In this document: one piece after another, positions 1 through 64,000 of the stretch
Layout: each line of letters opens with the position of its first letter
Position numbering within the stretch: position 1 is the stretch's first letter
From: a virus
Lineage: Duplodnaviria > Caudoviricetes
DNA: 64,000 nucleotides
Direction: 5' to 3' (one strand)
Virus record (IMG/VR): IMGVR_UViG_3300011977_000415
Coordinates: 32,001-96,000 of that record
Made by a program: the position numbers and the translations under genes
The notes under the pieces: generated by a model
The model's input: the letters and a program-made list of their open reading frames with translations, nothing else
The model's database searches: none
What the model was told of the DNA's origin: nothing

Positions 1-86
1 CTGAGCACATTGCCCAAAGCTCCGAACACGAAGTAGCAAACGATGATTGCAACAATATCGTCCATAAGCATTTTCTGTTTTATGGG

Positions 87-578
87 TTATACACTATTAT
101 GAAGATTCACTATGTCCAATCCCTGCCTCTTGGCTTCTCTGACGGTGTAGAACGTGCCGCCCTTGGGATTGCCATCGAAGTAGGCTATGAGACGTGAACT
201 GCGGTTGACCATATAGTCGTTGCGCCTCAGAAGGCAGCCATTGTAGTATTGCTCGCTCAATACGACCACGTCATCCACGATGCGCAGGATGGCATCATAC
301 TTGGCTTGCTCTTCCTTGCTCCACCGGTCAGACTGACCACGGAACGGCACAACGGCTATCACCTGCAAGTCCTTCAACTCGCATTGCAACGAAAGGGCGG
401 CTTCTGCCGCCAGCAGGTCAAATCCCATTGCCATGCCACAATAGAAATACCGGTAGCCGTCGGCATACGCCTTGGCTATCTCCGATTTGAGACATTGCTT
501 CAACTCCCTCCGCTTGGCGAAAGGTACGCTGCGGTGTCCGCTGAAGCATACGGACACTGCCTTGTCGTACTTTGTCAT
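87..578 (-). CDS. SLOG-superfamily protein (DUF1273/YspA-like)
   Basis: Motifs CFSGHR, GMAMGFDLLAAE, RRNDYMVN, GGTFYTV. Confidence 0.85.
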   Translation of the reverse strand: MTKYDKAVSVCFSGHRSVPFAKRRELKQCLKSEIAKAYADGYRYFYCGMAMGFDLLAAEAALSLQCELKDLQVIAVVPFRGQSDRWSKEEQAKYDAILRIVDDVVVLSEQYYNGCLLRRNDYMVNRSSRLIAYFDGNPKGGTFYTVREAKRQGLDIVNLHNSV

Positions 579-581
579 ACT

Positions 582-1148
582 TTACCTTACTTTATAATGT
601 GTGCGTGCGAGGAACATACCGCCAATAACACATGCCCCGAGCCTTTCGAGTTGGTTGGCATACTTGGCATAGCTGAGACCCTTGGTTATCACATCGTCAA
701 AGACCAACACCATTTTGTTGTCGAAGAACGGCTCATCAAACTCAACGACATTCGCCTTGCGGACTTCATCCTCGTTCTTGCGGTTATCGTGGATGGTCTT
801 ACGCTCTCCGCATACCCTCACGTGCTCGTAGCCGTTTTCCGCTCCTGTCAATTCACACACCCTGTGGCAGAAAGCCTTGTAGCGGAGTTCGTTGCTCTCG
901 CTTGTGGATGCTGGAACGGGGGCGAAGACGATGTTCACGCAACCCTTGCCGTAGAGTGTCAGCATATTCTCTGCGGTGCGCTGCGCCACTTCCTCGTAGG
1001 CTCTTCCGTCCTTGAAGTCAAACACTAATTGTCTGTCGGCAATCTCCTTCTCACCCACATTGCGGATGCGTGCGGGATAGTATTTGCAGAACCAAGTCTG
1101 AGGCTTGTCTAACTGCTTTTGGATTTGATAGTCATTCTTGTGTGCCAT
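582..1148 (-). CDS. Phosphoribosyltransferase-fold (ComF-like) protein
   Basis: PRPP-binding motif VLVFDDVITKGLS, plus PVPAS; start taken at ATG 1148 because the longer ORF runs through the hairpin. Confidence 0.8.
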   Translation of the reverse strand: MAHKNDYQIQKQLDKPQTWFCKYYPARIRNVGEKEIADRQLVFDFKDGRAYEEVAQRTAENMLTLYGKGCVNIVFAPVPASTSESNELRYKAFCHRVCELTGAENGYEHVRVCGERKTIHDNRKNEDEVRKANVVEFDEPFFDNKMVLVFDDVITKGLSYAKYANQLERLGACVIGGMFLARTHYKVR

Positions 1149-1182
1149 TGCTCTTATGTTTTTTCTTCCCTTATTTCGGAGG

Positions 1183-1378
1183 CTTTTCCTGCCTGCCCAA
1201 GGGATATTTTTTGCTTTCCAAGAGTGATGGCGATCAAAAAGCCAAATCGGGAGCGAAAAATACGCTCTGCACGCAGAGGAAGATTTTTCGGTCAAATGCA
1301 ATGGACGATTTGGTGTTTGAACAATCGCCAGCATTACCTTTGCAAAACAATATCCGCAGCGGCAAGGCAGGCGAAAAG
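1183..1378. promoter_or_regulatory. Long imperfect hairpin 1, candidate ssDNA promoter for the PRTase-SLOG operon
   Basis: Arms cctgcctgcc/ggcaaggcagg, ggatatt/aatatcc, tggcgat/atcgcca, ccaaatcg/cgatttgg, tip ctctgc-ac-gcagag; TACCTTTG at 1335-1342 on the right arm. Confidence 0.7.
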
Positions 1379-1558
1379 AAATCTGTTATGTAAAAGAGGA
1401 AACGGGCGGGATGGCGTGGGGCGAAGCTGTATATGGGGAAGGACGATAGTTGATATGAGGGAAAAAGAGAAAATCTTGTAATAGGGAACGACATTGCCTT
1501 TTATCAGCATGGAGACAGTCCTACAAGCAGAGAAAACTATTGCCCTAAAAATGAGTTG

Positions 1559-1637
1559 GATAGTATTTTCTAAAAGTAGTATCGACTACGAATAGTATAA
1601 TAGTCGAATAGTTTTTACTACCATACTACGGATAGTA
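1559..1637. repeat. Cluster of TACTA/TAGTA repeats downstream of parA-RHH (candidate centromere)
   Basis: gatagtat, agtagtat, aatagtat, ttactacc, atactacg, gatagtaa within ~80 bp. Confidence 0.6.
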
Positions 1638-1659
1638 AAGTCTGTTTATAGAAGAGATA

Positions 1660-1692
1660 GCGGTATCATCGTCTGTTCGGCGATGATACCGC
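1660..1692 (-). terminator. Perfect 12-bp stem hairpin after the RHH gene
   Basis: GCGGTATCATCG-N9-CGATGATACCGC. Confidence 0.6.
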
Positions 1693-1699
1693 GCGGCAC

Positions 1700-1978
1700 T
1701 CATGTGTCATGCCGCTTTAGGTATTCTGTCATTGCCTCATTGACAATATCACGCAAGGACATCCCTTTCTTGATGGCGAGGTACTTCATCCTCGTGTGGA
1801 TGCTCTTGTTGATAAGGAAATTGCAATGCACCGGCACTTCGGTAGTCTCAGAAACAGACACAGGTGGTGCTGGTGTAGTTTCTGTGACTATCTGCTCCTT
1901 ACTCGGCTTCTTTGTGGAAGAAAGGAGTCCGTTGAGACCGCCTTTCATTCCCTCTTTCAACATACTGCTCTTGCTCAT
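1700..1978 (-). CDS. Ribbon-helix-helix protein, probable type Ib partition partner
   Basis: C-terminal HCNFLINKSIHTRMKYLAIKKGMSLRDIVNEAMTEYL; directly downstream of parA. Confidence 0.7.
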   Translation of the reverse strand: MSKSSMLKEGMKGGLNGLLSSTKKPSKEQIVTETTPAPPVSVSETTEVPVHCNFLINKSIHTRMKYLAIKKGMSLRDIVNEAMTEYLKRHDT

Positions 1979-1985
1979 GGCTATG

Positions 1986-2741
1986 CTATTTTAAGTTTAA
2001 CACTTCTTTTGCCAAAGACATATAATCACTGGCACCATTGGATTTGGGATTATACTCAAAGATAGTCTTGCCGTTGATGGGTGCTTCTGCCAAAGCCACA
2101 TTATCACGGATGACGGTCTTGAAAACCTTCTCGTGAAAACTGTCATTGACGATTTCCCTCACGCTTCGGTTCAACGTCTTGCGGCGATCGAACTGGGTGA
2201 TGACGATGCCGCCCACTTTAAGGTTGGAGTTGAGCCGCTCCTGAACGATGCGGATGATGTCCATCAACTTTGCCATACCTCTCATGGCAAGGTATTGCGC
2301 TTGAACAGGGATGATGATGTAGTCGGCTGCGGTGAGGGCATTCAAGGTCAGCAAGCCCAATGACGGTGGACAGTCGATGATGATGTAGTCGAAATGCTCT
2401 TTGGCGATGGCTTTGGTGATAAGTCCCTTCAAGATAAGCTCCCGTCCCGGCTCGCTGATAAGCTCTAACTCAGCCGCAGACAGGTCAAGGCATGAGGGTG
2501 AGACGGTGATGCCGTTGTGCAACTTGACCAACGGCAAGGTGTACTGTCCACACATTGCGCCATAGACTGTCTGTTCTTCCTCGATGGACAATCCCAAGGC
2601 TTCCGTGAGGTTGGCTTGTCCATCCATGTCAATAGCCAAGACGTTCTTCTTACTCAGTTGCAGAGCTGCCGCAAGGCTTACTGCGGTCGTACTTTTCCCT
2701 ACACCACCCTTGTGATTTAATACTGCAATTATCTGTGTCAT
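1986..2741 (-). CDS. parA: ParA/Soj family ATPase
   Basis: Deviant Walker A KGGVGKST, IDMDGQAN, IIDCPPSLG. Confidence 0.95.
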   Translation of the reverse strand: MTQIIAVLNHKGGVGKSTTAVSLAAALQLSKKNVLAIDMDGQANLTEALGLSIEEEQTVYGAMCGQYTLPLVKLHNGITVSPSCLDLSAAELELISEPGRELILKGLITKAIAKEHFDYIIIDCPPSLGLLTLNALTAADYIIIPVQAQYLAMRGMAKLMDIIRIVQERLNSNLKVGGIVITQFDRRKTLNRSVREIVNDSFHEKVFKTVIRDNVALAEAPINGKTIFEYNPKSNGASDYMSLAKEVLNLK

Positions 2742-2747
2742 AACATG

Positions 2748-2858
2748 ATACTACTATTAGTGAATACTACTTTACTATTCTACTACTGATAGTACATACT
2801 AACCATAGTAAAAGCGGATTTACTACGATTAGTACGTACTACTCTCAGTTGATACTAC
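2748..2858. repeat. Dense TACTA(C) repeats upstream of parA (candidate centromere/operator)
   Basis: atactactat, atactact, ttactatt, ctactact, atagtaca, atactaac, atagtaaa, ttactacg, gtactact, atactacc. Confidence 0.65.
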
Positions 2859-2860
2859 CC

Positions 2861-3286
2861 TCAGAAGGGAAGGTCTTCGCTCTTGTCCTGCGGTGCATCG
2901 GCTGGCGGTACGGGAGCCTCGCCCTCTGCCTTGGCTGCCTTGCGTGCCTTTGTTGCAGGTGTGTCGGTTGCATCCTTCTTCCCTGCATTGACAAAGGCGA
3001 TGGAGTCAGCTATGATGCTATGCTGTATGTGGTTCTCTCCGTTGCGGTCTGTCCAAATGGAAGAAGTCAGTGTGCCTTCCACAAGCACCATACGACCCTT
3101 GGTGAGGTATTCAGCCAAACGGATATGGTTCTCCTTGCTGCTCTTCACCCTTACCCAAGTGGTGATTTGCTTGCCCTTACTGTAGTCGTCCACTGCGATG
3201 TCAACAGCCATGAATGTTCCGTGTGTACCTGTGATGACGCGGCAATCCTTTGCTCCGATGCGTCCGATAGTGTGAGTGTAAATCAT
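2861..3286 (-). CDS. ssb: Single-stranded DNA-binding protein
   Basis: IGRIGAKD, LTKGRMVLVEG, acidic C-terminus ending EDLPF. Confidence 0.9.
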   Translation of the reverse strand: MIYTHTIGRIGAKDCRVITGTHGTFMAVDIAVDDYSKGKQITTWVRVKSSKENHIRLAEYLTKGRMVLVEGTLTSSIWTDRNGENHIQHSIIADSIAFVNAGKKDATDTPATKARKAAKAEGEAPVPPADAPQDKSEDLPF

Positions 3287-3303
3287 AATGTGAAAATGTT
3301 ATA

Positions 3304-3340
3304 GTGGCAAGTTGGTTAGACTTGCCGTTACCTTGTTATT
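3304..3340. repeat. 37-bp direct repeat, copy 1 (internal GGCAAG/CTTGCC hairpin)
   Basis: gtggcaagttggttagacttgccgttaccttgttatt; one mismatch to 3709-3745. Confidence 0.9.
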
Positions 3341-3696
3341 TAAATGACTTTTCTTGTTGATTGAACATAAGCTATTGCTTCATTCATAATTTCTGCTCGT
3401 GACCTACTCTTGTTATCTTGCATCCACTCATCAATTTCAGATTTGAGGAACATGATACGTTTCCCCTTCTTATGGAATGGTATTTGTTTATTGCTTGTCC
3501 AACAATAGATTGTGTGTTCAACTGGATGGGTAGGGAGATACTCACTCAATTCGGAAACACTAAGCCATTCCAATCCCTTATCGGGCTGAATTTGAGTCAT
3601 TAGTGTGGAAAACTTTTCTTCTAAAATCTCCAGCTTGTTTATTACTAATGACAATGCTGATGGCAAGTCATTAAAACTCAATATTTGCTTTTCCAT
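3340..3696 (-). CDS. Excisionase-like helix-turn-helix (HTH_17) DNA-binding protein
   Basis: WLSVSELSEYL..TIYCWTS.KQIPFHKKGKRIMFLKSEIDEW. Confidence 0.85.
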   Translation of the reverse strand: MEKQILSFNDLPSALSLVINKLEILEEKFSTLMTQIQPDKGLEWLSVSELSEYLPTHPVEHTIYCWTSNKQIPFHKKGKRIMFLKSEIDEWMQDNKSRSRAEIMNEAIAYVQSTRKVI

Positions 3697-3708
3697 ATCA
3701 ATATATGT

Positions 3709-3745
3709 GTGGCAAGTTGGTTAGGCTTGCCGTTACCTTGTTATT
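3709..3745. repeat. 37-bp direct repeat, copy 2
   Basis: gtggcaagttggttaggcttgccgttaccttgttatt. Confidence 0.9.
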
Positions 3746-3974
3746 AATATCCTTTCTTCGTCTGCCTTGTATTGGCGACAAAAGACTTGTTGCTGCCTGT
3801 GAGACTGATAGAGCCGCAATTAACAAACTCTCCGTCGGAATAGACTCTGTACTTCTGTCCGCTTACCTCATGCTTCTGTTTGATGCGCTCTCGCATCCAC
3901 TTCTTGGCTGCGGTCAATGAGCAAAAGGTCTCGCTCTCCTTGGTCGTCTCGTCATATACGATGCACTGGGTCAT
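3744..3974 (-). CDS. Hypothetical protein
   Basis: ORF in operon context; alternative start at 3995. Confidence 0.6.
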   Translation of the reverse strand: MTQCIVYDETTKESETFCSLTAAKKWMRERIKQKHEVSGQKYRVYSDGEFVNCGSISLTGSNKSFVANTRQTKKGY

Positions 3975-3982
3975 ACATGCTC

Positions 3983-4537
3983 CTACTTCATCCATGCACC
4001 TATACTCGACGTGACATAGTCCAACTGACCGCCAAATATGTCGCTTGGCTCTATGTCGTATTGTCCATCCCTCACTTCCTTGTCCTCTCCAAGAAGCGAC
4101 AAGTTTCCGTCGGCATCCAAACGTGCTGCGTCTATGACGATGTCACGAGGCTCGTCAAAGAGATAACCTGCCACGATGGGCTGCTCTCCCTCGAAATGCA
4201 CCTCAAAGCCTCCGTCCACCTCCGTGCCGTACTTGCGAAGAGCCGCTTTCAGCTCGTCCTGCTCCCGGTGCTGCAATGCCTGGAGTTGTCCGTGGATAGT
4301 GAGGTCTTGCAGTTCTGCCTCTCGTTTGGTGTGGGTTGCCTCGCCGGTCTTGCAGTCGATGTCATACTTGTGGTAAACCACTGGGATATGGTCTGCCGAT
4401 GTGACAAGCCATGTGATGTTGTTCACTGAGAAGCCCTGTCTGGTGAGGAACTCCTCGATGTCTGAGCCGAGAAGGTGGTCGGCTACGTCAAGATACTCGA
4501 TGCGTGCGTCAGCATCATGCAGGATGATAATCTTCAT
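3983..4537 (-). CDS. Acidic hypothetical protein
   Basis: D/E-rich ORF starting MKIIILHD; first gene after hairpin 2. Confidence 0.7.
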   Translation of the reverse strand: MKIIILHDADARIEYLDVADHLLGSDIEEFLTRQGFSVNNITWLVTSADHIPVVYHKYDIDCKTGEATHTKREAELQDLTIHGQLQALQHREQDELKAALRKYGTEVDGGFEVHFEGEQPIVAGYLFDEPRDIVIDAARLDADGNLSLLGEDKEVRDGQYDIEPSDIFGGQLDYVTSSIGAWMK

Positions 4538-4688
4538 TGCCTTTCTATTTTTAGTGATACAAATAAGTTTGTCGCCCATGTCGCTGGACTTGTTTAACTA
4601 CGTTGAAGAAACTTACGCTCAGCATAGTGAATAAATTCCCTCTGCGTTCGCTTAACCGTTTCTTTCTCTTCCCTCCTTTCGAGACCTT

Positions 4689-4876
4689 TCAGCCTGTGGA
4701 GGGATATTTTCTGCTCCCACAAGCCGCAAGAAAAGACATAAAGACAAATTATGTGTGAAGAATACTCTTTTCCGAGGAAAAGGAAGATTGTTCACAGTCA
4801 CAAGACCTCAAGCAGAATTTGACGATTGTCTCAGACGCGGCTAACTTTGCAGGAAATATGCCTACCACTGCGCTGA
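4689..4876. promoter_or_regulatory. Long imperfect hairpin 2, candidate ssDNA promoter
   Basis: Arms atattttctgc/gcaggaaatat, agccgc/gcggct, caaatt/aatttg, tgtgaa/ttcaca, tip cttttcc-ga-ggaaaag; TTTG(4818)-N20-TAACTTTG(4842-4849) on the right arm. Confidence 0.75.
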
Positions 4877-5657
4877 TTGGAAGAAGATTATTGATATTGG
4901 CTGCAAGAGGAATGATGTGTTATATATAAAGAGGTAAGAAGAAAGATTGAAACAGTAAGGGTGGGCAGTGAAGTGTTTGCAGGTCTGCTGTACCGACATA
5001 AAGCGAGTGTGTTGGCTGACCGGGATGCAAGTCATCAAAGCTTCAGCCTTGATAGCTTGTAGCACGGACAGACAATTCTCTCGCGTCGGTACTTCGGCAT
5101 ACTGTCAGCTTTGGCTAATAGCAACGTGTTGCCATCAGCCAAGGATGTCTGTATGACGACAGACCATGTAACGCTTCGCAAAGGCGTGGGGCAAAGCAGT
5201 ATAATTTAGAAGTAGATAGTAACGTATATCAGGCAAGAAGAGACAGTTGCGCAACGGACAAATCGGGCACTCCTGTCAGCATGACAAATGTGCCTTGTCC
5301 TTGCCGCAGGACACTGAGGCAGATTGGACGTAGCAGACATGTCTGCCACATTCAATATGCCTGAGTGGACAAGAACTGCCTCTTGTATAGCAGAAGAGAA
5401 ATTGTAAAACAGTTGATTAGTGGTAAAGGTGGTATGGGTGGGCAGAATGGCATTACACGGACATTGCCGAAGCCCGATAATGGGACAGCCAGACAGCAAT
5501 AAAGGCAGTTATCAGAAGTGTCAGTTTCTGATAGTGACATTGTTGGCTGCCTGTCACATGGGATTCGTGCGGTGTCCGTACAGTAATGCCGTTCTGAAGG
5601 TGTGGGGCGAAGCGATACAACGCACTTGGACGAAACCACCGCTTATAACAGAAAATA

Positions 5658-5671
5658 TTTTGCAGTCAAAG
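5658..5671 (+). repeat. TTTTGCAGTCAAAG motif, copy 1 (others at 7247, 8398; inverted at 8603)
   Basis: Exact 14-mer seen four times in intergenic DNA. Confidence 0.8.
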
Positions 5672-6043
5672 AGAAGAAGAATAGTAAAGCAGGTGTGGGT
5701 GGGTAGTGAAGCTGTCGCAAGATTGACGGTCTGAATATCAAGGCGAGTGGATAGCCAGTAAAGGACACAATTATCAGAAGCCTCGGCTTCGGCATCTTGT
5801 GGCATAGATGGCAGTCCTCTCGCGTTCAGACCTTGGCATACTGTCTTTCTTGGCTAATAGCGACTTTGTCGCCATCAGCCGGGAATATCTGTATGCCAAC
5901 CATCTTGGTGACGTTTCGCAAATGGTGAGGGACGAAGTGGTTAGAATAAAGGAAGACGGCGTTGCCGTTATGGTTAATAAATGCACATGGTTGTTATTAG
6001 AGAAGATTATCACACGCTATAACAGCAGATTGATGTCCCTGAG

Positions 6044-6069
6044 CAAAACAAAAGCGACCCGAAGGTCGC
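6044..6069 (-). terminator. Rho-independent terminator of the second ssb
   Basis: GCGACC-CGAA-GGTCGC followed by a T-run on the minus strand. Confidence 0.75.
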
Positions 6070-6089
6070 CTTGTTATGGAGAGGAAAGG

Positions 6090-6476
6090 CTATTTCTTGC
6101 CTTTCTTGGTTGCTGGCTTGGCCGGCTCTTCCGCAGGAGTCTCCTCCTTGTCGGGACACTCGTAGAACTTGGTTGCAACCATGATGATTCTGGAGTGCTT
6201 CACGCCATCCTTGTCTGTCCACTCCTCTGGCTTGAAGAAACCCTCGACGGTGAGCAACGTGCCCTTGGTGAGCTTGTCGAATGATTCGGTGTGCTCGTTC
6301 TTGCGCCATGCCTCCATATTCATGAAAGCCGATACGCGGTTGGTTTCCTCGCCGTTCTTCTCCTGACGGCCTACTGCCAATGAGAAGCGTGCTACGCTGG
6401 CGTTTGCGAACTGACGGATTTCTGCATCCTTACCTACGAAACCTGAAACTGTGAAGTTGTTCTCGATCTTTTTCAT
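6090..6476 (-). CDS. ssb: Single-stranded DNA-binding protein (second copy, basic tail)
   Basis: GFVGKDAEIR, SVARFSLAV, LTKGTLLTVEG; ends KKGKK instead of DxPF. Confidence 0.85.
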   Translation of the reverse strand: MKKIENNFTVSGFVGKDAEIRQFANASVARFSLAVGRQEKNGEETNRVSAFMNMEAWRKNEHTESFDKLTKGTLLTVEGFFKPEEWTDKDGVKHSRIIMVATKFYECPDKEETPAEEPAKPATKKGKK

Positions 6477-6480
6477 TTTG

Positions 6481-6726
6481 AATTGAATTTAAAAGTGAAA
6501 CTTAATTTTTACATGCATTCAAAAGCAGGGATGTGGCACCATGTGGGAAGCACCATGAAAATCGTTCGCAATACTCTTTTTGTCGTTGGCGGTAAGGGAG
6601 AAAAAGGAAGATTACGCACTATTTTATTGGTCACAGCGATAGCGGCCACACAAGAAGGAGGAAGTCCTTCGCAGCATCACGCTACCTTTGCATGGTAAAA
6701 ATAAGTGGCTTTCAAATAGCTCAATT
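6481..6726. promoter_or_regulatory. Long imperfect hairpin 3, candidate ssDNA promoter
   Basis: Arms acttaatttttacatgca/tgcatggtaaaaataagt, tgtggc/gccaca, cttttt/aaaaag; TACCTTTG at 6683-6690. Confidence 0.7.
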
Positions 6727-7305
6727 CAGAAAAAGACGGGGCCAAACAATGGAACAAAGGTTGTAAGCAAGGAGGCAATCCGTATGCAACAGACAGGGGC
6801 ACTGCTATGGCTGTATGCCTGGAGAAACGAAGCGGGAAATCCGACCTTACAGCTGTATCATCAGAAGAGTGAGGAGCATGAACACTGATGCACGATGAAC
6901 GACAAGCCTAAGGGTCAGCTTAGCAATAGAGGCATCAAGCCAAAAGAGGACAGACATCAGAGGATTGGCGATAGCACTGTCATCATGCTAAGACCAAGTT
7001 CTGTGTCCGACAAGGAAGAGTCGCAAAAGACAGACGAGTAAAACCAAAAGGCGAAATGACCATTCCTATAACAAGGTACAGAGACGCTTAAAACGGCGAA
7101 GGGACTTTGGCGACGTATCGCTATACAGGTGTCGAAGCATCGCTTCTATAACAGGACTGGAGCAAGTGAGCAAACCGCACAACTTGCTCCCAAGGTATTT
7201 CAGTTACAACAGCCATAACCTCATTGGAGGATTGTCCTAAAAGAGTTTTTGCAGTCAAAGGAAGAAAGAGTCTGCAAGCCACATAGCCAACAGACTCTCT
7301 CCTGA

Positions 7306-7488
7306 TTATTCACAGATGACAACATCATCCTTGTACTCCGTCACTTCCTTGCCGTTGATGAGCTGGACAATGACCTCACAACCCAAGTCCTCGACAATCG
7401 TTCCCTCTGTCTGACCTCTTCGGGGATAAAGCAAGGTGCAGAAACACCCTACAACGCCGTCCAACTGCTCCATGTCTATCGTTGCCAT
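7306..7488 (-). CDS. Small acidic hypothetical protein
   Basis: 60-aa ORF directly after 7504-8088, followed by hairpin agagtctg/cagactct. Confidence 0.6.
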   Translation of the reverse strand: MATIDMEQLDGVVGCFCTLLYPRRGQTEGTIVEDLGCEVIVQLINGKEVTEYKDDVVICE

Positions 7489-7503
7489 ATCCGTTCCTCC
7501 TTG

Positions 7504-8088
7504 TTAGCCGAATGTGATTGGATTGATGCAGAAATTCGTGTCCTCTGCCTCATACTCGTATTCATTGATGAAGTCAATCATCTTCTGTTCGCTTCTTCCG
7601 TCCTGTGAGACACCAGTCTTCTCACACCACAACTTGATAGCATCACCAAAGGTGGAGTAAGCACCCTCACAATCCTCAAAGAGTTCTCCGTATGCAGTGA
7701 CGTAGCACTCTTCGGGGAAGAAGTCGTTCTCATCGTGCGTATAGAAGATGTCGCAACCTGGCTCAACCTCTCGCCAACTGATTGAAAGTTCATCGCCAAG
7801 TGCCTTGTTCACCTCCTCAAAGAACAAGTCGCATGAAGACCAAGCACTTTCGGTGTCAAAGGACAAGAGGGCATAATCGTCTTCCACGTTCTCCTCATAC
7901 TCTGCCCAATAGATGTGTCCTCTCACCGAGATGCCTTTCTTCTCGTAGTCAATGCCATAGTGTTCTGCCAAGAGATACAGATACACATTATTACTGTTCA
8001 CCTCCAACTCTTGGAGTGTGTTCCAAAGGTCTGCCACGGCTTTGCGTGAGCCTGTCACCTTGTACTGAGTGTCGCAAATGTTAGCCAT
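7504..8088 (-). CDS. Acidic protein, possibly YubB/DUF1281 ferredoxin-like
   Basis: MANIC start, FDTESAW and EPG motifs resemble DUF1281 proteins; very D/E-rich. Confidence 0.5.
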   Translation of the reverse strand: MANICDTQYKVTGSRKAVADLWNTLQELEVNSNNVYLYLLAEHYGIDYEKKGISVRGHIYWAEYEENVEDDYALLSFDTESAWSSCDLFFEEVNKALGDELSISWREVEPGCDIFYTHDENDFFPEECYVTAYGELFEDCEGAYSTFGDAIKLWCEKTGVSQDGRSEQKMIDFINEYEYEAEDTNFCINPITFG

Positions 8089-8122
8089 AAGATAAAATTT
8101 TTATTTTCTTCCCTTATGTAGA

Positions 8123-8330
8123 ACCAACTACCATCGGGATTGATTAAAGAATTATGTTGCCCCAAAAGGTGTTATGGCTCATCAATGCAAGGTTTTGCCG
8201 TCAAATACTACCTCTGCCACAATCAGAGCGTGGAGATTTCACGGACAAACCACAGGCACCGACCTTGCAGGATGAACGCCATGACAGGTACCTTTGCAAC
8301 ACAATTCTTATCAAAGCCCGATGGGGTGGT
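8123..8330. promoter_or_regulatory. Long imperfect hairpin 4, candidate ssDNA promoter
   Basis: Arms ccatcggg/cccgatgg, agaattatgttgc/gcaacacaattct, tgcaagg/ccttgca; CTTG-N21-TACCTTTG (8289-8296). Confidence 0.72.
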
Positions 8331-8458
8331 ACATGGCAGACTGCATGGTACAGCAGTGTGAAGTGACGTTATAGGTGGAGATAAGGCTATAAGAGGTTTT
8401 TGCAGTCAAAGGAGAAAAGAGTCCACAAAGTGCAGTATCTACAGGACAAAAACACTTT

Positions 8459-8505
8459 AGTTTACCTTGGTTAGCTCTTATATATATGCTAACCTAAAGT
8501 AAACT
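8459..8505. repeat. Inverted repeat with (TA)n loop
   Basis: agtttaccttggttagc...gctaacctaaagtaaact. Confidence 0.6.
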
Positions 8506-8873
8506 GTATATATGTCCGTCTAAAACCCGAAAACCGTACGGGTCAGCTTACGTCAGAAACAGAAGTATAGAACCATAGAAGTGGTTCAAGAAGTCTTTCT
8601 TCCTTTGACTGCAAAATATTATCTTTGCACGAATCATAATTGCCCTGTAGGATTTAATATAATTTAACACTCTTTGTTGAATGCAAGGAAGAACAGCTTC
8701 AATATGCTGAATATCAGTAGTATAACATTGTGTTAACCCTTAATCTGTAGAAAAGGATGTTATCATACAAAGTAATGTCCATTTGTACTTTTTCTATATG
8801 GTTTTATACTTACATTTGCATATCATTTGTATCTTGATAACAGTAACTAACTGATTATCAATATACTTTATAT

Positions 8874-9403
8874 TTGAGTAATATGAAATATGAAGTGCTG
8901 GAGGAACGTCCCGTAGACAAACAGACTGGTGTTGTGAGTGATGCCATTATTAGGCTTACTGGACAGAAAACCTCCCAATGGTATCCAGACACACTCCGCA
9001 TGGTTATTTATGAGGATTATGCTACCGGCAACATTTATAGATTTCTGAGCGACGATTTCACTCATTCCTACCTTACTATAGCGGAACTCTATAGAGAGCG
9101 CTGGCAAGTGGAATGTTTCTTCAAATGGATTAAACAACGACTGCATATCAAGTCGTTCTACGGAACGAGCCAGAATGCTGTATTCTCGCAGATTTGGATC
9201 GCCATATGCGATTATCTGCTGCTTGCCATTGCTAAGAAAGTATATCATATTGATCAAAATCTTTATATCTTATCGGCTGCCATTGGTAAAGTTCTCTTTG
9301 AAAGGAAACCTTTAGGTGAGCTATTTGTTAAGCCCAAACGTCCTCAGAATGACTCCGATAATGGTCAGTTGACCTTATGGGAAAATTTCTTTGGACAGTA
9401 GTG
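8874..9403 (+). pseudogene. IS4-family transposase, C-terminal remnant with probable terminal sequence
   Basis: IAELYRERWQVECFFKWIKQRL (Y-R-E-K signature); ends ...ggacagtagtg; N-terminal half missing. Confidence 0.85.
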
Positions 9404-9996
9404 TTTCCTATGTTTTTTTCTGTATCAAAACCGTAGTCGGACAAGATATCTCGGTATAAGTATTCATTTGGGGCATCTTGATTGGTATAGTTATAATAAC
9501 ACTTGCTTCTTGCAACAATTCCATATGTCTTGTGCCAAGCTAAATCGGCGAACCCTAAATATACAGGAAAAGTCAGATGTTGAACATTATAATCTACCAT
9601 ATTGGCAAGATTCAATTAACTTACTTTATTTAATGCAGTTATCAAGTTAGCTTCGCGAAGATAGAAAAGATTGAATAGTTGGATTACGCCTTCAAGCAGT
9701 TCACCTTTGGCGGCATAGTATTCCGAGAACAACCTACCGATGCATTCCATAGTAGGATCAGAGGAAAACTCATACCAATCTGCTCTAAGCTCACCATCAT
9801 CAAAAACACTAAGTTGCTTCAATTCTTCAGGAGAATTTATTGCTGCATGATCGGGACGCTTAAAGTTTGCGGCACCAGGGTTCTTCATGACAACAGATCC
9901 TTTAACTTCCCACGAATTACCGAATTTCAAAATAGTCCTCCATCTAATGCCATCACTCGTTCAACCTAACTTTGTATAATGTGTAAAAACTTTCAT
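9404..9996 (-). pseudogene. DUF1643-like gene with two in-frame stops, truncated by the IS
   Basis: One frame from ATG 9996 with TGA at 9961-9963 and TAA at 9616-9618; motifs VVMKNPG, DPTM, FNLFYLRE. Confidence 0.55.
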
Positions 9997-10983
9997 TTAT
10001 CTGTTCTCCTTATTTATTAAGTTTACTACAACTTTTACCATTACGTCTTTCTCCTCAGTGCGACTTTCTGCAATCATTAATGTCAAAGCCACAAGTGTGT
10101 TGTCGGCAATTCGCTTATGCCCATCTTGTCCATAAAGAATGCCGTTCTTTTCCATAAACCACAAGAACAACATGGCAGCAATACGCTTGTTGCCATCACT
10201 GAACGAATGGTTTTTCACAACGAGATAAAGTAGCATGGCTGCTTTTTCTTCTATTGATGGGTAAAGCTCTTCTCCGCCAAATGTTTGGTAAATCTGTCCA
10301 ATACTACTCTTGAAAGAGTCATCTTTCTCATTTGCAAACCATTTGCTGGCACCAAATTTTTCCTTCAAAGCTTCGATTGCTTCCATTGCATTGCCATATG
10401 TCGCACGAAAAGGCTCTCCTTTTGTCGTTTGCTCTATGTTGAGCGACTGAAAATCATATTTGTCAAGAGTGTCAAGTGCATAAACATAATCGCTTATAAC
10501 ATTAAAGAGGCCTTCATACTCTCCATTTGTTACGCTCTGCTGCAGAATGATTGCTCGCGACATGAGTTGAACAACATTTTTCAAATCTTCATAGTGGTCA
10601 AGACGCCTCTGGTTGACAACATAACCTTTGATCAGGTATTGTTTTAGAATTGATGTTGCCCATTTTCTAAAAGATGTAGCATTTTTGCTATTCACTCGAT
10701 AACCTACCGATATAACCATGTCAAGGTTATAGAATGGTATATCGCGAACTATCTTTCTGCTACCCTCAAAACGAACCTGTGCATTTTTTGCACAGGTTGA
10801 GATCTCATCCAACTCCTCTACCTTATATATGTTTCTGATATGACGAACAATAGACGTTCTGTCTACTCCAAACAACTCAGCCATTTGGTTTTGAGTCAGC
10901 CATACAGTATCTTTTTCAAGCTTTACATTCAGTTCGACCTTTCCGTCTGCAGAACGATATATCTCTATTTTGTTTTCTTCCAT
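9997..10983 (-). CDS. RhuM-family / Fic-DOC domain protein
   Basis: TVWLTQNQMAELF, YNLDMVISVGYRVNS; Fic motif HSFSDGNKR; start at MEENK (10983). Confidence 0.9.
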   Translation of the reverse strand: MEENKIEIYRSADGKVELNVKLEKDTVWLTQNQMAELFGVDRTSIVRHIRNIYKVEELDEISTCAKNAQVRFEGSRKIVRDIPFYNLDMVISVGYRVNSKNATSFRKWATSILKQYLIKGYVVNQRRLDHYEDLKNVVQLMSRAIILQQSVTNGEYEGLFNVISDYVYALDTLDKYDFQSLNIEQTTKGEPFRATYGNAMEAIEALKEKFGASKWFANEKDDSFKSSIGQIYQTFGGEELYPSIEEKAAMLLYLVVKNHSFSDGNKRIAAMLFLWFMEKNGILYGQDGHKRIADNTLVALTLMIAESRTEEKDVMVKVVVNLINKENR

Positions 10984-10994
10984 ATCAATAGTTG

Positions 10995-11135
10995 TCAGTC
11001 TTGTTTGTATAACTCCCATAGGCTTTTTGCCCATTCTTTCATTGTTTGTCGCAATGATTTTGGTTCCATCACTTCTATCATATTTCCTGCATGAAGTAAC
11101 TCCATGACAAAATCATAAGTTGGACGAAGCCTCAA
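10995..11135 (-). pseudogene. C-terminal remnant of a WYL-domain regulator
   Basis: Translates LRLRPTYDFVMELLHAGNMIEVMEPKSLRQTMKEWAKSLWELYKQD*, a WCX-like tail; no upstream WYL domain. Confidence 0.7.
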
Positions 11136-11903
11136 TTATCCCTCATATTCTTCCATTTCTTTTGGAATGGTCATGTTATATTTACGATTAAATGTACCAT
11201 TGGTAGCAGCTTGGATTTTCCCAGTCCCGACATCTATCTTTTCGGGATGCAGTTCTTCGAACCAAAAATGACCTGCCTTTTCAGCCATATACAGAAACAT
11301 CCTCTTTACTCTGTTGTTGTCCAAAGTTTCCAACAAGTGCTGTACAACATCAGAACGTATGGTGGTCAGTTGCTCCATAACATAGTACAGATCCATGTAA
11401 CTGTATGACTTTGGAGCCAAGATTAGACACTCCAAGAACGCTTGTTCTGGAGAAGAAACATATAACGTGCCACTGTCCGTAACTCTTTCTATTGTCTCTG
11501 TATACGAGAAGGCATTTGTGTGAAACACCCGGAAGGTAGCGTCATAGACATCACTTTGCATCCATAATGGTGTCTTGAACGTTGGTGCTGCCACCATCAG
11601 AACAGGCTTTCCCATTGGTACATAATGGTTGAACCCCGTATATTCCAAGGCAGACATTGCAGCCACTCTGAGGGTGCCACCCATCTGTTTGTTATATGAC
11701 GCTATGGCATCATAAGCGTTCAAACGGGCACCAGTGCGACACATCACACCTTTGCATATAGCTGTCAGCCATCCAGAGTCTCTGTATTTCTTTTGCAGTT
11801 GGACTGAATAGCCTTTCTTCTTTAGCCAGTCAGCAAACAACAGTCCTGTCGGTGCGGTATTGGCAAGCAGTTGGTTTATTTTTGTTCCGTATAATATATC
11901 CAT
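11136..11903 (-). CDS. Type IV toxin-antitoxin AbiEi-family antitoxin
   Basis: TKINQLL..GYSVQLQKKYRDSGWL, SSPEQAFLECL, VKRMFLYMAEKAGHFWF. Confidence 0.88.
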   Translation of the reverse strand: MDILYGTKINQLLANTAPTGLLFADWLKKKGYSVQLQKKYRDSGWLTAICKGVMCRTGARLNAYDAIASYNKQMGGTLRVAAMSALEYTGFNHYVPMGKPVLMVAAPTFKTPLWMQSDVYDATFRVFHTNAFSYTETIERVTDSGTLYVSSPEQAFLECLILAPKSYSYMDLYYVMEQLTTIRSDVVQHLLETLDNNRVKRMFLYMAEKAGHFWFEELHPEKIDVGTGKIQAATNGTFNRKYNMTIPKEMEEYEG

Positions 11904-12239
11904 AGTTTATTGCAAAGCTAAATATCTAACTGCAAAGATAGATGTTTTTATCCTTCCTTGCAAGAAATGAGCTAGAAAAATCGCCTTGAAATAAACCAAA
12001 AGTGTATTTTGACGCATAATTACCAACCAAAGAACTTTCCTCCATCATCATAAGTTTTCTCCCAATCGGATTTGCCCCACAACGTTCGTTTTATGGCTCA
12101 AAAATTCGTGTGTGCTATCCGTGTACAACATAATAAAAGATAAAGGTAAAGGCTTCCCTAACTGGTTGTAATCAATATTCCACAATGTTTATCGGGTAAG
12201 CCTATATTTGGGCTCATTTAAGAAAATAGACCATTAAAT

Positions 12240-12495
12240 AGGGCCTGCTGAATTATTATCTGATCACAGACAGAGGGTAGCAGACGTAGTCCCTCATAGT
12301 GACGATAATGATGAAAAATCTCCATATTTCGGTCAGGACAAGACAAAGTTCCCTCAGGAACTTCATCACATTTTTGACGAAGTAGCACATTCCAGTCCAG
12401 CATCGTGCTGTATCTGGAAGCTTGGCTCTTATGTCATTGGCTCGATAGATTCTCTTGCCGGTACCGAATGAGCATTCGATTTCGTTGCACGCCAA
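12240..12495 (-). pseudogene. IS5-family transposase C-terminal remnant with probable IS end
   Basis: NEIECSFGTGKRIYRANDIRAKLP; end-like sequence gggcctgctgaatta at ~12241. Confidence 0.65.
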
Positions 12496-12557
12496 CATCG
12501 CAGACACCTTTATCATGATCATGATTTTTGATTAGTAATAACAAGCCTTAATAATTA

Positions 12558-12664
12558 CTTGACTAATTCAAAATTTCATGTACCTTTGCAAGAAAGGACA
12601 TTATCGGAATAAACGAGCCCGTCTTTAGACGTCCCAACGTTGGTATCCGACAATGTCTTTTCTT
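12558..12664 (+). promoter_or_regulatory. Bacteroidetes promoter followed immediately by a long stem-loop
   Basis: CTTG-N19-TACCTTTG (12581-12588); stem 12590-12608 / 12646-12664. Confidence 0.5.
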
Positions 12665-12940
12665 CGTTCACGGCTTGATTATAGTAAAACATTTCGTCAT
12701 TATAATGTTGGATAAGCACATTTGATGATTACTGAGTCGAGCCATTATCTTTGGCACAACTTTATTCGTAGATATAATCTTTATCTGGATAAAGTGACTA
12801 CGGTTTCTGTTGACTTTGAGAAAATCTCCATATGGTTTGATAGCAGAAACTCGTAAAAACATGGTTTTAGAGAAAAACCTAAGATATTTGGCAGGAAATG
12901 AAAATTTCTCATTATCTTTGTAGCATAAAAACACAATTGT

Positions 12941-13165
12941 ATGGAAGATGTAAACAGAATTAAATTGGTTCTCGTAGAGAAAAAACGTACCAGCAAATGG
13001 CTGGCAGAGCAGCTCGGTGTTAACCCCTCGACTGTCAGCAAGTGGTGTACGAACTCTTCCCAACCAGACCTTGCGTGTATATTAAAGATTGCAGATCTAC
13101 TGGAAGTTGACTTAAAAGAACTCTTTGTGAGAGAGTACAAACAATATCTCCTTTCTCAGAAGTAA
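12941..13165 (+). CDS. XRE-family HTH transcriptional regulator
   Basis: NRIKLVLVEKKRTSKWLAEQLGVNPSTVSKWCTNSSQPDL; TATCTTTG at 12913-12920. Confidence 0.9.
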   Translation: MEDVNRIKLVLVEKKRTSKWLAEQLGVNPSTVSKWCTNSSQPDLACILKIADLLEVDLKELFVREYKQYLLSQK

Positions 13166-13333
13166 AATATACTTCGGTAGAACTATCGTAGCAAAGGACA
13201 AATAAGGGCGTACACGTAGATGTAGGACAGGCCTTCGACATCCTTTTAGGAGAGGCTAAACCAAAGGCAAAAAGAGACCAATAACACCCAAGAAGAGAGT
13301 AAGATAAAAGTAAAACAATAAAAAAGTGAAGAT

Positions 13334-16300
13334 ATGATAGCATTCATTGATACGGAGGTGAATCCGCAGACGAAGAAGGTGGCGGATTACGGGGCAGTGA
13401 GGGAGGATGGTGCGGTGTTGCACTCTCACTCCAAGGCTGACTTCGATGCCTTTGTGTCAAGATGCGATACAATATGTGGACACAATATCATCAATCATGA
13501 CCTGAAATATACCGCGTTAAGGGGAAATCCGACGATTGTGGATACGCTATTCCTGTCGCCGTTGCTGTTCCCTAAGCGACCTTATCACCACTTGGTAAAG
13601 GACGATAAGTTGCAGGTGGATGAACTGAACAATCCCGTGAATGATGCGATAAAGGCTCGTAACTTGCTGAATGACGAAGTGGCGGCTTGGAATCAGTTAT
13701 CACCCTATAGACAGAAAATCTACTATTACCTGTTGAATGAAACTAAAGAGTTCGGAGGTTTCTTTAAGCATATCGGATATTCGCCAAATGTAAGTTGGAT
13801 ATCATCAATATTTGCATCTAAACCGGATTGGATACAATTAATTCTGAAGGAATACGATGGGAAGATATGCAACCATGCAGACTTCTACACCTTGGTCAAG
13901 CAGTATCCCATAGAGTTGGCCTATTGTTTGGCTGTGATTGGCGCTGACGACATCTTTTCGATAACTCCAGCATGGGTGATACGCAACTATCCACAGGTGG
14001 TGAATGTGATGAACATACTGTGCAATACGTCTTGCGGAGATTGTGAGTATTGTCATCAACGGTTGAATGCGCACTACGGACTGAAAGAGTTCTTTGGTTA
14101 TGGTGAGTTTCGTATTTTTGATGGCGTTCCTATGCAGCAACAAGCTGTGGAGGCGGCCATCCGTGGCGAGTCGTTACTGACGATTTTCCCAACGGGAGGC
14201 GGCAAGTCGCTGACTTTCCAGTTACCCGCTTTGATGGCTGGAAGGAATACACATGGGTTGACCGTAGTTATTTCACCATTACAGTCGCTGATGAAAGACC
14301 AAGTGGACAACCTCGCGGAACGTGGTATTAGCGACGCGGTGACCATCAACGGATTGTTAGACCCTATCGAACGGGCAACTGCTATCGAACAGGTGGCTGA
14401 CGGAACAGCCAATCTGCTCTATATTGCTCCAGAAATGTTGCGTAGCAAGACCATTGAGCGTCTGTTGATGGGACGCCATGTTGTTCGCTTTGTGATAGAT
14501 GAGGCCCACTGCTTCTCTGCATGGGGGCACGATTTCCGTGTGGACTACTTGTATATCGGTGATTTCATTCGCCAGTTGCAAGAAAAAAAACAATTGAAAC
14601 GGCCTATTGCGGTATCGTGTTTTACAGCAACAGCCAAACAAAAGGTTATTAGCGACATTTGTGACTACTTCAGGGCAAAGTTGGGCTTGGAACTGAAAGT
14701 GTTTGCCGCTAATGCTGAGCGTAAAAACCTGCGCTATTCTGTGCTTCACGCTGATACGGCTGATGAGAAATATAACCTATTGCGCTCATTGATTCTTGAT
14801 CATAACTGCCCCTCGATAGTGTATGTTTCTCGTACTCGACGAACCCGTGAATTGGCACAGCATTTGGTCAACGACGGCATACGTGCCTTGCCTTTCAACG
14901 GAAAGATGGAGGCTGCGGAGAAGATTAAGAACCAGAATGCTTTTATGAGTGGCGATGCACAGGTGATTATAGCCACGTCTGCCTTTGGAATGGGGGTTGA
15001 CAAGAAAGACGTAGGGTTGGTGGTTCACTATAACATCAGCGACTCTTTGGAAAATTATGTGCAGGAAGCTGGACGTGCTGGACGAGACCCGCAGATGCAG
15101 GCTGAATGCTTTGTATTGTATGCAGACAGCGACCTCGACAAGCACTTTATTCTCCTTAACCAAACCAAACTTAGTATCAGCGAGATTCAGCAGGTTTGGA
15201 AAGCCATCAAGGATCTTACAGCAAAGCGAGATAAGGTAAGTTGTTCGCCATTGGACATTGCACGCCAGGCTGGATGGGGAGACGAAATAGATGACATAGA
15301 AACCCGAGTGAAAGCTGCCATTGCGGCCCTTGAAGATGCTGGATTCATACAACGTGGCAGTAATTCACCGCATGTGTTTGCTACGGGCATTGCTGTGAAG
15401 AATATGGATGAAGCCCGCCGCAAGCTAACCATCTCACCTCTCTTTGATGAGCAGTCACGCGAGGAAGCAGCTCGTATTATCAAGTCGTTAATAAGTGCTC
15501 GTGCAACAGCTGAAGGAAGAGGTGCTGAGGCTGAAAGTCGGGTTGACTATCTGGCAGACATCCTTGGTATGAACAAGGCGACTGTCATTCGCAATATCAA
15601 TCTGATGCGGCAGAATGGTATTCTAGCTGACAGCCGCGATATGCAGGCATGGATTACCAAGAGTACGACGGTGAGGAACCTTGATACCATACTACGATTG
15701 GAGCAGTTTATGTTACAACAATTTTCAGAAGAATCACGTCGGTTTAACTACAAGGAATTAAATGAGGAGGCTCAGAAGGCCGGAATGACTTACTCCAATG
15801 TCAAACGACTGAGGATGTTACTGCACTTCATGACGCTGAAAGGGTACATTTACAAACAGGAGCACAGCATTACTGGTTATGTCAACATAAGACTTCAGTC
15901 ATCAATGGAGGTAAAAAAAGCTCGATTTGAACGACGGATGGATATTTGCAGGTTTGTCGTGGATCGTTTGAGTACACAAAAAGACAGCAACAAGGATATG
16001 ATACTTATCAACTTTTCTGTTATAGAACTACTCCAGCAGTTCATTGCCAGTCGCCGGGAAACGATGTTTTCGGACAATGATAAGCCCACAATTGCAGACA
16101 TCGAAGAAGCACTGCTATATCTTACCAAAACGGAACTGATGAAGATTGAAGGCGGATTTATCGTTCTCTATAATACCATGCAAATTGGACGTCTCGTAGC
16201 AACACGTACCAGATATGGCAAAGAGCAGTATCGTTTGTTGGATGAATTCTATAAACAACGCATTCGCCAGATTCATATCGTAGGCGAATATGCCAATCTG

Positions 16301-18067
16301 ATGGTTCGTGACTACAATGCAGCGTTGCGTTTCGTCAACGACTACTTTACAATGGACTTCCGCAAGTTCATCAAACAGTATTTCAAAGAAGAACGCAGGG
16401 CGCAGATTGACCAGAACATCACTCCAGCCAAATACAACAAACTCTTTGGCGAACTCTCTAACCGCCAATGCGAGATTATCGACGACAAGGAGTCGAAATA
16501 TATCGTTGTCGCAGCAGGTCCGGGAAGCGGAAAGACGCGGGTACTGGTGCACAAGTTGGCCTCGCTGTTGCTGCTGGAGGATGTGAAGCACGAGCAACTG
16601 TTGATGCTCACTTTCTCAAGAGCTGCGGCAACTGAATTCAAGAAACGACTCATAGAATTGGTGGGTAATGCCGCACATTATGTGGACATCAAGACCTTCC
16701 ATTCCTATAGTTTCGACCTTGTTGGCAAGCAGGGCAGTCTGGATGAGGCGAAAGATGTGGTACGCCTTGCGGCAGAGATGATTGAAAATGGTGAGGTAGA
16801 AGCATCGAAGATTGCCAAGAGCGTGCTTGTCATTGACGAGGCGCAGGATATGGGACAGGATGACTTCCGATTGGTGCAGGCTCTGATGCGCCAGAACGAG
16901 GAGATGCGAGTCGTTGCTGTGGGTGATGACGACCAGAACATCTATGGTTTCCGCGGTTCCGACTCACGATACATGTTGTCGCTCGTCGAGCAAGAAGGTA
17001 CTCAGACTACGATTGGGCGAACACAGAGTGAGCAGGCTCGACCGAAGGTCAAGTTGTATGAGATGACAGACAATTATCGTTCTGCAAAAGCGGTAGTTGA
17101 TTGTGCCAACCGCTATGTACTACGGATACCTGGCCGTTTGAAGCATACTTCCATACAATCAGCGACAGGGGAAGATGGCAAGGTGATGACTTTGAAGTCA
17201 CTTTTAGATGCAGAAATAAAGGTAGAGGGAAGTACCGCGATACTAACCCGTACCAACGAGGAAACAATGCAGGTTGCCTACGAGTTGGGGCAGCGAGGAT
17301 TGCATGCCACAATTGCGCAGTCGTTGGGAGGTTTCCGTTTTGGAAATCTTGCAGAAGTGCGTTACTTCCTTAAACAGTTTGGCGGGAAAGGTGATGTGAC
17401 TCTTTCAAAGGAGAGGTGGCAAGAAGCCAAACAGCGTACACTGGAAACCTATGCGGCAAGTTCTTGTCTCAGTATTATGCGGCATTTCTTTTCAGACTTC
17501 GAGATAACGCACAAATTCTATTATCGTAGTGATTTGCGTGAATACATCTTTGAGTCGAATATTGAAGATTTCATTGCAGCTGATGATAAGTCTGTATTTG
17601 TGAGCACTATCCACAAAGCAAAGGGTCGTGAGTTTGATACTGTGTATCTCTTGTCGCCAATACCTGATGGGAGGGATATCAATGATATGCGGACTTATTA
17701 CGTGGGGCTCACTCGTGCAAAACGAAACCTGTATCTTGTTACGAATCCTCCCAAGGAGTATTCATCAATATCCATTGCATTGAATATGCATGATGTCTGG
17801 CTTGACTTCTTCAAGGAGCGCAAGAATGTTGTGCTTCGTCTCAGAAGCGGTGACAGTTTGCAATACAAGGATGGCTATTTATTAAATGAAGATGGCATCA
17901 ATGTCGCGGCGCTCTCTGTCTCTGGCAAGGATAAATTGAAAGCCTGGACGGATAAAGGCTATGAGGTGACAAGTGCGAATGTGATTTATACGTTGGCTTG
18001 GAAGCCCCAAAACTATAATACGGAATATGCAGTTTGTTTGGCAAATGTGGTCTTATCTAAAAAATAA
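13334..18067 (+). CDS. DEDD-exonuclease-like + RecQ (SF2) + UvrD-like (SF1) helicase fusion, 1577 aa
   Basis: N-term FIDTE/CGHNIINHD; RecQ PTGGGKS, IDEAHC, FTATA, QEAGRAGRD; SF1 AGPGSGKT, IDEAQD, VGDDDQNIYGFRG, STIHKAKGREFD, YVGLTRAK. Confidence 0.9.
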   Translation: MIAFIDTEVNPQTKKVADYGAVREDGAVLHSHSKADFDAFVSRCDTICGHNIINHDLKYTALRGNPTIVDTLFLSPLLFPKRPYHHLVKDDKLQVDELNNPVNDAIKARNLLNDEVAAWNQLSPYRQKIYYYLLNETKEFGGFFKHIGYSPNVSWISSIFASKPDWIQLILKEYDGKICNHADFYTLVKQYPIELAYCLAVIGADDIFSITPAWVIRNYPQVVNVMNILCNTSCGDCEYCHQRLNAHYGLKEFFGYGEFRIFDGVPMQQQAVEAAIRGESLLTIFPTGGGKSLTFQLPALMAGRNTHGLTVVISPLQSLMKDQVDNLAERGISDAVTINGLLDPIERATAIEQVADGTANLLYIAPEMLRSKTIERLLMGRHVVRFVIDEAHCFSAWGHDFRVDYLYIGDFIRQLQEKKQLKRPIAVSCFTATAKQKVISDICDYFRAKLGLELKVFAANAERKNLRYSVLHADTADEKYNLLRSLILDHNCPSIVYVSRTRRTRELAQHLVNDGIRALPFNGKMEAAEKIKNQNAFMSGDAQVIIATSAFGMGVDKKDVGLVVHYNISDSLENYVQEAGRAGRDPQMQAECFVLYADSDLDKHFILLNQTKLSISEIQQVWKAIKDLTAKRDKVSCSPLDIARQAGWGDEIDDIETRVKAAIAALEDAGFIQRGSNSPHVFATGIAVKNMDEARRKLTISPLFDEQSREEAARIIKSLISARATAEGRGAEAESRVDYLADILGMNKATVIRNINLMRQNGILADSRDMQAWITKSTTVRNLDTILRLEQFMLQQFSEESRRFNYKELNEEAQKAGMTYSNVKRLRMLLHFMTLKGYIYKQEHSITGYVNIRLQSSMEVKKARFERRMDICRFVVDRLSTQKDSNKDMILINFSVIELLQQFIASRRETMFSDNDKPTIADIEEALLYLTKTELMKIEGGFIVLYNTMQIGRLVATRTRYGKEQYRLLDEFYKQRIRQIHIVGEYANLMVRDYNAALRFVNDYFTMDFRKFIKQYFKEERRAQIDQNITPAKYNKLFGELSNRQCEIIDDKESKYIVVAAGPGSGKTRVLVHKLASLLLLEDVKHEQLLMLTFSRAAATEFKKRLIELVGNAAHYVDIKTFHSYSFDLVGKQGSLDEAKDVVRLAAEMIENGEVEASKIAKSVLVIDEAQDMGQDDFRLVQALMRQNEEMRVVAVGDDDQNIYGFRGSDSRYMLSLVEQEGTQTTIGRTQSEQARPKVKLYEMTDNYRSAKAVVDCANRYVLRIPGRLKHTSIQSATGEDGKVMTLKSLLDAEIKVEGSTAILTRTNEETMQVAYELGQRGLHATIAQSLGGFRFGNLAEVRYFLKQFGGKGDVTLSKERWQEAKQRTLETYAASSCLSIMRHFFSDFEITHKFYYRSDLREYIFESNIEDFIAADDKSVFVSTIHKAKGREFDTVYLLSPIPDGRDINDMRTYYVGLTRAKRNLYLVTNPPKEYSSISIALNMHDVWLDFFKERKNVVLRLRSGDSLQYKDGYLLNEDGINVAALSVSGKDKLKAWTDKGYEVTSANVIYTLAWKPQNYNTEYAVCLANVVLSKK

Positions 18068-18069
18068 AA

Positions 18070-18300
18070 ATTCCCCAGGAAGAAACACTTCTCATCTACT
18101 CTTCTTGGGATGGTTATTACAAGGATCCAGAGCAGGTGAAAGCCAACCCAAAGTACAAGGAGTTCCGTGAAATGTTCCACAATGTTGTGGACATCCACAC
18201 ATCTGGCCATGCAGACCGCCAGACAATCGAGAAAGTAATCAAAACAGTTAATCCAAAAGAAGTTATCTGCATTCACAAGGAGGCAGATGCAAAAATATAA
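18070..18300 (+). pseudogene. C-terminal remnant of an MBL-fold/beta-CASP (RNase J-like) hydrolase
   Basis: Translates ...LIYSSWDGY...DIHTSGHADRQTIEKVIKTVNPKEVICIH...*; no start or HxHxDH motif. Confidence 0.75.
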
Positions 18301-18324
18301 GTAAGTGTACAGAATTAAATTGAT

Positions 18325-19137
18325 ATGGAAAGACAGTTGTTAAAAGACACGTGTGTTCGAGAAAATGGAGGAAGTCGCTATGCCGAATTATTTTGCAGCC
18401 TCTCTAAACTACACGAGGATGAACTTGATGATGGGAGTGGTAATGCATTAGAAGAATTCAAGTACATTGATTCCTCTACTGCATTGGGAGTCAACTTCTT
18501 TCTTCTGTATGAACAAATTCATCCTAAAGCCAATATAATTTTCGAGTGGGATAAAAGTTCTCCGTTGAAGGTCGGTGGCAAATCAAATATAGACATTAGA
18601 GTACAAGAAGACAAGATAATCACTTTTTACGAGTCAAAATTTCTTGAACCATATTATATGTGCAATTCACGGTTCACAGAATCTTACTCCCTAAAAGAGA
18701 ACTACTATGACCACTGGAAGTTTACTGACGAAGAACTGGTAAGTATATTAAGGGATTTTCAGTCTTTCACTTATTATAATGCATCACAGTTATTCCGTCA
18801 TCTGCTTGCAATAGTAAATCATATTGTACATAATAAGGATCTTTATAAGGACATTACATCAGTTGTCCTAAATAGCATCTCATGGAAAATGGAAGATGAA
18901 TACCTTAACCTGCTTAATCTGTCACGCAGGTCAAGAAGTTATGCAATCAAACGGATGAACATCCTTAAACAAGAAGAAACGGATGTTAAAGATATGATTC
19001 AAAGATTTATAGATCATTATGTCACAGATATTATTCCAAAGGATATAACATTGTCATTTGAGACAAGCACGTACAATAACAATGTTAGTTTGATTAATAA
19101 CCATAAAGAGTTCAAAAACCGTTATTTCATACGATGA
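18325..19137 (+). CDS. PD-(D/E)XK putative restriction endonuclease (PGN_0703-like)
   Basis: SSTALGVNFF, FE, SNIDI, YESKFLEP, ASQLFRH. Confidence 0.7.
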   Translation: MERQLLKDTCVRENGGSRYAELFCSLSKLHEDELDDGSGNALEEFKYIDSSTALGVNFFLLYEQIHPKANIIFEWDKSSPLKVGGKSNIDIRVQEDKIITFYESKFLEPYYMCNSRFTESYSLKENYYDHWKFTDEELVSILRDFQSFTYYNASQLFRHLLAIVNHIVHNKDLYKDITSVVLNSISWKMEDEYLNLLNLSRRSRSYAIKRMNILKQEETDVKDMIQRFIDHYVTDIIPKDITLSFETSTYNNNVSLINNHKEFKNRYFIR

Positions 19138-19703
19138 AAATTCTTCAAATCTCAGACACCCACAACAGACATAATGAACTGACCAATCTTCCAGAAGCTG
19201 ATGTTATCATCCATTGTGGCGACTTCACAGAACAAGGCACAGAGGAAGAGGTTCTTGACTTCTTGAATTGGTTTATAGAATTGCCTTACAAGCACAAGAT
19301 ATTCATCACCGGAAATCATGATTTGTGTCTATGGGACGCAGAAGGTATCGAAGACCTTCCTGAAAACGTTCACTTCCTCCAGGATCGAGGATGTGAAATA
19401 GAGGGGATTCAATTCTTCGGACTTGCATACAATCACCCAGAAAGGCACATTCCCAATGAAGAAATAGATGTCCTTGTGACCCATGAACCGCCCGTAATGA
19501 TCCTTGATGAATCATCGGGAACCCATTGGGGCAATGCACCTCTAAGGAACAGAGTGTTTGAGATTAAGCCCAAGTATCACTTGTTTGGTCATGCACACGA
19601 TGCTTTTGGCACAGAAAAGCAAGAAGGAATTGTCTTTTCGAATGCTGCCATGCTCGATGACAATTATAAATCTCGACGAAAAGGCAAACTTTTTATTTTA
19701 TAA
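19134..19703 (+). CDS. Calcineurin-like metallophosphoesterase (MPPED-like)
   Basis: SDTH, HCGD, GNHD, THEPP, FGHAH. Confidence 0.92.
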   Translation: MKILQISDTHNRHNELTNLPEADVIIHCGDFTEQGTEEEVLDFLNWFIELPYKHKIFITGNHDLCLWDAEGIEDLPENVHFLQDRGCEIEGIQFFGLAYNHPERHIPNEEIDVLVTHEPPVMILDESSGTHWGNAPLRNRVFEIKPKYHLFGHAHDAFGTEKQEGIVFSNAAMLDDNYKSRRKGKLFIL

Positions 19704-19707
19704 CGAA

Positions 19708-19749
19708 GAAGCAGACATCTGGTAATACAATCAGCCAAATGTCTGCTTC
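19708..19749. terminator. Hairpin between convergent genes
   Basis: GAAGCAGACAT...ATGTCTGCTTC. Confidence 0.6.
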
Positions 19750-19755
19750 CTTGCT

Positions 19756-20934
19756 TTAGTATAACAATCCAAAGCTCCACAAAGGTAGGAACTGTCCGCT
19801 TGCATATTCCGTATCATCACGGACGATGTAAGCGTTCTCCACGTCCTTTACCTGCTTCAGTCCTTTCTTCTTGCCACCCACCTCAAAGGTGTATTCACCA
19901 ATCTGGAAGTCTGACACTTTGGAAGAGATCACTTCCTGGTTCAGTCTTGTCTGATTGAAGAAGAAGGTCTCGCGGACATTACCGATGTTGGCGTTCTCAC
20001 CGGTCATGGTATATATCATATTGGTATTGTCAAGATATACCTTCTCGGTCTTGCCCAATCCACGCATACCACCTGTGCAATCACGGAGCTGTCCGATCAT
20101 TCCTGCTTTCTCCATATACAGCAGGTAATTCGGAATATCGTTGCGACTAACCTTTATCTCATTGGCAAGGGATGATGCCTCTGGCTTGTAAGGAACATTG
20201 CTTGCGATGATGCCAAGCATACGGCGAAGTTTTCTGCCTGTTGCAGGTGTCATGTTGGCATACTGCGGTATGTCAACCTCCATGGTCAGACGGATTACCT
20301 GCTGAAGGCGCTGCTGGAAGTAGCCTTCGAGTGAGAAAGGATAATATCCCTCGCGAAGATACTGCTCGAACAAAGGAAGAGGATGCTCTACTCCTTCTAT
20401 CTGTACCTTGCCCTCCAGGACTTCCTTTAAGGAACGTACTGGAGTCTTTATGCCATGGAACAGTTCAAGGAACTCACGGAACGAAAGACCCTGCATGTCG
20501 TTGAGAAGAACACGACGGCTAAGGTCGGCTTCACCTTCCAGAATATCCAGAACGGAGGAACCTGTGAAGAACACATGAAGTTTTGGATGGGAGTCGTAGA
20601 TCTGCTTCAGTTCTGTCGACCATCCCTCGTACTTGTGAACCTCGTCGATGTAAAGCCATTCTCCACCCTCACGGACAAACTGGGCTGCAGTGTCTATGAG
20701 CGTGTGGGTTGAGAAATAACTGTGGTCAGCCGAAACATACAGGCTTTTATCCTGGATGTCCTCGGCTTGCTCCTTGATGTGCTGGAGAACCATCGTGGAC
20801 TTTCCTACACCACGAGGTCCCATCAGACCGACAAGTCTTGCCTCCCATGGCAGCTTGTCATACATATAACGCTTGAAGTCAGTTGAAACGAGGTTCAGCT
20901 GTTCCTTCATAAATTCAGTCAATGTCAAATCCAT
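19756..20934 (-). CDS. AAA ATPase (AAA_14 + DUF4143-type)
   Basis: GPRGVGKST, YIDEVH, FTGSS, KVYLDNTN, FEVGGK. Confidence 0.9.
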   Translation of the reverse strand: MDLTLTEFMKEQLNLVSTDFKRYMYDKLPWEARLVGLMGPRGVGKSTMVLQHIKEQAEDIQDKSLYVSADHSYFSTHTLIDTAAQFVREGGEWLYIDEVHKYEGWSTELKQIYDSHPKLHVFFTGSSVLDILEGEADLSRRVLLNDMQGLSFREFLELFHGIKTPVRSLKEVLEGKVQIEGVEHPLPLFEQYLREGYYPFSLEGYFQQRLQQVIRLTMEVDIPQYANMTPATGRKLRRMLGIIASNVPYKPEASSLANEIKVSRNDIPNYLLYMEKAGMIGQLRDCTGGMRGLGKTEKVYLDNTNMIYTMTGENANIGNVRETFFFNQTRLNQEVISSKVSDFQIGEYTFEVGGKKKGLKQVKDVENAYIVRDDTEYASGQFLPLWSFGLLY

Positions 20935-20951
20935 AGTAGAATGTATTTAGA

Positions 20952-21035
20952 TGCACCTTGAAAAGTGCAAGTTTAACCTCAATATGCACGATGGGAAGCG
21001 CAGATTAAAACACAATATGCACTCTCCAAGGTGCA
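20952..21035. promoter_or_regulatory. Three TGCAC-N8-GTGCA palindromes at a 33-bp period upstream of the AAA gene
   Basis: Copies start at 20952, 20985 (GCGCA variant) and 21018. Confidence 0.65.
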
Positions 21036-21211
21036 AATTTAGCACTTTTGAGTTAAATAACCAAGCAAAATCATGTCAAAACACTTTGTTTTATAGAAAA
21101 TTAGCATAGAAACTGTCAATACAGATTGACAACAGGTACTACCCCCTATAAATGATACTTTATAAGGCTTGATGATACCCTAATTTTTGGGTGTTTAATT
21201 GGGTGTAAAAA

Positions 21212-21238
21212 AAAACTCGCTGAAAATCAGCGAGTTTT
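21212..21238 (-). terminator. Hairpin + T-run directly downstream of the tRNA 3'-end remnant
   Basis: AAAACTCGCTGA-AAA-TCAGCGAGTTTT. Confidence 0.65.
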
Positions 21239-21251
21239 GCGGAGAGAGAGG
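21238..21251 (-). other. Prophage att core: duplicated 3' end of a tRNA-Ser-like gene
   Basis: Minus strand CCTCTCTCTCCGCA, without the GTTCGAATC T-arm; ~170 bp from the integrase stop. Confidence 0.7.
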
Positions 21252-21369
21252 AAGCGTAACCCATGAGTTTACACAATCCCAATGCGTGCCACAATGCCGT
21301 AAAACCTTGATTTGATGTTTTGTTGTGGTGTTTTATAGTGCCACACAATACCATATTTGCCCCGAAAAA

Positions 21370-21417
21370 TCGTGTACATTTTCGTGTACGTGGTTTTTTG
21401 GGGCTTTTTTCGTGTAC
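21370..21417. promoter_or_regulatory. Candidate integrase arm-type sites
   Basis: TCGTGTAC at 21370, 21382 and 21410, between att core and integrase. Confidence 0.6.
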
Positions 21418-21421
21418 ATTG

Positions 21422-22696
21422 TCATAAATCATTGAATCGCGACATCGCACGTTCTTTCAGTTCATCAACAATCGCCATGTATGGTTTCATGGCTTTCATG
21501 TCGGCGTGTCCCGTCCATTTCATTATCACCTCGGACGGGATGCCAAGTTGCAACGCCGTAACAACAAACGTGCGCCGCCCGCAATGGGTGGTGAGCAACG
21601 CCCATTTCGGCATCACTTGTTCGATTCGTTCGTTCCCTTGGAAATAAACAATCCGGATGGGTTCATCAATTCCGCATACTTGCCCCAAGATTTTCAAACG
21701 GGCGTTCATTTTCACGTTCGATATTACAGGCAACGCCAAACCATCCTTGATGTCATCATCCTTGTATTTGTCCAATATCGCCTTGGCGTGGTCGTTCAAT
21801 TCGATGCGCAACCCATCATGCGTTTTTTGCGTTACCACATCAAAAAAGCCATCCTTGATGTCGGTGCGTTTGAGTTTGGCAACATCCGAATATCGCAATC
21901 CGGTGAAGCAGCAGAACAAGAACACATCCCGGACGCGCGCAAGGCTTGATTGTGTGGGCGCGAATTGCCATGATTCAAGGCGCGATATTTCATCACGGGT
22001 TAAGTAAATGATTTCCTTGTTCCCGTCCACGCCTTTCATCTTTGGTTTGAACGTGTCATGCAAATTGCCGGGGTAATACCCTTTTTTCGCCGCCCATCGC
22101 AAAAACCACCGCAAGAACGAAAGGTTCTTGGAAATGGTGGTGTTCCGCAAATCCTTTCGGAGCAATGAATCAACGTAACCTTGCAATTTGCGTTCGGTCA
22201 ATGCCGGGAACGAAATATTTGGGTCGTATTCATAAAGATGTCGCCGGAGGGCGGCAAACTTTTCGTGTGTTGAATCCGTCCATTGATTACGTTTGCCCAT
22301 TTCATCCGTGAATAGGTCGTAAACCTTGAAGAAGTTATCATTGCAAGATGGCAAATCGGCATTCGTTTTTGTCTTGCGTCCAACCATATCATTGAACAAA
22401 TCCTTGATTTCGCCCGGCGTTGGTGTGCGCTTTTCAAGCAGTTCATAACGGGCGATGATTTCATTCACCACCGATTGCCATTCATCAATGGTGCGGTTAA
22501 TGGCATCGGCATTCGGTGATGATGGCAGCGCGCGCCCTGTGGCGGCATCCCAATCATCGGCATCAATGTTTTGCCCCAATGGAAAATCCAATGGGCGTTC
22601 GCCGTGCAACGTTATGCGCATACGGATGGCAAGGTTCTTTGATTGCCCGGCGGTGCGCTTGTGCAACAAGAATCTTATTGTTCGTTTGATGTGCAT
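21422..22696 (-). CDS. int: Tyrosine integrase (Bacteroidetes Arm-DNA-bind/SAM-like type)
   Basis: TGLRYSD, THCGRRTF, WTGH, catalytic Y in MKPY. Confidence 0.95.
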   Translation of the reverse strand: MHIKRTIRFLLHKRTAGQSKNLAIRMRITLHGERPLDFPLGQNIDADDWDAATGRALPSSPNADAINRTIDEWQSVVNEIIARYELLEKRTPTPGEIKDLFNDMVGRKTKTNADLPSCNDNFFKVYDLFTDEMGKRNQWTDSTHEKFAALRRHLYEYDPNISFPALTERKLQGYVDSLLRKDLRNTTISKNLSFLRWFLRWAAKKGYYPGNLHDTFKPKMKGVDGNKEIIYLTRDEISRLESWQFAPTQSSLARVRDVFLFCCFTGLRYSDVAKLKRTDIKDGFFDVVTQKTHDGLRIELNDHAKAILDKYKDDDIKDGLALPVISNVKMNARLKILGQVCGIDEPIRIVYFQGNERIEQVMPKWALLTTHCGRRTFVVTALQLGIPSEVIMKWTGHADMKAMKPYMAIVDELKERAMSRFNDL

Positions 22697-22977
22697 GGTT
22701 GTTCAATATACATTTCGCCAACGCCAAGAAGCAGCCACGCCGGATTCACGCCGAAATCCAAGCAGATGCCCGAAAGCGCGTCAAGGTCAATAATTCGGTA
22801 TGTCATCGCGTCCGTTCCCATCGTGTTTCTTATACAACTGTATTTTGTGCGGTTCAAATTATGTTTCCGGCAAAATCCACGCAATCCCAACGTTTTGCCG
22901 GATTCAACCGCATTGTCAAGGGCTTGAAAGAACCTTGCTTGTATGGCTTGGGATTCGGGGCTAATATTCTTTTTCAT
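22675..22977 (-). CDS. Hypothetical, probable HTH DNA-binding protein
   Basis: C-terminal FGVNPAWLLLGVGEM as in repressor-like HTHs. Confidence 0.65.
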   Translation of the reverse strand: MKKNISPESQAIQARFFQALDNAVESGKTLGLRGFCRKHNLNRTKYSCIRNTMGTDAMTYRIIDLDALSGICLDFGVNPAWLLLGVGEMYIEQPCTSNEQ

Positions 22978-23540
22978 CGCGCGTGCGTGCGTATATTATC
23001 AATAATGATATGGAACACCGGGTAACTTATCAAATAGGCGTTATCGGCATTTATTTGCGCCGAAAGCGTGCCTTGTTGAAGTACATTGCCGGAGAAAACA
23101 ACACGTTCAAGGTTGCCGATGCCCGCAAGCCTTTGGAAAACGGAATCGGTGGCGGCATCATCCGCCTTGCAATAATACGAAGCATCAAACGTTATTTGTG
23201 GCTTGGCATCAATTCCGTTGATGAGTTTGAACGAAACGTGTTTGTATGTGGTATCGTTCACCACAACATCATCCACGCGCAAACCTTGCAACAGGGCATC
23301 GAACCCATCAGCACGACCATCCCGGAACAAGGATTGCAAATCGCGTTGGTAATCACCAAACAGTTGCGCTTCCTTTATGGGGTTAAATGTGGTGTCCGCA
23401 ACCGCGCAATAATGCTGAATGATTGAATCCATTCGGCATTGCCTTTCGCATTCATGCGCCGGGCGTGGTGCGTTGTGTGTGCATGAGCATTGCAACACCA
23501 ATGCAAATGCAGCCAAAAGAAGTTTCATTTGCCTTGCCAT
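22974..23540 (-). CDS. Putative lipoprotein in the lysogeny operon
   Basis: MKLLLAAFALVLQCSC signal peptide/lipobox. Confidence 0.6.
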   Translation of the reverse strand: MARQMKLLLAAFALVLQCSCTHNAPRPAHECERQCRMDSIIQHYCAVADTTFNPIKEAQLFGDYQRDLQSLFRDGRADGFDALLQGLRVDDVVVNDTTYKHVSFKLINGIDAKPQITFDASYYCKADDAATDSVFQRLAGIGNLERVVFSGNVLQQGTLSAQINADNAYLISYPVFHIIIDNIRTHAR

Positions 23541-23719
23541 TCCGCCATCTTTTGTTTGTAGTCAATTATCATTGAATCAAACAACGCCTTGTCCACGGTC
23601 GTTGTTGGTTCGCCTTTGAGTGATGCCAATTCAAGGGCATCAAAGATTGCTTCCGGCATCACGGAATAATAAGACGGGTTGCCGTAATAATCGGCAACGT
23701 TGATTGTGATTGTTTCCAT
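23525..23719 (-). CDS. Hypothetical protein
   Basis: ORF tightly packed in the repressor operon. Confidence 0.65.
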   Translation of the reverse strand: METITINVADYYGNPSYYSVMPEAIFDALELASLKGEPTTTVDKALFDSMIIDYKQKMAEWQGK

Positions 23720-23721
23720 TC

Positions 23722-24123
23722 TTATCCTTGTTTAGTTAGATTATCAATGATTGCCAAAAGGCGGTCAATGTGTTCTTGCGCCTTTTGCAACGACAATTCC
23801 TTTGATGCAAGCAATTCAACCAACTTGGATAATTCGCTTTGCATCGCCACATCGGCGGCATTCTTGATGTTGTCGCCCATCACGTTGGCTTGTTCCACAT
23901 TGCCACCATACATGACTGGGGAATCAATAATGCAATCCGAATAGAGTTCGGAAAGCCTTTGTTTTAGTTTATCCGAATAAGGGGAACGCCCCGTAATAAC
24001 ATCGGATAGATATGTTTTGGACACACCCAATTCTTTTGCAATGTCTTGTTGGGTCATCCTTTTCTTGTATTTAATGGTTTCAATCCATTCACGAATGGCG
24101 TTTTTTTCGTCTTTATTGCCCAT
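23722..24123 (-). CDS. Phage repressor (XRE HTH with coiled-coil tail)
   Basis: MTQQDIAKELGVSKTYLSDVITGR; divergent from the lytic operon. Confidence 0.8.
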   Translation of the reverse strand: MGNKDEKNAIREWIETIKYKKRMTQQDIAKELGVSKTYLSDVITGRSPYSDKLKQRLSELYSDCIIDSPVMYGGNVEQANVMGDNIKNAADVAMQSELSKLVELLASKELSLQKAQEHIDRLLAIIDNLTKQG

Positions 24124-24145
24124 ATACGTATCTTTTTTATATTAA

Positions 24146-24251
24146 ATCCGAAAATAATTCGGATAATGTTTGCACAATCCGAATTTAATACGTACATTTG
24201 CAGCACGTAATTAAAAACAATGCAAATATAAATAAATAATTAACTCGCAAA
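24146..24251. promoter_or_regulatory. Immunity switch: operator palindrome and face-to-face promoters
   Basis: ATCCGAA-N5-TTCGGAT 24146-24164; rightward TTTG-N20-TACATTTG (24169-24200); leftward TATATTTG (24230-24223). Confidence 0.7.
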
Positions 24252-24283
24252 AATAGCAAAAAATACTCAATTTGAAGAATAAC

Positions 24284-24868
24284 ATGGAAGAATTTAAGGA
24301 AATTAAAGGTTATGAGGGCTTGTATATGGCATCAACATACGGTTTTATATATAAAATCCGTGATGGGAAGCCCTATAAGCGCATCGGCATTCCAAGAACA
24401 GATGGTGGACATAATTACACAATAACCAAGTTGTTTGATATGAACAAAGTTCGGAAAGATGTTTGTGTACACCGTATTATTGCCGAAACATTTTTGCCAA
24501 ATCCGAATAATTATCCATGCGTGAATCATATTGATGGAAATAAGCACAACAACCGGGTTGATAATCTTGAATGGGTTACATATTCTGATAACACAAAGAA
24601 AGCGTATGAAATTGGTGCATACGATGGATGCAAGGTGATTCCGGGGCATGAACAATTTTCATTCTTGCTTGGATGGTCACAAGTTCGCCAAGGCGATTTG
24701 CAAGAGGTAAAGGATGAAATTCTTACATCCTTGAACCTAAAACAAAAAGTTTCATGGTATCAACGCTTATATGGAAACATTGAACCCAAGATAACGGAGT
24801 ATTGGAAGATTGAAGAAATATTTCATAAACATGGAATAACCCAAATTTGGGGAGTTCCGCAAAACTAA
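24284..24868 (+). CDS. NUMOD4-HNH endonuclease fused to a Cro-like domain
   Basis: EIKGYEGLYMASTYG, VHRIIAETF, VNHIDGNKHNNRVDNLEW; C-terminus paralogous to 24875-25093. Confidence 0.8.
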   Translation: MEEFKEIKGYEGLYMASTYGFIYKIRDGKPYKRIGIPRTDGGHNYTITKLFDMNKVRKDVCVHRIIAETFLPNPNNYPCVNHIDGNKHNNRVDNLEWVTYSDNTKKAYEIGAYDGCKVIPGHEQFSFLLGWSQVRQGDLQEVKDEILTSLNLKQKVSWYQRLYGNIEPKITEYWKIEEIFHKHGITQIWGVPQN

Positions 24869-24874
24869 AAGAAC

Positions 24875-25093
24875 ATGAACAAAGAACAATTTTCATTTAA
24901 CAATGGTTGGATGCAGTTACGCCAAGCGGACATCGCGGCTTGTCGTAAAGAACTGATGGTCGCATTCAACGTAACAACCCGCGCGGCGTTTTTGCAGCGG
25001 TTGAAAGGCAATGTCATCCCGAACGTGCTTGAAGCACACAATGTGGAAAAGGTGTTTGCCAAGTACGGAATAAAGGATGTGTGGGGGGAATGA
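24875..25093 (+). CDS. Cro-like small regulator
   Basis: 72 aa at the head of the lytic operon; function inferred from position. Confidence 0.6.
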   Translation: MNKEQFSFNNGWMQLRQADIAACRKELMVAFNVTTRAAFLQRLKGNVIPNVLEAHNVEKVFAKYGIKDVWGE

Positions 25094-25479
25094 TTATGGA
25101 CACCGTGAAACTTACCAAACGCGAATCCGAAATTGCGGAATTGTTCGCTTGGGGCGCAAGCAAAAAGGATATTGCAAATCGCCTTTTCATTTCGGAACGT
25201 ACAGTTGAAAACCACGCCCGGAACATATTCATCAAAACCGGGTGTCAAAAGGTCAATGAATTATCCGCGTGGTGGTTTTGCACGAAGTTCCACATTTCAT
25301 TCGATTTGTCGCCATTCAAGCGCAAGTTCATCACATGGTGTTTGCTTGCCGTAATGATGCCAACAATCATCAACCACGATAATGTGGTAATGCGTTTCCG
25401 CACGCAAAGCAGAACAACCCGTGTACAACGTTCACGCCGTGAATCGGAAGATGGAACGGCAAGTTTTCAAATCATCTAA
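25090..25479 (+). CDS. LuxR-type HTH protein
   Basis: LTKRESEIAELFAWGASKKDIANRLFISERTVENH. Confidence 0.85.
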   Translation: MIMDTVKLTKRESEIAELFAWGASKKDIANRLFISERTVENHARNIFIKTGCQKVNELSAWWFCTKFHISFDLSPFKRKFITWCLLAVMMPTIINHDNVVMRFRTQSRTTRVQRSRRESEDGTASFQII

Positions 25480-25490
25480 AATTCGCAACA

Positions 25491-25694
25491 ATGGAAAAAT
25501 TCATTTCAGTATTTCAAATCATCACCGCGATATTCATTTTCCTTTTCGCGGTTGGCACAACAATCCGTTGCATCGTCAATGGAAGCGATGTTTTTTACAT
25601 CATCATGTTCACGTTGATGGCGTTGGTCGGTCGTTCAATGTTACGTTACACGATTGCAGAATACAAGGAGTTGAAGCATGGAAATAACAAGTAA
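25491..25694 (+). CDS. Small membrane protein
   Basis: Two hydrophobic segments. Confidence 0.6.
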   Translation: MEKFISVFQIITAIFIFLFAVGTTIRCIVNGSDVFYIIMFTLMALVGRSMLRYTIAEYKELKHGNNK

Positions 25695-25953
25695 CACCCG
25701 CATCATTGATTTGACCGTTGGGCAACTGATGGATATAATTGCAAAGGCACAAGCCCCGGCGGTTGAACAAGCCCCGGAGCAAACGAAACGCCTTGTGTAT
25801 GGAATTTCCGGGATTGCACAATTGTTCAATTGCAGCATGACAACGGCAAACCGCATCAAGGCATCCGGGCGCATTGATGATGCAATCACGCAACATGGGC
25901 GTATCATCGTGGTGGATGCCGACAAAGCATTGGTTCTATTTAATAACAAATAA
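25678..25953 (+). CDS. DUF3853 family (excisionase-like) protein
   Basis: VYGISGIAQLFNCSMTTANRIKASG.ID.AITQ.GRIIVVDAD.AL. Confidence 0.85.
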   Translation: MEITSNTRIIDLTVGQLMDIIAKAQAPAVEQAPEQTKRLVYGISGIAQLFNCSMTTANRIKASGRIDDAITQHGRIIVVDADKALVLFNNK

Positions 25954-25964
25954 AATTCGCAACA

Positions 25965-27923
25965 ATGAAACAAGTAATTTTGAAGTCCTTGACCCTTTGC
26001 AATTTCAAGGGTGAACAGGCAAGAACAACGAATTTCAATCCGGATGTTACCACCATTTCCGGCGGCAACGGATTGGGAAAATCACGCCATTTCGATGCGT
26101 TCATTTGGTTGCTATTTGGTAAGGATGCACGCGACCGAAAGGATTATGAAATCAAAACCCGCGTGAATGGTGAAGAATTGCACAAATGCGAGTGCAGCGT
26201 TACGGGCGTGGTTGATGTGGATGGTGAAACAATCACATTGAAGCGTTCATTCGTGGAAGATTGGGTGAAGCCACGCGGGCAAGTGGAACAAGTGTACAAG
26301 GGAAATCACACGGAATGTTGGTGGAATGATACCCCGGTGAACGTGTCGGAATACGACAAGCGCATCCAATCAATCGTTGATTCATCGGTTTTCAAGATGA
26401 TTACAAACCCGGCGTTTTTCGTGGGCATGAAATGGCAATTGCAGCGCGAACAGTTGTTCCAACTCGCGGGCGTTGTTACTGATGCCGAAATCGCGGCGGG
26501 CAACCCACAATTCGCCGTGTTGCTTGATGTCATTTCCGGCAAATCCCTTGCCGACCACAAAAAGGAATTGGCGGCACGAAAAAAGCGTTATACGGAAGAA
26601 TTGAAGCAGATTCAACCGCGTATTGACCAAACCCAAAAGATGAAGCCCGAACCGGAAGATTTCGCCGCCATTGAAGCGCAAATTGCGGACATTGACAAGC
26701 AGATTGCCGAAATTGATGCACAAATTGCCGATATAAACACCGCCATTCGCAAGCAATACGAAGCGGAACAGGTAAGGCAAAACCGCGTGAATAGTCTTAC
26801 CCAACAGGCACAACAAATCGTGTTCGATGCAAAATCATTGGCGCAAGAAGCGGCATTCACCGCCAATGCAAAACGCCGCGAACATGTGAATACCATCCAT
26901 GTGTTGCAAGGTGATTTGGATGCAAAGCGTGGTGAAGTACAAAAGGCACAATTGGACATCGCACGCATCAACCGCGACATCGAAAAGGCACGCGAAAAAC
27001 AATCCACGTTGCGCGATGAATGGTTTGCCGAAAACGGCAAGGAATACGCCGGGGAAACAACGTGTCCGCATTGCGGGCAAGCCTTGCCGGATGATATGAT
27101 TGCAAAAGCAAAGCAATTGTTTGACGATGCCAAGGTTGCCAAATGTGCCGAAATTACCAATAAGGGCAAGGAACTTGGCGCGATAATCGCCGGATATGAA
27201 AATGATGTTGCCGCCCGACAAGAAGCCATCAACATTGCCAAATCAAGCATCGAACAGTTGAACGCCGACATCAAGGCTTTGCAAACCGAACTTGACGCAA
27301 TGCCCGAAAAGGCGGCATCCACCATCAACCCCGAAGAAATCCCGGCATGGGTGGAATTGCAAAAGCAGATTGCCGACATCAAGGCGACCATTTCAACCGA
27401 CAACACGGGCGTTGATACAAGCGCATTGCAAACCGCCAAGGCTGACTTGAACAGGCAACGCAACGAATTGTCCACACGCCTTGCAAAGCGTGGCGCAATC
27501 AAGCGTTGCGATGATGAAATCACCAACCTTGAAGCACGTGGCAAAGAGTTGTCGCAAGCCATCGCCGACATTGAACGCGATGAATACACGGTTGAACAAT
27601 TCACCCGCGCCAAGATTGACGAATGCGAAAAGCGCATCAACGCCAAGTTCAAATTCGTAACATTCCGGTTGTTCGATTACACCTTAGATGGCAACCCGGT
27701 TGAAACGTGCATCCCGTTGTGTGATGGCGTGCCGTATGGCAGCGCGAACACCGCAAGCCAAGTGAATGCCGGATTGGACATCATCAACGCCTTATGTGGT
27801 TATTACGGCATTTGCGCGCCAATCTTCATTGACAACCGCGAATCGGTAAACAACATCATTCCCGTACAAAGTCAAATTATTAACCTTGTCGTAACCAACG
27901 ACAACAAATTGACCGTATCATGA
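25965..27923 (+). CDS. Rad50/SbcC-like AAA ATPase
   Basis: NFKG, GGNGLGKS, coiled coil with CPHCG hook, PIFIDNRES. Confidence 0.88.
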   Translation: MKQVILKSLTLCNFKGEQARTTNFNPDVTTISGGNGLGKSRHFDAFIWLLFGKDARDRKDYEIKTRVNGEELHKCECSVTGVVDVDGETITLKRSFVEDWVKPRGQVEQVYKGNHTECWWNDTPVNVSEYDKRIQSIVDSSVFKMITNPAFFVGMKWQLQREQLFQLAGVVTDAEIAAGNPQFAVLLDVISGKSLADHKKELAARKKRYTEELKQIQPRIDQTQKMKPEPEDFAAIEAQIADIDKQIAEIDAQIADINTAIRKQYEAEQVRQNRVNSLTQQAQQIVFDAKSLAQEAAFTANAKRREHVNTIHVLQGDLDAKRGEVQKAQLDIARINRDIEKAREKQSTLRDEWFAENGKEYAGETTCPHCGQALPDDMIAKAKQLFDDAKVAKCAEITNKGKELGAIIAGYENDVAARQEAINIAKSSIEQLNADIKALQTELDAMPEKAASTINPEEIPAWVELQKQIADIKATISTDNTGVDTSALQTAKADLNRQRNELSTRLAKRGAIKRCDDEITNLEARGKELSQAIADIERDEYTVEQFTRAKIDECEKRINAKFKFVTFRLFDYTLDGNPVETCIPLCDGVPYGSANTASQVNAGLDIINALCGYYGICAPIFIDNRESVNNIIPVQSQIINLVVTNDNKLTVS

Positions 27924-28588
27924 AAATATATTCAACAAAGGATTATTCGCGTTTTTCATTTCTTGATAACAATCGGATTGTAAAAAGTAGTCATGTTGAT
28001 ATGTTGAAAAAATCAATCAAGAACATTGACTTGACGAAGTATAATCCAATCAAGGTTGATGCTAATTTGCGTATCATAGATGGACAACATAGATTCCATG
28101 CGTGTATGGAATTGGGATTACCTATATATTATGTTGTACTAAATGGTGTTGATGCTGAGCAAGCAATGATAATTGACAACCAAAACAACAAGAAATGGGA
28201 AATGATGGATTGGTTGCGTTACAGGGCAAACAAGAATGGTGGTTGTTATAAACAGTTGCTTGATTTTATACAACAAACATGCACAACCATTAGTAACGCA
28301 ATGGTAATATTTCCGGCTAAGGCAATAAATGCGGCAACATTGAAAGCCGGGACAACCGATTTCGGCGTTAATGAAAAAGCCTTTGATATTGTACATTTCT
28401 TGCAATCACAAGAAGTTAAGACATTATCATTTAGAAACAAAGAGCATTTAATTTGGCGATTAGAATTGCATTTTGACGAATACTCAAAAAGGCAAATGGA
28501 CAAATTGAAACGAAAGATTCTTTTAGTTCCCGAATGTGCAAATTACAAACAATACCTTACCGTTTTTTCAAACATAATAAAAAAATGA
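27920..28588 (+). CDS. ParB/Srx-like domain protein
   Basis: PIKVD..LRIIDGQHR; AT-richer than flanking genes. Confidence 0.7.
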   Translation: MKIYSTKDYSRFSFLDNNRIVKSSHVDMLKKSIKNIDLTKYNPIKVDANLRIIDGQHRFHACMELGLPIYYVVLNGVDAEQAMIIDNQNNKKWEMMDWLRYRANKNGGCYKQLLDFIQQTCTTISNAMVIFPAKAINAATLKAGTTDFGVNEKAFDIVHFLQSQEVKTLSFRNKEHLIWRLELHFDEYSKRQMDKLKRKILLVPECANYKQYLTVFSNIIKK

Positions 28589-29553
28589 ACGAATTACAAA
28601 AAACCAATGGTGGCGCAATGATGCAGACCACCACCACAACAAGCCCGGCTTTCAATTTCTTTGACCCGGTGCAGTTTGACACCATGCAACGTGTGTGCAG
28701 TTTCTTTGCATCGTCCGACCTTGTGCCGGACAATTACAAGGCACAATTGAAGCCATTACCCGCCGGGGCTGATGAAAACACCATCGCCGCAATCAAGGCG
28801 GAAAACACCGCAATCAAAACAAAGGCGGTTGCTAATTGCATGATTGCAGTTGAAGTGGCATCGCGCATCGGCGCAAGCCCATTGATGGTGATGCAAAACA
28901 TGGCGGTGATTTATGGTCGCCCATCTTGGTCGTCCAAGTTCTTAATCGCCACCGTCAATTCGTGCGGTCGCTTTGAACCGCTTCAATTCCGGTTTATCGA
29001 CAAGGGCGCGTTGGGCATGGTGGATTACACGGATTACATATATAACCCGCAAACACGCCGAAAGGATGCCATAACAAAGCAATTCGATGGCAAGAAGATT
29101 CACGACATCGAATGTGTGGCATACACCACGAAGCGTGGTTCGGATGGCGTGTTGGAATCATCCCCGGTGTCGGTTCGCCTTGCCGTTCAAGAGGGTTGGT
29201 ACACCAAGAACGGAAGCAAGTGGCAAACAATGACAAAGCAAATGTTGATGTACCGCGCCGCGTCCATGTGGACGAACGCTTATGCCCCGGAACTTTCGAT
29301 GGGTATGCGTACCGTTGAGGAACAACAGGACATTTACACCGAATATGAGGATGTAACCGCCGAAGTTGCCGCCGAAAAGGAAAACAACGCAAACAAGAAG
29401 CGCATTTCCCTTGACATGGGCAACGGCAAAACACAAGTTGTGGACACGGAAACAGGCGAAATTCAGCCCGAAAAACCCGCGGCAAAGGAAACGCCCGACA
29501 ACGCGCCGAAAGCCCCGGAAAAGGCAAATAACACCCCAAATCCGGGATTCTAA
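28585..29553 (+). CDS. RecT-like ssDNA annealing protein
   Basis: Position between Rad50-like and MBL genes; SPLMVMQN, GRPSWSS, QMLMYRAAS. Confidence 0.65.
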   Translation: MNELQKTNGGAMMQTTTTTSPAFNFFDPVQFDTMQRVCSFFASSDLVPDNYKAQLKPLPAGADENTIAAIKAENTAIKTKAVANCMIAVEVASRIGASPLMVMQNMAVIYGRPSWSSKFLIATVNSCGRFEPLQFRFIDKGALGMVDYTDYIYNPQTRRKDAITKQFDGKKIHDIECVAYTTKRGSDGVLESSPVSVRLAVQEGWYTKNGSKWQTMTKQMLMYRAASMWTNAYAPELSMGMRTVEEQQDIYTEYEDVTAEVAAEKENNANKKRISLDMGNGKTQVVDTETGEIQPEKPAAKETPDNAPKAPEKANNTPNPGF

Positions 29554-29572
29554 CAATTAAACCGAAAGGCAA

Positions 29573-30313
29573 ATGGAATTGAAAGTATTGGGTTCAAGCA
29601 GCAAGGGCAATTGTTACTTGCTTGACAACGGCAATGAAGCATTGATGATTGAATGCGGCATCGCGTTCAAGAACGTGCAAAAGGCGGTGGATTTTGACAT
29701 CAACCGCATTGCCGGGTGCATCATTTCACACGAACATGGCGACCATGCAAAGCATGTGGGCAAATGCCTTGATGCGCGAATCCCGTGTTACATGTCCGCC
29801 GGGACACGAAACGCCCTTGGGTTGGCATCGCATCCGTTGGCACACGCGATGGATGAACAGGTGTTGAACGTTATCGGCAATTTCGGCGTGATGCCGTTTG
29901 CCACCCAACACGATGCCGCCGACCCGTTCGGGTTCTTAATCTATCACCCGGAATGTGGAATGACATTGTTTGCGACTGACACATATTATTTGGCATACAC
30001 ATTCGCCGGATTGAACAACGTCATGATTGAATGCAATTATCGTCTTGACATCCTGGAGGCAAACATTGAATCCGGAAAGTTGAACCCGGCATTGAGAAAC
30101 CGAACAATCAAGTCACACATGTCTTTCGACACATGCAAGGAAACGTTGCTTGCCAACGACTTGTCAAAGGTCAACAACATCGTTTTGATTCACCTTTCAT
30201 CCGGCAATGCCTATGCCGCCGCATTCCGTGACGGCATACAGAAAGCGACACATAAGAATGTTCATGTTGCCGAACCGGGGTTGGAAATTCTATTTAATAA
30301 AACACCATTCTAA
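29573..30313 (+). CDS. MBL-fold metallo-hydrolase (phage nuclease)
   Basis: LGSSSKGN, SHEHGDH, ATDT, IECNY, LIHLS. Confidence 0.9.
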   Translation: MELKVLGSSSKGNCYLLDNGNEALMIECGIAFKNVQKAVDFDINRIAGCIISHEHGDHAKHVGKCLDARIPCYMSAGTRNALGLASHPLAHAMDEQVLNVIGNFGVMPFATQHDAADPFGFLIYHPECGMTLFATDTYYLAYTFAGLNNVMIECNYRLDILEANIESGKLNPALRNRTIKSHMSFDTCKETLLANDLSKVNNIVLIHLSSGNAYAAAFRDGIQKATHKNVHVAEPGLEILFNKTPF

Positions 30314-30324
30314 AAAAGAAAAAA

Positions 30325-30858
30325 ATGAAAAAGATTGAAGTTTTCAAAAAAGAGAATCCGAACGAAGTCATTGCAGTATGCAACGACCTTTCGGAAGCAA
30401 GTGAAACCATCATCAACGAATGCCAGGATGATGACGATTTGACGGTGTTCGACTTTGACACCCGCGAAGTGGAAGAAAAAGAACCCGCCGAGATTTGCCC
30501 GGATTTTGCGTCATCATGCAAATACCTTGGCATATCCGATGAATTTGCCTTTGATTGCGCCGATGAACATGTCAAGGCAATGCAGTCACTTTACATGCTT
30601 GTTATCATCGCCCAGGCTTGGAACAAGATTGACAACTTCGTTCCGGACTATTCGAACCGCGACCAATGGAAATATTTTCCTTGGTTTATCTATGACAAAG
30701 GACATGCGGGGTTCGTTTTTGCGGGTACGTATAGTGCGCCATCGGCTACGCATGCGTCTTTCGGGTCGCGGCTTTGCTTTAAATCGTCAAATCGCGCTCG
30801 CCAATTCGGTGAAATGTTCACCGAATTATACAACGACTTTCTTTTGCTGAACAAATAA
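30325..30858 (+). CDS. Hypothetical protein with DGR variable-region-like C-type-lectin motif
   Basis: AGFVFAGTYSAPSATHASFGSRLCF. Confidence 0.7.
   Translation: MKKIEVFKKENPNEVIAVCNDLSEASETIINECQDDDDLTVFDFDTREVEEKEPAEICPDFASSCKYLGISDEFAFDCADEHVKAMQSLYMLVIIAQAWNKIDNFVPDYSNRDQWKYFPWFIYDKGHAGFVFAGTYSAPSATHASFGSRLCFKSSNRARQFGEMFTELYNDFLLLNK
30703..30780 (+). repeat. Candidate DGR variable repeat (VR)
   Basis: NNT codons alternate with GCG/ACG/TCG codons; ends GGGTCGCGGCTTTGC. Confidence 0.65.
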
Positions 30859-30869
30859 AATATTTCATC

Positions 30870-31319
30870 ATGGACAAAACACTTGGAAAGGACATCGCGA
30901 ATCTTGTCGCACGCGAAGCGTTCTTGAAAGACAATTGCGACAAAGTTGAAGAAAAGGGTTATATGAAGCCCTATTCGCCGGAAGAATTGCAAGGACACAA
31001 AGAGAAACTTGCCAATGTTTCGATTGAGATTGCCGAAATCGAAGCCGAAAAGAAACAAGTTGAAGCCGACTTCAAGGGACGTTTGAAACCCTTGAAAGAA
31101 GCCCGTGCAAACATGGTTTCCAACATCAAGGCAAAGGCGGAATACGTTACCGAACCATGTTATCGTTTTACCGACCGCGAAGAAAAACAAACGGGTTATT
31201 ACAACGCCAACGGCGATTTGGTGGAATTGCGCCCGGCAACCGCCGAAGAATTACAACCGACCCTTTTCATGACCCCGAATTTTATCAATAACCCCGCCAA
31301 GGATGGCACAAATGATTAA
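30870..31319 (+). CDS. Hypothetical phage protein (coiled coil)
   Basis: ORF in operon with phage codon usage. Confidence 0.75.
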   Translation: MDKTLGKDIANLVAREAFLKDNCDKVEEKGYMKPYSPEELQGHKEKLANVSIEIAEIEAEKKQVEADFKGRLKPLKEARANMVSNIKAKAEYVTEPCYRFTDREEKQTGYYNANGDLVELRPATAEELQPTLFMTPNFINNPAKDGTND

Positions 31320-31325
31320 AGCATT

Positions 31326-32054
31326 ATGAACAACGAAAAAATGATTTTCAACATTGCACCCGGAATGAACGAAGTTGTCATCCGCGAGGGTGCAGCACCC
31401 AAAGTTCTTGACCCCAAAGCCCCGGTCAAGATGAACGTGAACGGCACAATCAACGCCCCGTTTGAATACCTATCAAAGCGCATTGATTGCATCAAACAAA
31501 AGGAATGCCACATCATCGTGAACCGCGAAAAAATAACCATTCAACTTGTGGTGAACGAATCGGACGAATACACCCGTGGCACAATTGCCGGAACATTGCA
31601 GTATCATCCCAAGTTTGAAGAATTTGGCATCAATGCGGGCAAGGTATGGTCGCCGTTCGATTTCGCGATGTTTTGCAAGATGAACCGGGCGTTCTTTGCT
31701 GATAAAAACGCGAACATGAGCCTTGTTTCGGCGTGCAAGAATTTCACCGCAAAGGTGAATAACCAAATTGAACGTGCAATACAGGAAAACGGCAACCGCA
31801 CGGACAATTTCGCCCAAGTGGTCAATTCTAACTTGCCCGAACAATTCACCCTTTCCATTCCAATTTTCAAGGGTGGCAAAAAGGAAGATTTGGTTGTGGA
31901 AACATTTGCCAAGATTGACGGTCGCAATGTTGCGTTTGTCTTGTTGTCGCCGGGCGCGGAAGAAACGCTTGAAGATTTGCGCGACAAGGCAATTGATGAA
32001 CAGTTGAACGCAATCAAGGCAATTGCCCCGGATATTGCAATATTTGAAGTTTAA
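31326..32054 (+). CDS. Hypothetical phage protein
   Basis: ORF in operon; ends LPEQFTLSIPIFKG...IFEV. Confidence 0.75.
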   Translation: MNNEKMIFNIAPGMNEVVIREGAAPKVLDPKAPVKMNVNGTINAPFEYLSKRIDCIKQKECHIIVNREKITIQLVVNESDEYTRGTIAGTLQYHPKFEEFGINAGKVWSPFDFAMFCKMNRAFFADKNANMSLVSACKNFTAKVNNQIERAIQENGNRTDNFAQVVNSNLPEQFTLSIPIFKGGKKEDLVVETFAKIDGRNVAFVLLSPGAEETLEDLRDKAIDEQLNAIKAIAPDIAIFEV

Positions 32055-32107
32055 CCCCAAAGCCCGCCACCTTGCACGCGCCGGGTGGTGGGCATAACAT
32101 CGCAACA

Positions 32108-32881
32108 ATGGAAGATTTGAAAACAAGATTGGATGCCCTTGTACAACAATACAACGTGCCGCAATTCGTGGGCAATGACCCGGTACAATTTCCCCGGATG
32201 TTTACCGCATTCCGTGATATTGAAATTGCCGCGTTCCTTGCATCCACAATAGCATGGGGCAACCGGAAGCAGATATTGAAAGGATGCCACAAGATGTTAT
32301 TCGGCATCATGCACGGCAAACCATTTGAATATGTGATGAACGGCGAATGCGAATGCCTCAATCCGGACATCAACATCCACCGCACGTTCTTTGGGCGTGA
32401 TTTGCAATATATGTGCCGCGGCTTGAAATGGGTGTACACTATGCACGGAACAATGGAAGATGTGTTCGCGTGTGAACTTGACCCGTGGAACGGCATTTCG
32501 TTTTTCAATGCGCTTATGGCGGACGGAAACGATGGCAGCACCAACAAGCATTTGTCCGACCCCGGACGCAAGACCAAAAGCCACAAGGGAAAATCGGCGT
32601 GCAAACGTATGCACTTGATGTTGCGTTGGCTTGTTCGCAAGGATGGCAATGTTGATTTGGGTGTGTGGCGAAGAATCCCCGAAAATCGGCTTATGATACC
32701 CTTGGATGTCCATGTTGGGCGTGTCGCCCGTGAATTGGGCTTGTTAGAGCGCAAACAGGATGACCGGATGGCGGTTGAATTATTAACCGATAAATTACGC
32801 GAATATGACATCAACGACCCAATCCGTTACGATTTCGCATTGTTCGGGTATGGTGAACAACAAAAACATCAACGAGCATGA
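32108..32881 (+). CDS. TIGR02757/DUF2400 family protein
   Basis: DPVQFP, AWGNRKQI, SACKRMHLMLRWLVR, IPLDVHV, DPIRYDFALFG. Confidence 0.88.
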   Translation: MEDLKTRLDALVQQYNVPQFVGNDPVQFPRMFTAFRDIEIAAFLASTIAWGNRKQILKGCHKMLFGIMHGKPFEYVMNGECECLNPDINIHRTFFGRDLQYMCRGLKWVYTMHGTMEDVFACELDPWNGISFFNALMADGNDGSTNKHLSDPGRKTKSHKGKSACKRMHLMLRWLVRKDGNVDLGVWRRIPENRLMIPLDVHVGRVARELGLLERKQDDRMAVELLTDKLREYDINDPIRYDFALFGYGEQQKHQRA

Positions 32882-33618
32882 AAGAAACATTCTATTTCGC
32901 ACACGATTACAACGCGCGCAACGACCCAAAATTGCAAAACGTGTTGTTCGACCTTGGCGTTGAGGGAATCGGCGTATTTTGGTGTATTATTGAACAATTG
33001 TATGAACAGGGTGGCAAGTTGCCGTTGCATTACTGCAAAAGCATTGCATTTGCATTGCACGTGGATTTTTGCATGGTTGAACACCTTGTGAATGATTACG
33101 GATTATTCAAGAATGACGGGCAAAACATGTGGTCGGAATCGGTTTTGAACCGATTGAACCGCCGAACCGAAGTTTCCGAAAAACGCAAGTTGGCGGCGTT
33201 GGCAAGGTGGCGGCAAGGCATTGAAAATCAAAGTCAAACGCAAGCCCCGGCAAGTTGTAGGCAAGTTAGTGAAAATGCAAGTGTTATGCAAATGCAATGC
33301 AAAACCGATGCAAATGCAGAACATAAAGGAAAGGAAATAAAAGAAAAGGAAATAATAAAAGAAAGAGAGAAAGAAAAAACCGCACGGCGGTTTATCCCGC
33401 CCACGGTTGAAGAAGTCAAAGCGCGCATTGATGAAATGGGTTACACGTTCGATGCCGAAGCGTTCATTGCATTCTATCAATCAAACGGGTGGATGGTCGG
33501 AAAGTCCAAAATGAAAGATTGGCGGGCGGCAATGGTAACATGGCAGAAACGCGAACCACGATTCCCGCGCGGCGGCAAGTCAAGTTCAACATCTAAAAAG
33601 GCAAACGAAGAATGGTAA
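32878..33618 (+). CDS. Replication initiator (DUF4373/Lin1244-like)
   Basis: YFAHDYNARNDPKL, GIGVFWCIIEQL; C-term FIPPTVEEV..FYQSNGW.VGK.KMKDWRAA. Confidence 0.8.
   Translation: MKETFYFAHDYNARNDPKLQNVLFDLGVEGIGVFWCIIEQLYEQGGKLPLHYCKSIAFALHVDFCMVEHLVNDYGLFKNDGQNMWSESVLNRLNRRTEVSEKRKLAALARWRQGIENQSQTQAPASCRQVSENASVMQMQCKTDANAEHKGKEIKEKEIIKEREKEKTARRFIPPTVEEVKARIDEMGYTFDAEAFIAFYQSNGWMVGKSKMKDWRAAMVTWQKREPRFPRGGKSSSTSKKANEEW
33275..33380. other. Candidate phage origin: ATGCAA iterons followed by an A-rich tract inside the initiator gene
   Basis: atgcaa..atgcaaatgcaatgcaaa..atgcaaatgca then a purine/A-rich run. Confidence 0.5.
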
Positions 33619-34361
33619 ACGAAGAAAAGAAACCCCAAATGCCAACGGTGGAAGCGGTTTTGAATGCAATCCGGCAACGCGGAATGTTTTCGGGATTCCA
33701 ACGTTACGAATACACCAAGCCGGGATGGTACGACATCAACAATGCCTTGAAGATTGTTGAAGCCATCGGCAAATCACGAAACCCGGCATTCGTGATTGAT
33801 GATGAAAACCGTTTCACATACGAAAATTTCATCAAGTGGGCGCACGGCGACCGAACATTTCAAGCCCTTGACCCGGTAACACGAAAGGCAATTCCCGGAC
33901 GCATGAACCGCGGCATCTACATTGCCGGAAATACGGGAACGGGCAAAACGTGGTGCATGGAAATCATGCAAGCATACATCCAAGCAATCGGATTCCGGAT
34001 TTTGTGGCAAGATGACACCGAACCACGCCCGTTGTGGTGGCGTACAATCCGCGCCGATGGCTTGTGTGATGTGTGGACGGAAACCGGAAATGTAACGGCA
34101 TACAAAAACGCGCCGATGCTTTGCATCCAAGACCTTGGCAACGAACCACAAGAAGCGTTGTACATGGGCAACCGCCTTGACGTGGCACGTTACATCATCG
34201 AATATCGCGGCGATGCCCACGCCGAACTTACATTCATCACGTCCAATTTGCGCATGGGCGGCGACATCCTCAAAGAACGATATGGCGACCGCGTGGCAAG
34301 CAGATTGATGGAAATGTGCAATTATTTTGAAATCAAAGGCAAAGACCGCCGAAAAATTTGA
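33612..34361 (+). CDS. DnaC/IstB-like P-loop ATPase (helicase loader)
   Basis: GNTGTGKT, LCIQDLG.E, FITSN, YGDRVASRL.EM. Confidence 0.85.
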   Translation: MVNEEKKPQMPTVEAVLNAIRQRGMFSGFQRYEYTKPGWYDINNALKIVEAIGKSRNPAFVIDDENRFTYENFIKWAHGDRTFQALDPVTRKAIPGRMNRGIYIAGNTGTGKTWCMEIMQAYIQAIGFRILWQDDTEPRPLWWRTIRADGLCDVWTETGNVTAYKNAPMLCIQDLGNEPQEALYMGNRLDVARYIIEYRGDAHAELTFITSNLRMGGDILKERYGDRVASRLMEMCNYFEIKGKDRRKI

Positions 34362-34391
34362 TTGGTATTTACTAACTAACAAAACGATATT

Positions 34392-35168
34392 ATGAATGAA
34401 ATCATCCAATCAAGCGTGTACACCACGCAAAAGGGAACGCCCGTAACCGATTCGGTAAAGGTGGCGCGGGTGTTCGATAAGATGCACAAGAATGTTATGA
34501 AGTCAATTCGCAACATCTTGGGGTCGGCTCAAAATTTAGCCAACCAAAATTGGTTTTACGAAACCACATACACGGATGCCCAAGGCAAGCGGCAACCCAT
34601 GTTCTTGATGAACCGGGACGGTTTTTCATTGCTTACCATGTCATTGACCGGGGAAAAGGCAATGGCGTTCAAGGTGGCATTCATCGAACAGTTCAACCGG
34701 ATGGAACAGGCAATCAAGGATATTGCCCCGGCGACCCCGGCAATTCCGCAAACATTCGCGCAAGCGTTGCGCCTTGCAGCGGAACAGGCGGAAACAATCG
34801 AAGCGCAACAAAAGCAACTTGAAGAACAAGCCCCCAAGGTGGCATTCGCAACCGCCATCATCAATTCGCCATCATCGTGCGGCATTGATGAACTTGCAAA
34901 ATTGTTGAAGCAAAACGGCGTGGACATGGGCGAAATCCGGCTTTTTCAATGGTTGCGTGATAATGATTACTTGTGCAGCGTTGGCACGGCACGAAACCAA
35001 CCAACGCAAAAAGCCCTTGACATGGGGTTGTTTGAACTCAAACCGCAAACGTGGACGAATCCCTGGACGGATGAAGTGATGACAACCACCCGCACAATGG
35101 TAACGGGCAAGGGCAAACAATATTTCATCAATAAATTCATTTACCAACAGGAAAGGAAAAGCCAATGA
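34392..35168 (+). CDS. Rha-domain / KilAC antirepressor
   Basis: TDSVKVARVFDKMHKNV, MNRDGFSLL, PQTFAQALRLAA, VTGKGKQYF. Confidence 0.9.
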   Translation: MNEIIQSSVYTTQKGTPVTDSVKVARVFDKMHKNVMKSIRNILGSAQNLANQNWFYETTYTDAQGKRQPMFLMNRDGFSLLTMSLTGEKAMAFKVAFIEQFNRMEQAIKDIAPATPAIPQTFAQALRLAAEQAETIEAQQKQLEEQAPKVAFATAIINSPSSCGIDELAKLLKQNGVDMGEIRLFQWLRDNDYLCSVGTARNQPTQKALDMGLFELKPQTWTNPWTDEVMTTTRTMVTGKGKQYFINKFIYQQERKSQ

Positions 35169-35758
35169 GGATTTATGTTTCGGGCAAGATTTCGGGCTTG
35201 CCGTATGAAGATGTAAAAACCCGTTTCGATGATTGCCAAGCATTGCTTGAATCCATCGGGTTTGAAGTGATTAACCCCATCACGATGGGATTGCGTCAAG
35301 AAGCCACATGGGAACAACACATGGTCAAGGACATTGAATTGCTTTTGTCGTGTGATGCAATCTATATGATGGACAATTGGACGGAAAGCACCGGGGCGGG
35401 TATTGAATACGACATCGCCTTTCGGTTGGGCAAGGATATATGGTTTGAATCATCGTTTGCCCGCGACAACCGGAATGTGATGCGCATTCAAAACGCCATC
35501 CACGAAGTGATGGGATTGAAGTTTTCGGATTACATCGGCAAATCGCGCAAGCGTGATGGGTTTTATGCCCGGATGATATTCGTGCATCATTGCCGGGCGT
35601 TAAAAATGAAACTGACCAAAATTGCCCAATACGTCCACCGCGACCATTCATCAATGTTGCACATCTTGAAAAAGTACGGCGATGATATGCGGTTCAATCC
35701 GCAATTCCGTGATATAGCAACAAAAGTAAATGATATATTGAATAAAACAAACGAATAA
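35165..35758 (+). CDS. DUF4406 domain fused to a DnaA domain-IV-like HTH
   Basis: IYVSGKISG..NP..CDAIYM..W.ES.GA.IE; C-term KSRKR..ARMIF..RDHSSMLH. Confidence 0.75.
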   Translation: MRIYVSGKISGLPYEDVKTRFDDCQALLESIGFEVINPITMGLRQEATWEQHMVKDIELLLSCDAIYMMDNWTESTGAGIEYDIAFRLGKDIWFESSFARDNRNVMRIQNAIHEVMGLKFSDYIGKSRKRDGFYARMIFVHHCRALKMKLTKIAQYVHRDHSSMLHILKKYGDDMRFNPQFRDIATKVNDILNKTNE

Positions 35759-36819
35759 TGCACAAATTTGATTACCGTTGGACGTTGAAAGATGCCAACT
35801 TCACCAAAGACAAAGGAACGGTCTTTTCTTGCTTTTCTTGTGGGGGGGGGTCGTCAATGGGCTATAAATTAGCGGGTTACGATGTTATAGGTTGCAACGA
35901 GATTGACCACCGAATGATGTACACCTATTGTCAAAACAACAATCCAAAGTTCCCATTCCTTGAACCAATACAAACTTTCAAGGATAGAACGGATTTGCCG
36001 CCCGAATTGTTCAACCTTGACATCTTGGACGGTTCGCCCCCTTGTTCATCATTTTCGGTTGCCGGGAATCGTGAAGCTGATTGGGGAAAGATGAAACATT
36101 TTCGTGAGGGTCAGGCGGAACAAGTGTTGGATACGTTGTTTTTCGACTTCATCGAACTTGCAAAAAAGTTGCAACCGAAAGTTGTTGTGGCGGAAAATGT
36201 GAAAGGTTTGTTGCTTGGTGAAGCGAAAGACTATGTAAGGCGAATTTATGATGGTTTCGACGATGCCGGGTATTATTGCCAACATTGGTTGCTAAATGCT
36301 CAAAATATGGGTGTACCACAAAGGCGTGAACGCGTGTTCTTTGTATGCTTGCGAAAAGACCTTGCCGAACCATTCTTGGAACGAGTGTCATTGTTTGAAG
36401 AATTACCGAGATTGAAGATGGTGTTTAATGAAAGACCAATACTTTTCAAAGAATTTGCAGACTATAAAGGCACGGAGATAAAAGGTGGTAAATTACGCCA
36501 TTATTGGGAAAACAGGATTCCTGATGACGACGGTATGGGGGACACGACCAAAAGATTGTATGGTGTCGAAAAGTGCTTCAATCACCGATACGATAAAGAA
36601 GATATGGTTTGCCATACATTGACCGCCAAAGATGCGTGTTTTTGTTATAATCAACCGCGTAGGCATTCAGTCGGCGAAGTTTGTTGCATTTCATCGTTTC
36701 CACAAGATTACAACTTTGGCGGTCAATCACCACATTACGTTTGCGGAATGTCAGTTCCACCCGTTATGATGGCGCAACTGGCGAATCAAATTTGGGAACA
36801 ATGGTTGTCAAAAATTTAG
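35758..36819 (+). CDS. C5 DNA cytosine methyltransferase
   Basis: FSCGGG, GSPPC, AENVKG, PQRRERVFF, GMSVPP. Confidence 0.93.
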   Translation: MHKFDYRWTLKDANFTKDKGTVFSCFSCGGGSSMGYKLAGYDVIGCNEIDHRMMYTYCQNNNPKFPFLEPIQTFKDRTDLPPELFNLDILDGSPPCSSFSVAGNREADWGKMKHFREGQAEQVLDTLFFDFIELAKKLQPKVVVAENVKGLLLGEAKDYVRRIYDGFDDAGYYCQHWLLNAQNMGVPQRRERVFFVCLRKDLAEPFLERVSLFEELPRLKMVFNERPILFKEFADYKGTEIKGGKLRHYWENRIPDDDGMGDTTKRLYGVEKCFNHRYDKEDMVCHTLTAKDACFCYNQPRRHSVGEVCCISSFPQDYNFGGQSPHYVCGMSVPPVMMAQLANQIWEQWLSKI

Positions 36820-36848
36820 AAATAAATATAACATAAATTTTTCAAGAA

Positions 36849-37382
36849 ATGAATTTTAATGAATTAGCAGATAAAGCACATTCCAACGCCGTGAATCACG
36901 GATTTTGGGACGAAAAGTGGAGCAATGAACATTGCTTGATGCTTGTTATCACCGAAATTGGCGAAATGGTCGAAGCGCACCGCAAGGGACACCGTGCCGA
37001 TATTGATGCGTTCGTGAAGTATAATGAACGAATTGCGTTCGATGAAAACTTTGAAAGACACGTCAAAGATACCGTCGAAGATGAATTTGCAGACATTGCC
37101 ATTCGTCTTTTCGACCTTGCCGGGGCTTTGGGCGTGGATTTCGACAAGATGAATCCTTGCCGTTACCACCGAGCATTCGACAAGTTCGACTTTGCCGAAA
37201 ACGCATTTGCCTTGTCCAAGGGCTTGTGCCGGGATGGCATCGGAATTGAAAAGCGCATCCAATTCGGTTTGGATTTCGTTACCAAATGGGCGCAAGAACT
37301 GAATATCGAATTGGCGTTTTTCGTTGCGCAAAAGATGCGATACAACGTGATGCGCCCATACAGGAACGGCAAACAATATTGA
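36849..37382 (+). CDS. MazG-like nucleotide pyrophosphohydrolase
   Basis: LVITEIGEMVEA, EDEFADIAIRLFD, KMRYN..RPY. Confidence 0.75.
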   Translation: MNFNELADKAHSNAVNHGFWDEKWSNEHCLMLVITEIGEMVEAHRKGHRADIDAFVKYNERIAFDENFERHVKDTVEDEFADIAIRLFDLAGALGVDFDKMNPCRYHRAFDKFDFAENAFALSKGLCRDGIGIEKRIQFGLDFVTKWAQELNIELAFFVAQKMRYNVMRPYRNGKQY

Positions 37383-37386
37383 TGCC

Positions 37387-37566
37387 ATGCGTTTCATTGT
37401 GATAACCGAAAACCCCTTGACCGGGGAACGAACAACGGTTGAAACAAAGGATTATGAAGCCTTGCGCATCGACCGCGCCGAAATCGTTGCAATCGTGGAT
37501 AAGACCGCGCAACAAGTAACGTATGATGGCGAAACATGGAATGATTTTGAAAAAGTTTATTTTTAA
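37387..37566 (+). CDS. Small hypothetical protein (59 aa, not in the ORF track)
   Basis: MRFIVITENPLTGER...EKVYF* fills the intergenic gap. Confidence 0.6.
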   Translation: MRFIVITENPLTGERTTVETKDYEALRIDRAEIVAIVDKTAQQVTYDGETWNDFEKVYF

Positions 37567-37585
37567 CCCTTAAAATTAAATTGTT

Positions 37586-37972
37586 ATGTTACAAATTGAA
37601 GTTATCGGAAACATCGGCAATGATGCCGAAATTAAGGATTTCAGCGGCAAAAAGTATGTTGCTTTCAATGTCGCACATTCGGAACGCCGCAAGGATGCCA
37701 ATGGCACAACGGTTGAATCAACAACGTGGGTGTCCGTGCTTTGGTACGGCGATGGCGGCGGTTTAACGCCACACCTTAAACGTGGTGCGAAAGTGTTTGT
37801 CCGCGGTCGCATGGCGTTGAAACAATACCAAGACAAAAACGGGCATTGGCAAACCGCCGTGAACTGCAATGCAAGTGAAATCCAACTTTGCGACATCAAG
37901 GGCAACGGAAATGGCAATGCAGCAGCCGCGCCCGCCGCGCAACCCGAAAACGCCGATGGTATGCCGTTCTAA
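37586..37972 (+). CDS. ssb: Phage single-stranded DNA-binding protein
   Basis: IGNIGNDAE, LKRGAKVFVRG, ends DGMPF. Confidence 0.9.
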   Translation: MLQIEVIGNIGNDAEIKDFSGKKYVAFNVAHSERRKDANGTTVESTTWVSVLWYGDGGGLTPHLKRGAKVFVRGRMALKQYQDKNGHWQTAVNCNASEIQLCDIKGNGNGNAAAAPAAQPENADGMPF

Positions 37973-38461
37973 ATGAAGCACGACAACATCATTGCCATTG
38001 ACCCGGACAAGGAAAAGTCCGGGGTGGCTTTTTTGAAGCGAAGCACGCGGCAATTGGAATTGACCAATCTTGCGTTCCCGTTGTTGCTTGATTACTTGCA
38101 GCACGCCAAGAAAAAGGGCGAGGAAACGCACGAATCGTTGATTGTCGTTGTTGAAGCCGGATGGATGAACGCCAAATCATGCTTTCACGCCGCCCAAGGC
38201 AAACAGGCGGAAAAGATTGCAAAGGATGTCGGCGCGAACCACGAAACCGGGCGCAAAATCATTGAAATGTGCGAGCATTACGGCATCGAAGTAACGCCGC
38301 ACGCGCCTTTGGTGAAGTGTTGGAAAGGCAAAGACCGGAAGATTACACACGATGAATTGGCATCGTTCACGGGCATCATGGGGCGCACCAACCAAGATGC
38401 AAGGGATGCCGGATTGTTGGCGTGGACATTTGCCGGATTGCCCATCCGCATAAAACCATAG
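37973..38461 (+). CDS. RuvC-like Holliday junction resolvase
   Basis: IIAIDPD..SGVA, VVVEAG, NQDARDA. Confidence 0.7.
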   Translation: MKHDNIIAIDPDKEKSGVAFLKRSTRQLELTNLAFPLLLDYLQHAKKKGEETHESLIVVVEAGWMNAKSCFHAAQGKQAEKIAKDVGANHETGRKIIEMCEHYGIEVTPHAPLVKCWKGKDRKITHDELASFTGIMGRTNQDARDAGLLAWTFAGLPIRIKP

Positions 38462-38528
38462 GTGGATAACTTTGGGATAACTTATCGGGCAAAAGGGGTG
38501 TATTATAGTGATACACCCCTTAACTTTG
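38461..38528 (+). promoter_or_regulatory. Candidate late promoter 1 (packaging operon)
   Basis: GGTGGATAA/TGGGATAA tandem, 19-bp palindrome 38498-38516, TAACTTTG 38521-38528. Confidence 0.65.
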
Positions 38529-38560
38529 CATTGCAATTGCATAATTAAATAAGAAATCGT

Positions 38561-39142
38561 ATGAAACCAATTGATTTTGAGCAATCCACAAAGGTATTGC
38601 AGAAACCCGGCACGTTGTCGGATTCACAATGTGGTGCGTTGCCCGTGTGGTGCGATGGCAAACAATGCGTTTCGTGTTGGAAACCATCAATCAAGGAACG
38701 CATCAACATATTGTTCGGCGGGAATGTGTGGTTGGGCGTTTTGTCCGGCAAAACACAACCGCCCGTATTTGTCGCCGGGGAAAGAGTATTTGAAAGAACG
38801 CCGTTTTTTGCCCGTTTTAGGGCGTTTTGGGTTGAAGTGGGTGAAGTTATCGCGGAAGTGTGGAAAAGCGTTGCAGAAGCCGCCAAAATGCCCGACAAGC
38901 GCAAGCATTTGTATGTCGGCATTGTGATTGGCTTGGTGTTCGGGTGTCTTTTCGGCGTTTCAATAGGTTTTGCCGCCGGATGTCTTGCCGGGGCAATAAA
39001 GGAATGGTGGGATTCCAAAGGACACGGCACGGTTGAAATCATGGATTTCATTTTCACCGCCATTGGGGCGTTGTGCGGCGCGTGCCTTTCCATCCCGGCA
39101 ATTATGTTGTATCACTTAATCATTGAATTATGGCAAAGGTAA
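38561..39142 (+). CDS. Hypothetical protein with C-terminal YfiM-like membrane domain
   Basis: DKRKH..G..AGAIKEWWD..D..T. Confidence 0.6.
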   Translation: MKPIDFEQSTKVLQKPGTLSDSQCGALPVWCDGKQCVSCWKPSIKERINILFGGNVWLGVLSGKTQPPVFVAGERVFERTPFFARFRAFWVEVGEVIAEVWKSVAEAAKMPDKRKHLYVGIVIGLVFGCLFGVSIGFAAGCLAGAIKEWWDSKGHGTVEIMDFIFTAIGALCGACLSIPAIMLYHLIIELWQR

Positions 39143-39675
39143 TTGAAACAAATATTGAATCCCTTGTGCCGGACAACAAGAATTTCAACAAGGGAACGGA
39201 ATACGGCGACCATCTTATTGATGAATCGTTGCGCCGTTTTGGCTTGGGGCGTTCCATCCTAATTGACAAAAACAACCGCATCATTGCCGGAAACAAGACC
39301 GCCGAAAAAGCCGCCGACATTGGCTTTACCGATGTTTTGGTGGTTGAAGTGGACGGAAACCAACTTGTCGCCGTGAAGCGCAAGGATATTGACCTTGATT
39401 CAGCCAAAGGGCGTGAATTTGCACTTGCTGACAACGCAACGGGCAAAGCGAACCTTTGCTTTGACACCGACTTGATAATGCAAGAAGCCGAGAAATTCGA
39501 CTTTGACCCCGAAGATTGGGGCGTTCCAATGGAGCAACCCGAAGAAGAACAACAAGAAGATGGCAAAAAGGAAATATCCACCAAACTGATTGTTGAGTGT
39601 GGCGATGTTTCCAAGTTATCATTGTTATTCAGCGAGTTACAAGACAGGGGTTTTAAGTGCGAGTTGAAAGAATAA
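39130..39675 (+). CDS. ParB-like N-terminal domain protein of the packaging module
   Basis: SLRRFGLGRSILIDKNNRIIAGN, ALADN. Confidence 0.7.
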   Translation: MAKVIETNIESLVPDNKNFNKGTEYGDHLIDESLRRFGLGRSILIDKNNRIIAGNKTAEKAADIGFTDVLVVEVDGNQLVAVKRKDIDLDSAKGREFALADNATGKANLCFDTDLIMQEAEKFDFDPEDWGVPMEQPEEEQQEDGKKEISTKLIVECGDVSKLSLLFSELQDRGFKCELKE

Positions 39676-39717
39676 GTGATAATTGTAACAAAATCAACCT
39701 AAAAAAGAGTTTTGACA

Positions 39718-40224
39718 ATGGCAAAGTTCAGTAAAAAAACGGTGGAAAGGATTGTTGGGCTTATCAAGTCCGACACATACACCATTGCCGAAATTTGCCG
39801 CCAAGTGGGAATAACACCGAAAACATACCATCAATGGGTGAACGATTACCCCGACTTTGCCGATGCTATCGAGCAAGCCAAGGACGAAAGAATGCAAGCG
39901 ATGGTGATTGAAGCGAAAAAATCCTTGATGAAAAAGATTCAAGGTTACGATGTAACGGAAACCAAGGTTGTAACCGTTCCCGGCACGAAAAAGGACGAAA
40001 AGGGCAATCCTAAACCCATAATCAAGGAGCAAACGACCACCAAGAAACACATCCAAGCAGATACGGCGGCAATCATCTTTACACTTACCAATGGCGACCC
40101 CGAACATTGGAGAAACAGGCAAACAACGGAAGTAACGGGGAAAGATGGCAAGGATTTGTTTGCATCAAAGACCGATGAAGAACTTACCGCGGAAATAGAA
40201 GAATTGCAACGAAAATTGGAATGA
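39718..40224 (+). CDS. terS: Terminase small subunit
   Basis: HTH (TIAEICRQVGITPKTYHQW), DTAAIIFTLTN..PEHW; upstream of TerL. Confidence 0.75.
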   Translation: MAKFSKKTVERIVGLIKSDTYTIAEICRQVGITPKTYHQWVNDYPDFADAIEQAKDERMQAMVIEAKKSLMKKIQGYDVTETKVVTVPGTKKDEKGNPKPIIKEQTTTKKHIQADTAAIIFTLTNGDPEHWRNRQTTEVTGKDGKDLFASKTDEELTAEIEELQRKLE

Positions 40225-41696
40225 TGGCAAACAGGGCGGAACAAATAAGGCTTATCAAGGCAATGCAAGAACGGCTTAATCGCGAAAGTCGTTCCGATTT
40301 GTTGCGCTTTACCCTTGCCACCATGCCGACATTCCGCCCGGCTGATTTCCACCGCCGTTATTACCAATGCTTGACCAAGTTTGCCACGGGCGAAATAAAG
40401 AAACTGATGGTGTTCATGCCGCCCCAACACGGCAAATCCGAGGGTTCAACACGCCGTTTGCCCGCGTTCCTTTTGGGGCAAGACCCGGAAAAGCGATTGG
40501 CGATTGTTTCATACAATGCGCCCAAGGCGCGCAAGTTTAACCGCGAAATCCAACGTATCATTGACACGCCCGAATATCATGCCATTTTCCCCGGAACGTG
40601 CTTGAACGCATCCAATGTAACAACCATCGCGGGTTCATGGTTGCGCAATGCCGATGAATGCGAAATCGTTGGGCATCGCGGCGGATTCAAGACCGTTGGT
40701 GTGGGCGGTGCATTGACGGGTGAACCCGTGGACATCCTTATCATGGATGATATTTACAAGGATGCGAAAACGGCATGGTCGCCCATCGTGCGTGAAAGCG
40801 TTTCCGATTGGTACGATACAGTTGCCGAAACACGTTTGCACAACGATTCCCAACAATTGATTGTGTTCACCCGTTGGCATGAAGATGATTTGGCGGGTTC
40901 ATTATTGCGCCAACAAGGCGTTTATGATGCCGAAAGCAACCCAAATGGATGGGTTGTTGTGGTGTATCAAGCCATCAAAGAGGGTGCGCCGACCAAGTAC
41001 GACCCACGCCAAGAGGGTGAACCATTGTGGGCGGAACGGCATAACCTTGAAAAGTTGCAAGCAATCCGAAGCAGAAATCCACAAGTGTTTGAATCGCTTT
41101 ACCAACAAGACCCGCAACCCCGTGCGGGCTTGATGTATGAAGCCGGATTCGTAGAATACCTTATCCGCCCGGCAACGGCATACGTCAAACGCCGTTGTTA
41201 TGTGGACACCGCCGACACGGGCGCGGACTACCTTTGCGGCATTGTTTACGATGAAACGGATGTGGGCAATTACATCGTTGATGTGCTTTACACCACGCGC
41301 CCGGTGGAATATACACAAACCGCCCTTGCCAAAATGCTTTGCAAACATGGCGTGGCGGATTGCATCGTGGAAGCGAACAACGGCGGACGCATATTCAAGA
41401 ACAACGTGGAACGGGAATGCCGATTGATGGGCAACGGAAAAACCAAGTTCACGGCGTTCCACCAAACCGAAAACAAGGAAACGCGCATTTACGCCAATTC
41501 GGCGATGGTGCAAAACCTTACATTCATGCCCCAAGGATGGAAATACCTTTTCCCGGATTTCGCCAAGGCGATATGTGGCTATCTTAAAGCCGGGCAGAAT
41601 GAACACGATGATGCCCCGGACGCATTGACCGGGACGATTGAAAAGCGCAAGGGCGGCAAGCGCACGAATGTTGCCGCGTTATTTGGTCAAATTTAA
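40221..41696 (+). CDS. terL: Terminase large subunit
   Basis: MPPQHGKS, IMDD, TRWHEDD, YQQDP, HDDAPDA. Confidence 0.93.
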   Translation: MMANRAEQIRLIKAMQERLNRESRSDLLRFTLATMPTFRPADFHRRYYQCLTKFATGEIKKLMVFMPPQHGKSEGSTRRLPAFLLGQDPEKRLAIVSYNAPKARKFNREIQRIIDTPEYHAIFPGTCLNASNVTTIAGSWLRNADECEIVGHRGGFKTVGVGGALTGEPVDILIMDDIYKDAKTAWSPIVRESVSDWYDTVAETRLHNDSQQLIVFTRWHEDDLAGSLLRQQGVYDAESNPNGWVVVVYQAIKEGAPTKYDPRQEGEPLWAERHNLEKLQAIRSRNPQVFESLYQQDPQPRAGLMYEAGFVEYLIRPATAYVKRRCYVDTADTGADYLCGIVYDETDVGNYIVDVLYTTRPVEYTQTALAKMLCKHGVADCIVEANNGGRIFKNNVERECRLMGNGKTKFTAFHQTENKETRIYANSAMVQNLTFMPQGWKYLFPDFAKAICGYLKAGQNEHDDAPDALTGTIEKRKGGKRTNVAALFGQI

Positions 41697-41707
41697 TTCA
41701 CAACGAT

Positions 41708-43168
41708 ATGACAATAGAAGAAATTTTCAAGTTAGCAACGGCAAATGATGTGATTTCCGAATTGAAATCATGCCGATTCATTCCGCAACCGGATGTGGAA
41801 GCCGCCAACAAGGCGTTGAACATCCGATTGCACAACATCAACAACCCGGTGATTCGCCCGGATAAGCGCGTTCAAGTAAGCAGCGACCAAGAAGCGGATT
41901 CGGCGCAAAAGGTGATTTCCACCGATGGTGAAAGCACCAATTTCAAGATGGTGAAAGTTGCCCGTGTTGCGGTCGCCATCCAAAAACTTATCATCAAACG
42001 CGCCGTTTCGTTTTGCTTTGGCAATAAGCCATTGTACAACTCAACGCCCGAAAACGAACAGGAAAAGGCGGTGGCGTTCGCCCTTGAACGCATCATGCAC
42101 GATGTTAAGTGCAAATCGTTGAACCGCAAGATTGGGCGTTCAATATTCGGTTACAAGGAATGTGCCGAATATTGGTATCCGGTTGAAAAGAAACATGGCA
42201 AATATGGTTTCCCATCGCAATACAAGATGCGTTGCACCATCTTTTCCCCGGCGTTGGGTGATACCCTTTATCCGTATTTTGACGAAACCGGGGATATGGT
42301 TGCGTTTTCACGTTCCTTTTCCCGAAACATCAAAGGCGTTGCCACCAACTACTTTGAAACATTCACCGACACCGAACATTGGCTTTGGGTGAACGGTGCA
42401 AATGGCTTTGATGTGGTTGAGGGTTATCCCAAGGCAAATGCCATCGGCAAAATCCCGGTGATTTACGGACATCAACCCGAATTTGAAACCGAGGATGTGA
42501 ACGCCTTGATTGACCGATTGGAAGAATTGCTTTCCAACTTTGCAGACACCAACGATTACCACGCAAGCCCGAAGATATTCACCACCGGGCAAATCAACGG
42601 ATGGGCGCAAAAGGGCGAATCCGGCGCGGTTATTGAGGGCGAAGATGGCGCAACGATGCAATATGTGTCATGGCAGCAAGCCCCGGAAGCGGTCAAGTTG
42701 GAAATCGAAACGTTGCTGAAACTTATTTACACCATCACGCAAACGCCGGACATTTCCTTTGATGCGGTCAAGGGATTGGGCGCGATTTCGGGTGTGGCGT
42801 TGAAGTTGCTTTTCATGGATGCGCATTTGAAAGTGCAAGACAAGTGCGAAATATTCGATGATTACTTGCAACGCCGCGTGAACGTGCTTTTGGCATATAT
42901 CGCCCAAATGAACACATCATTGGCGGATGCTTGCGAAACCATCATGGTTGAACCCGAAATCGTGCCTTACATCATCACATCGGACATGGACGATTTGAAT
43001 TATTGGATGACTGCAAACGGCAACAAACCCGTTGTTTCGCAAGAAGAATCCATCGTGGGCGCGGGCTTATCCAAGAACCCGGAAGAAACCATGCGCAAGT
43101 TGGATGAACAGGCAACGCGCGACAATTCGTTTATGATTGGTGAACCACAATTGGAGGGCGATGCGTAG
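41708..43168 (+). CDS. Portal protein (SPP1 gp6-like)
   Basis: Follows TerL; GKIPVIY, TPDISF, SGVALK. Confidence 0.88.
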   Translation: MTIEEIFKLATANDVISELKSCRFIPQPDVEAANKALNIRLHNINNPVIRPDKRVQVSSDQEADSAQKVISTDGESTNFKMVKVARVAVAIQKLIIKRAVSFCFGNKPLYNSTPENEQEKAVAFALERIMHDVKCKSLNRKIGRSIFGYKECAEYWYPVEKKHGKYGFPSQYKMRCTIFSPALGDTLYPYFDETGDMVAFSRSFSRNIKGVATNYFETFTDTEHWLWVNGANGFDVVEGYPKANAIGKIPVIYGHQPEFETEDVNALIDRLEELLSNFADTNDYHASPKIFTTGQINGWAQKGESGAVIEGEDGATMQYVSWQQAPEAVKLEIETLLKLIYTITQTPDISFDAVKGLGAISGVALKLLFMDAHLKVQDKCEIFDDYLQRRVNVLLAYIAQMNTSLADACETIMVEPEIVPYIITSDMDDLNYWMTANGNKPVVSQEESIVGAGLSKNPEETMRKLDEQATRDNSFMIGEPQLEGDA

Positions 43169-43433
43169 ATTGATTTTTGCAATATTGATGGGCGTGTTGC
43201 TTGCAAGTTGTGAGCAACGCCCCGCCCGTGGTTATGTCGTTGGCAAGGAATATAAGGCGGCGCACAATGTCGTTTATCGCGATGAAGCGACCAAAACATT
43301 GCGCACACGCCGCGTTCCCGACCAATGGTTTGTGTGGGTCGCGGATTCAACCAATGTGCGGTCGTACAACGTAGATAGTGCGACATTTAACAACATCCGG
43401 CATGGCGATTTTATCCGGCTAAAATGCAAATGA
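43161..43433 (+). CDS. Small lipoprotein
   Basis: MRRLIFAILMGVLLASC lipobox. Confidence 0.65.
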   Translation: MRRLIFAILMGVLLASCEQRPARGYVVGKEYKAAHNVVYRDEATKTLRTRRVPDQWFVWVADSTNVRSYNVDSATFNNIRHGDFIRLKCK

Positions 43434-43434
43434 T

Positions 43435-43641
43435 ATGGCAAAGAAGAAAACAACAGTTATCGAAAAACCACAATTCCAATGCCGGGATTGCGCGCATTCA
43501 TACGATTGGCATTCCAAGGCGATTGACGGACACGATATTTTGTGCCGATGCAAGTTTGATGCAAAGACCGAACACGGCAAATGGTGCAAGTTTCTCCACG
43601 ACCCGCAATGTGAACATTTCAAACGCCGTAACAATGAGTAA
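43435..43641 (+). CDS. Small Cys-rich protein
   Basis: CRDCAH..C..C..CEHF. Confidence 0.6.
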   Translation: MAKKKTTVIEKPQFQCRDCAHSYDWHSKAIDGHDILCRCKFDAKTEHGKWCKFLHDPQCEHFKRRNNE

Positions 43642-43771
43642 AACGAACCTTTGCGACAACTGCAAACATTGGACACGCGCTTTCGATGGCTTTTATTGTT
43701 GCGTGTGCGCCAAATGCCATCCCGGCAATGATGGTTATTGGCGGTGTCGCTATTATCAACCAAAGAAGTAA
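43634..43771 (+). CDS. Small Cys-rich protein (45 aa)
   Basis: MSKTNLCDNCKHW...CRYYQPKK*; overlaps neighbouring start/stop codons. Confidence 0.5.
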   Translation: MSKTNLCDNCKHWTRAFDGFYCCVCAKCHPGNDGYWRCRYYQPKK

Positions 43772-46134
43772 TGGCAAAGCGTCAAAAGGTACAACGATTC
43801 AGCATACAAGGATGGGACATGCGGCATTACCGGGAAACCGAAGCGTATGCCCAAGCCGTGCAATCACTTTACGACAAGGCGACATTGGCAATCCCCCGTG
43901 CCGCCGCCCGTGGCAAGATTGACCCGGACACGCCGTTTTCGTTTGACATGTACCCAAGTGTTCAAAAGGAGATGCAGCGCATCACCGAACAATTGGCGGA
44001 ACGTGTAACGGTGGTTATCGAAACCGGGTCAAAGAAACAATGGTTGTTCGCGTGCGACAAGAACGATGCGTTCATTTCGTCCATCATGGACACATCCAAG
44101 GTGAGCAAGGCACGATTGAAAAAGATGCAAGACCGCAACTTGGATGCCCTTGCAGCGTTCCAAGGTCGCAAGGTGGATGGCATGAACCTTTCGCAACGTG
44201 TGTGGAAATACGTTGGACAATTCAAAGACCAATTGGAAAACGCCCTTGATGTTGGATTGGGCGAGGGACGAAGCGCGGATGAACTTTCAAGAGATGTGCG
44301 CCAAAATCTAAACGACCCAAACCGCCTTTTCCGGCGCGTCCGGGATAAGCGGGGCAACCTTGTATTGTCCAAACGTGCGGCGGCGTTCCATCCGGGACGT
44401 GGTGTTTATCGTTCATCGTACAAGAACGCGATGCGCCTTACCCGGTCGGAAATCAATATGGCATACCGGGAAAGCGATTGGCAGCGGTGGCAATCGTTGG
44501 ATTTTGTCGTGGGGTTTGAAATACACCGAAGCAATCATGAGCCGTTGTGCAAGTGCGACACATGCGCAAAGTTGGTTGGACGTTACCCCAAGACATTCAA
44601 GTTCAAAGGGTGGCACCCGCAATGTATGTGTTACGCAACGCCTATTTTGATGGACGAAGAAACCTTTGATGAAAACGAGTTGGGCGACCTCAAAGCGGCA
44701 TTGCGCGGAACACAATACAAGCCATTGCAAGCAAAGAATGTTGTTACCGATGTGCCGGACGAGTTCAAAAAGTGGGTGAAAGACCATATCGAAGCGCAAA
44801 AGAATTGGGGTTCGACCCCCTATTTCATCAAAGACAACTTCAAAGATGGCAAGTTGTCCGAGGGCTTGAAGATTACATTGCCAACGGTTCAGGTTCAAAC
44901 CGATGTTCTTGCACCTTACCGGGCGCAAATCGAGCAAGCAAGACAACAGGCGACCAAGTGGGGATTGTCCGTGCAACTTACGATGTTGGACAAGTATGTT
45001 GCCGACAAGGATATTGCAAGCATACAAAGCCGAATCGCCACCATTCAATCCAAAGCGGCACAAATGGAACAAGCCGATGCGGATATTCGCCGCAAATGTG
45101 CCGAATGGGGCTTGTCCACATACATTCTTGACGAAGCAATGCGCAATCCTGATTCAAAGAATATCTTGGCGAAAATGTCGGAGTTGGAAGATAGGTGCAT
45201 AAATGCCGAAAGAGAACGAAAGGCGTTTATTTCCGATGCCAACGATGCAGTCAAGGAAGCAAGAAAATTGGGAATTGATGTTTCGGAAATGCTCAATTGG
45301 ATTTCCATTGTATCGGATAAGCGAGAATGGACAATGAGCAAGACAAGAGCAAACGAGGTGTTGGAAAGTTTGAAAAGTGCGATTGGTTCTTTGAAAACAA
45401 AAGGCAATGACCCAATGGACGAATGGGCAAAACGCACCCAAGCCGCCGGAACAATCAACAAAAGCGCAAATGATGTCGATATTGAAAAGAGTTTCGGAAT
45501 ACAAAAGGGTGTTGATATGACCTTTGATGAAGCAAACGAGTTGCGAGGAAACCCGAATTTTGAACCTCAATACATACCCGACCCCAACGGCATATATATA
45601 CGCCGAAGCGACGGACAAAGGTTGAGCAAAAACCCGAAATACAAAAAGAAATTTACGGTTAATTGTCAATCTTGTGTTGTTGCTCACGAATTACGCCGCC
45701 GAGGTTTTGACGTACAAGCACAGGGAAACACAAAAGGTTCAACCCCCGAAATCCTTTCGTATCATACCGAACTTGCTTGGTTGGACGCAAACGGGAATGC
45801 CCCAACATCAAGGGTTGCAAGGTCGCAATCGTGGGATTTGAAAGAGGAATTGACGCAATTCTATGATTTGACAAAAGATGTCGGACGTTATCACCTTAAA
45901 TGGAGCTGGGACAGGTCAAGAAGTGGTCATATTATCACGTGTGAACGTCTTTCCGATGGCACATTACGCATTTACGACCCGCAGAATGGCGAATTTATCA
46001 CCGACTTTGAAGCATACGCCAAAGGATTCAAAAGGGCGCGTGGTATTGAGGTTTTAAGGGTTGATAATTTGCGGTTCAACGTGCTTTATTCGGGTGCATT
46101 GAAAGGCAACAAGGCAAGAAAAAAGGGGAAATAA
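43771..46134 (+). CDS. MuF-like minor head protein with C-terminal papain-like (Tox-PL) domain
   Basis: RLTRSEINMAY, CDTC..GRYPK, WHPQCMC; C-term NCQSCV..ELRRRG, GHI, YDPQ. Confidence 0.8.
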   Translation: MAKRQKVQRFSIQGWDMRHYRETEAYAQAVQSLYDKATLAIPRAAARGKIDPDTPFSFDMYPSVQKEMQRITEQLAERVTVVIETGSKKQWLFACDKNDAFISSIMDTSKVSKARLKKMQDRNLDALAAFQGRKVDGMNLSQRVWKYVGQFKDQLENALDVGLGEGRSADELSRDVRQNLNDPNRLFRRVRDKRGNLVLSKRAAAFHPGRGVYRSSYKNAMRLTRSEINMAYRESDWQRWQSLDFVVGFEIHRSNHEPLCKCDTCAKLVGRYPKTFKFKGWHPQCMCYATPILMDEETFDENELGDLKAALRGTQYKPLQAKNVVTDVPDEFKKWVKDHIEAQKNWGSTPYFIKDNFKDGKLSEGLKITLPTVQVQTDVLAPYRAQIEQARQQATKWGLSVQLTMLDKYVADKDIASIQSRIATIQSKAAQMEQADADIRRKCAEWGLSTYILDEAMRNPDSKNILAKMSELEDRCINAERERKAFISDANDAVKEARKLGIDVSEMLNWISIVSDKREWTMSKTRANEVLESLKSAIGSLKTKGNDPMDEWAKRTQAAGTINKSANDVDIEKSFGIQKGVDMTFDEANELRGNPNFEPQYIPDPNGIYIRRSDGQRLSKNPKYKKKFTVNCQSCVVAHELRRRGFDVQAQGNTKGSTPEILSYHTELAWLDANGNAPTSRVARSQSWDLKEELTQFYDLTKDVGRYHLKWSWDRSRSGHIITCERLSDGTLRIYDPQNGEFITDFEAYAKGFKRARGIEVLRVDNLRFNVLYSGALKGNKARKKGK

Positions 46135-46368
46135 TTATCCCCCTTTTTCTTTTGAATCTTCGATGAAGTCTTGCCATTCCCATTCGTCTGCAATACGGGT
46201 GGTGTTCCCGTCATACAAAATCAAAATAGGTTTGCCAATAAACGCCACCTTGTCCGGGTCGTCAAAGGTTGGATTGAAAACCTTGTACCCATTCCATTCG
46301 CATTCAAATTCCGCACCATCGAAACCGTATGATTTCGCAAGGTCAATAATTGTTTGGTTTGGCTTCAT
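46135..46368 (-). CDS. Small acidic protein, candidate immunity protein
   Basis: Stop abuts the MuF stop; last gene of the leftward operon. Confidence 0.5.
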   Translation of the reverse strand: MKPNQTIIDLAKSYGFDGAEFECEWNGYKVFNPTFDDPDKVAFIGKPILILYDGNTTRIADEWEWQDFIEDSKEKGG

Positions 46369-46373
46369 ATCGT

Positions 46374-46610
46374 TTATTGTTTTGAGTGTTTACGATTCGT
46401 TTTCTTTCGGTGGATAATTCCCCGGTAAATGATACACTTGTTGTTGCGATATGGCTTTGAATCCGTTATTCCATACGCCCACAACCGAGATTTCGACACA
46501 CCCAAGTCAAGGGGTGTAAACTTGTCGAATATCGCGGTGATAGAACCGAAATAATGGTGGTTGTCGTCGCCAAAGCAAACGTGATATATTGTTGTTCCGT
46601 TCATAATCAT
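46374..46610 (-). CDS. Hypothetical protein
   Basis: ORF in leftward operon (HYFGSITAIFD). Confidence 0.65.
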   Translation of the reverse strand: MIMNGTTIYHVCFGDDNHHYFGSITAIFDKFTPLDLGVSKSRLWAYGITDSKPYRNNKCIIYRGIIHRKKTNRKHSKQ

Positions 46611-46849
46611 TTTATTCTATAAACACGTACGCCATCGTTGATTTTCCTTGTTGTAAATTGCCATTCGGGCGCGTTTCTTTTGCACCACGATTTTGCGTTT
46701 TGAATCAATAAGGCTTGCTTTTTATAGGAATAACCATCAATAAAAAACGAATCCCCAACACGCATTGAAGCCCAAGGATATTTTGTTTTGTTTCCCTGAA
46801 CAACTTTGCAATAATGTTTTGGGACAAGACAATGTTGTTGCGTTTCCAT
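46607..46849 (-). CDS. Small basic hypothetical protein
   Basis: KYPWASMRVGDSFFI...GVRVYRIK. Confidence 0.65.
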   Translation of the reverse strand: METQQHCLVPKHYCKVVQGNKTKYPWASMRVGDSFFIDGYSYKKQALLIQNAKSWCKRNAPEWQFTTRKINDGVRVYRIK

Positions 46850-46850
46850 A

Positions 46851-47405
46851 TTACTTCAAGTTAAAATCAAACCATTCTTTCGGCGAATTGAACGCCGCCT
46901 TTTTCACTTGGCGATAAAACGCCTTGTTCAGCTTGCGAAGCCTTGCCAAGCATTCGTGGGGATTCCAACGGAAGTCCGGCATTACTTCGTTGTTCGCGGC
47001 GTAAATACCGCCTTGTTTTGGCTCAAAATGAGCAAAGGCAACCAAGTGTCCATCTTTGACGAAAACAACGTCTTTGACGGCTTTATTTGGCTTGTGGTGG
47101 AGTGTAAAGGACGTGCAACCGTTGTAATACTCAACAATCTTGCGGTGTTGTTCCATTGCTTCTTGCATCTTACTTGCCTTGTTCTTGCGGAAATCCCACA
47201 TATTCTTGGCGACCTGATGCCGGAGTTCCTCCACATTGATAGGTTCTTTCCCGGTTGCCACGTCATACGGCAACATTCCATTGGCAAACATTCGTACAGC
47301 GCGAACAAAGTTTTCCTTGTCCACCACCTTGTCGTGAAGTTCTTTCACGAAATCCACCGTCAAGCCATACTTGCTTGCGAGTGCTTCAAAATTCATCTTT
47401 TCCAT
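46851..47405 (-). CDS. Hypothetical protein
   Basis: ORF in leftward operon. Confidence 0.7.
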   Translation of the reverse strand: MEKMNFEALASKYGLTVDFVKELHDKVVDKENFVRAVRMFANGMLPYDVATGKEPINVEELRHQVAKNMWDFRKNKASKMQEAMEQHRKIVEYYNGCTSFTLHHKPNKAVKDVVFVKDGHLVAFAHFEPKQGGIYAANNEVMPDFRWNPHECLARLRKLNKAFYRQVKKAAFNSPKEWFDFNLK

Positions 47406-47421
47406 TGCAAAAGTAATTATT

Positions 47422-48063
47422 TTATTTAATACAACATTTATTTTGAAATCTTATTTCCAAGTCGAAAACACTTTTCCCCTTGCCTTTCATCGGTTCTTTT
47501 AATCTTGATTGCATTTCTTTCAGGCGTTCCCAATACTTGGGCAAGAAACGAAAGATGTTTTCAAGTTCTTCAAGGTTCTTATTTCGGCAACACCAACAGG
47601 ACACCCGCGAAAGTATGTCATATAAACGAATGCCATCTTCAACCCAAAAGAACCCTTGTTCATAGCAATATGAAAGGCAATCTTGTTCAGTCATTCGCCA
47701 TTCGTCCAATGGAAACACCTTGTTCCCGTTGCGTTCCTTTTCAAGTCGCTTGGGTTCATCGTGTGCAATGCCCACATATTCGATGCAGCCTTTGCAATAT
47801 GCTTCAATTGCTTTCAGCTTTGCAGTTGTCCCCCAACGACAAACGCCACCCGATTGAAAATTGTGCTTCTTGCGAAATTCCGCTTGTTGTGGTGAAAAGC
47901 GGAAATAAGAAATGGCGTTTTGTACCATAGACACGATTTCAATTCCGGCAAGCGGACGGAATCGGTCGTAAATTGCCACCACGTCAGCATTCAGGACAAC
48001 GCCTTTGTTGGCGATGATAATGCCCTTGATTTCATTGCGAATTTGTTTTGTAAGATTCTTCAT
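47422..48063 (-). CDS. Chimera: hypothetical N-terminus + C-terminal half of a PAPS-reductase-family protein
   Basis: CRWGT..K, YVGIAHDEPKR, FPL.EW.MTE.DCL, RVSCWCC; no SxGKDS PP-loop. Confidence 0.65.
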   Translation of the reverse strand: MKNLTKQIRNEIKGIIIANKGVVLNADVVAIYDRFRPLAGIEIVSMVQNAISYFRFSPQQAEFRKKHNFQSGGVCRWGTTAKLKAIEAYCKGCIEYVGIAHDEPKRLEKERNGNKVFPLDEWRMTEQDCLSYCYEQGFFWVEDGIRLYDILSRVSCWCCRNKNLEELENIFRFLPKYWERLKEMQSRLKEPMKGKGKSVFDLEIRFQNKCCIK

Positions 48064-48104
48064 TGTTGCGAAAGATTGTGGGCGGTTGCCCGCCCGGTTG
48101 TACA

Positions 48105-48311
48105 TTACCCACGAACAAATTTGACGGTTTCATTTTGCGTGGTTTGATTTTGGAACACCCAACCAAGGTCGTATGCACGTCCATCGTCCTTGCGATGGTA
48201 TCGAAACCACTTGTCATATATGCCGTTTTTGCAATCGTTCATTCCTTGGTCGTAATCGTGTCGGGCTTGCTTGATTTCAGCTTTTGCCCGGTCGATGATT
48301 TCTTGTTGCAT
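48105..48311 (-). CDS. Hypothetical protein
   Basis: First gene after leftward -7 box TATCTTTG (48341-48334). Confidence 0.65.
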   Translation of the reverse strand: MQQEIIDRAKAEIKQARHDYDQGMNDCKNGIYDKWFRYHRKDDGRAYDLGWVFQNQTTQNETVKFVRG

Positions 48312-48312
48312 C

Positions 48313-48467
48313 GTGTGTTATAGTAACACACTGCAAAGATAGATGTTTTATTTAATAAAACAAGCATTTCGGCGAAAAAAATGCACTTGCAATGCAAAAT
48401 TGTTGATAAGTTGGGCATATCTTGCCCGAAAAACGTGTATGTTTCACTATAAAACACACTACCTTTG
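48313..48467. promoter_or_regulatory. Divergent promoter region: leftward operon promoter and candidate late promoter 2
   Basis: Palindromes at 48313-48331 and 48439-48457; TGTTGATAA at 48401; TACCTTTG 48460-48467. Confidence 0.65.
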
Positions 48468-48502
48468 CACGTGTTTGATTTTTAACTAAAAGTATTTGTT
48501 CA

Positions 48503-49192
48503 ATGAAAAAAACAATTTTGGCGTTACTTGTGGCAAAATTCCAAGGCGCGCGAAAAGACGGATTGAATGTGTTGGCGGGCATCCTTGCCTTACAGGCATC
48601 AACCGAAGATGAAGCGAAAGCCCTTGTCGAAAAAATCACCGATGCGCAAGTGAATGAGTTCATCAAGGATTATCGCAAAGACGTGGACAAAGAGGTGTCC
48701 GAAAGTAACAAGACGTTTGAAACCAATTTGCGCAAAAAGTACGATTTCAAGGAAAAGGAAGTTGAACCCGGCAACGACCCATCCAAGAACCCGAACGACA
48801 TTGCGGAAATTGTCAAAGCAGCGGTCGCGGCAGCGGTCAAGCCCTTTGAAGAAAAATTGTCCGGTTACGAAACCAAAAACATTGCCGATTCAAGGCTTGC
48901 GCAACTCAATGAGAAATTGAACGGATGCAAGGATGAAACATTCAAGGCGCAAACCTTGAAAGATTTCGCCCGCATGAAGTTTGAAACCGATGATGAGTTT
49001 GCGGAATACTTGAAAGACAAGGAAACGGACATCGCAACGGCGAATCAAAACGTGGCAAATGCCGCGCTTGGCGGAGCATCCGGAAAGCCCCTTTTCGCTC
49101 AAAAGGGTGATGATGGTGTTTCCAAAGGTGTTGCCGATTTCGTGGCAAGCCAAAAGCCCGAAGCAAATGCGTTTACGGGCAAAGAAGTTTAA
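48503..49192 (+). CDS. Probable capsid scaffolding protein
   Basis: Charged helical protein heading the capsid operon. Confidence 0.65.
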   Translation: MKKTILALLVAKFQGARKDGLNVLAGILALQASTEDEAKALVEKITDAQVNEFIKDYRKDVDKEVSESNKTFETNLRKKYDFKEKEVEPGNDPSKNPNDIAEIVKAAVAAAVKPFEEKLSGYETKNIADSRLAQLNEKLNGCKDETFKAQTLKDFARMKFETDDEFAEYLKDKETDIATANQNVANAALGGASGKPLFAQKGDDGVSKGVADFVASQKPEANAFTGKEV

Positions 49193-49212
49193 CCCTTTAA
49201 TTTGCACAAACT

Positions 49213-49779
49213 ATGTCATTGACAATTAAAAGAGCAAAGGACAACCGCGTTGTGAAGTGCATCTTGCATCGCATCGCGGACATCCCCGGCGGTGTTACCG
49301 TAAAGACCGCCAATCTTGGCGGCACGGCATTGTTTGAGGGAACGCCCCTTGGCAAAGGCAAGGATGGTGTGTTTGAGGTGTGCAAGACCGCCCAAATCGT
49401 TACCAAGGCAGAAGCCAACGCAACCACGTATGAGGTTGCCAAAGGACATCATTTCAAGGTGGGCGACCGCTTTGCAACTGATGCGTGCAATGGTCAATCC
49501 ATCACCGCCATTGACAAGAGCGATGCCACCAAGGACATCATCACCGTTGGCACAACCCTTGGCGCGGTTGTTAATGCCGGAACTTGCGCGTTTGAATCAA
49601 GCGGCGCAAACAAGACATTGAAAGTCGTTCCGTGCGCAATCGCCGGAAGTAACGAAGATGTGGATGCAAATTCAAATCTTTTCGTTTCCGCGTGGGTTCA
49701 TGCCGTTGTGCGTGAAAGCAACGCCCCAATTGTGAACGATGCCATCAAGAACGGCATCAAAAATGTTTCGTATGTTTAA
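49213..49779 (+). CDS. Probable head decoration protein
   Basis: Between scaffold and MCP; DIPGGVTV. Confidence 0.6.
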   Translation: MSLTIKRAKDNRVVKCILHRIADIPGGVTVKTANLGGTALFEGTPLGKGKDGVFEVCKTAQIVTKAEANATTYEVAKGHHFKVGDRFATDACNGQSITAIDKSDATKDIITVGTTLGAVVNAGTCAFESSGANKTLKVVPCAIAGSNEDVDANSNLFVSAWVHAVVRESNAPIVNDAIKNGIKNVSYV

Positions 49780-49799
49780 CCCGTAACAAGTAAACCGAT

Positions 49800-50906
49800 A
49801 TGCAGAAATCGTTAATGGTAGGGTTGAATGAAAAGGACATGGGCGCGGTTATTCGTACCTATGACCTCAAAGATTACTATTATCCAACCCTTTTCCCGCT
49901 GAAAGAAACCAATTTCTTGACGTGGAAGATGCTTGAAGCGCAATCGGGCTTGAAGATTGCCGCCGACCTTGTTTCAAGGGGCGCAACAATCCCCCGCAAG
50001 ACCCGTGAAGCGATTTCACGCATTCAAGGTGATATTCCCAAAATTACCATATCGCGCGAAAAGAACGAGGATGAATTGACCGAATATGACATCATGGTTG
50101 CCATGTCGTCAAACAACCCCGATTTGCAAGCCCTTGTGGAATTTTGGGCGGAGGACACCAAGTTTTGTTGGGATGGTGTTGCAGCCCGTGCCGAATGGAT
50201 TGCGTTGAAGCAAATTTCGCTTGGCAAGGTTACATTCACCAACTCTAACAATGCCGCAGTCGTAACCGAATACGATGTTGATTACCTTATCCCCGCCGAG
50301 CAGAAAATCGGCGTGGCTACATCGTACACCACGGGCGTTGCCGGAAAGCCTTTCACCAAGGATTTCCCCGCCGCCTTGAAGTTGGGCAAACAGTTATATG
50401 GCGCGAAGTACAAGTTTGCGTTCATGAACACCGACACATTCGAGAAACTCGCCGCACAAGAGGAAGTTTACAAAAAGTGTGCAACGTTCATCCAAAACGC
50501 GACCGACACACAGGATGCGCCCGACCTTGCAACCGTGAATGCCTATCTTTCCAAGAAAAAGGAATTGTTCAAAGGCTTGCAGATTATCGTGATTGACCAA
50601 GACATCACGATTGAACTTGCCGATGGAACACGCATCACCGAAAACCCGTTTGAGGATGATGTAATCCTTTTCAGCGAAAGCAAAGTTCTTGGCAACACGT
50701 ATTGGAAGAAACCGATTGACGCAAAGGCGATGCCCGGCAGCGTTGCCGACAAGGTAATGCACGGACATACCCTTGTCAAGAAGTATTCCGATGAATCGCC
50801 CGTTCGCGAAGTAACCGAGGGAATTGCAAACCTTTTCCCGGCTTGGTCGCTTGCCGGACGTTCCGTGTTGATGCAAGTTAATGCCACCTCGTGGAACAAA
50901 AACTAA
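49800..50906 (+). CDS. Major capsid protein
   Basis: 368 aa, YYPTLFP, GDIPKI, position in head operon; followed by hairpin ggggcggtg/caccgcccc. Confidence 0.85.
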   Translation: MQKSLMVGLNEKDMGAVIRTYDLKDYYYPTLFPLKETNFLTWKMLEAQSGLKIAADLVSRGATIPRKTREAISRIQGDIPKITISREKNEDELTEYDIMVAMSSNNPDLQALVEFWAEDTKFCWDGVAARAEWIALKQISLGKVTFTNSNNAAVVTEYDVDYLIPAEQKIGVATSYTTGVAGKPFTKDFPAALKLGKQLYGAKYKFAFMNTDTFEKLAAQEEVYKKCATFIQNATDTQDAPDLATVNAYLSKKKELFKGLQIIVIDQDITIELADGTRITENPFEDDVILFSESKVLGNTYWKKPIDAKAMPGSVADKVMHGHTLVKKYSDESPVREVTEGIANLFPAWSLAGRSVLMQVNATSWNKN

Positions 50907-50976
50907 CATTGAACAATGGGGCGGTGGCGGTTAAAGCGTAGGACACCGCCCCGGCGTTCGTAATGCAAGAAGTGAT

Positions 50977-51291
50977 ATGACAAACAAGGAATATTTGACC
51001 AAATCGTTGAACGGCATGAACCTTTCGGATGATGACATCGAAATCATCATGTTGAAAGGCGGCATTGATGGTGATGCCCCGGCATCGGCGCATGATTGCG
51101 ATGTTGCCGTTTACAATCGTTTTTCCGTTGTGCTTAAAGGCGCGATGCAAAACGTGTCCGAGGGCGGAATGTCTATTTCGTGGAACATTGAAGCGATGAA
51201 GATGTATTACAACGCCCTTTGCAATGAATATGGCAAGGAAAACTTGCTTGCCACACGTCCGAAGATTCGCAACCGTTCAAACATGTGGTGA
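50977..51291 (+). CDS. Head-tail adaptor
   Basis: SEGGMSISW motif; position after MCP. Confidence 0.65.
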   Translation: MTNKEYLTKSLNGMNLSDDDIEIIMLKGGIDGDAPASAHDCDVAVYNRFSVVLKGAMQNVSEGGMSISWNIEAMKMYYNALCNEYGKENLLATRPKIRNRSNMW

Positions 51292-51293
51292 TT

Positions 51294-51629
51294 ATGGCAA
51301 ACGTGAAGCAATACCCACATTTCCTTTTCATTGAGGAAACCCCGGAATCCGTACAGGATGCGGCGGGCAATTGGATTGAAAGCGAATCATCGCGCAAGTT
51401 TCTTTCCCGATGCCGGGAAGAATCGGATGGCAGAGGAACGGAATACCAAGTTGCGGGTGGCAAGACCATCAAGGCAACGTCCGTGATACAATTGCCCAAG
51501 TCATGCCCCAAGGTGGACAAGGGCGCGCGTGTCATCATTGCAAACGATATGGATTGTTCGGACATCCGCATGATTGCAATATGCTTGAACTTTGACGCGG
51601 CACAATTACATTCACGCTTATGGCTATAA
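51294..51629 (+). CDS. Head closure-like protein
   Basis: QDAAGNW..CREE; position. Confidence 0.6.
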   Translation: MANVKQYPHFLFIEETPESVQDAAGNWIESESSRKFLSRCREESDGRGTEYQVAGGKTIKATSVIQLPKSCPKVDKGARVIIANDMDCSDIRMIAICLNFDAAQLHSRLWL

Positions 51630-52087
51630 AGGCGAATTTTACACAAGAAGATGTGCGCAAGCGATTCGATGCGTTCTTGTCGGAAATCGAAAAGAAGCAG
51701 ATTGCCCGGTTGCAACGATTGGGCGAAATGTGTTTGGTTGAAGCAAGAAACAACAAAGGATATATGATGCAGACCGGGGCATTGCTATCGTCCACGGGGT
51801 ATCAAGTCTTTGTGGATGGCGTTGCCGTACATTCCCAATTCGATGCGGCAAGCGGTGCGGAAAGTGGTGCAGCCGCCACGGGCATGAAAGCCGGACAAAG
51901 CATTGCGGAGCGTGTCGGAAAGGGAACAAAGGGCGTTGCCCTTGTTGTGGTCGCCGGAATGAATTATGCCGCATACGTTGAAGCCAAAGGATATAATGTG
52001 CTATCAAGTGCGGAACACCTTGCAGAACGGGAATTGCCCCGAATGTTAGACAAACTTATTACCAACATCAAACGTGCAGCGGAATGA
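51620..52087 (+). CDS. HK97 gp10-like neck protein
   Basis: QTGALLSS, AGMNYAAYVE. Confidence 0.75.
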   Translation: MAIKANFTQEDVRKRFDAFLSEIEKKQIARLQRLGEMCLVEARNNKGYMMQTGALLSSTGYQVFVDGVAVHSQFDAASGAESGAAATGMKAGQSIAERVGKGTKGVALVVVAGMNYAAYVEAKGYNVLSSAEHLAERELPRMLDKLITNIKRAAE

Positions 52088-52485
52088 AAACACCATTTGA
52101 CACCAACGAAATCTTGATGGGGTTGTTGATGGGCAACACATCCATCAAGGGCGGTTATTACCATGAGGGCGACCGCCCGGATAATTCCACGGACGAAGAT
52201 ATTGTGGTGAACACGATTGATTTAACGGTGGACACATTGCCCCAAATCGGCACATCCAACGTGAACATTTATGTGCCGGACACATCCAAGAAGATTCGCG
52301 GCAAAATGATGGTGTTGCCGAACCGCACACGATTGAAAGAGTTGGCAAGCGAAGTCGCGGCAATCATCCGTGAATCGCGTATTCCCGGAATTAAGGCGGT
52401 GTCCGGCACGATGTCCATCATGGGCGAACCGAACACCAAACAACATTTCGTGAATATCCGCGTGGATTGGAACATTCAAGTTTAA
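52084..52485 (+). CDS. Tail terminator-like protein
   Basis: Position before tail tube; RP..S..EDIVVN. Confidence 0.6.
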   Translation: MKTPFDTNEILMGLLMGNTSIKGGYYHEGDRPDNSTDEDIVVNTIDLTVDTLPQIGTSNVNIYVPDTSKKIRGKMMVLPNRTRLKELASEVAAIIRESRIPGIKAVSGTMSIMGEPNTKQHFVNIRVDWNIQV

Positions 52486-52505
52486 TTTTTTAATTCTAAT
52501 CGTAT

Positions 52506-53018
52506 ATGGCAACAAGAACATCACTTATCACCCTTGGACTTTGTGAAATCCAAGTTGGCGAAGCGAGCGTTGCGGGAACAATGCCCGTGTCGCTTGTCAA
52601 GATAGGCAAAACCTATAAAGACACGTGCAAGATTGCACAGGATTCCGCCGATGTTACCGAACATTACGAGGAGGGCAAAGCCGCCCCGGAAGTGCGCAAG
52701 AAGTCGCGCAAAATGCCGACCTTGACATTTTCCATCATGGATGCGTGCGTGCAAGACCTTGTGGATTATGTCGGCGGCGAAAATGTCGGTTCATCGGACA
52801 CCCCGGCTTGGGGTTATGATGGCGATGAAGTCGTGGTGAACAAGGCAATCAAGGTAGTAACCGAACAAGGTTTGGACTTTGAAATCCCCAACGGCGACAT
52901 CGAAGCAGTCATCAACGCCGATATGTCCGCCAAGGGTATTTTCCTTGTGGACTTTACCGTTACCCCGTGTGCGGTTGCAGCCGGAAAGGCTTTGCGCGGC
53001 AAACCAAAGAGCAAATAA
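52506..53018 (+). CDS. Major tail tube protein
   Basis: 170 aa between terminator and chaperone; IGKTYKDT. Confidence 0.7.
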   Translation: MATRTSLITLGLCEIQVGEASVAGTMPVSLVKIGKTYKDTCKIAQDSADVTEHYEEGKAAPEVRKKSRKMPTLTFSIMDACVQDLVDYVGGENVGSSDTPAWGYDGDEVVVNKAIKVVTEQGLDFEIPNGDIEAVINADMSAKGIFLVDFTVTPCAVAAGKALRGKPKSK

Positions 53019-53043
53019 GGCGCGGGGCGCAAATGATAACCCG

Positions 53044-53079
53044 AAGCCCCGGAGAGCGACAACGCCTTTGGGGCTTTTA
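53044..53079 (+). terminator. Hairpin + T-run after the tail tube gene
   Basis: aagcccc...ggggctttt. Confidence 0.55.
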
Positions 53080-53091
53080 TAGTATATCCGC

Positions 53092-53649
53092 ATGAATAAC
53101 GATAATAAAAGACAACTTGAACAGGAACGCCAAGAATTGAACACGTTGATTGGCAAAGGCGTATCGTTTGAAATCAAGGATGTAGAAGTGGAAACACAAT
53201 CCCGGTTTTTTGGCTTGGTCAAAAAGCACGTCCGCAATGAGGTAACGCGCAAATATACCATCAACGAACCGACATTGGCGACCCTTGACCGCCTTTCGCG
53301 CGAATGGGTGGAATTTGCCATTGATGATGATGCGTTGAAATCCGCCGATGGCATGACCGCCGCCCGGACGTTGGCACGAACGCAAGCCATACGATGCGCC
53401 CGCGTGATTGCCATTGCCGTACTTGGCGAAGATAGATTGATTCCCATGCCGGGCATCGGATGCACGCGATGGATTGAGGATGAACGCAAGGTGGACGAAT
53501 TGACCGAACTTTTTGCCCGGACAATCAAGCCATCACGCCTTTACCAACTTTATTCCGTGGTGAACACGATGTGCAATCTTGGGGATTTTGTGAACTCTAT
53601 TCGGTTAATGTGTACCGAAAGAACCACCGCGCCGAATCGGATAGAGTAA
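53092..53649 (+). CDS. Tail assembly chaperone (gpG-like)
   Basis: Between tail tube and tape measure. Confidence 0.65.
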   Translation: MNNDNKRQLEQERQELNTLIGKGVSFEIKDVEVETQSRFFGLVKKHVRNEVTRKYTINEPTLATLDRLSREWVEFAIDDDALKSADGMTAARTLARTQAIRCARVIAIAVLGEDRLIPMPGIGCTRWIEDERKVDELTELFARTIKPSRLYQLYSVVNTMCNLGDFVNSIRLMCTERTTAPNRIE

Positions 53650-53870
53650 AGCAAAGCGGGCTTAATTCCCCGCATGGTCGCCGGGGTGCAATATGTGAGC
53701 ATTTCGGATGGACATACGATTATTTGCTTCATGGCGTGGCATGGTCAATTGTTCAACGCATGATGATTGATGCATCATCATTCGATGATACGGATGGCGA
53801 TGTGAACGAAATCGAATTGTCGGAGAGCAACCAAGAACAAATTTTGAATTATGTAAATTCTTTATTGTAA
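53571..53870 (+). CDS. Chaperone extension (gpT-like) in the -1 frame, probably reached by frameshift
   Basis: Overlapping -1 ORF: GLNSPHGRRGAIC.HFGWTYDYL. Confidence 0.55.
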   Translation: MQSWGFCELYSVNVYRKNHRAESDRVKQSGLNSPHGRRGAICEHFGWTYDYLLHGVAWSIVQRMMIDASSFDDTDGDVNEIELSESNQEQILNYVNSLL

Positions 53871-53873
53871 TAT

Positions 53874-56800
53874 ATGGCAGATGTAAACGGGGGCGCATTG
53901 TCCTTTACGTCCGTTATGGACAACGAAAAGATGAACGCGGCAATCGAAGAAACGTTGCGCCGCGTCCAAGGCTTTTCCGATGCCGTTGTTGGTAGCGGTG
54001 ATGCGATGGACAAAACAACGCAAGAAATCGTTGAATCCATCAACATCCAAAAGCGCGTCATCAACGAGTTGGAAAACACCGTTGCCGAATTGAATGCCAA
54101 AATCAATTCGGTTGAACCCGGTGCAGCACAAGACGCATTGATTGAACAAGCAAACGCCGTGCGCGCCGAATTGGATGGCGAGAAACAAGGGATGGTCGCC
54201 CTTATCAACGAATTGAACAACTTGCAGCGTGCAAACGCCGGAGTTGCGGCAACACAAGAAGAAATCCGCGCCGGGCTTGGGCAAATAGGTGCAGCGTGCG
54301 AAATGCACGAAACCGCCCTTGCATCCCTTGAAGATGAATATGCCAAGATTTCGGCGCAAATGAACACCGCGTTGAAATCCGGCAATGATAACGAATACCG
54401 GGCATTGCGCGAACGTGCGCAAGCGATAAAGGGCGAAATCACCACGCGCAAACAGTTGTTGAAAGAATTGCGCGACCAATCCAATGCCCTTGAAGCGGAA
54501 GCCACGAAGATGGAACAAGCGGCGGCAGCGGCAAACAACACCGCACAAGCCCATGTTTCGTTGCGTTCACGCATTCGCGAATTGCGCGAGGAAATGGCAT
54601 TGTACCGGGAACAATTCGGCGACCAAACGGATAAATACCGGGAAATGTCGGCGGAACTTGGACGTTTGCAAGACATTCAAGGCGACATTCAAGCGCAAGG
54701 AAGCATTCTTTCAAACGACCAAGCACAATTTCAAGGTATCATTACCGGATTGAATGGTGTTGTTGGTGGATTCACCGCGGCACAAGGTGCGGTGGCATTG
54801 TTCGCCGGGGAAAACGAGAACTTGCAAAAGATAATGTTGAAAGTTCAATCGTTGATGTCCATCACGATGGGATTGCAACAGGTATCGGCAACGTTGAACA
54901 AGGATTCGGCATTCCGGTTGGCAACGGTCAATTCATTGCGTGAATGGTGGAACAAATTGCTTGCCATCGGTCGCGGTGAACAAATTGCATCCACGGCGGC
55001 AACGGTTGCGGACACCACGGCAACAACCGCATCCACGGTGGCAACAACCGCCAACACGGCGGCACAAACGGCGGCAAACGGCGCGAAAACGGCAAGCATT
55101 GGAGCATCAACAGGAGCAGCGGCGGCGCAAGGCGTGCAAACCGCATCGGCGGTTGCCGGAACGGCGGCAAACATTGGGCTTGCCGGGGCATTCCGAATGG
55201 TCGGCGCGGCGATTAAATCAATCCCGGTGTTCGGTTGGATTCTTGCCGGAATATCGGCGTTAATTGCGCTTGTTTCGCATTTCGTTGGCAAGGCAAATGA
55301 AGCCAAAAAGGCGGCGGAAGAATGGTATAATGCCATCGCCGAAAATTCATACAAGCCCATTGCGGCAATCATGGATTTGTCGGCGCGTTGGAACGCGCTT
55401 GGCAACGACCTTGAAGCCAAGAAACAGTTCATCGAAGATAACAAAAAGGCTTTCGATGATTTGGGCGCGTCCGTCAATGATGTTGTTGATGCCGAAAATT
55501 TGCTTGTCAAAAACAAGGATGCGTTCATCAACGCCCAAATTGAAAAGGCAAAGGCGACAATCTATTTGCAACAAGCCACCGAAAAGGTAAAGGAACTAAT
55601 CAAAAAGGAACAAGAGGTGGCGGCGATGCCGGAAAAATCGTCCACATACGTTCAAACATCATCGTATGGCACGGGTTATTGGGTTGAGGGCATCAACCAA
55701 GCAAAGGTTGAAGCCAAAAAGGAATTGGCGGATTTGAGAGCCGAAATTACACAAGGGTTTACCAATGCAGCCGAAGCCGAAAAACGCGGGTTCAATATAT
55801 TGAAGAACGCCGGAGTTTCGGCAACGCAAACATACGCCAAGGGTTCGTTGGGTGCAATCCAACAGGCAATCGCCTTGAAACAAGAAGCGTTGAAGAAATT
55901 GACCAACAATGCCGATTACCAAAAGGCAATGAAAGAAATCGAAGCATTGCAGAAACAGGCGGACAAAATTACCGGGAAAACCACAACCACATCCGGCGGT
56001 GGTGGCGGTGGTGGTCGTTCATCCGGCGGTGGTGGTACGAAAAAAGACCCGTTCTTGGAGAAATTGGCAAAGTACAAATCCGAATATGCCCGTTTCCAAA
56101 AGTGGGTCAATTCCGGTGATGCCATCATCCAAAAGGCGGCGGCAACCGAATTTGACGGATTATTGAAGCAAGGCGCAACATATATTGACTATTTGAAGCG
56201 GCAACGCGACATCATCTTGGATGTGGATGTTGCCAACCGGACGAAAGCCCAAAACAAGCAATTGCGCCAACTGAACGATGCCATTGCAGAGGAAACCAAG
56301 AACACCGTGCTTGAAGCATTCAACAACGAATTGTCGGCATCCCTTGCCAACGCCAAAACCGTGCTTGAAATGCTGAAAGTGATTGAAGCCAAGCGAAAGG
56401 AATTATCCGGCGATGGTACGGAATTGGATAACGCCAAGGCAAAATCGTTGGATAATGCCGAAGAAAAAGCCAATGCCGAAGCAGCCAAACAAACGGAAGC
56501 CCTTTTGACGGAATACGCATCGTTCACGGAGCAGAAACGCCGCCTTGATGAACAATACCGCATTGATAAGGAATTGTTAGACCGCCGATTGGCAAAGGCG
56601 ACATCGGCGGCGGAAATTGCCGAAATCAAGAACGTGATGGCGGAACGTGAAAAGAAGTACAACAAGGACGTGTTGAACGTTGGCGGTTACGATGATATAT
56701 TGAACCAATATGGTGGTTATGAGCAAAAGAAAACCCGCATACAAGAACAATATGCGGAACGCCGCCGCATTGCTGAATTGAACGGCAACACCAAGTTATT

Positions 56801-58280
56801 GGAACAGTTGGCGACCGCCGAACAAAACGAACTTTCCAAGTTGCAAAGCGATTTGATTAAAAATTCGGCTGATTGGCAAAACCTATTCGGCAACCTTGAT
56901 GAATTGACAACATCAACCATCAAAAAGTTGATTGCAAAAATTGAGGGTATGAAAGCCACCATCGGCGTGGATTTGAACCCACAGGATTTGAAAGCCCTTA
57001 CCGACCAATTGAACAAGGCGCGTGCAGAGGTAGAAAAACGCAACCCGTTCACCGCCCTTGGCGCGGCGTGGAAACGCCTCAAAGAAGAAACTAAGGACGG
57101 CAAGGGATTGGGCAGCGATGAAGCCAAAAAAGCCACAACAGACGTTGCATCCTCCGTGTCGGAATTTATCAACCTTATAAGTGGCACATTCAACGCCGTA
57201 ATTGACGGATTACAGGAGATGGGCGTTTCGATGGACGAAGAAACCCAAGTGATATTGAACGACCTTGGCGGCATTATGGATGGTGCAAGTCAAGTTGCGC
57301 AAGGCATCGCCACCGGAAACCCGCTTTCCGTGATTCAAGGTTCAATCGGTTTGTTGTCATCGGCATTTGATTTGTTCAATTCGCGCGACCGCAAGGCGGA
57401 AAAGCAAATCAAGAAACACCAAGAAGCCATCAATAAATTGCAAAACGCATACAAGCAACTTGAATGGCAGATTGACAAAGCGTTGGGCGGCGAAGTCTAT
57501 AAAAACCAACGTGCGGCAATCAAGAACATGCAAGAGCAACAAGCCCACCTTAAAGCATCATGGGAAGCGGAAATTTCCAAGAAGCACACCGATTGGGGGC
57601 GTGTGGACGATTTCAAGGAACAATATGCCGAATTGGGGCGGCAAATCGAAGATTTGATTGATGAAATATCCAACGATTTGTTGCAGACCAACGCCAAGGA
57701 TTTCGCCAACGAATTGGGCGATGCCCTTGTGGAAGCATTCGGCAAAGGTGAAGATGCCGCCAAGGCGATGGAAACCACCGTTAATTCGGTATTGAAAAAC
57801 CTTGTGTTGAACCAATTGAAAAAGAACTTTTTGGAAACGCAATTGCAAGGCGCGCTTGACCAATTGGAAAAGGATATGGGTTATTGGAGCGGCGACAATT
57901 TCATTTTTGATGGGTTGTCGGATGAAGAAATTGCCCGGTTCAAAGCATCCGTTGGTGCGGCGACCGCAAATTTCAACAACGCAATGCAGTTGTACGAAGA
58001 TTTGTTCAAGGAAATGGGGCTTGATGACACGGACGAATCATTGACGGGCGCGGTTAAGGGCGTGAGCGAAGAAACCGCCGACATACTCGCCGGACAAATG
58101 AACGCCATCCGCATCAACCAATTGGATATGGCGGCAATCATGCGGCAACAGTTGCAGCAATTGAACCAAATCGCCGTAAACACGGGTTACAACAAGTATT
58201 TATCACGAATTGAACGCATCATCACCATTTTGGAACAAAACCAATCCGGGAACACGTTGCGTTCGCAAGGCTTATCATGA
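53874..58280 (+). CDS. Tape measure protein
   Basis: 1468 aa, Ala-rich helical with hydrophobic segments; position. Confidence 0.9.
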   Translation: MADVNGGALSFTSVMDNEKMNAAIEETLRRVQGFSDAVVGSGDAMDKTTQEIVESINIQKRVINELENTVAELNAKINSVEPGAAQDALIEQANAVRAELDGEKQGMVALINELNNLQRANAGVAATQEEIRAGLGQIGAACEMHETALASLEDEYAKISAQMNTALKSGNDNEYRALRERAQAIKGEITTRKQLLKELRDQSNALEAEATKMEQAAAAANNTAQAHVSLRSRIRELREEMALYREQFGDQTDKYREMSAELGRLQDIQGDIQAQGSILSNDQAQFQGIITGLNGVVGGFTAAQGAVALFAGENENLQKIMLKVQSLMSITMGLQQVSATLNKDSAFRLATVNSLREWWNKLLAIGRGEQIASTAATVADTTATTASTVATTANTAAQTAANGAKTASIGASTGAAAAQGVQTASAVAGTAANIGLAGAFRMVGAAIKSIPVFGWILAGISALIALVSHFVGKANEAKKAAEEWYNAIAENSYKPIAAIMDLSARWNALGNDLEAKKQFIEDNKKAFDDLGASVNDVVDAENLLVKNKDAFINAQIEKAKATIYLQQATEKVKELIKKEQEVAAMPEKSSTYVQTSSYGTGYWVEGINQAKVEAKKELADLRAEITQGFTNAAEAEKRGFNILKNAGVSATQTYAKGSLGAIQQAIALKQEALKKLTNNADYQKAMKEIEALQKQADKITGKTTTTSGGGGGGGRSSGGGGTKKDPFLEKLAKYKSEYARFQKWVNSGDAIIQKAAATEFDGLLKQGATYIDYLKRQRDIILDVDVANRTKAQNKQLRQLNDAIAEETKNTVLEAFNNELSASLANAKTVLEMLKVIEAKRKELSGDGTELDNAKAKSLDNAEEKANAEAAKQTEALLTEYASFTEQKRRLDEQYRIDKELLDRRLAKATSAAEIAEIKNVMAEREKKYNKDVLNVGGYDDILNQYGGYEQKKTRIQEQYAERRRIAELNGNTKLLEQLATAEQNELSKLQSDLIKNSADWQNLFGNLDELTTSTIKKLIAKIEGMKATIGVDLNPQDLKALTDQLNKARAEVEKRNPFTALGAAWKRLKEETKDGKGLGSDEAKKATTDVASSVSEFINLISGTFNAVIDGLQEMGVSMDEETQVILNDLGGIMDGASQVAQGIATGNPLSVIQGSIGLLSSAFDLFNSRDRKAEKQIKKHQEAINKLQNAYKQLEWQIDKALGGEVYKNQRAAIKNMQEQQAHLKASWEAEISKKHTDWGRVDDFKEQYAELGRQIEDLIDEISNDLLQTNAKDFANELGDALVEAFGKGEDAAKAMETTVNSVLKNLVLNQLKKNFLETQLQGALDQLEKDMGYWSGDNFIFDGLSDEEIARFKASVGAATANFNNAMQLYEDLFKEMGLDDTDESLTGAVKGVSEETADILAGQMNAIRINQLDMAAIMRQQLQQLNQIAVNTGYNKYLSRIERIITILEQNQSGNTLRSQGLS

Positions 58281-58281
58281 T

Positions 58282-58788
58282 ATGAATGAAGTAACGAAAC
58301 AACTTGCCAAGGCAGCACAGGCGAACGGGATTTGCACGCCTTGGTTGAATGAATTGAAAACCCTTGAAAACAAGGATGCGTTGGTGGATATGTATATTCG
58401 TGGGCTTGATTTTTGCCTTGCCCACGATTACCCATCCAATGATTTCATCCGGCGACATTTCAAGGGCATGATGGAAACCCACGGCGTGTTCCTTGACGAT
58501 GCAATTGAATTGCAAAACCAATGCAAGTGCATCGCGCTTGGTGAAACAACCGGGCGTGTTGCCGCCGATGGGTATTCCGTTGTGGAAGTGTGGGCAAAAC
58601 ATCAATCATCGTTGAACATCATTGCAAAGGACAACGCCTTTGTAATGGTGGATGTGTACGATGATGCCGTGGTGAATGTGTACGCAAGCGACCGGGCGAA
58701 AGTGTGCGTGAACAAGCATGGCGGCAAGGTATCACATGCCACCACGGATGATGCCGTGGTGAAAATCCGGGAAATGTCTAACAAGTAA
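58282..58788 (+). CDS. Hypothetical tail-module protein
   Basis: ORF after TMP, ends in beta-repeat-like VDVYDDAVVNV. Confidence 0.65.
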   Translation: MNEVTKQLAKAAQANGICTPWLNELKTLENKDALVDMYIRGLDFCLAHDYPSNDFIRRHFKGMMETHGVFLDDAIELQNQCKCIALGETTGRVAADGYSVVEVWAKHQSSLNIIAKDNAFVMVDVYDDAVVNVYASDRAKVCVNKHGGKVSHATTDDAVVKIREMSNK

Positions 58789-58799
58789 ATAAATCCGAT

Positions 58800-60005
58800 A
58801 TGAGCAACAACAATATAATTTTCAACATGCCATTCGATGAAAGCGATGGCAGCGCGACCGCATACGACTATTCAAGCAACCGTGCCGATGGTGTTGTTAC
58901 CGGGGCGCATTTCACCGCCGGGAAGAACGGCAATGCCATTTCCTTTTCCGGCAACGACACATGCGAGGTATCAAAGAACGTATTGCCAAACCTTTCCGTG
59001 AACTTTTCCATTTTGGCGTGGGTCAAGGGTGCGGATTGCGAGGTTGGCGCGCCGGGCAAACTGATATGGGTGTTGGCGTTCCCCGGCGTGAAGAATTACG
59101 TTGAAGTTCCCATCGAAGCAAGGGCGGGGACGTGGTTTTCGCTTGCCGTGGTCAAGTCCGGCACGAAATACGGGTTCTATGTCAATTCATCATTGATTCA
59201 TGAGGTTGTGCGCAACGGCACATTGCAAGGTGTTTCGCTGAACCAAGATTTTTATGGCGGCGAATACGGCTTTGGCTTGTTGGATGATGTCAAGATTTAC
59301 AATGCCGCATTGTCGCAATCGGACATCATCAACGAGGTGTCAAGCGCGAAGCAACAGGCATACAAGGTGGATGGACACGATTTCAAGGATTTTGGCGTGT
59401 ATGTGTCCGCATCCGATGGTTTGTTGTCCCGTCCAAAGGTCAAAGACCCAATGACGGTTAATTGGGACAATTACCACGGCGAAAGCGTGGATTTGGCACA
59501 CAAGTATATTGAACCGCGCGACATCACGTTGTCTTGCTTTGTCAAGGCTGAATCCAAGATGGATTTCATCAAAAAGGTGAACGAATTTCAACACCTTTGG
59601 GATAAGCACGGCACGAACCGCCTTTTGGTGGATGTCCACCCCGTGAAACCTTTGATTTATGAAGTGTACGCCAAAGATGCCATCGAAGTGGAAAAGACGT
59701 GGAACGATGCGTTGATGGTCGGCACGTTCAAGTTGAAATTGCGCGAACCCGAACCCGTGAAGCGCGTGTTGAAGCACATCCGCGTGGGCGAATCAACCAA
59801 AACATGCGCAATCACCTTGACATCCACCAAGTATGTGAACATTTATTGGGGCGATGGCAGCGTTGATTATGATGTTGCCGGAAAGGACTTGGCGGTTTCG
59901 CACGATTATGCCGAAAACGGCGATTATTTCCCCGTGATAACCGGGTGCATTGACGAAATCGAATCATTCACCACAAACGCCATCATTGTATGGGAACGAA
60001 TATAA
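58800..60005 (+). CDS. LamG/ConA-like domain + distal-tail-like protein
   Basis: FDESDGSATAYDYS, GLLDDVKIYNAALS; C-term DFGVYV..EPRDITL. Confidence 0.75.
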   Translation: MSNNNIIFNMPFDESDGSATAYDYSSNRADGVVTGAHFTAGKNGNAISFSGNDTCEVSKNVLPNLSVNFSILAWVKGADCEVGAPGKLIWVLAFPGVKNYVEVPIEARAGTWFSLAVVKSGTKYGFYVNSSLIHEVVRNGTLQGVSLNQDFYGGEYGFGLLDDVKIYNAALSQSDIINEVSSAKQQAYKVDGHDFKDFGVYVSASDGLLSRPKVKDPMTVNWDNYHGESVDLAHKYIEPRDITLSCFVKAESKMDFIKKVNEFQHLWDKHGTNRLLVDVHPVKPLIYEVYAKDAIEVEKTWNDALMVGTFKLKLREPEPVKRVLKHIRVGESTKTCAITLTSTKYVNIYWGDGSVDYDVAGKDLAVSHDYAENGDYFPVITGCIDEIESFTTNAIIVWERI

Positions 60006-63000
60006 TAATCACAAAGCCAAATGGCGACCGCGTGCCGATGGAATCACGGCGCACGGCAACATCAATCACGGCGGCAAAGCAAACATGGGCATTGAACGCC
60101 GAAGATACAATTGCAATTACCGTTGTTTCCCCTTTTCCACAATCGTATGGGATTGGGGATGCAATAACCGTGTTCGGTCGCGATTACAGGTTGAACCGCT
60201 TGCCAAAGGTGAAGAAATCCGGCTTTACGGAGTATCAATATGATTTGGAGTTTGAGGGCATCCAATACGACCTTTTGCGCGTTACCTATGATGTGAACAT
60301 CAACACCACCAAGAATGAATTGCAAGACATTCAAGGCGATTCTTTGACGGGTGATTTGAAACGTTTCATGGATGTGTTGATAAGTAATGCCAATCGCGTT
60401 TTCCCGGACAAATGGGCGTTGGGCGAATGCCCGGAAACAGTTGGCGACAAGACATTGACGTTCGCCGAAAACGACAATTGCTTGTCGGTGTTGCAAAACT
60501 TGTGTTCAGCCGACAATTTCGGCGTGGAATTTGACATTGTGAAAGTGAATGGCGTTTACACTATCAACCTTTATGAAAAGGTGGGAAGTGTTTTGCCATT
60601 TACCCTTGAATATGGCAAGGGCAAGGGCTTGTATTCCATCAATCGCGACAATGTTTCATCATCCAACATCATCACCCGGTTGAAAGTGTTCGGCAGCACG
60701 GAAAACATCACGTCCAAATATCGCGCCGACCGCCTTTGCATGTACGGCAAGGACAAATCATCATCGTACATTGAAAAGGCGGAAGCGGTGGCAAAATACG
60801 GCATATTTGAGGGGCGCAAGAACTTTGATGACATCAAACCAACGTTCACGGGCAAGATAACGGCAATCGTGGATGGTGATGTGTTGTCGTTCATTGATGA
60901 AACATTCCCGTTTGACATCAAGAAAACAAACGCCGATGGCGAAACGGAATACATGATTGCCGGGGTATCGCCCAAGGTGCATTTTAATTCGGGAAACCTT
61001 GCCGGGTACGAATTTGAGGTGCATGATTACGACCACGCCACACACAAATTCACCTTGATAAAGCAAACCGATGACCGTGGCAATGTGTTCCCGTCCGAAA
61101 CATCGCCCGCGTTCCGGTTCGCCAAGGATGACACATACAAGGTGCTTGATATTGCTTATTCCAAAGAAATAGAAGAAGCCGCCGAAAACCTTTTGGCGGA
61201 ACAGGGTAACAAATACTATGATGAAAATTGCCAACCCAAGGTGCAATATTCAATCGAAGTTACCAAATCATTCGTGGAAAAGTATTTCGGCGGAAGTGAT
61301 GGCGTTGTGAACGTGTTCAAACCGGGCGATTGCTTGCCAATCAAGGATGATGAAATCGGCGTGGACAAAGCAATCCGCATCAAGTCATTCACGCGCAACG
61401 TGCTTGACCCATACGATTATGCCTTAACCATATCGGACGTTTCGACCAAAGCGGACATCATTACCCGTGTAATTTCGGAAATCGGCGACATTGACAAGGT
61501 AATCAACATCAACAACCTTAAAGACCCGGCACAGGCACGCGCCAATTGGCGTTCATCGCGCGAGGTGCTGAATATGGTGTTTGACCCCGAAACGGGCGGA
61601 TATTACGGCGACAAAATCACCCCGGCAAGTGTGGACACCATCGCATTGTCGGTTGGCGCAAAATCAATGCAATTCGGTTTGACAAATACCGTATTTCAAC
61701 CTAATTTCAACGGCAATGCCCAAGTGGTGAAATGGAAAGGCGGCGTTTTGACGCATTACACCATTGACCCCGACACCGCGCGTTCATGGATGTTGGCTGA
61801 TGGCGAAATCACATTCACGGACACCGACCCTTATTATATTTACGCCCGTTGCACCCGCAATGGTGAAGATGGCGTGTTTGAATTTTCAAAGGAGCAACAC
61901 AAAGTAGAGGAAAGCGCAAGCGTGTATTATTTCCTTGTCGGCGTTTTGAATAGCGTTGATGTGGAAACAAAGGTTCGTTCCATTGCCTTGACGTATGGGT
62001 TCACGATGATAAACGGACGTTTCATCAAGACCGGACGCGTTGAATCGGCGGACGGAACAACATATTTCGACCTTGATAATTCCGAAATTGGCGGTCGAAT
62101 CGTGTTCAATTCCAATGGAAGTGAAAAGACCCTTGAAGAATTGGGCGCGGAAACCTTGGAAAACAAGGATTTCATCAACAACACCTTGCCGGGCTTATTG
62201 TCGGAAATCCAAGCGCAATTGGACGGTCAAATTGAACAATTTTTCCAAACATACGACCCGACAATGAGCAATGCCCCGGCAAACGAGTGGACAACATCGG
62301 AGTTGAAAGAAAATCACCTTGGCGACTTGTTTTATAACACCGATACGGGTGCGGTGTTCCGCTTTGTGAAAGAAAATGGCACATACAAGTGGCAACAGCT
62401 TTCGGACGATGAAGTTGCCAACGCCCTTGCATTGGCAAATGAAGCCCTTGCACTTGCAAAGGACAAGAACCGTATCTTCACCACGACCCCTTACCCACCT
62501 TATGAAGTCGGCGACTTATGGGTTCAAGGTTCATCCGGCGACATCATGCGTTGCAAGACTTCAAGGGAAACGGGTGCATATACTTCAAGCGATTGGGAAA
62601 AGGCATCGAAGTACACCGATAACACGGCATTGACAACGTTCATAAATGGTGCATATTCTGACACCGTTGCCAACTTGACCAATCAGATTGACGGCAAGAT
62701 TGAAACCTGGTTTCAAAATTCAGACCCGGCGAACGCCTGGACAAACAACACCATCAAGGCAAAGCACGTTGGCGACATGTGGTTCAGTAATACAACGAAT
62801 TTGTTGAAGCGATATTCTTCAAGTTACACTTGGGTTGAAATTCACGACCAAAAGGCAATTGACGCGTACACCAATGCAGCCGCCGCGAAAGATACGGCGG
62901 ACGGCAAACGCCGCGTTTTCGTTGCGACACCTTATCCGCCTTATGACATTGGTGATTTGTGGGTCAACGGACAAGACTTGCGCCGTTGTGCAACCGCCAA

Positions 63001-64000
63001 GGCTTCCGGACAATCATACAATGTGAACGATTGGGTGGTTGCAGTTGATTACGACAACACAAAGACCGTTATTGACGGCGGATTGGTAACGTCGGGAACA
63101 CTTCAAGTTGCGGGCGACAACAAAAGCATTCTTGCGGGTATCACCGGGAAAGGCACAACGGATGATGCAATTCGTTTTTGGGCGGGCGCATCATTTGAAA
63201 ACAGGGCAACCGCGCCATTCCGGGTGCAACAAGACGGAACGATGTATGCAACCAAGGCGTATGTGGAGGGCGAATTGCATTCCATAATTGGCAGCATTGG
63301 CAAATGGTTATTGTCCGATGGCGTTTTGAAATCGGAAAAAACAGTTAGCAAAACCGATGGAACGCCCATCATCCAATTGGATTCAAAAGGCGGAGTGATA
63401 CAAATCACGAATGAAATATTCATGGATGCCCGTGGTATGCGCATGATTTCGGGCGGTTACGACCGATTGCGAATTGCCAATTGCAGCATCGGAGAATTTT
63501 CCAAATATTGGGTCAAAAAGGATTTTTCGGGCGACCATTACGAAACCCATACGCATGATTCAATTTACATGTTTGCCGGGAATAGATGGCTTGATAATCG
63601 CGTTAATTTTGGCACACACACAATCAATCTTGGATATTTCGGCGTTGGTTCAACGTTGAATTTTTCCAAATTTTCATTTTCGTTCTATGTACCGGAAAAC
63701 AATAGTTCAAGTGTGGTGGTGAAAATGTACGCAAATACACCCGCATTCATAGTGTATGTAAAGCGCAACGGGCAAACCGTCAAGTCATTCGAAATTGTCA
63801 ATGGCACAACGTACACGAACAACGAATATGCCGATTATGTGCATACAGTACCCGAAAGCAACCGGACAATAATTGTGGACGAAACTTTGGAGGGCAATTA
63901 TACCGTTGCGATAGTACAAAAGACGTTCAACTTATACGCATCATCAAGCGGCGTTTTGAAAGCATTCGACTATGCAATCAGAATGACGTTTTCATTTGTT
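59990..64000 (+). CDS. Large tail/baseplate-hub and fibre protein, truncated by window end (not in ORF track)
   Basis: Starts MGTNIIITKPNG at ATG 59990; same frame at internal checkpoints and window end; IITRLKVFGS, internal repeats. Confidence 0.85.
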   Translation, partial: MGTNIIITKPNGDRVPMESRRTATSITAAKQTWALNAEDTIAITVVSPFPQSYGIGDAITVFGRDYRLNRLPKVKKSGFTEYQYDLEFEGIQYDLLRVTYDVNINTTKNELQDIQGDSLTGDLKRFMDVLISNANRVFPDKWALGECPETVGDKTLTFAENDNCLSVLQNLCSADNFGVEFDIVKVNGVYTINLYEKVGSVLPFTLEYGKGKGLYSINRDNVSSSNIITRLKVFGSTENITSKYRADRLCMYGKDKSSSYIEKAEAVAKYGIFEGRKNFDDIKPTFTGKITAIVDGDVLSFIDETFPFDIKKTNADGETEYMIAGVSPKVHFNSGNLAGYEFEVHDYDHATHKFTLIKQTDDRGNVFPSETSPAFRFAKDDTYKVLDIAYSKEIEEAAENLLAEQGNKYYDENCQPKVQYSIEVTKSFVEKYFGGSDGVVNVFKPGDCLPIKDDEIGVDKAIRIKSFTRNVLDPYDYALTISDVSTKADIITRVISEIGDIDKVININNLKDPAQARANWRSSREVLNMVFDPETGGYYGDKITPASVDTIALSVGAKSMQFGLTNTVFQPNFNGNAQVVKWKGGVLTHYTIDPDTARSWMLADGEITFTDTDPYYIYARCTRNGEDGVFEFSKEQHKVEESASVYYFLVGVLNSVDVETKVRSIALTYGFTMINGRFIKTGRVESADGTTYFDLDNSEIGGRIVFNSNGSEKTLEELGAETLENKDFINNTLPGLLSEIQAQLDGQIEQFFQTYDPTMSNAPANEWTTSELKENHLGDLFYNTDTGAVFRFVKENGTYKWQQLSDDEVANALALANEALALAKDKNRIFTTTPYPPYEVGDLWVQGSSGDIMRCKTSRETGAYTSSDWEKASKYTDNTALTTFINGAYSDTVANLTNQIDGKIETWFQNSDPANAWTNNTIKAKHVGDMWFSNTTNLLKRYSSSYTWVEIHDQKAIDAYTNAAAAKDTADGKRRVFVATPYPPYDIGDLWVNGQDLRRCATAKASGQSYNVNDWVVAVDYDNTKTVIDGGLVTSGTLQVAGDNKSILAGITGKGTTDDAIRFWAGASFENRATAPFRVQQDGTMYATKAYVEGELHSIIGSIGKWLLSDGVLKSEKTVSKTDGTPIIQLDSKGGVIQITNEIFMDARGMRMISGGYDRLRIANCSIGEFSKYWVKKDFSGDHYETHTHDSIYMFAGNRWLDNRVNFGTHTINLGYFGVGSTLNFSKFSFSFYVPENNSSSVVVKMYANTPAFIVYVKRNGQTVKSFEIVNGTTYTNNEYADYVHTVPESNRTIIVDETLEGNYTVAIVQKTFNLYASSSGVLKAFDYAIRMTFSFV

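Follow-up and report, generated by a model that had tools for sequence, protein, structure and literature searches.

Hairpins and genes of the window

The window, the whole 64,000-nt stretch analysed here, carries four hairpins, H1–H4, each with a leftward gene directly behind it in our ORF and Pfam tables, as the original prediction had claimed (Table 1). The claim that they fold as single-stranded DNA was confirmed for the + strand, with z-scores of −4.14, −5.31, −3.21 and −8.37 for H1–H4 against dinucleotide shuffles. A fifth hairpin taken alone reaches a z-score of −1.7, and its family aligns poorly, with a consensus fold that is unreliable in the middle. An Rfam scan gave no model match at E ≤ 1.

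Table 1. Positions of hairpins, boxes, predicted leaders and genes in the window
Feature	Position	Strand	Details
YpsA/SLOG protein	87..578	-	PF06908, E 2e-22
PRTase-like protein	582..1148	-	First gene behind H1; PF00156, E 0.007, below cut-off
Predicted mRNA leader behind H1	1146..1209	-	5′ stem-loop, UCCCU pairing with AGGGA at 1165-1172; A-rich initiation region
H1, candidate ssDNA promoter	1183..1378	+	Apical motif 1259-1285; TTTG 1309-1312; 22-nt spacer
H1 −7 box	1335-1342	+	Open, with G1342 paired to 1214; leftward start predicted at ~1208-1210
ParG-like ribbon-helix-helix protein	1700..1978	-	
ParA ATPase	1986..2741	-	
SSB-family protein	2861..3286	-	PF00436
HTH_17 (excisionase-like) protein	3340..3696	-	
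83-aa ORF	3744..3995	-	Without Pfam family
Bacteroidota hypothetical protein	3983..4579	-	First gene behind H2; start 4579 or 4537
Predicted mRNA leader behind H2	4640..4709	-	5′ stem-loop with GAAA loop; AGGGAAG variant 4664-4673
H2, candidate ssDNA promoter	4689..4876	+	Apical motif 4761-4789; TTTG 4818-4821; 20-nt spacer
H2 −7 box	4842-4849	+	In 7x6 internal loop, with T1 paired and G4849 paired to 4714; start predicted at ~4708-4710
SSB	6090..6476	-	Gene behind H3
H3, candidate ssDNA promoter	6481..6726	+	Upstream of ssb; apical motif 6570-6613; predicted start ~6510-6512
H3 −7 box	6683-6690	+	T1 paired, A2 open
194-aa protein	7504..8088	-	Behind H4; closest named look-alike YubB/DUF1281 ferredoxin-like cluster, a lead only
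Predicted mRNA leader behind H4	8086..8155	-	UCCC/GGGA stem, weak alone (z −0.8)
H4, candidate ssDNA promoter	8123..8330	+	Apical motif 8204-8238; TTG 8265-8267; 21-nt spacer
H4 −7 box	8289-8296	+	Mostly paired, flanked by two 4-nt bulges; start predicted at ~8154-8156

The −7 boxes lie at the places originally assigned to them (TACCTTTG at 1335, 6683 and 8289, and TAACTTTG at 4842), and the element TTTG-N20-TAACTTTG indeed starts at 4818. The proposal that each box is held in a bubble stands in part. H1 and H2 have a fully open box, with pairing probabilities of 0.00–0.24 at A2–T7; the box is partly open in H3 (0.04 at A2, 0.6–0.98 at T5–T7) and mostly paired in H4, where positions 3–8 are paired at 0.99 in a slipped register, against 0.04 for T1 and 0.48 for A2. 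The offset of the H1 start was taken from TSS rows of B. thetaiotaomicron. The leader motif 'AGGGAAG', which in the predicted mRNA forms the 3′ arm of a stem-loop, was recovered at 1161–1174 and 8104–8117 as expected, and a third variant was found behind H2. In H3, both the −33 TTG and the leader motif are absent, and the predicted leader is short, AT-rich and unstructured. The ssb gene behind H3 represents the commonest gene behind hairpins of the family (22 cases).

Conserved architecture of the hairpin family

We collected 127 hairpin copies from 31 related MobV elements, 123 of them on the same strand; the copies are related, and hairpin counts are thus not independent. The hairpin-promoter pattern is present in 77 of 101 Bacteroides genomes, with at least four copies in B. 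thetaiotaomicron VPI-5482, their boxes lying at 75098 (−), 1420133 (+) and 2861814 (−) of the chromosome and at 31360 (−) of the plasmid; ParA as bait yielded two true relatives only. Hairpin-embedded boxes number 85 out of 645 on the + strand versus 3 out of 486 on the − strand. A motif-first scan that ignored the box gave 96 versus 5 by strand, all five coming from one inverted block. A same-strand ORF accompanies 14 of 86 hairpins; in 62 of 84, the first ORF to the right is an opposite-strand gene, reached at its 3′ end, at a median of 254 nt. Ordinary promoters are scarce on the gene strand, the canonical box being depleted there (9/86 observed, 24.7 expected). That the box sits on the 3′ arm and, in dsDNA, points off the gene would be expected of every fold-back promoter and does not set these hairpins apart.

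Covariation between the arms across homologues, on which the original prediction had been staked, was found. Two-sided changes affect 21 of 74 pairs in the H4 family, against 9.5 pairs in shuffled and 4–8 in slid controls, and six further families exceed a re-paired-column null. Analysis of the boxes, with the G8/C9 pairing built into hairpin selection, revealed a fully open bubble in 31 of 84 hairpins and a largely paired box in 13; the commonest feature is an unpaired A2 (67/84, 80%). A TTG at −33, at a spacer of 15–23 on the 3′ arm, occurs in 64 of 84 hairpins (58 of them paired) versus 10.8 expected, with a broad spacing of 17–22. Many sequence families have in common a conserved internal loop, AATAC/GGAAGATT, that lies some 50 nt further up the hairpin than the −7 box. 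The left arm as a leftward −7 box was rejected by the family-wide box analysis. On the side of the predicted RNA, 58 of 65 long leaders contain a stem, GNRA loops occur in 23 of 74 cases on the gene strand versus 0 of 67 on the opposite strand, and A occupies −12 and −13 in 76 of 83 cases. The apical DNA loops form no consistent DNA-specific mini-hairpin class, so that loops cannot tell a DNA fold from an RNA fold.

An oriT-like site and the putative transferred strand

Left of the window, where the original prediction had placed oriT, there is an oriT-like site 8.6 kb off and on the box strand, together with the relaxase gene mobV. The site consists of an inverted repeat, exactly 8 nt and G^C, which points to a nick on the + strand, with GTATTAGG^C as the putative nick sequence. 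In 20 of 22 elements, the + strand carries a variable inverted repeat followed by exactly 8 nt and G^C/T. This layout resembles the IR1+8 spacing of the pMV158 oriT (PMC3105389), and the site resembles the Tn5520 nick ATAAG^CTACG, given as the complement in table S1 (PMC5789077). In pMV158, the MOBV prototype, the relaxase coding strand is the transferred strand (PMC5863519), opposite to the one deduced here; the case for the transferred strand thus rests on the local oriT architecture. Elements like CTnDOT, with a PF03432 relaxase (MOBP-type), also carry the box on the strand that serves as template for the mob operon, which likewise favours the box strand as the transferred one.

The four hairpins of the window lie 9.9–16.9 kb past the putative nick. 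Family-wide, 95 hairpins are on the leading and 28 on the lagging side, sampled over 7 kb versus up to 31 kb; the latter 28 of 123 lie downstream of mobV, in the part predicted to transfer last. In one element (G102), the entire hairpin block is inverted relative to mobV.

Putative fold-back promoters and their alternatives

The original interpretation of the hairpins as putative ssDNA promoters is supported, with its testable predictions borne out. We consider it probable that H1–H4 are fold-back promoters for the host primary sigma factor, acting on the + strand, as the strand transferred by a MobV-type conjugative element of gut Bacteroidales. Given the oriT architecture, the relaxase would nick the + strand about 97 nt upstream of mobV, and the nicked strand would enter the recipient 5′ first, rightwards into the hairpin region. 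Each ~200-nt unit folds, as folding and covariation show, so that its 3′ arm would serve as the non-template strand. The computed folds place the −33 TTG within a paired stretch and the −7 box where the helix is distorted or open, its A usually unpaired, resembling the edge of an open complex. RNA polymerase is predicted to start a few bases below the box and to copy the 5′ arm, leftwards into ssb and small establishment genes, giving an mRNA with a protective 5′ stem-loop and then an A-rich ribosome site. Finally, complementary-strand synthesis would undo the fold and leave the genes without a promoter, a step shown only for F and pESBL. The leftward transcripts may double as primers for second-strand synthesis, like those of Frpo.

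The hairpins may instead act mainly as single-strand origins, at which RNA polymerase, or a primase via the apical motif, makes the second-strand primer, or the stem acts as a replication roadblock, gene expression being secondary. RNA polymerase-primed origins of this kind are ssoA of pMV158-type plasmids, the filamentous phage minus-strand origin and the ICEBs1 sso, in which a hairpin is recognised on ssDNA with a −10-like element unpaired or mismatched, similar to what is predicted here. Such origins require the same strand and geometry and accommodate copies at either end of the transferred strand, and some families have a TAGC..GGTACTTG motif resembling the CS-6 box of ssoA. Moreover, Frpo/ssp promoters both prime and stall synthesis (10.64898/2026.01.09.698686). 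Each unit here, however, is tied to an ORF with leader and ribosome site: an opposite-strand ORF starts 36–136 nt from the hairpin in 84 of 86, with leader stem-loop and ribosome site, and the many repeats per element, up to seven or more, exceed any priming need. A role mainly in replication thus appears unlikely.

The box could also be an ordinary dsDNA promoter that fires rightwards into a small or antisense RNA while the hairpin does something else, which could hold alongside a fold-back promoter. As dsDNA, box and TTG amount to a full promoter, the hairpins are followed on the right by long structured spacers, and the boxes are those of the ordinary Bacteroidota sigmaABfr promoter, TTTG-N19-21-TAnnTTTG (PMC7366714), with a similar 8-mer spectrum. 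In contrast to that promoter, the hairpin box points off the gene in dsDNA and is embedded in a long stem, an arrangement found for 3 of 110 ordinary gene-facing boxes in comparable hairpins. Rightward firing also fails to account for the covariation of the stem upstream of the start site, for the open A2 and for the promoterless leftward genes. T1 is missing from 15 of 86 boxes, and no entry for an sRNA or sORF coincides with these boxes in the B. thetaiotaomicron tables other than the antisense and orphan TSS sheets; we regard rightward firing as very unlikely. Least probable of all is that the structure works as a long leader RNA, transcribed on the gene strand from some unrecognised promoter further upstream, or as a cruciform extruded from supercoiled dsDNA: an imperfect palindrome can fold on either strand and extrusion would lay the promoter open with no need for transfer, yet the box strand gives the more stable fold in 83 of 86 hairpins as DNA and 74 of 86 as RNA, mismatch types agree with a + strand fold (GT 69/AC 37, AG 63/CT 29, GG 40/CC 5), gene-strand boxes are depleted, and the many bulges would work against extrusion.

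For three homologous units in non-mating B. thetaiotaomicron, no primary TSS of the genes behind the hairpins was found, a weak point in favour of fold-back promoters since only 37% of CDS have one. In the RNA runs, two contig sets were identical to each other and flat like DNA, and the element was absent from two raw-read runs; these runs weigh in neither direction.

Enterobacterial plasmids offer the closest parallel, namely Frpo1/Frpo2 (ssp1a/b), ssp2 and ssp3 of F and the ssi and class 1–3 ssDNA promoters of ColIb-P9 and pESBL (PMC9849209, PMC12672017, PMC11541004). There, as here, ssb and small establishment genes are preceded by a long imperfect stem-loop in which host promoter boxes are rebuilt, the genes are templated by the transferred strand (in our case the putative one), and several units occur per element. 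The present hairpins differ in their Bacteroidota −33/−7 boxes instead of −35/−10, in the AATAC/GGAAGATT loop, in their MobV and CTnDOT-type elements, and in having copies at the lagging end too. A sigma70 site is present in only 2 of 84, and sigma70-based searches would miss the family, as originally anticipated. No blastn similarity outside Bacteroidales was found in PLSDB. The family appears to be like Frpo in its predicted mode of action, but without sequence kinship. A literature search that mostly did not reach subscription journals found no report of a Bacteroidota ssDNA promoter.

More tentatively, Bacteroidota conjugative elements of unrelated relaxase types might share an ssDNA promoter architecture of their own. 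Its AATAC/GGAAGATT loop, which keeps a fixed distance from the −7 box below it and forms only when the strand is folded, might be bound by an activator, primase or helicase supplied by the host or the element; in dsDNA the box itself may fire antisense, yielding a two-state switch.

In summary, ssDNA hairpin promoters are known from E. coli plasmids, and our reading, if true, would add a phylum with another sigma factor to the enterobacteria, in which alone the mechanism has been proven. Bacteroidales conjugative elements dominate gut gene flow, resistance genes included, and the hairpins would bear on their establishment in a new cell. A searchable ssDNA-promoter signature would show which strand of these elements is transferred and which of their genes are early; most of the latter encode unknown proteins, which are candidates for anti-defence.

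Fold and distribution of the hairpins

Folding supported the proposal of four single-stranded DNA hairpins (H1–H4) before leftward genes, and the −7 boxes (TAnnTTTG-type Bacteroidota promoter elements on the 3′ arms) and the AGGGAAG-type minus-strand leader motif (window 1161-1174 and 8104-8117) all lie where the original prediction placed them. The claim that the box is held in a bubble stood in part: pairing probabilities showed it open in H1 and H2 and half open in H3, but mostly paired in H4. The expected arm covariation is seen in the H4 family, with two-sided changes at 21 of 74 pairs versus 9.5 in shuffles and 4–8 in slid controls. Copies on the lagging side, like a fifth, weaker hairpin, are common in the family.

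A relaxase search matched 33/397 genomes of the family, and up to 40 kb was sampled around ~33 elements (relaxase identity 41–100%). Folding around 645 TAnnTTTG boxes on the relaxase template strand gave 85 long stems, against 3 from 486 boxes on the opposite strand; such family counts are not independent because the hairpin copies are related. The hairpins form many clusters unjoined by blastn, yet share one plan: a 5′ arm of T-rich-TGC, loop, stem, CAA, AATAC and apical stem-loop, followed by a 3′ arm of GGAAGATT-like sequence, TTG, −7 box and GCA. Searching with the apical motif only (the AATAC internal loop) gave 96 stems versus 5, with the box ~51 nt after the motif and the variants TAnnTTCG and GAnnTTTG. 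All five opposite-strand stems belong to one element with its entire block inverted, genes included (G102:C1 ~1.926–1.939 Mb); from ssb to the resolvase it is flipped relative to mobV together with its hairpins, possibly by resolvase-mediated inversion or misassembly. The motif-plus-box pattern occurs in 77/101 Bacteroides genomes, with 9 control matches in all, and in 28/401 Bacteroidales genomes, a good part of these by chance. Hairpin families and gene families are combined differently between elements.

Among 84 non-redundant hairpins, pairing reaches 82–86% in the stem flank above the box and, within the box, 52% at T1, 20% at A2 and about 60% at T5–T7; the bubble is complete in 31 and A2 is open in 67. 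In sigma70 promoters, the base equivalent to A2 flips out first, at the edge of the open complex, and the open A2 may represent a similar edge. TTG, the −33 element, lies 15–23 nt above the box in 64/84 hairpins (paired in 58; expected 10.8), and the fourth base of AATAC is paired in 0/75. The box strand is the better folder in 83/86 hairpins, and isolated mismatches point to the box-strand fold in all three informative classes. As a control, ordinary gene-facing boxes sit inside such stems in 3/110 cases.

Features of the contig and of related elements
Feature	Position	Strand	Remarks
Fifth, weaker hairpin	contig ~18650-18890		beyond (downstream of) mobV, before leftward operon with DUF2958 gene
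MobV relaxase	contig 21871-23322	minus	left of window
Candidate oriT of MobV clade	contig 23320-23500		left of window; CAGCTTGCT, variable inverted repeat, GTATTAGG^CT, then GGGCAAGCCC
Resolvase and ArdC-like gene			left of window
H1	window 1183-1378	+	z = −4.1
H2	window 4689-4876	+	z = −5.3
H3	window 6481-6726	+	z = −3.2
H4	window 8123-8330	+	z = −8.4
GTGGGGCRAAGC copies	window 1416, 5186, 5602
TACTAC/TAGTA repeat clusters	window 1557-1640, 2745-2860		both flanks of parA-parG; candidate parS or ParG operator
42-nt direct repeat	window 3304-3345, 3709-3750		with terminator-like stem; brackets HTH_17 gene
ORF-poor long spacers	window 4880-6050, 6730-7300, 8330-8640		right of hairpins; extra repeats and stems
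Spacer repeat	window 5073-5182, 5812-5922
TTTTGCAGTCAAAG	window 5658, 7247, 8398; 8594-8616 (inverted copy)		in spacers
IS transposase fragment	window 8874-9401		identity to matching chromosome stops at 8878
RhuM/Fic and AbiEi genes; 1577-aa DEAD plus UvrD helicase; tyrosine integrase	window 9997-11903, 13334-18067, 21422-22696 and rightwards
Apparent prophage	further rightwards		after tyrosine integrase
VPI-5482-type family members	L245, L246, L248:9040-9300, L251		plasmid copy upstream of ArdC-like gene

The host element and its presumed transferred strand

The contig is 105 kb long, and the window spans its bases 32001-96000. Records of Bacteroides finegoldii and Phocaeicola massiliensis are 100% identical to window 1-8400, and a 5.6-Mb chromosome, carrying a coupling protein, VirB4 and TraM further left, matches contig bases 1-40878 at 99.98%. 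Judged by these matches and genes, H1–H4 reside in a Bacteroidales conjugative element that is integrated and was mobile recently; the contig was filed as a virus record because of the apparent prophage on its right. The leftward genes encode YpsA/SLOG, a PRTase-like protein, ParG, ParA, two SSBs, an HTH protein and unknowns. The HTH_17 gene between the 42-nt repeats is absent or exchanged in homologues, which suggests a cassette.

As predicted, a putative oriT lies left of the window, with the nick probably at contig 23419/23420 (window −8581). Upstream of mobV, the + strand carries a conserved core, GTATTAGGCT, and in 20/22 elements exactly 8 nt separate the end of the variable inverted repeat from G^C/T, an arrangement shared with the minimal oriT of pMV158 (PMC3105389). 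The site is identical at 7/10 positions to the Tn5520 nick ATAAG^CTACG (PMC5789077, table convention cross-checked on its F, RP4 and pMV158 rows), and it is conserved in elements with relaxase identity down to ~50%. Given this nick, the + strand would be cut upstream of mobV and enter the window rightwards, and we infer that it is the transferred strand. Independent support would come from CTnDOT-like elements that carry a PF03432 relaxase, one of them in B. thetaiotaomicron: their box, too, lies on the strand that templates the mob operon, which under the usual MOBP rule is the one transferred. Three observations count against this picture: pMV158, relative to which the candidate oriT appears inverted with respect to mob, transfers the relaxase coding strand (PMC5863519); 28/123 hairpins would enter last rather than on the leading side; and the G102 block is inverted.

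Predicted transcription from the fold

An ORF on the opposite strand starts 36–136 nt from the box partner in 84/86 hairpins, and a same-strand ORF is present in 14/86; canonical boxes on the gene strand number 9, fewer than the 24.7 seen in shuffles. Since Bacteroides start sites lie about 3–6 nt past the box, RNA polymerase would start within the lower stem and run into the opposite-strand gene. In 58/65 long leaders the predicted RNA folds into a stem-loop lying about 10 nt from the 5′ end, and the leader motif is the 3′ arm of such a stem; GNRA loops occur in 23/74 gene-strand leaders versus 0/67 on the opposite strand, and the leaders carry the A-rich Bacteroidota initiation pattern. The genes behind the hairpins encode SSB (22), tentatively YubB-like proteins (14), PRTase-like proteins (11), DUF4313, DUF1281, an ArdC-like protein and many unknowns.

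The proposed operation resembles that of the Frpo/ssp promoters of F and IncI plasmids (PMC9849209, PMC12672017), which were sought with sigma70 boxes (PMC11541004); the present hairpins lie outside that sequence family, and our literature search turned up no account of promoters of this kind in Bacteroidota. Taken together, fold-back promoters for the host primary sigma factor on the transferred strand are the best explanation, and we consider it probable.

A genome taken as B. thetaiotaomicron VPI-5482 holds four family members, on three chromosomal elements and a 33-kb plasmid. In the primary TSS sheet of PMC7366714 (to 5.9 Mb), no start site is given for the genes that follow the three chromosomal units, and the sRNA and sORF tables have no entry at their boxes; these absences are compatible, if weakly, with silence in double-stranded DNA. 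The four VPI-5482-type units form a ready-made test system.
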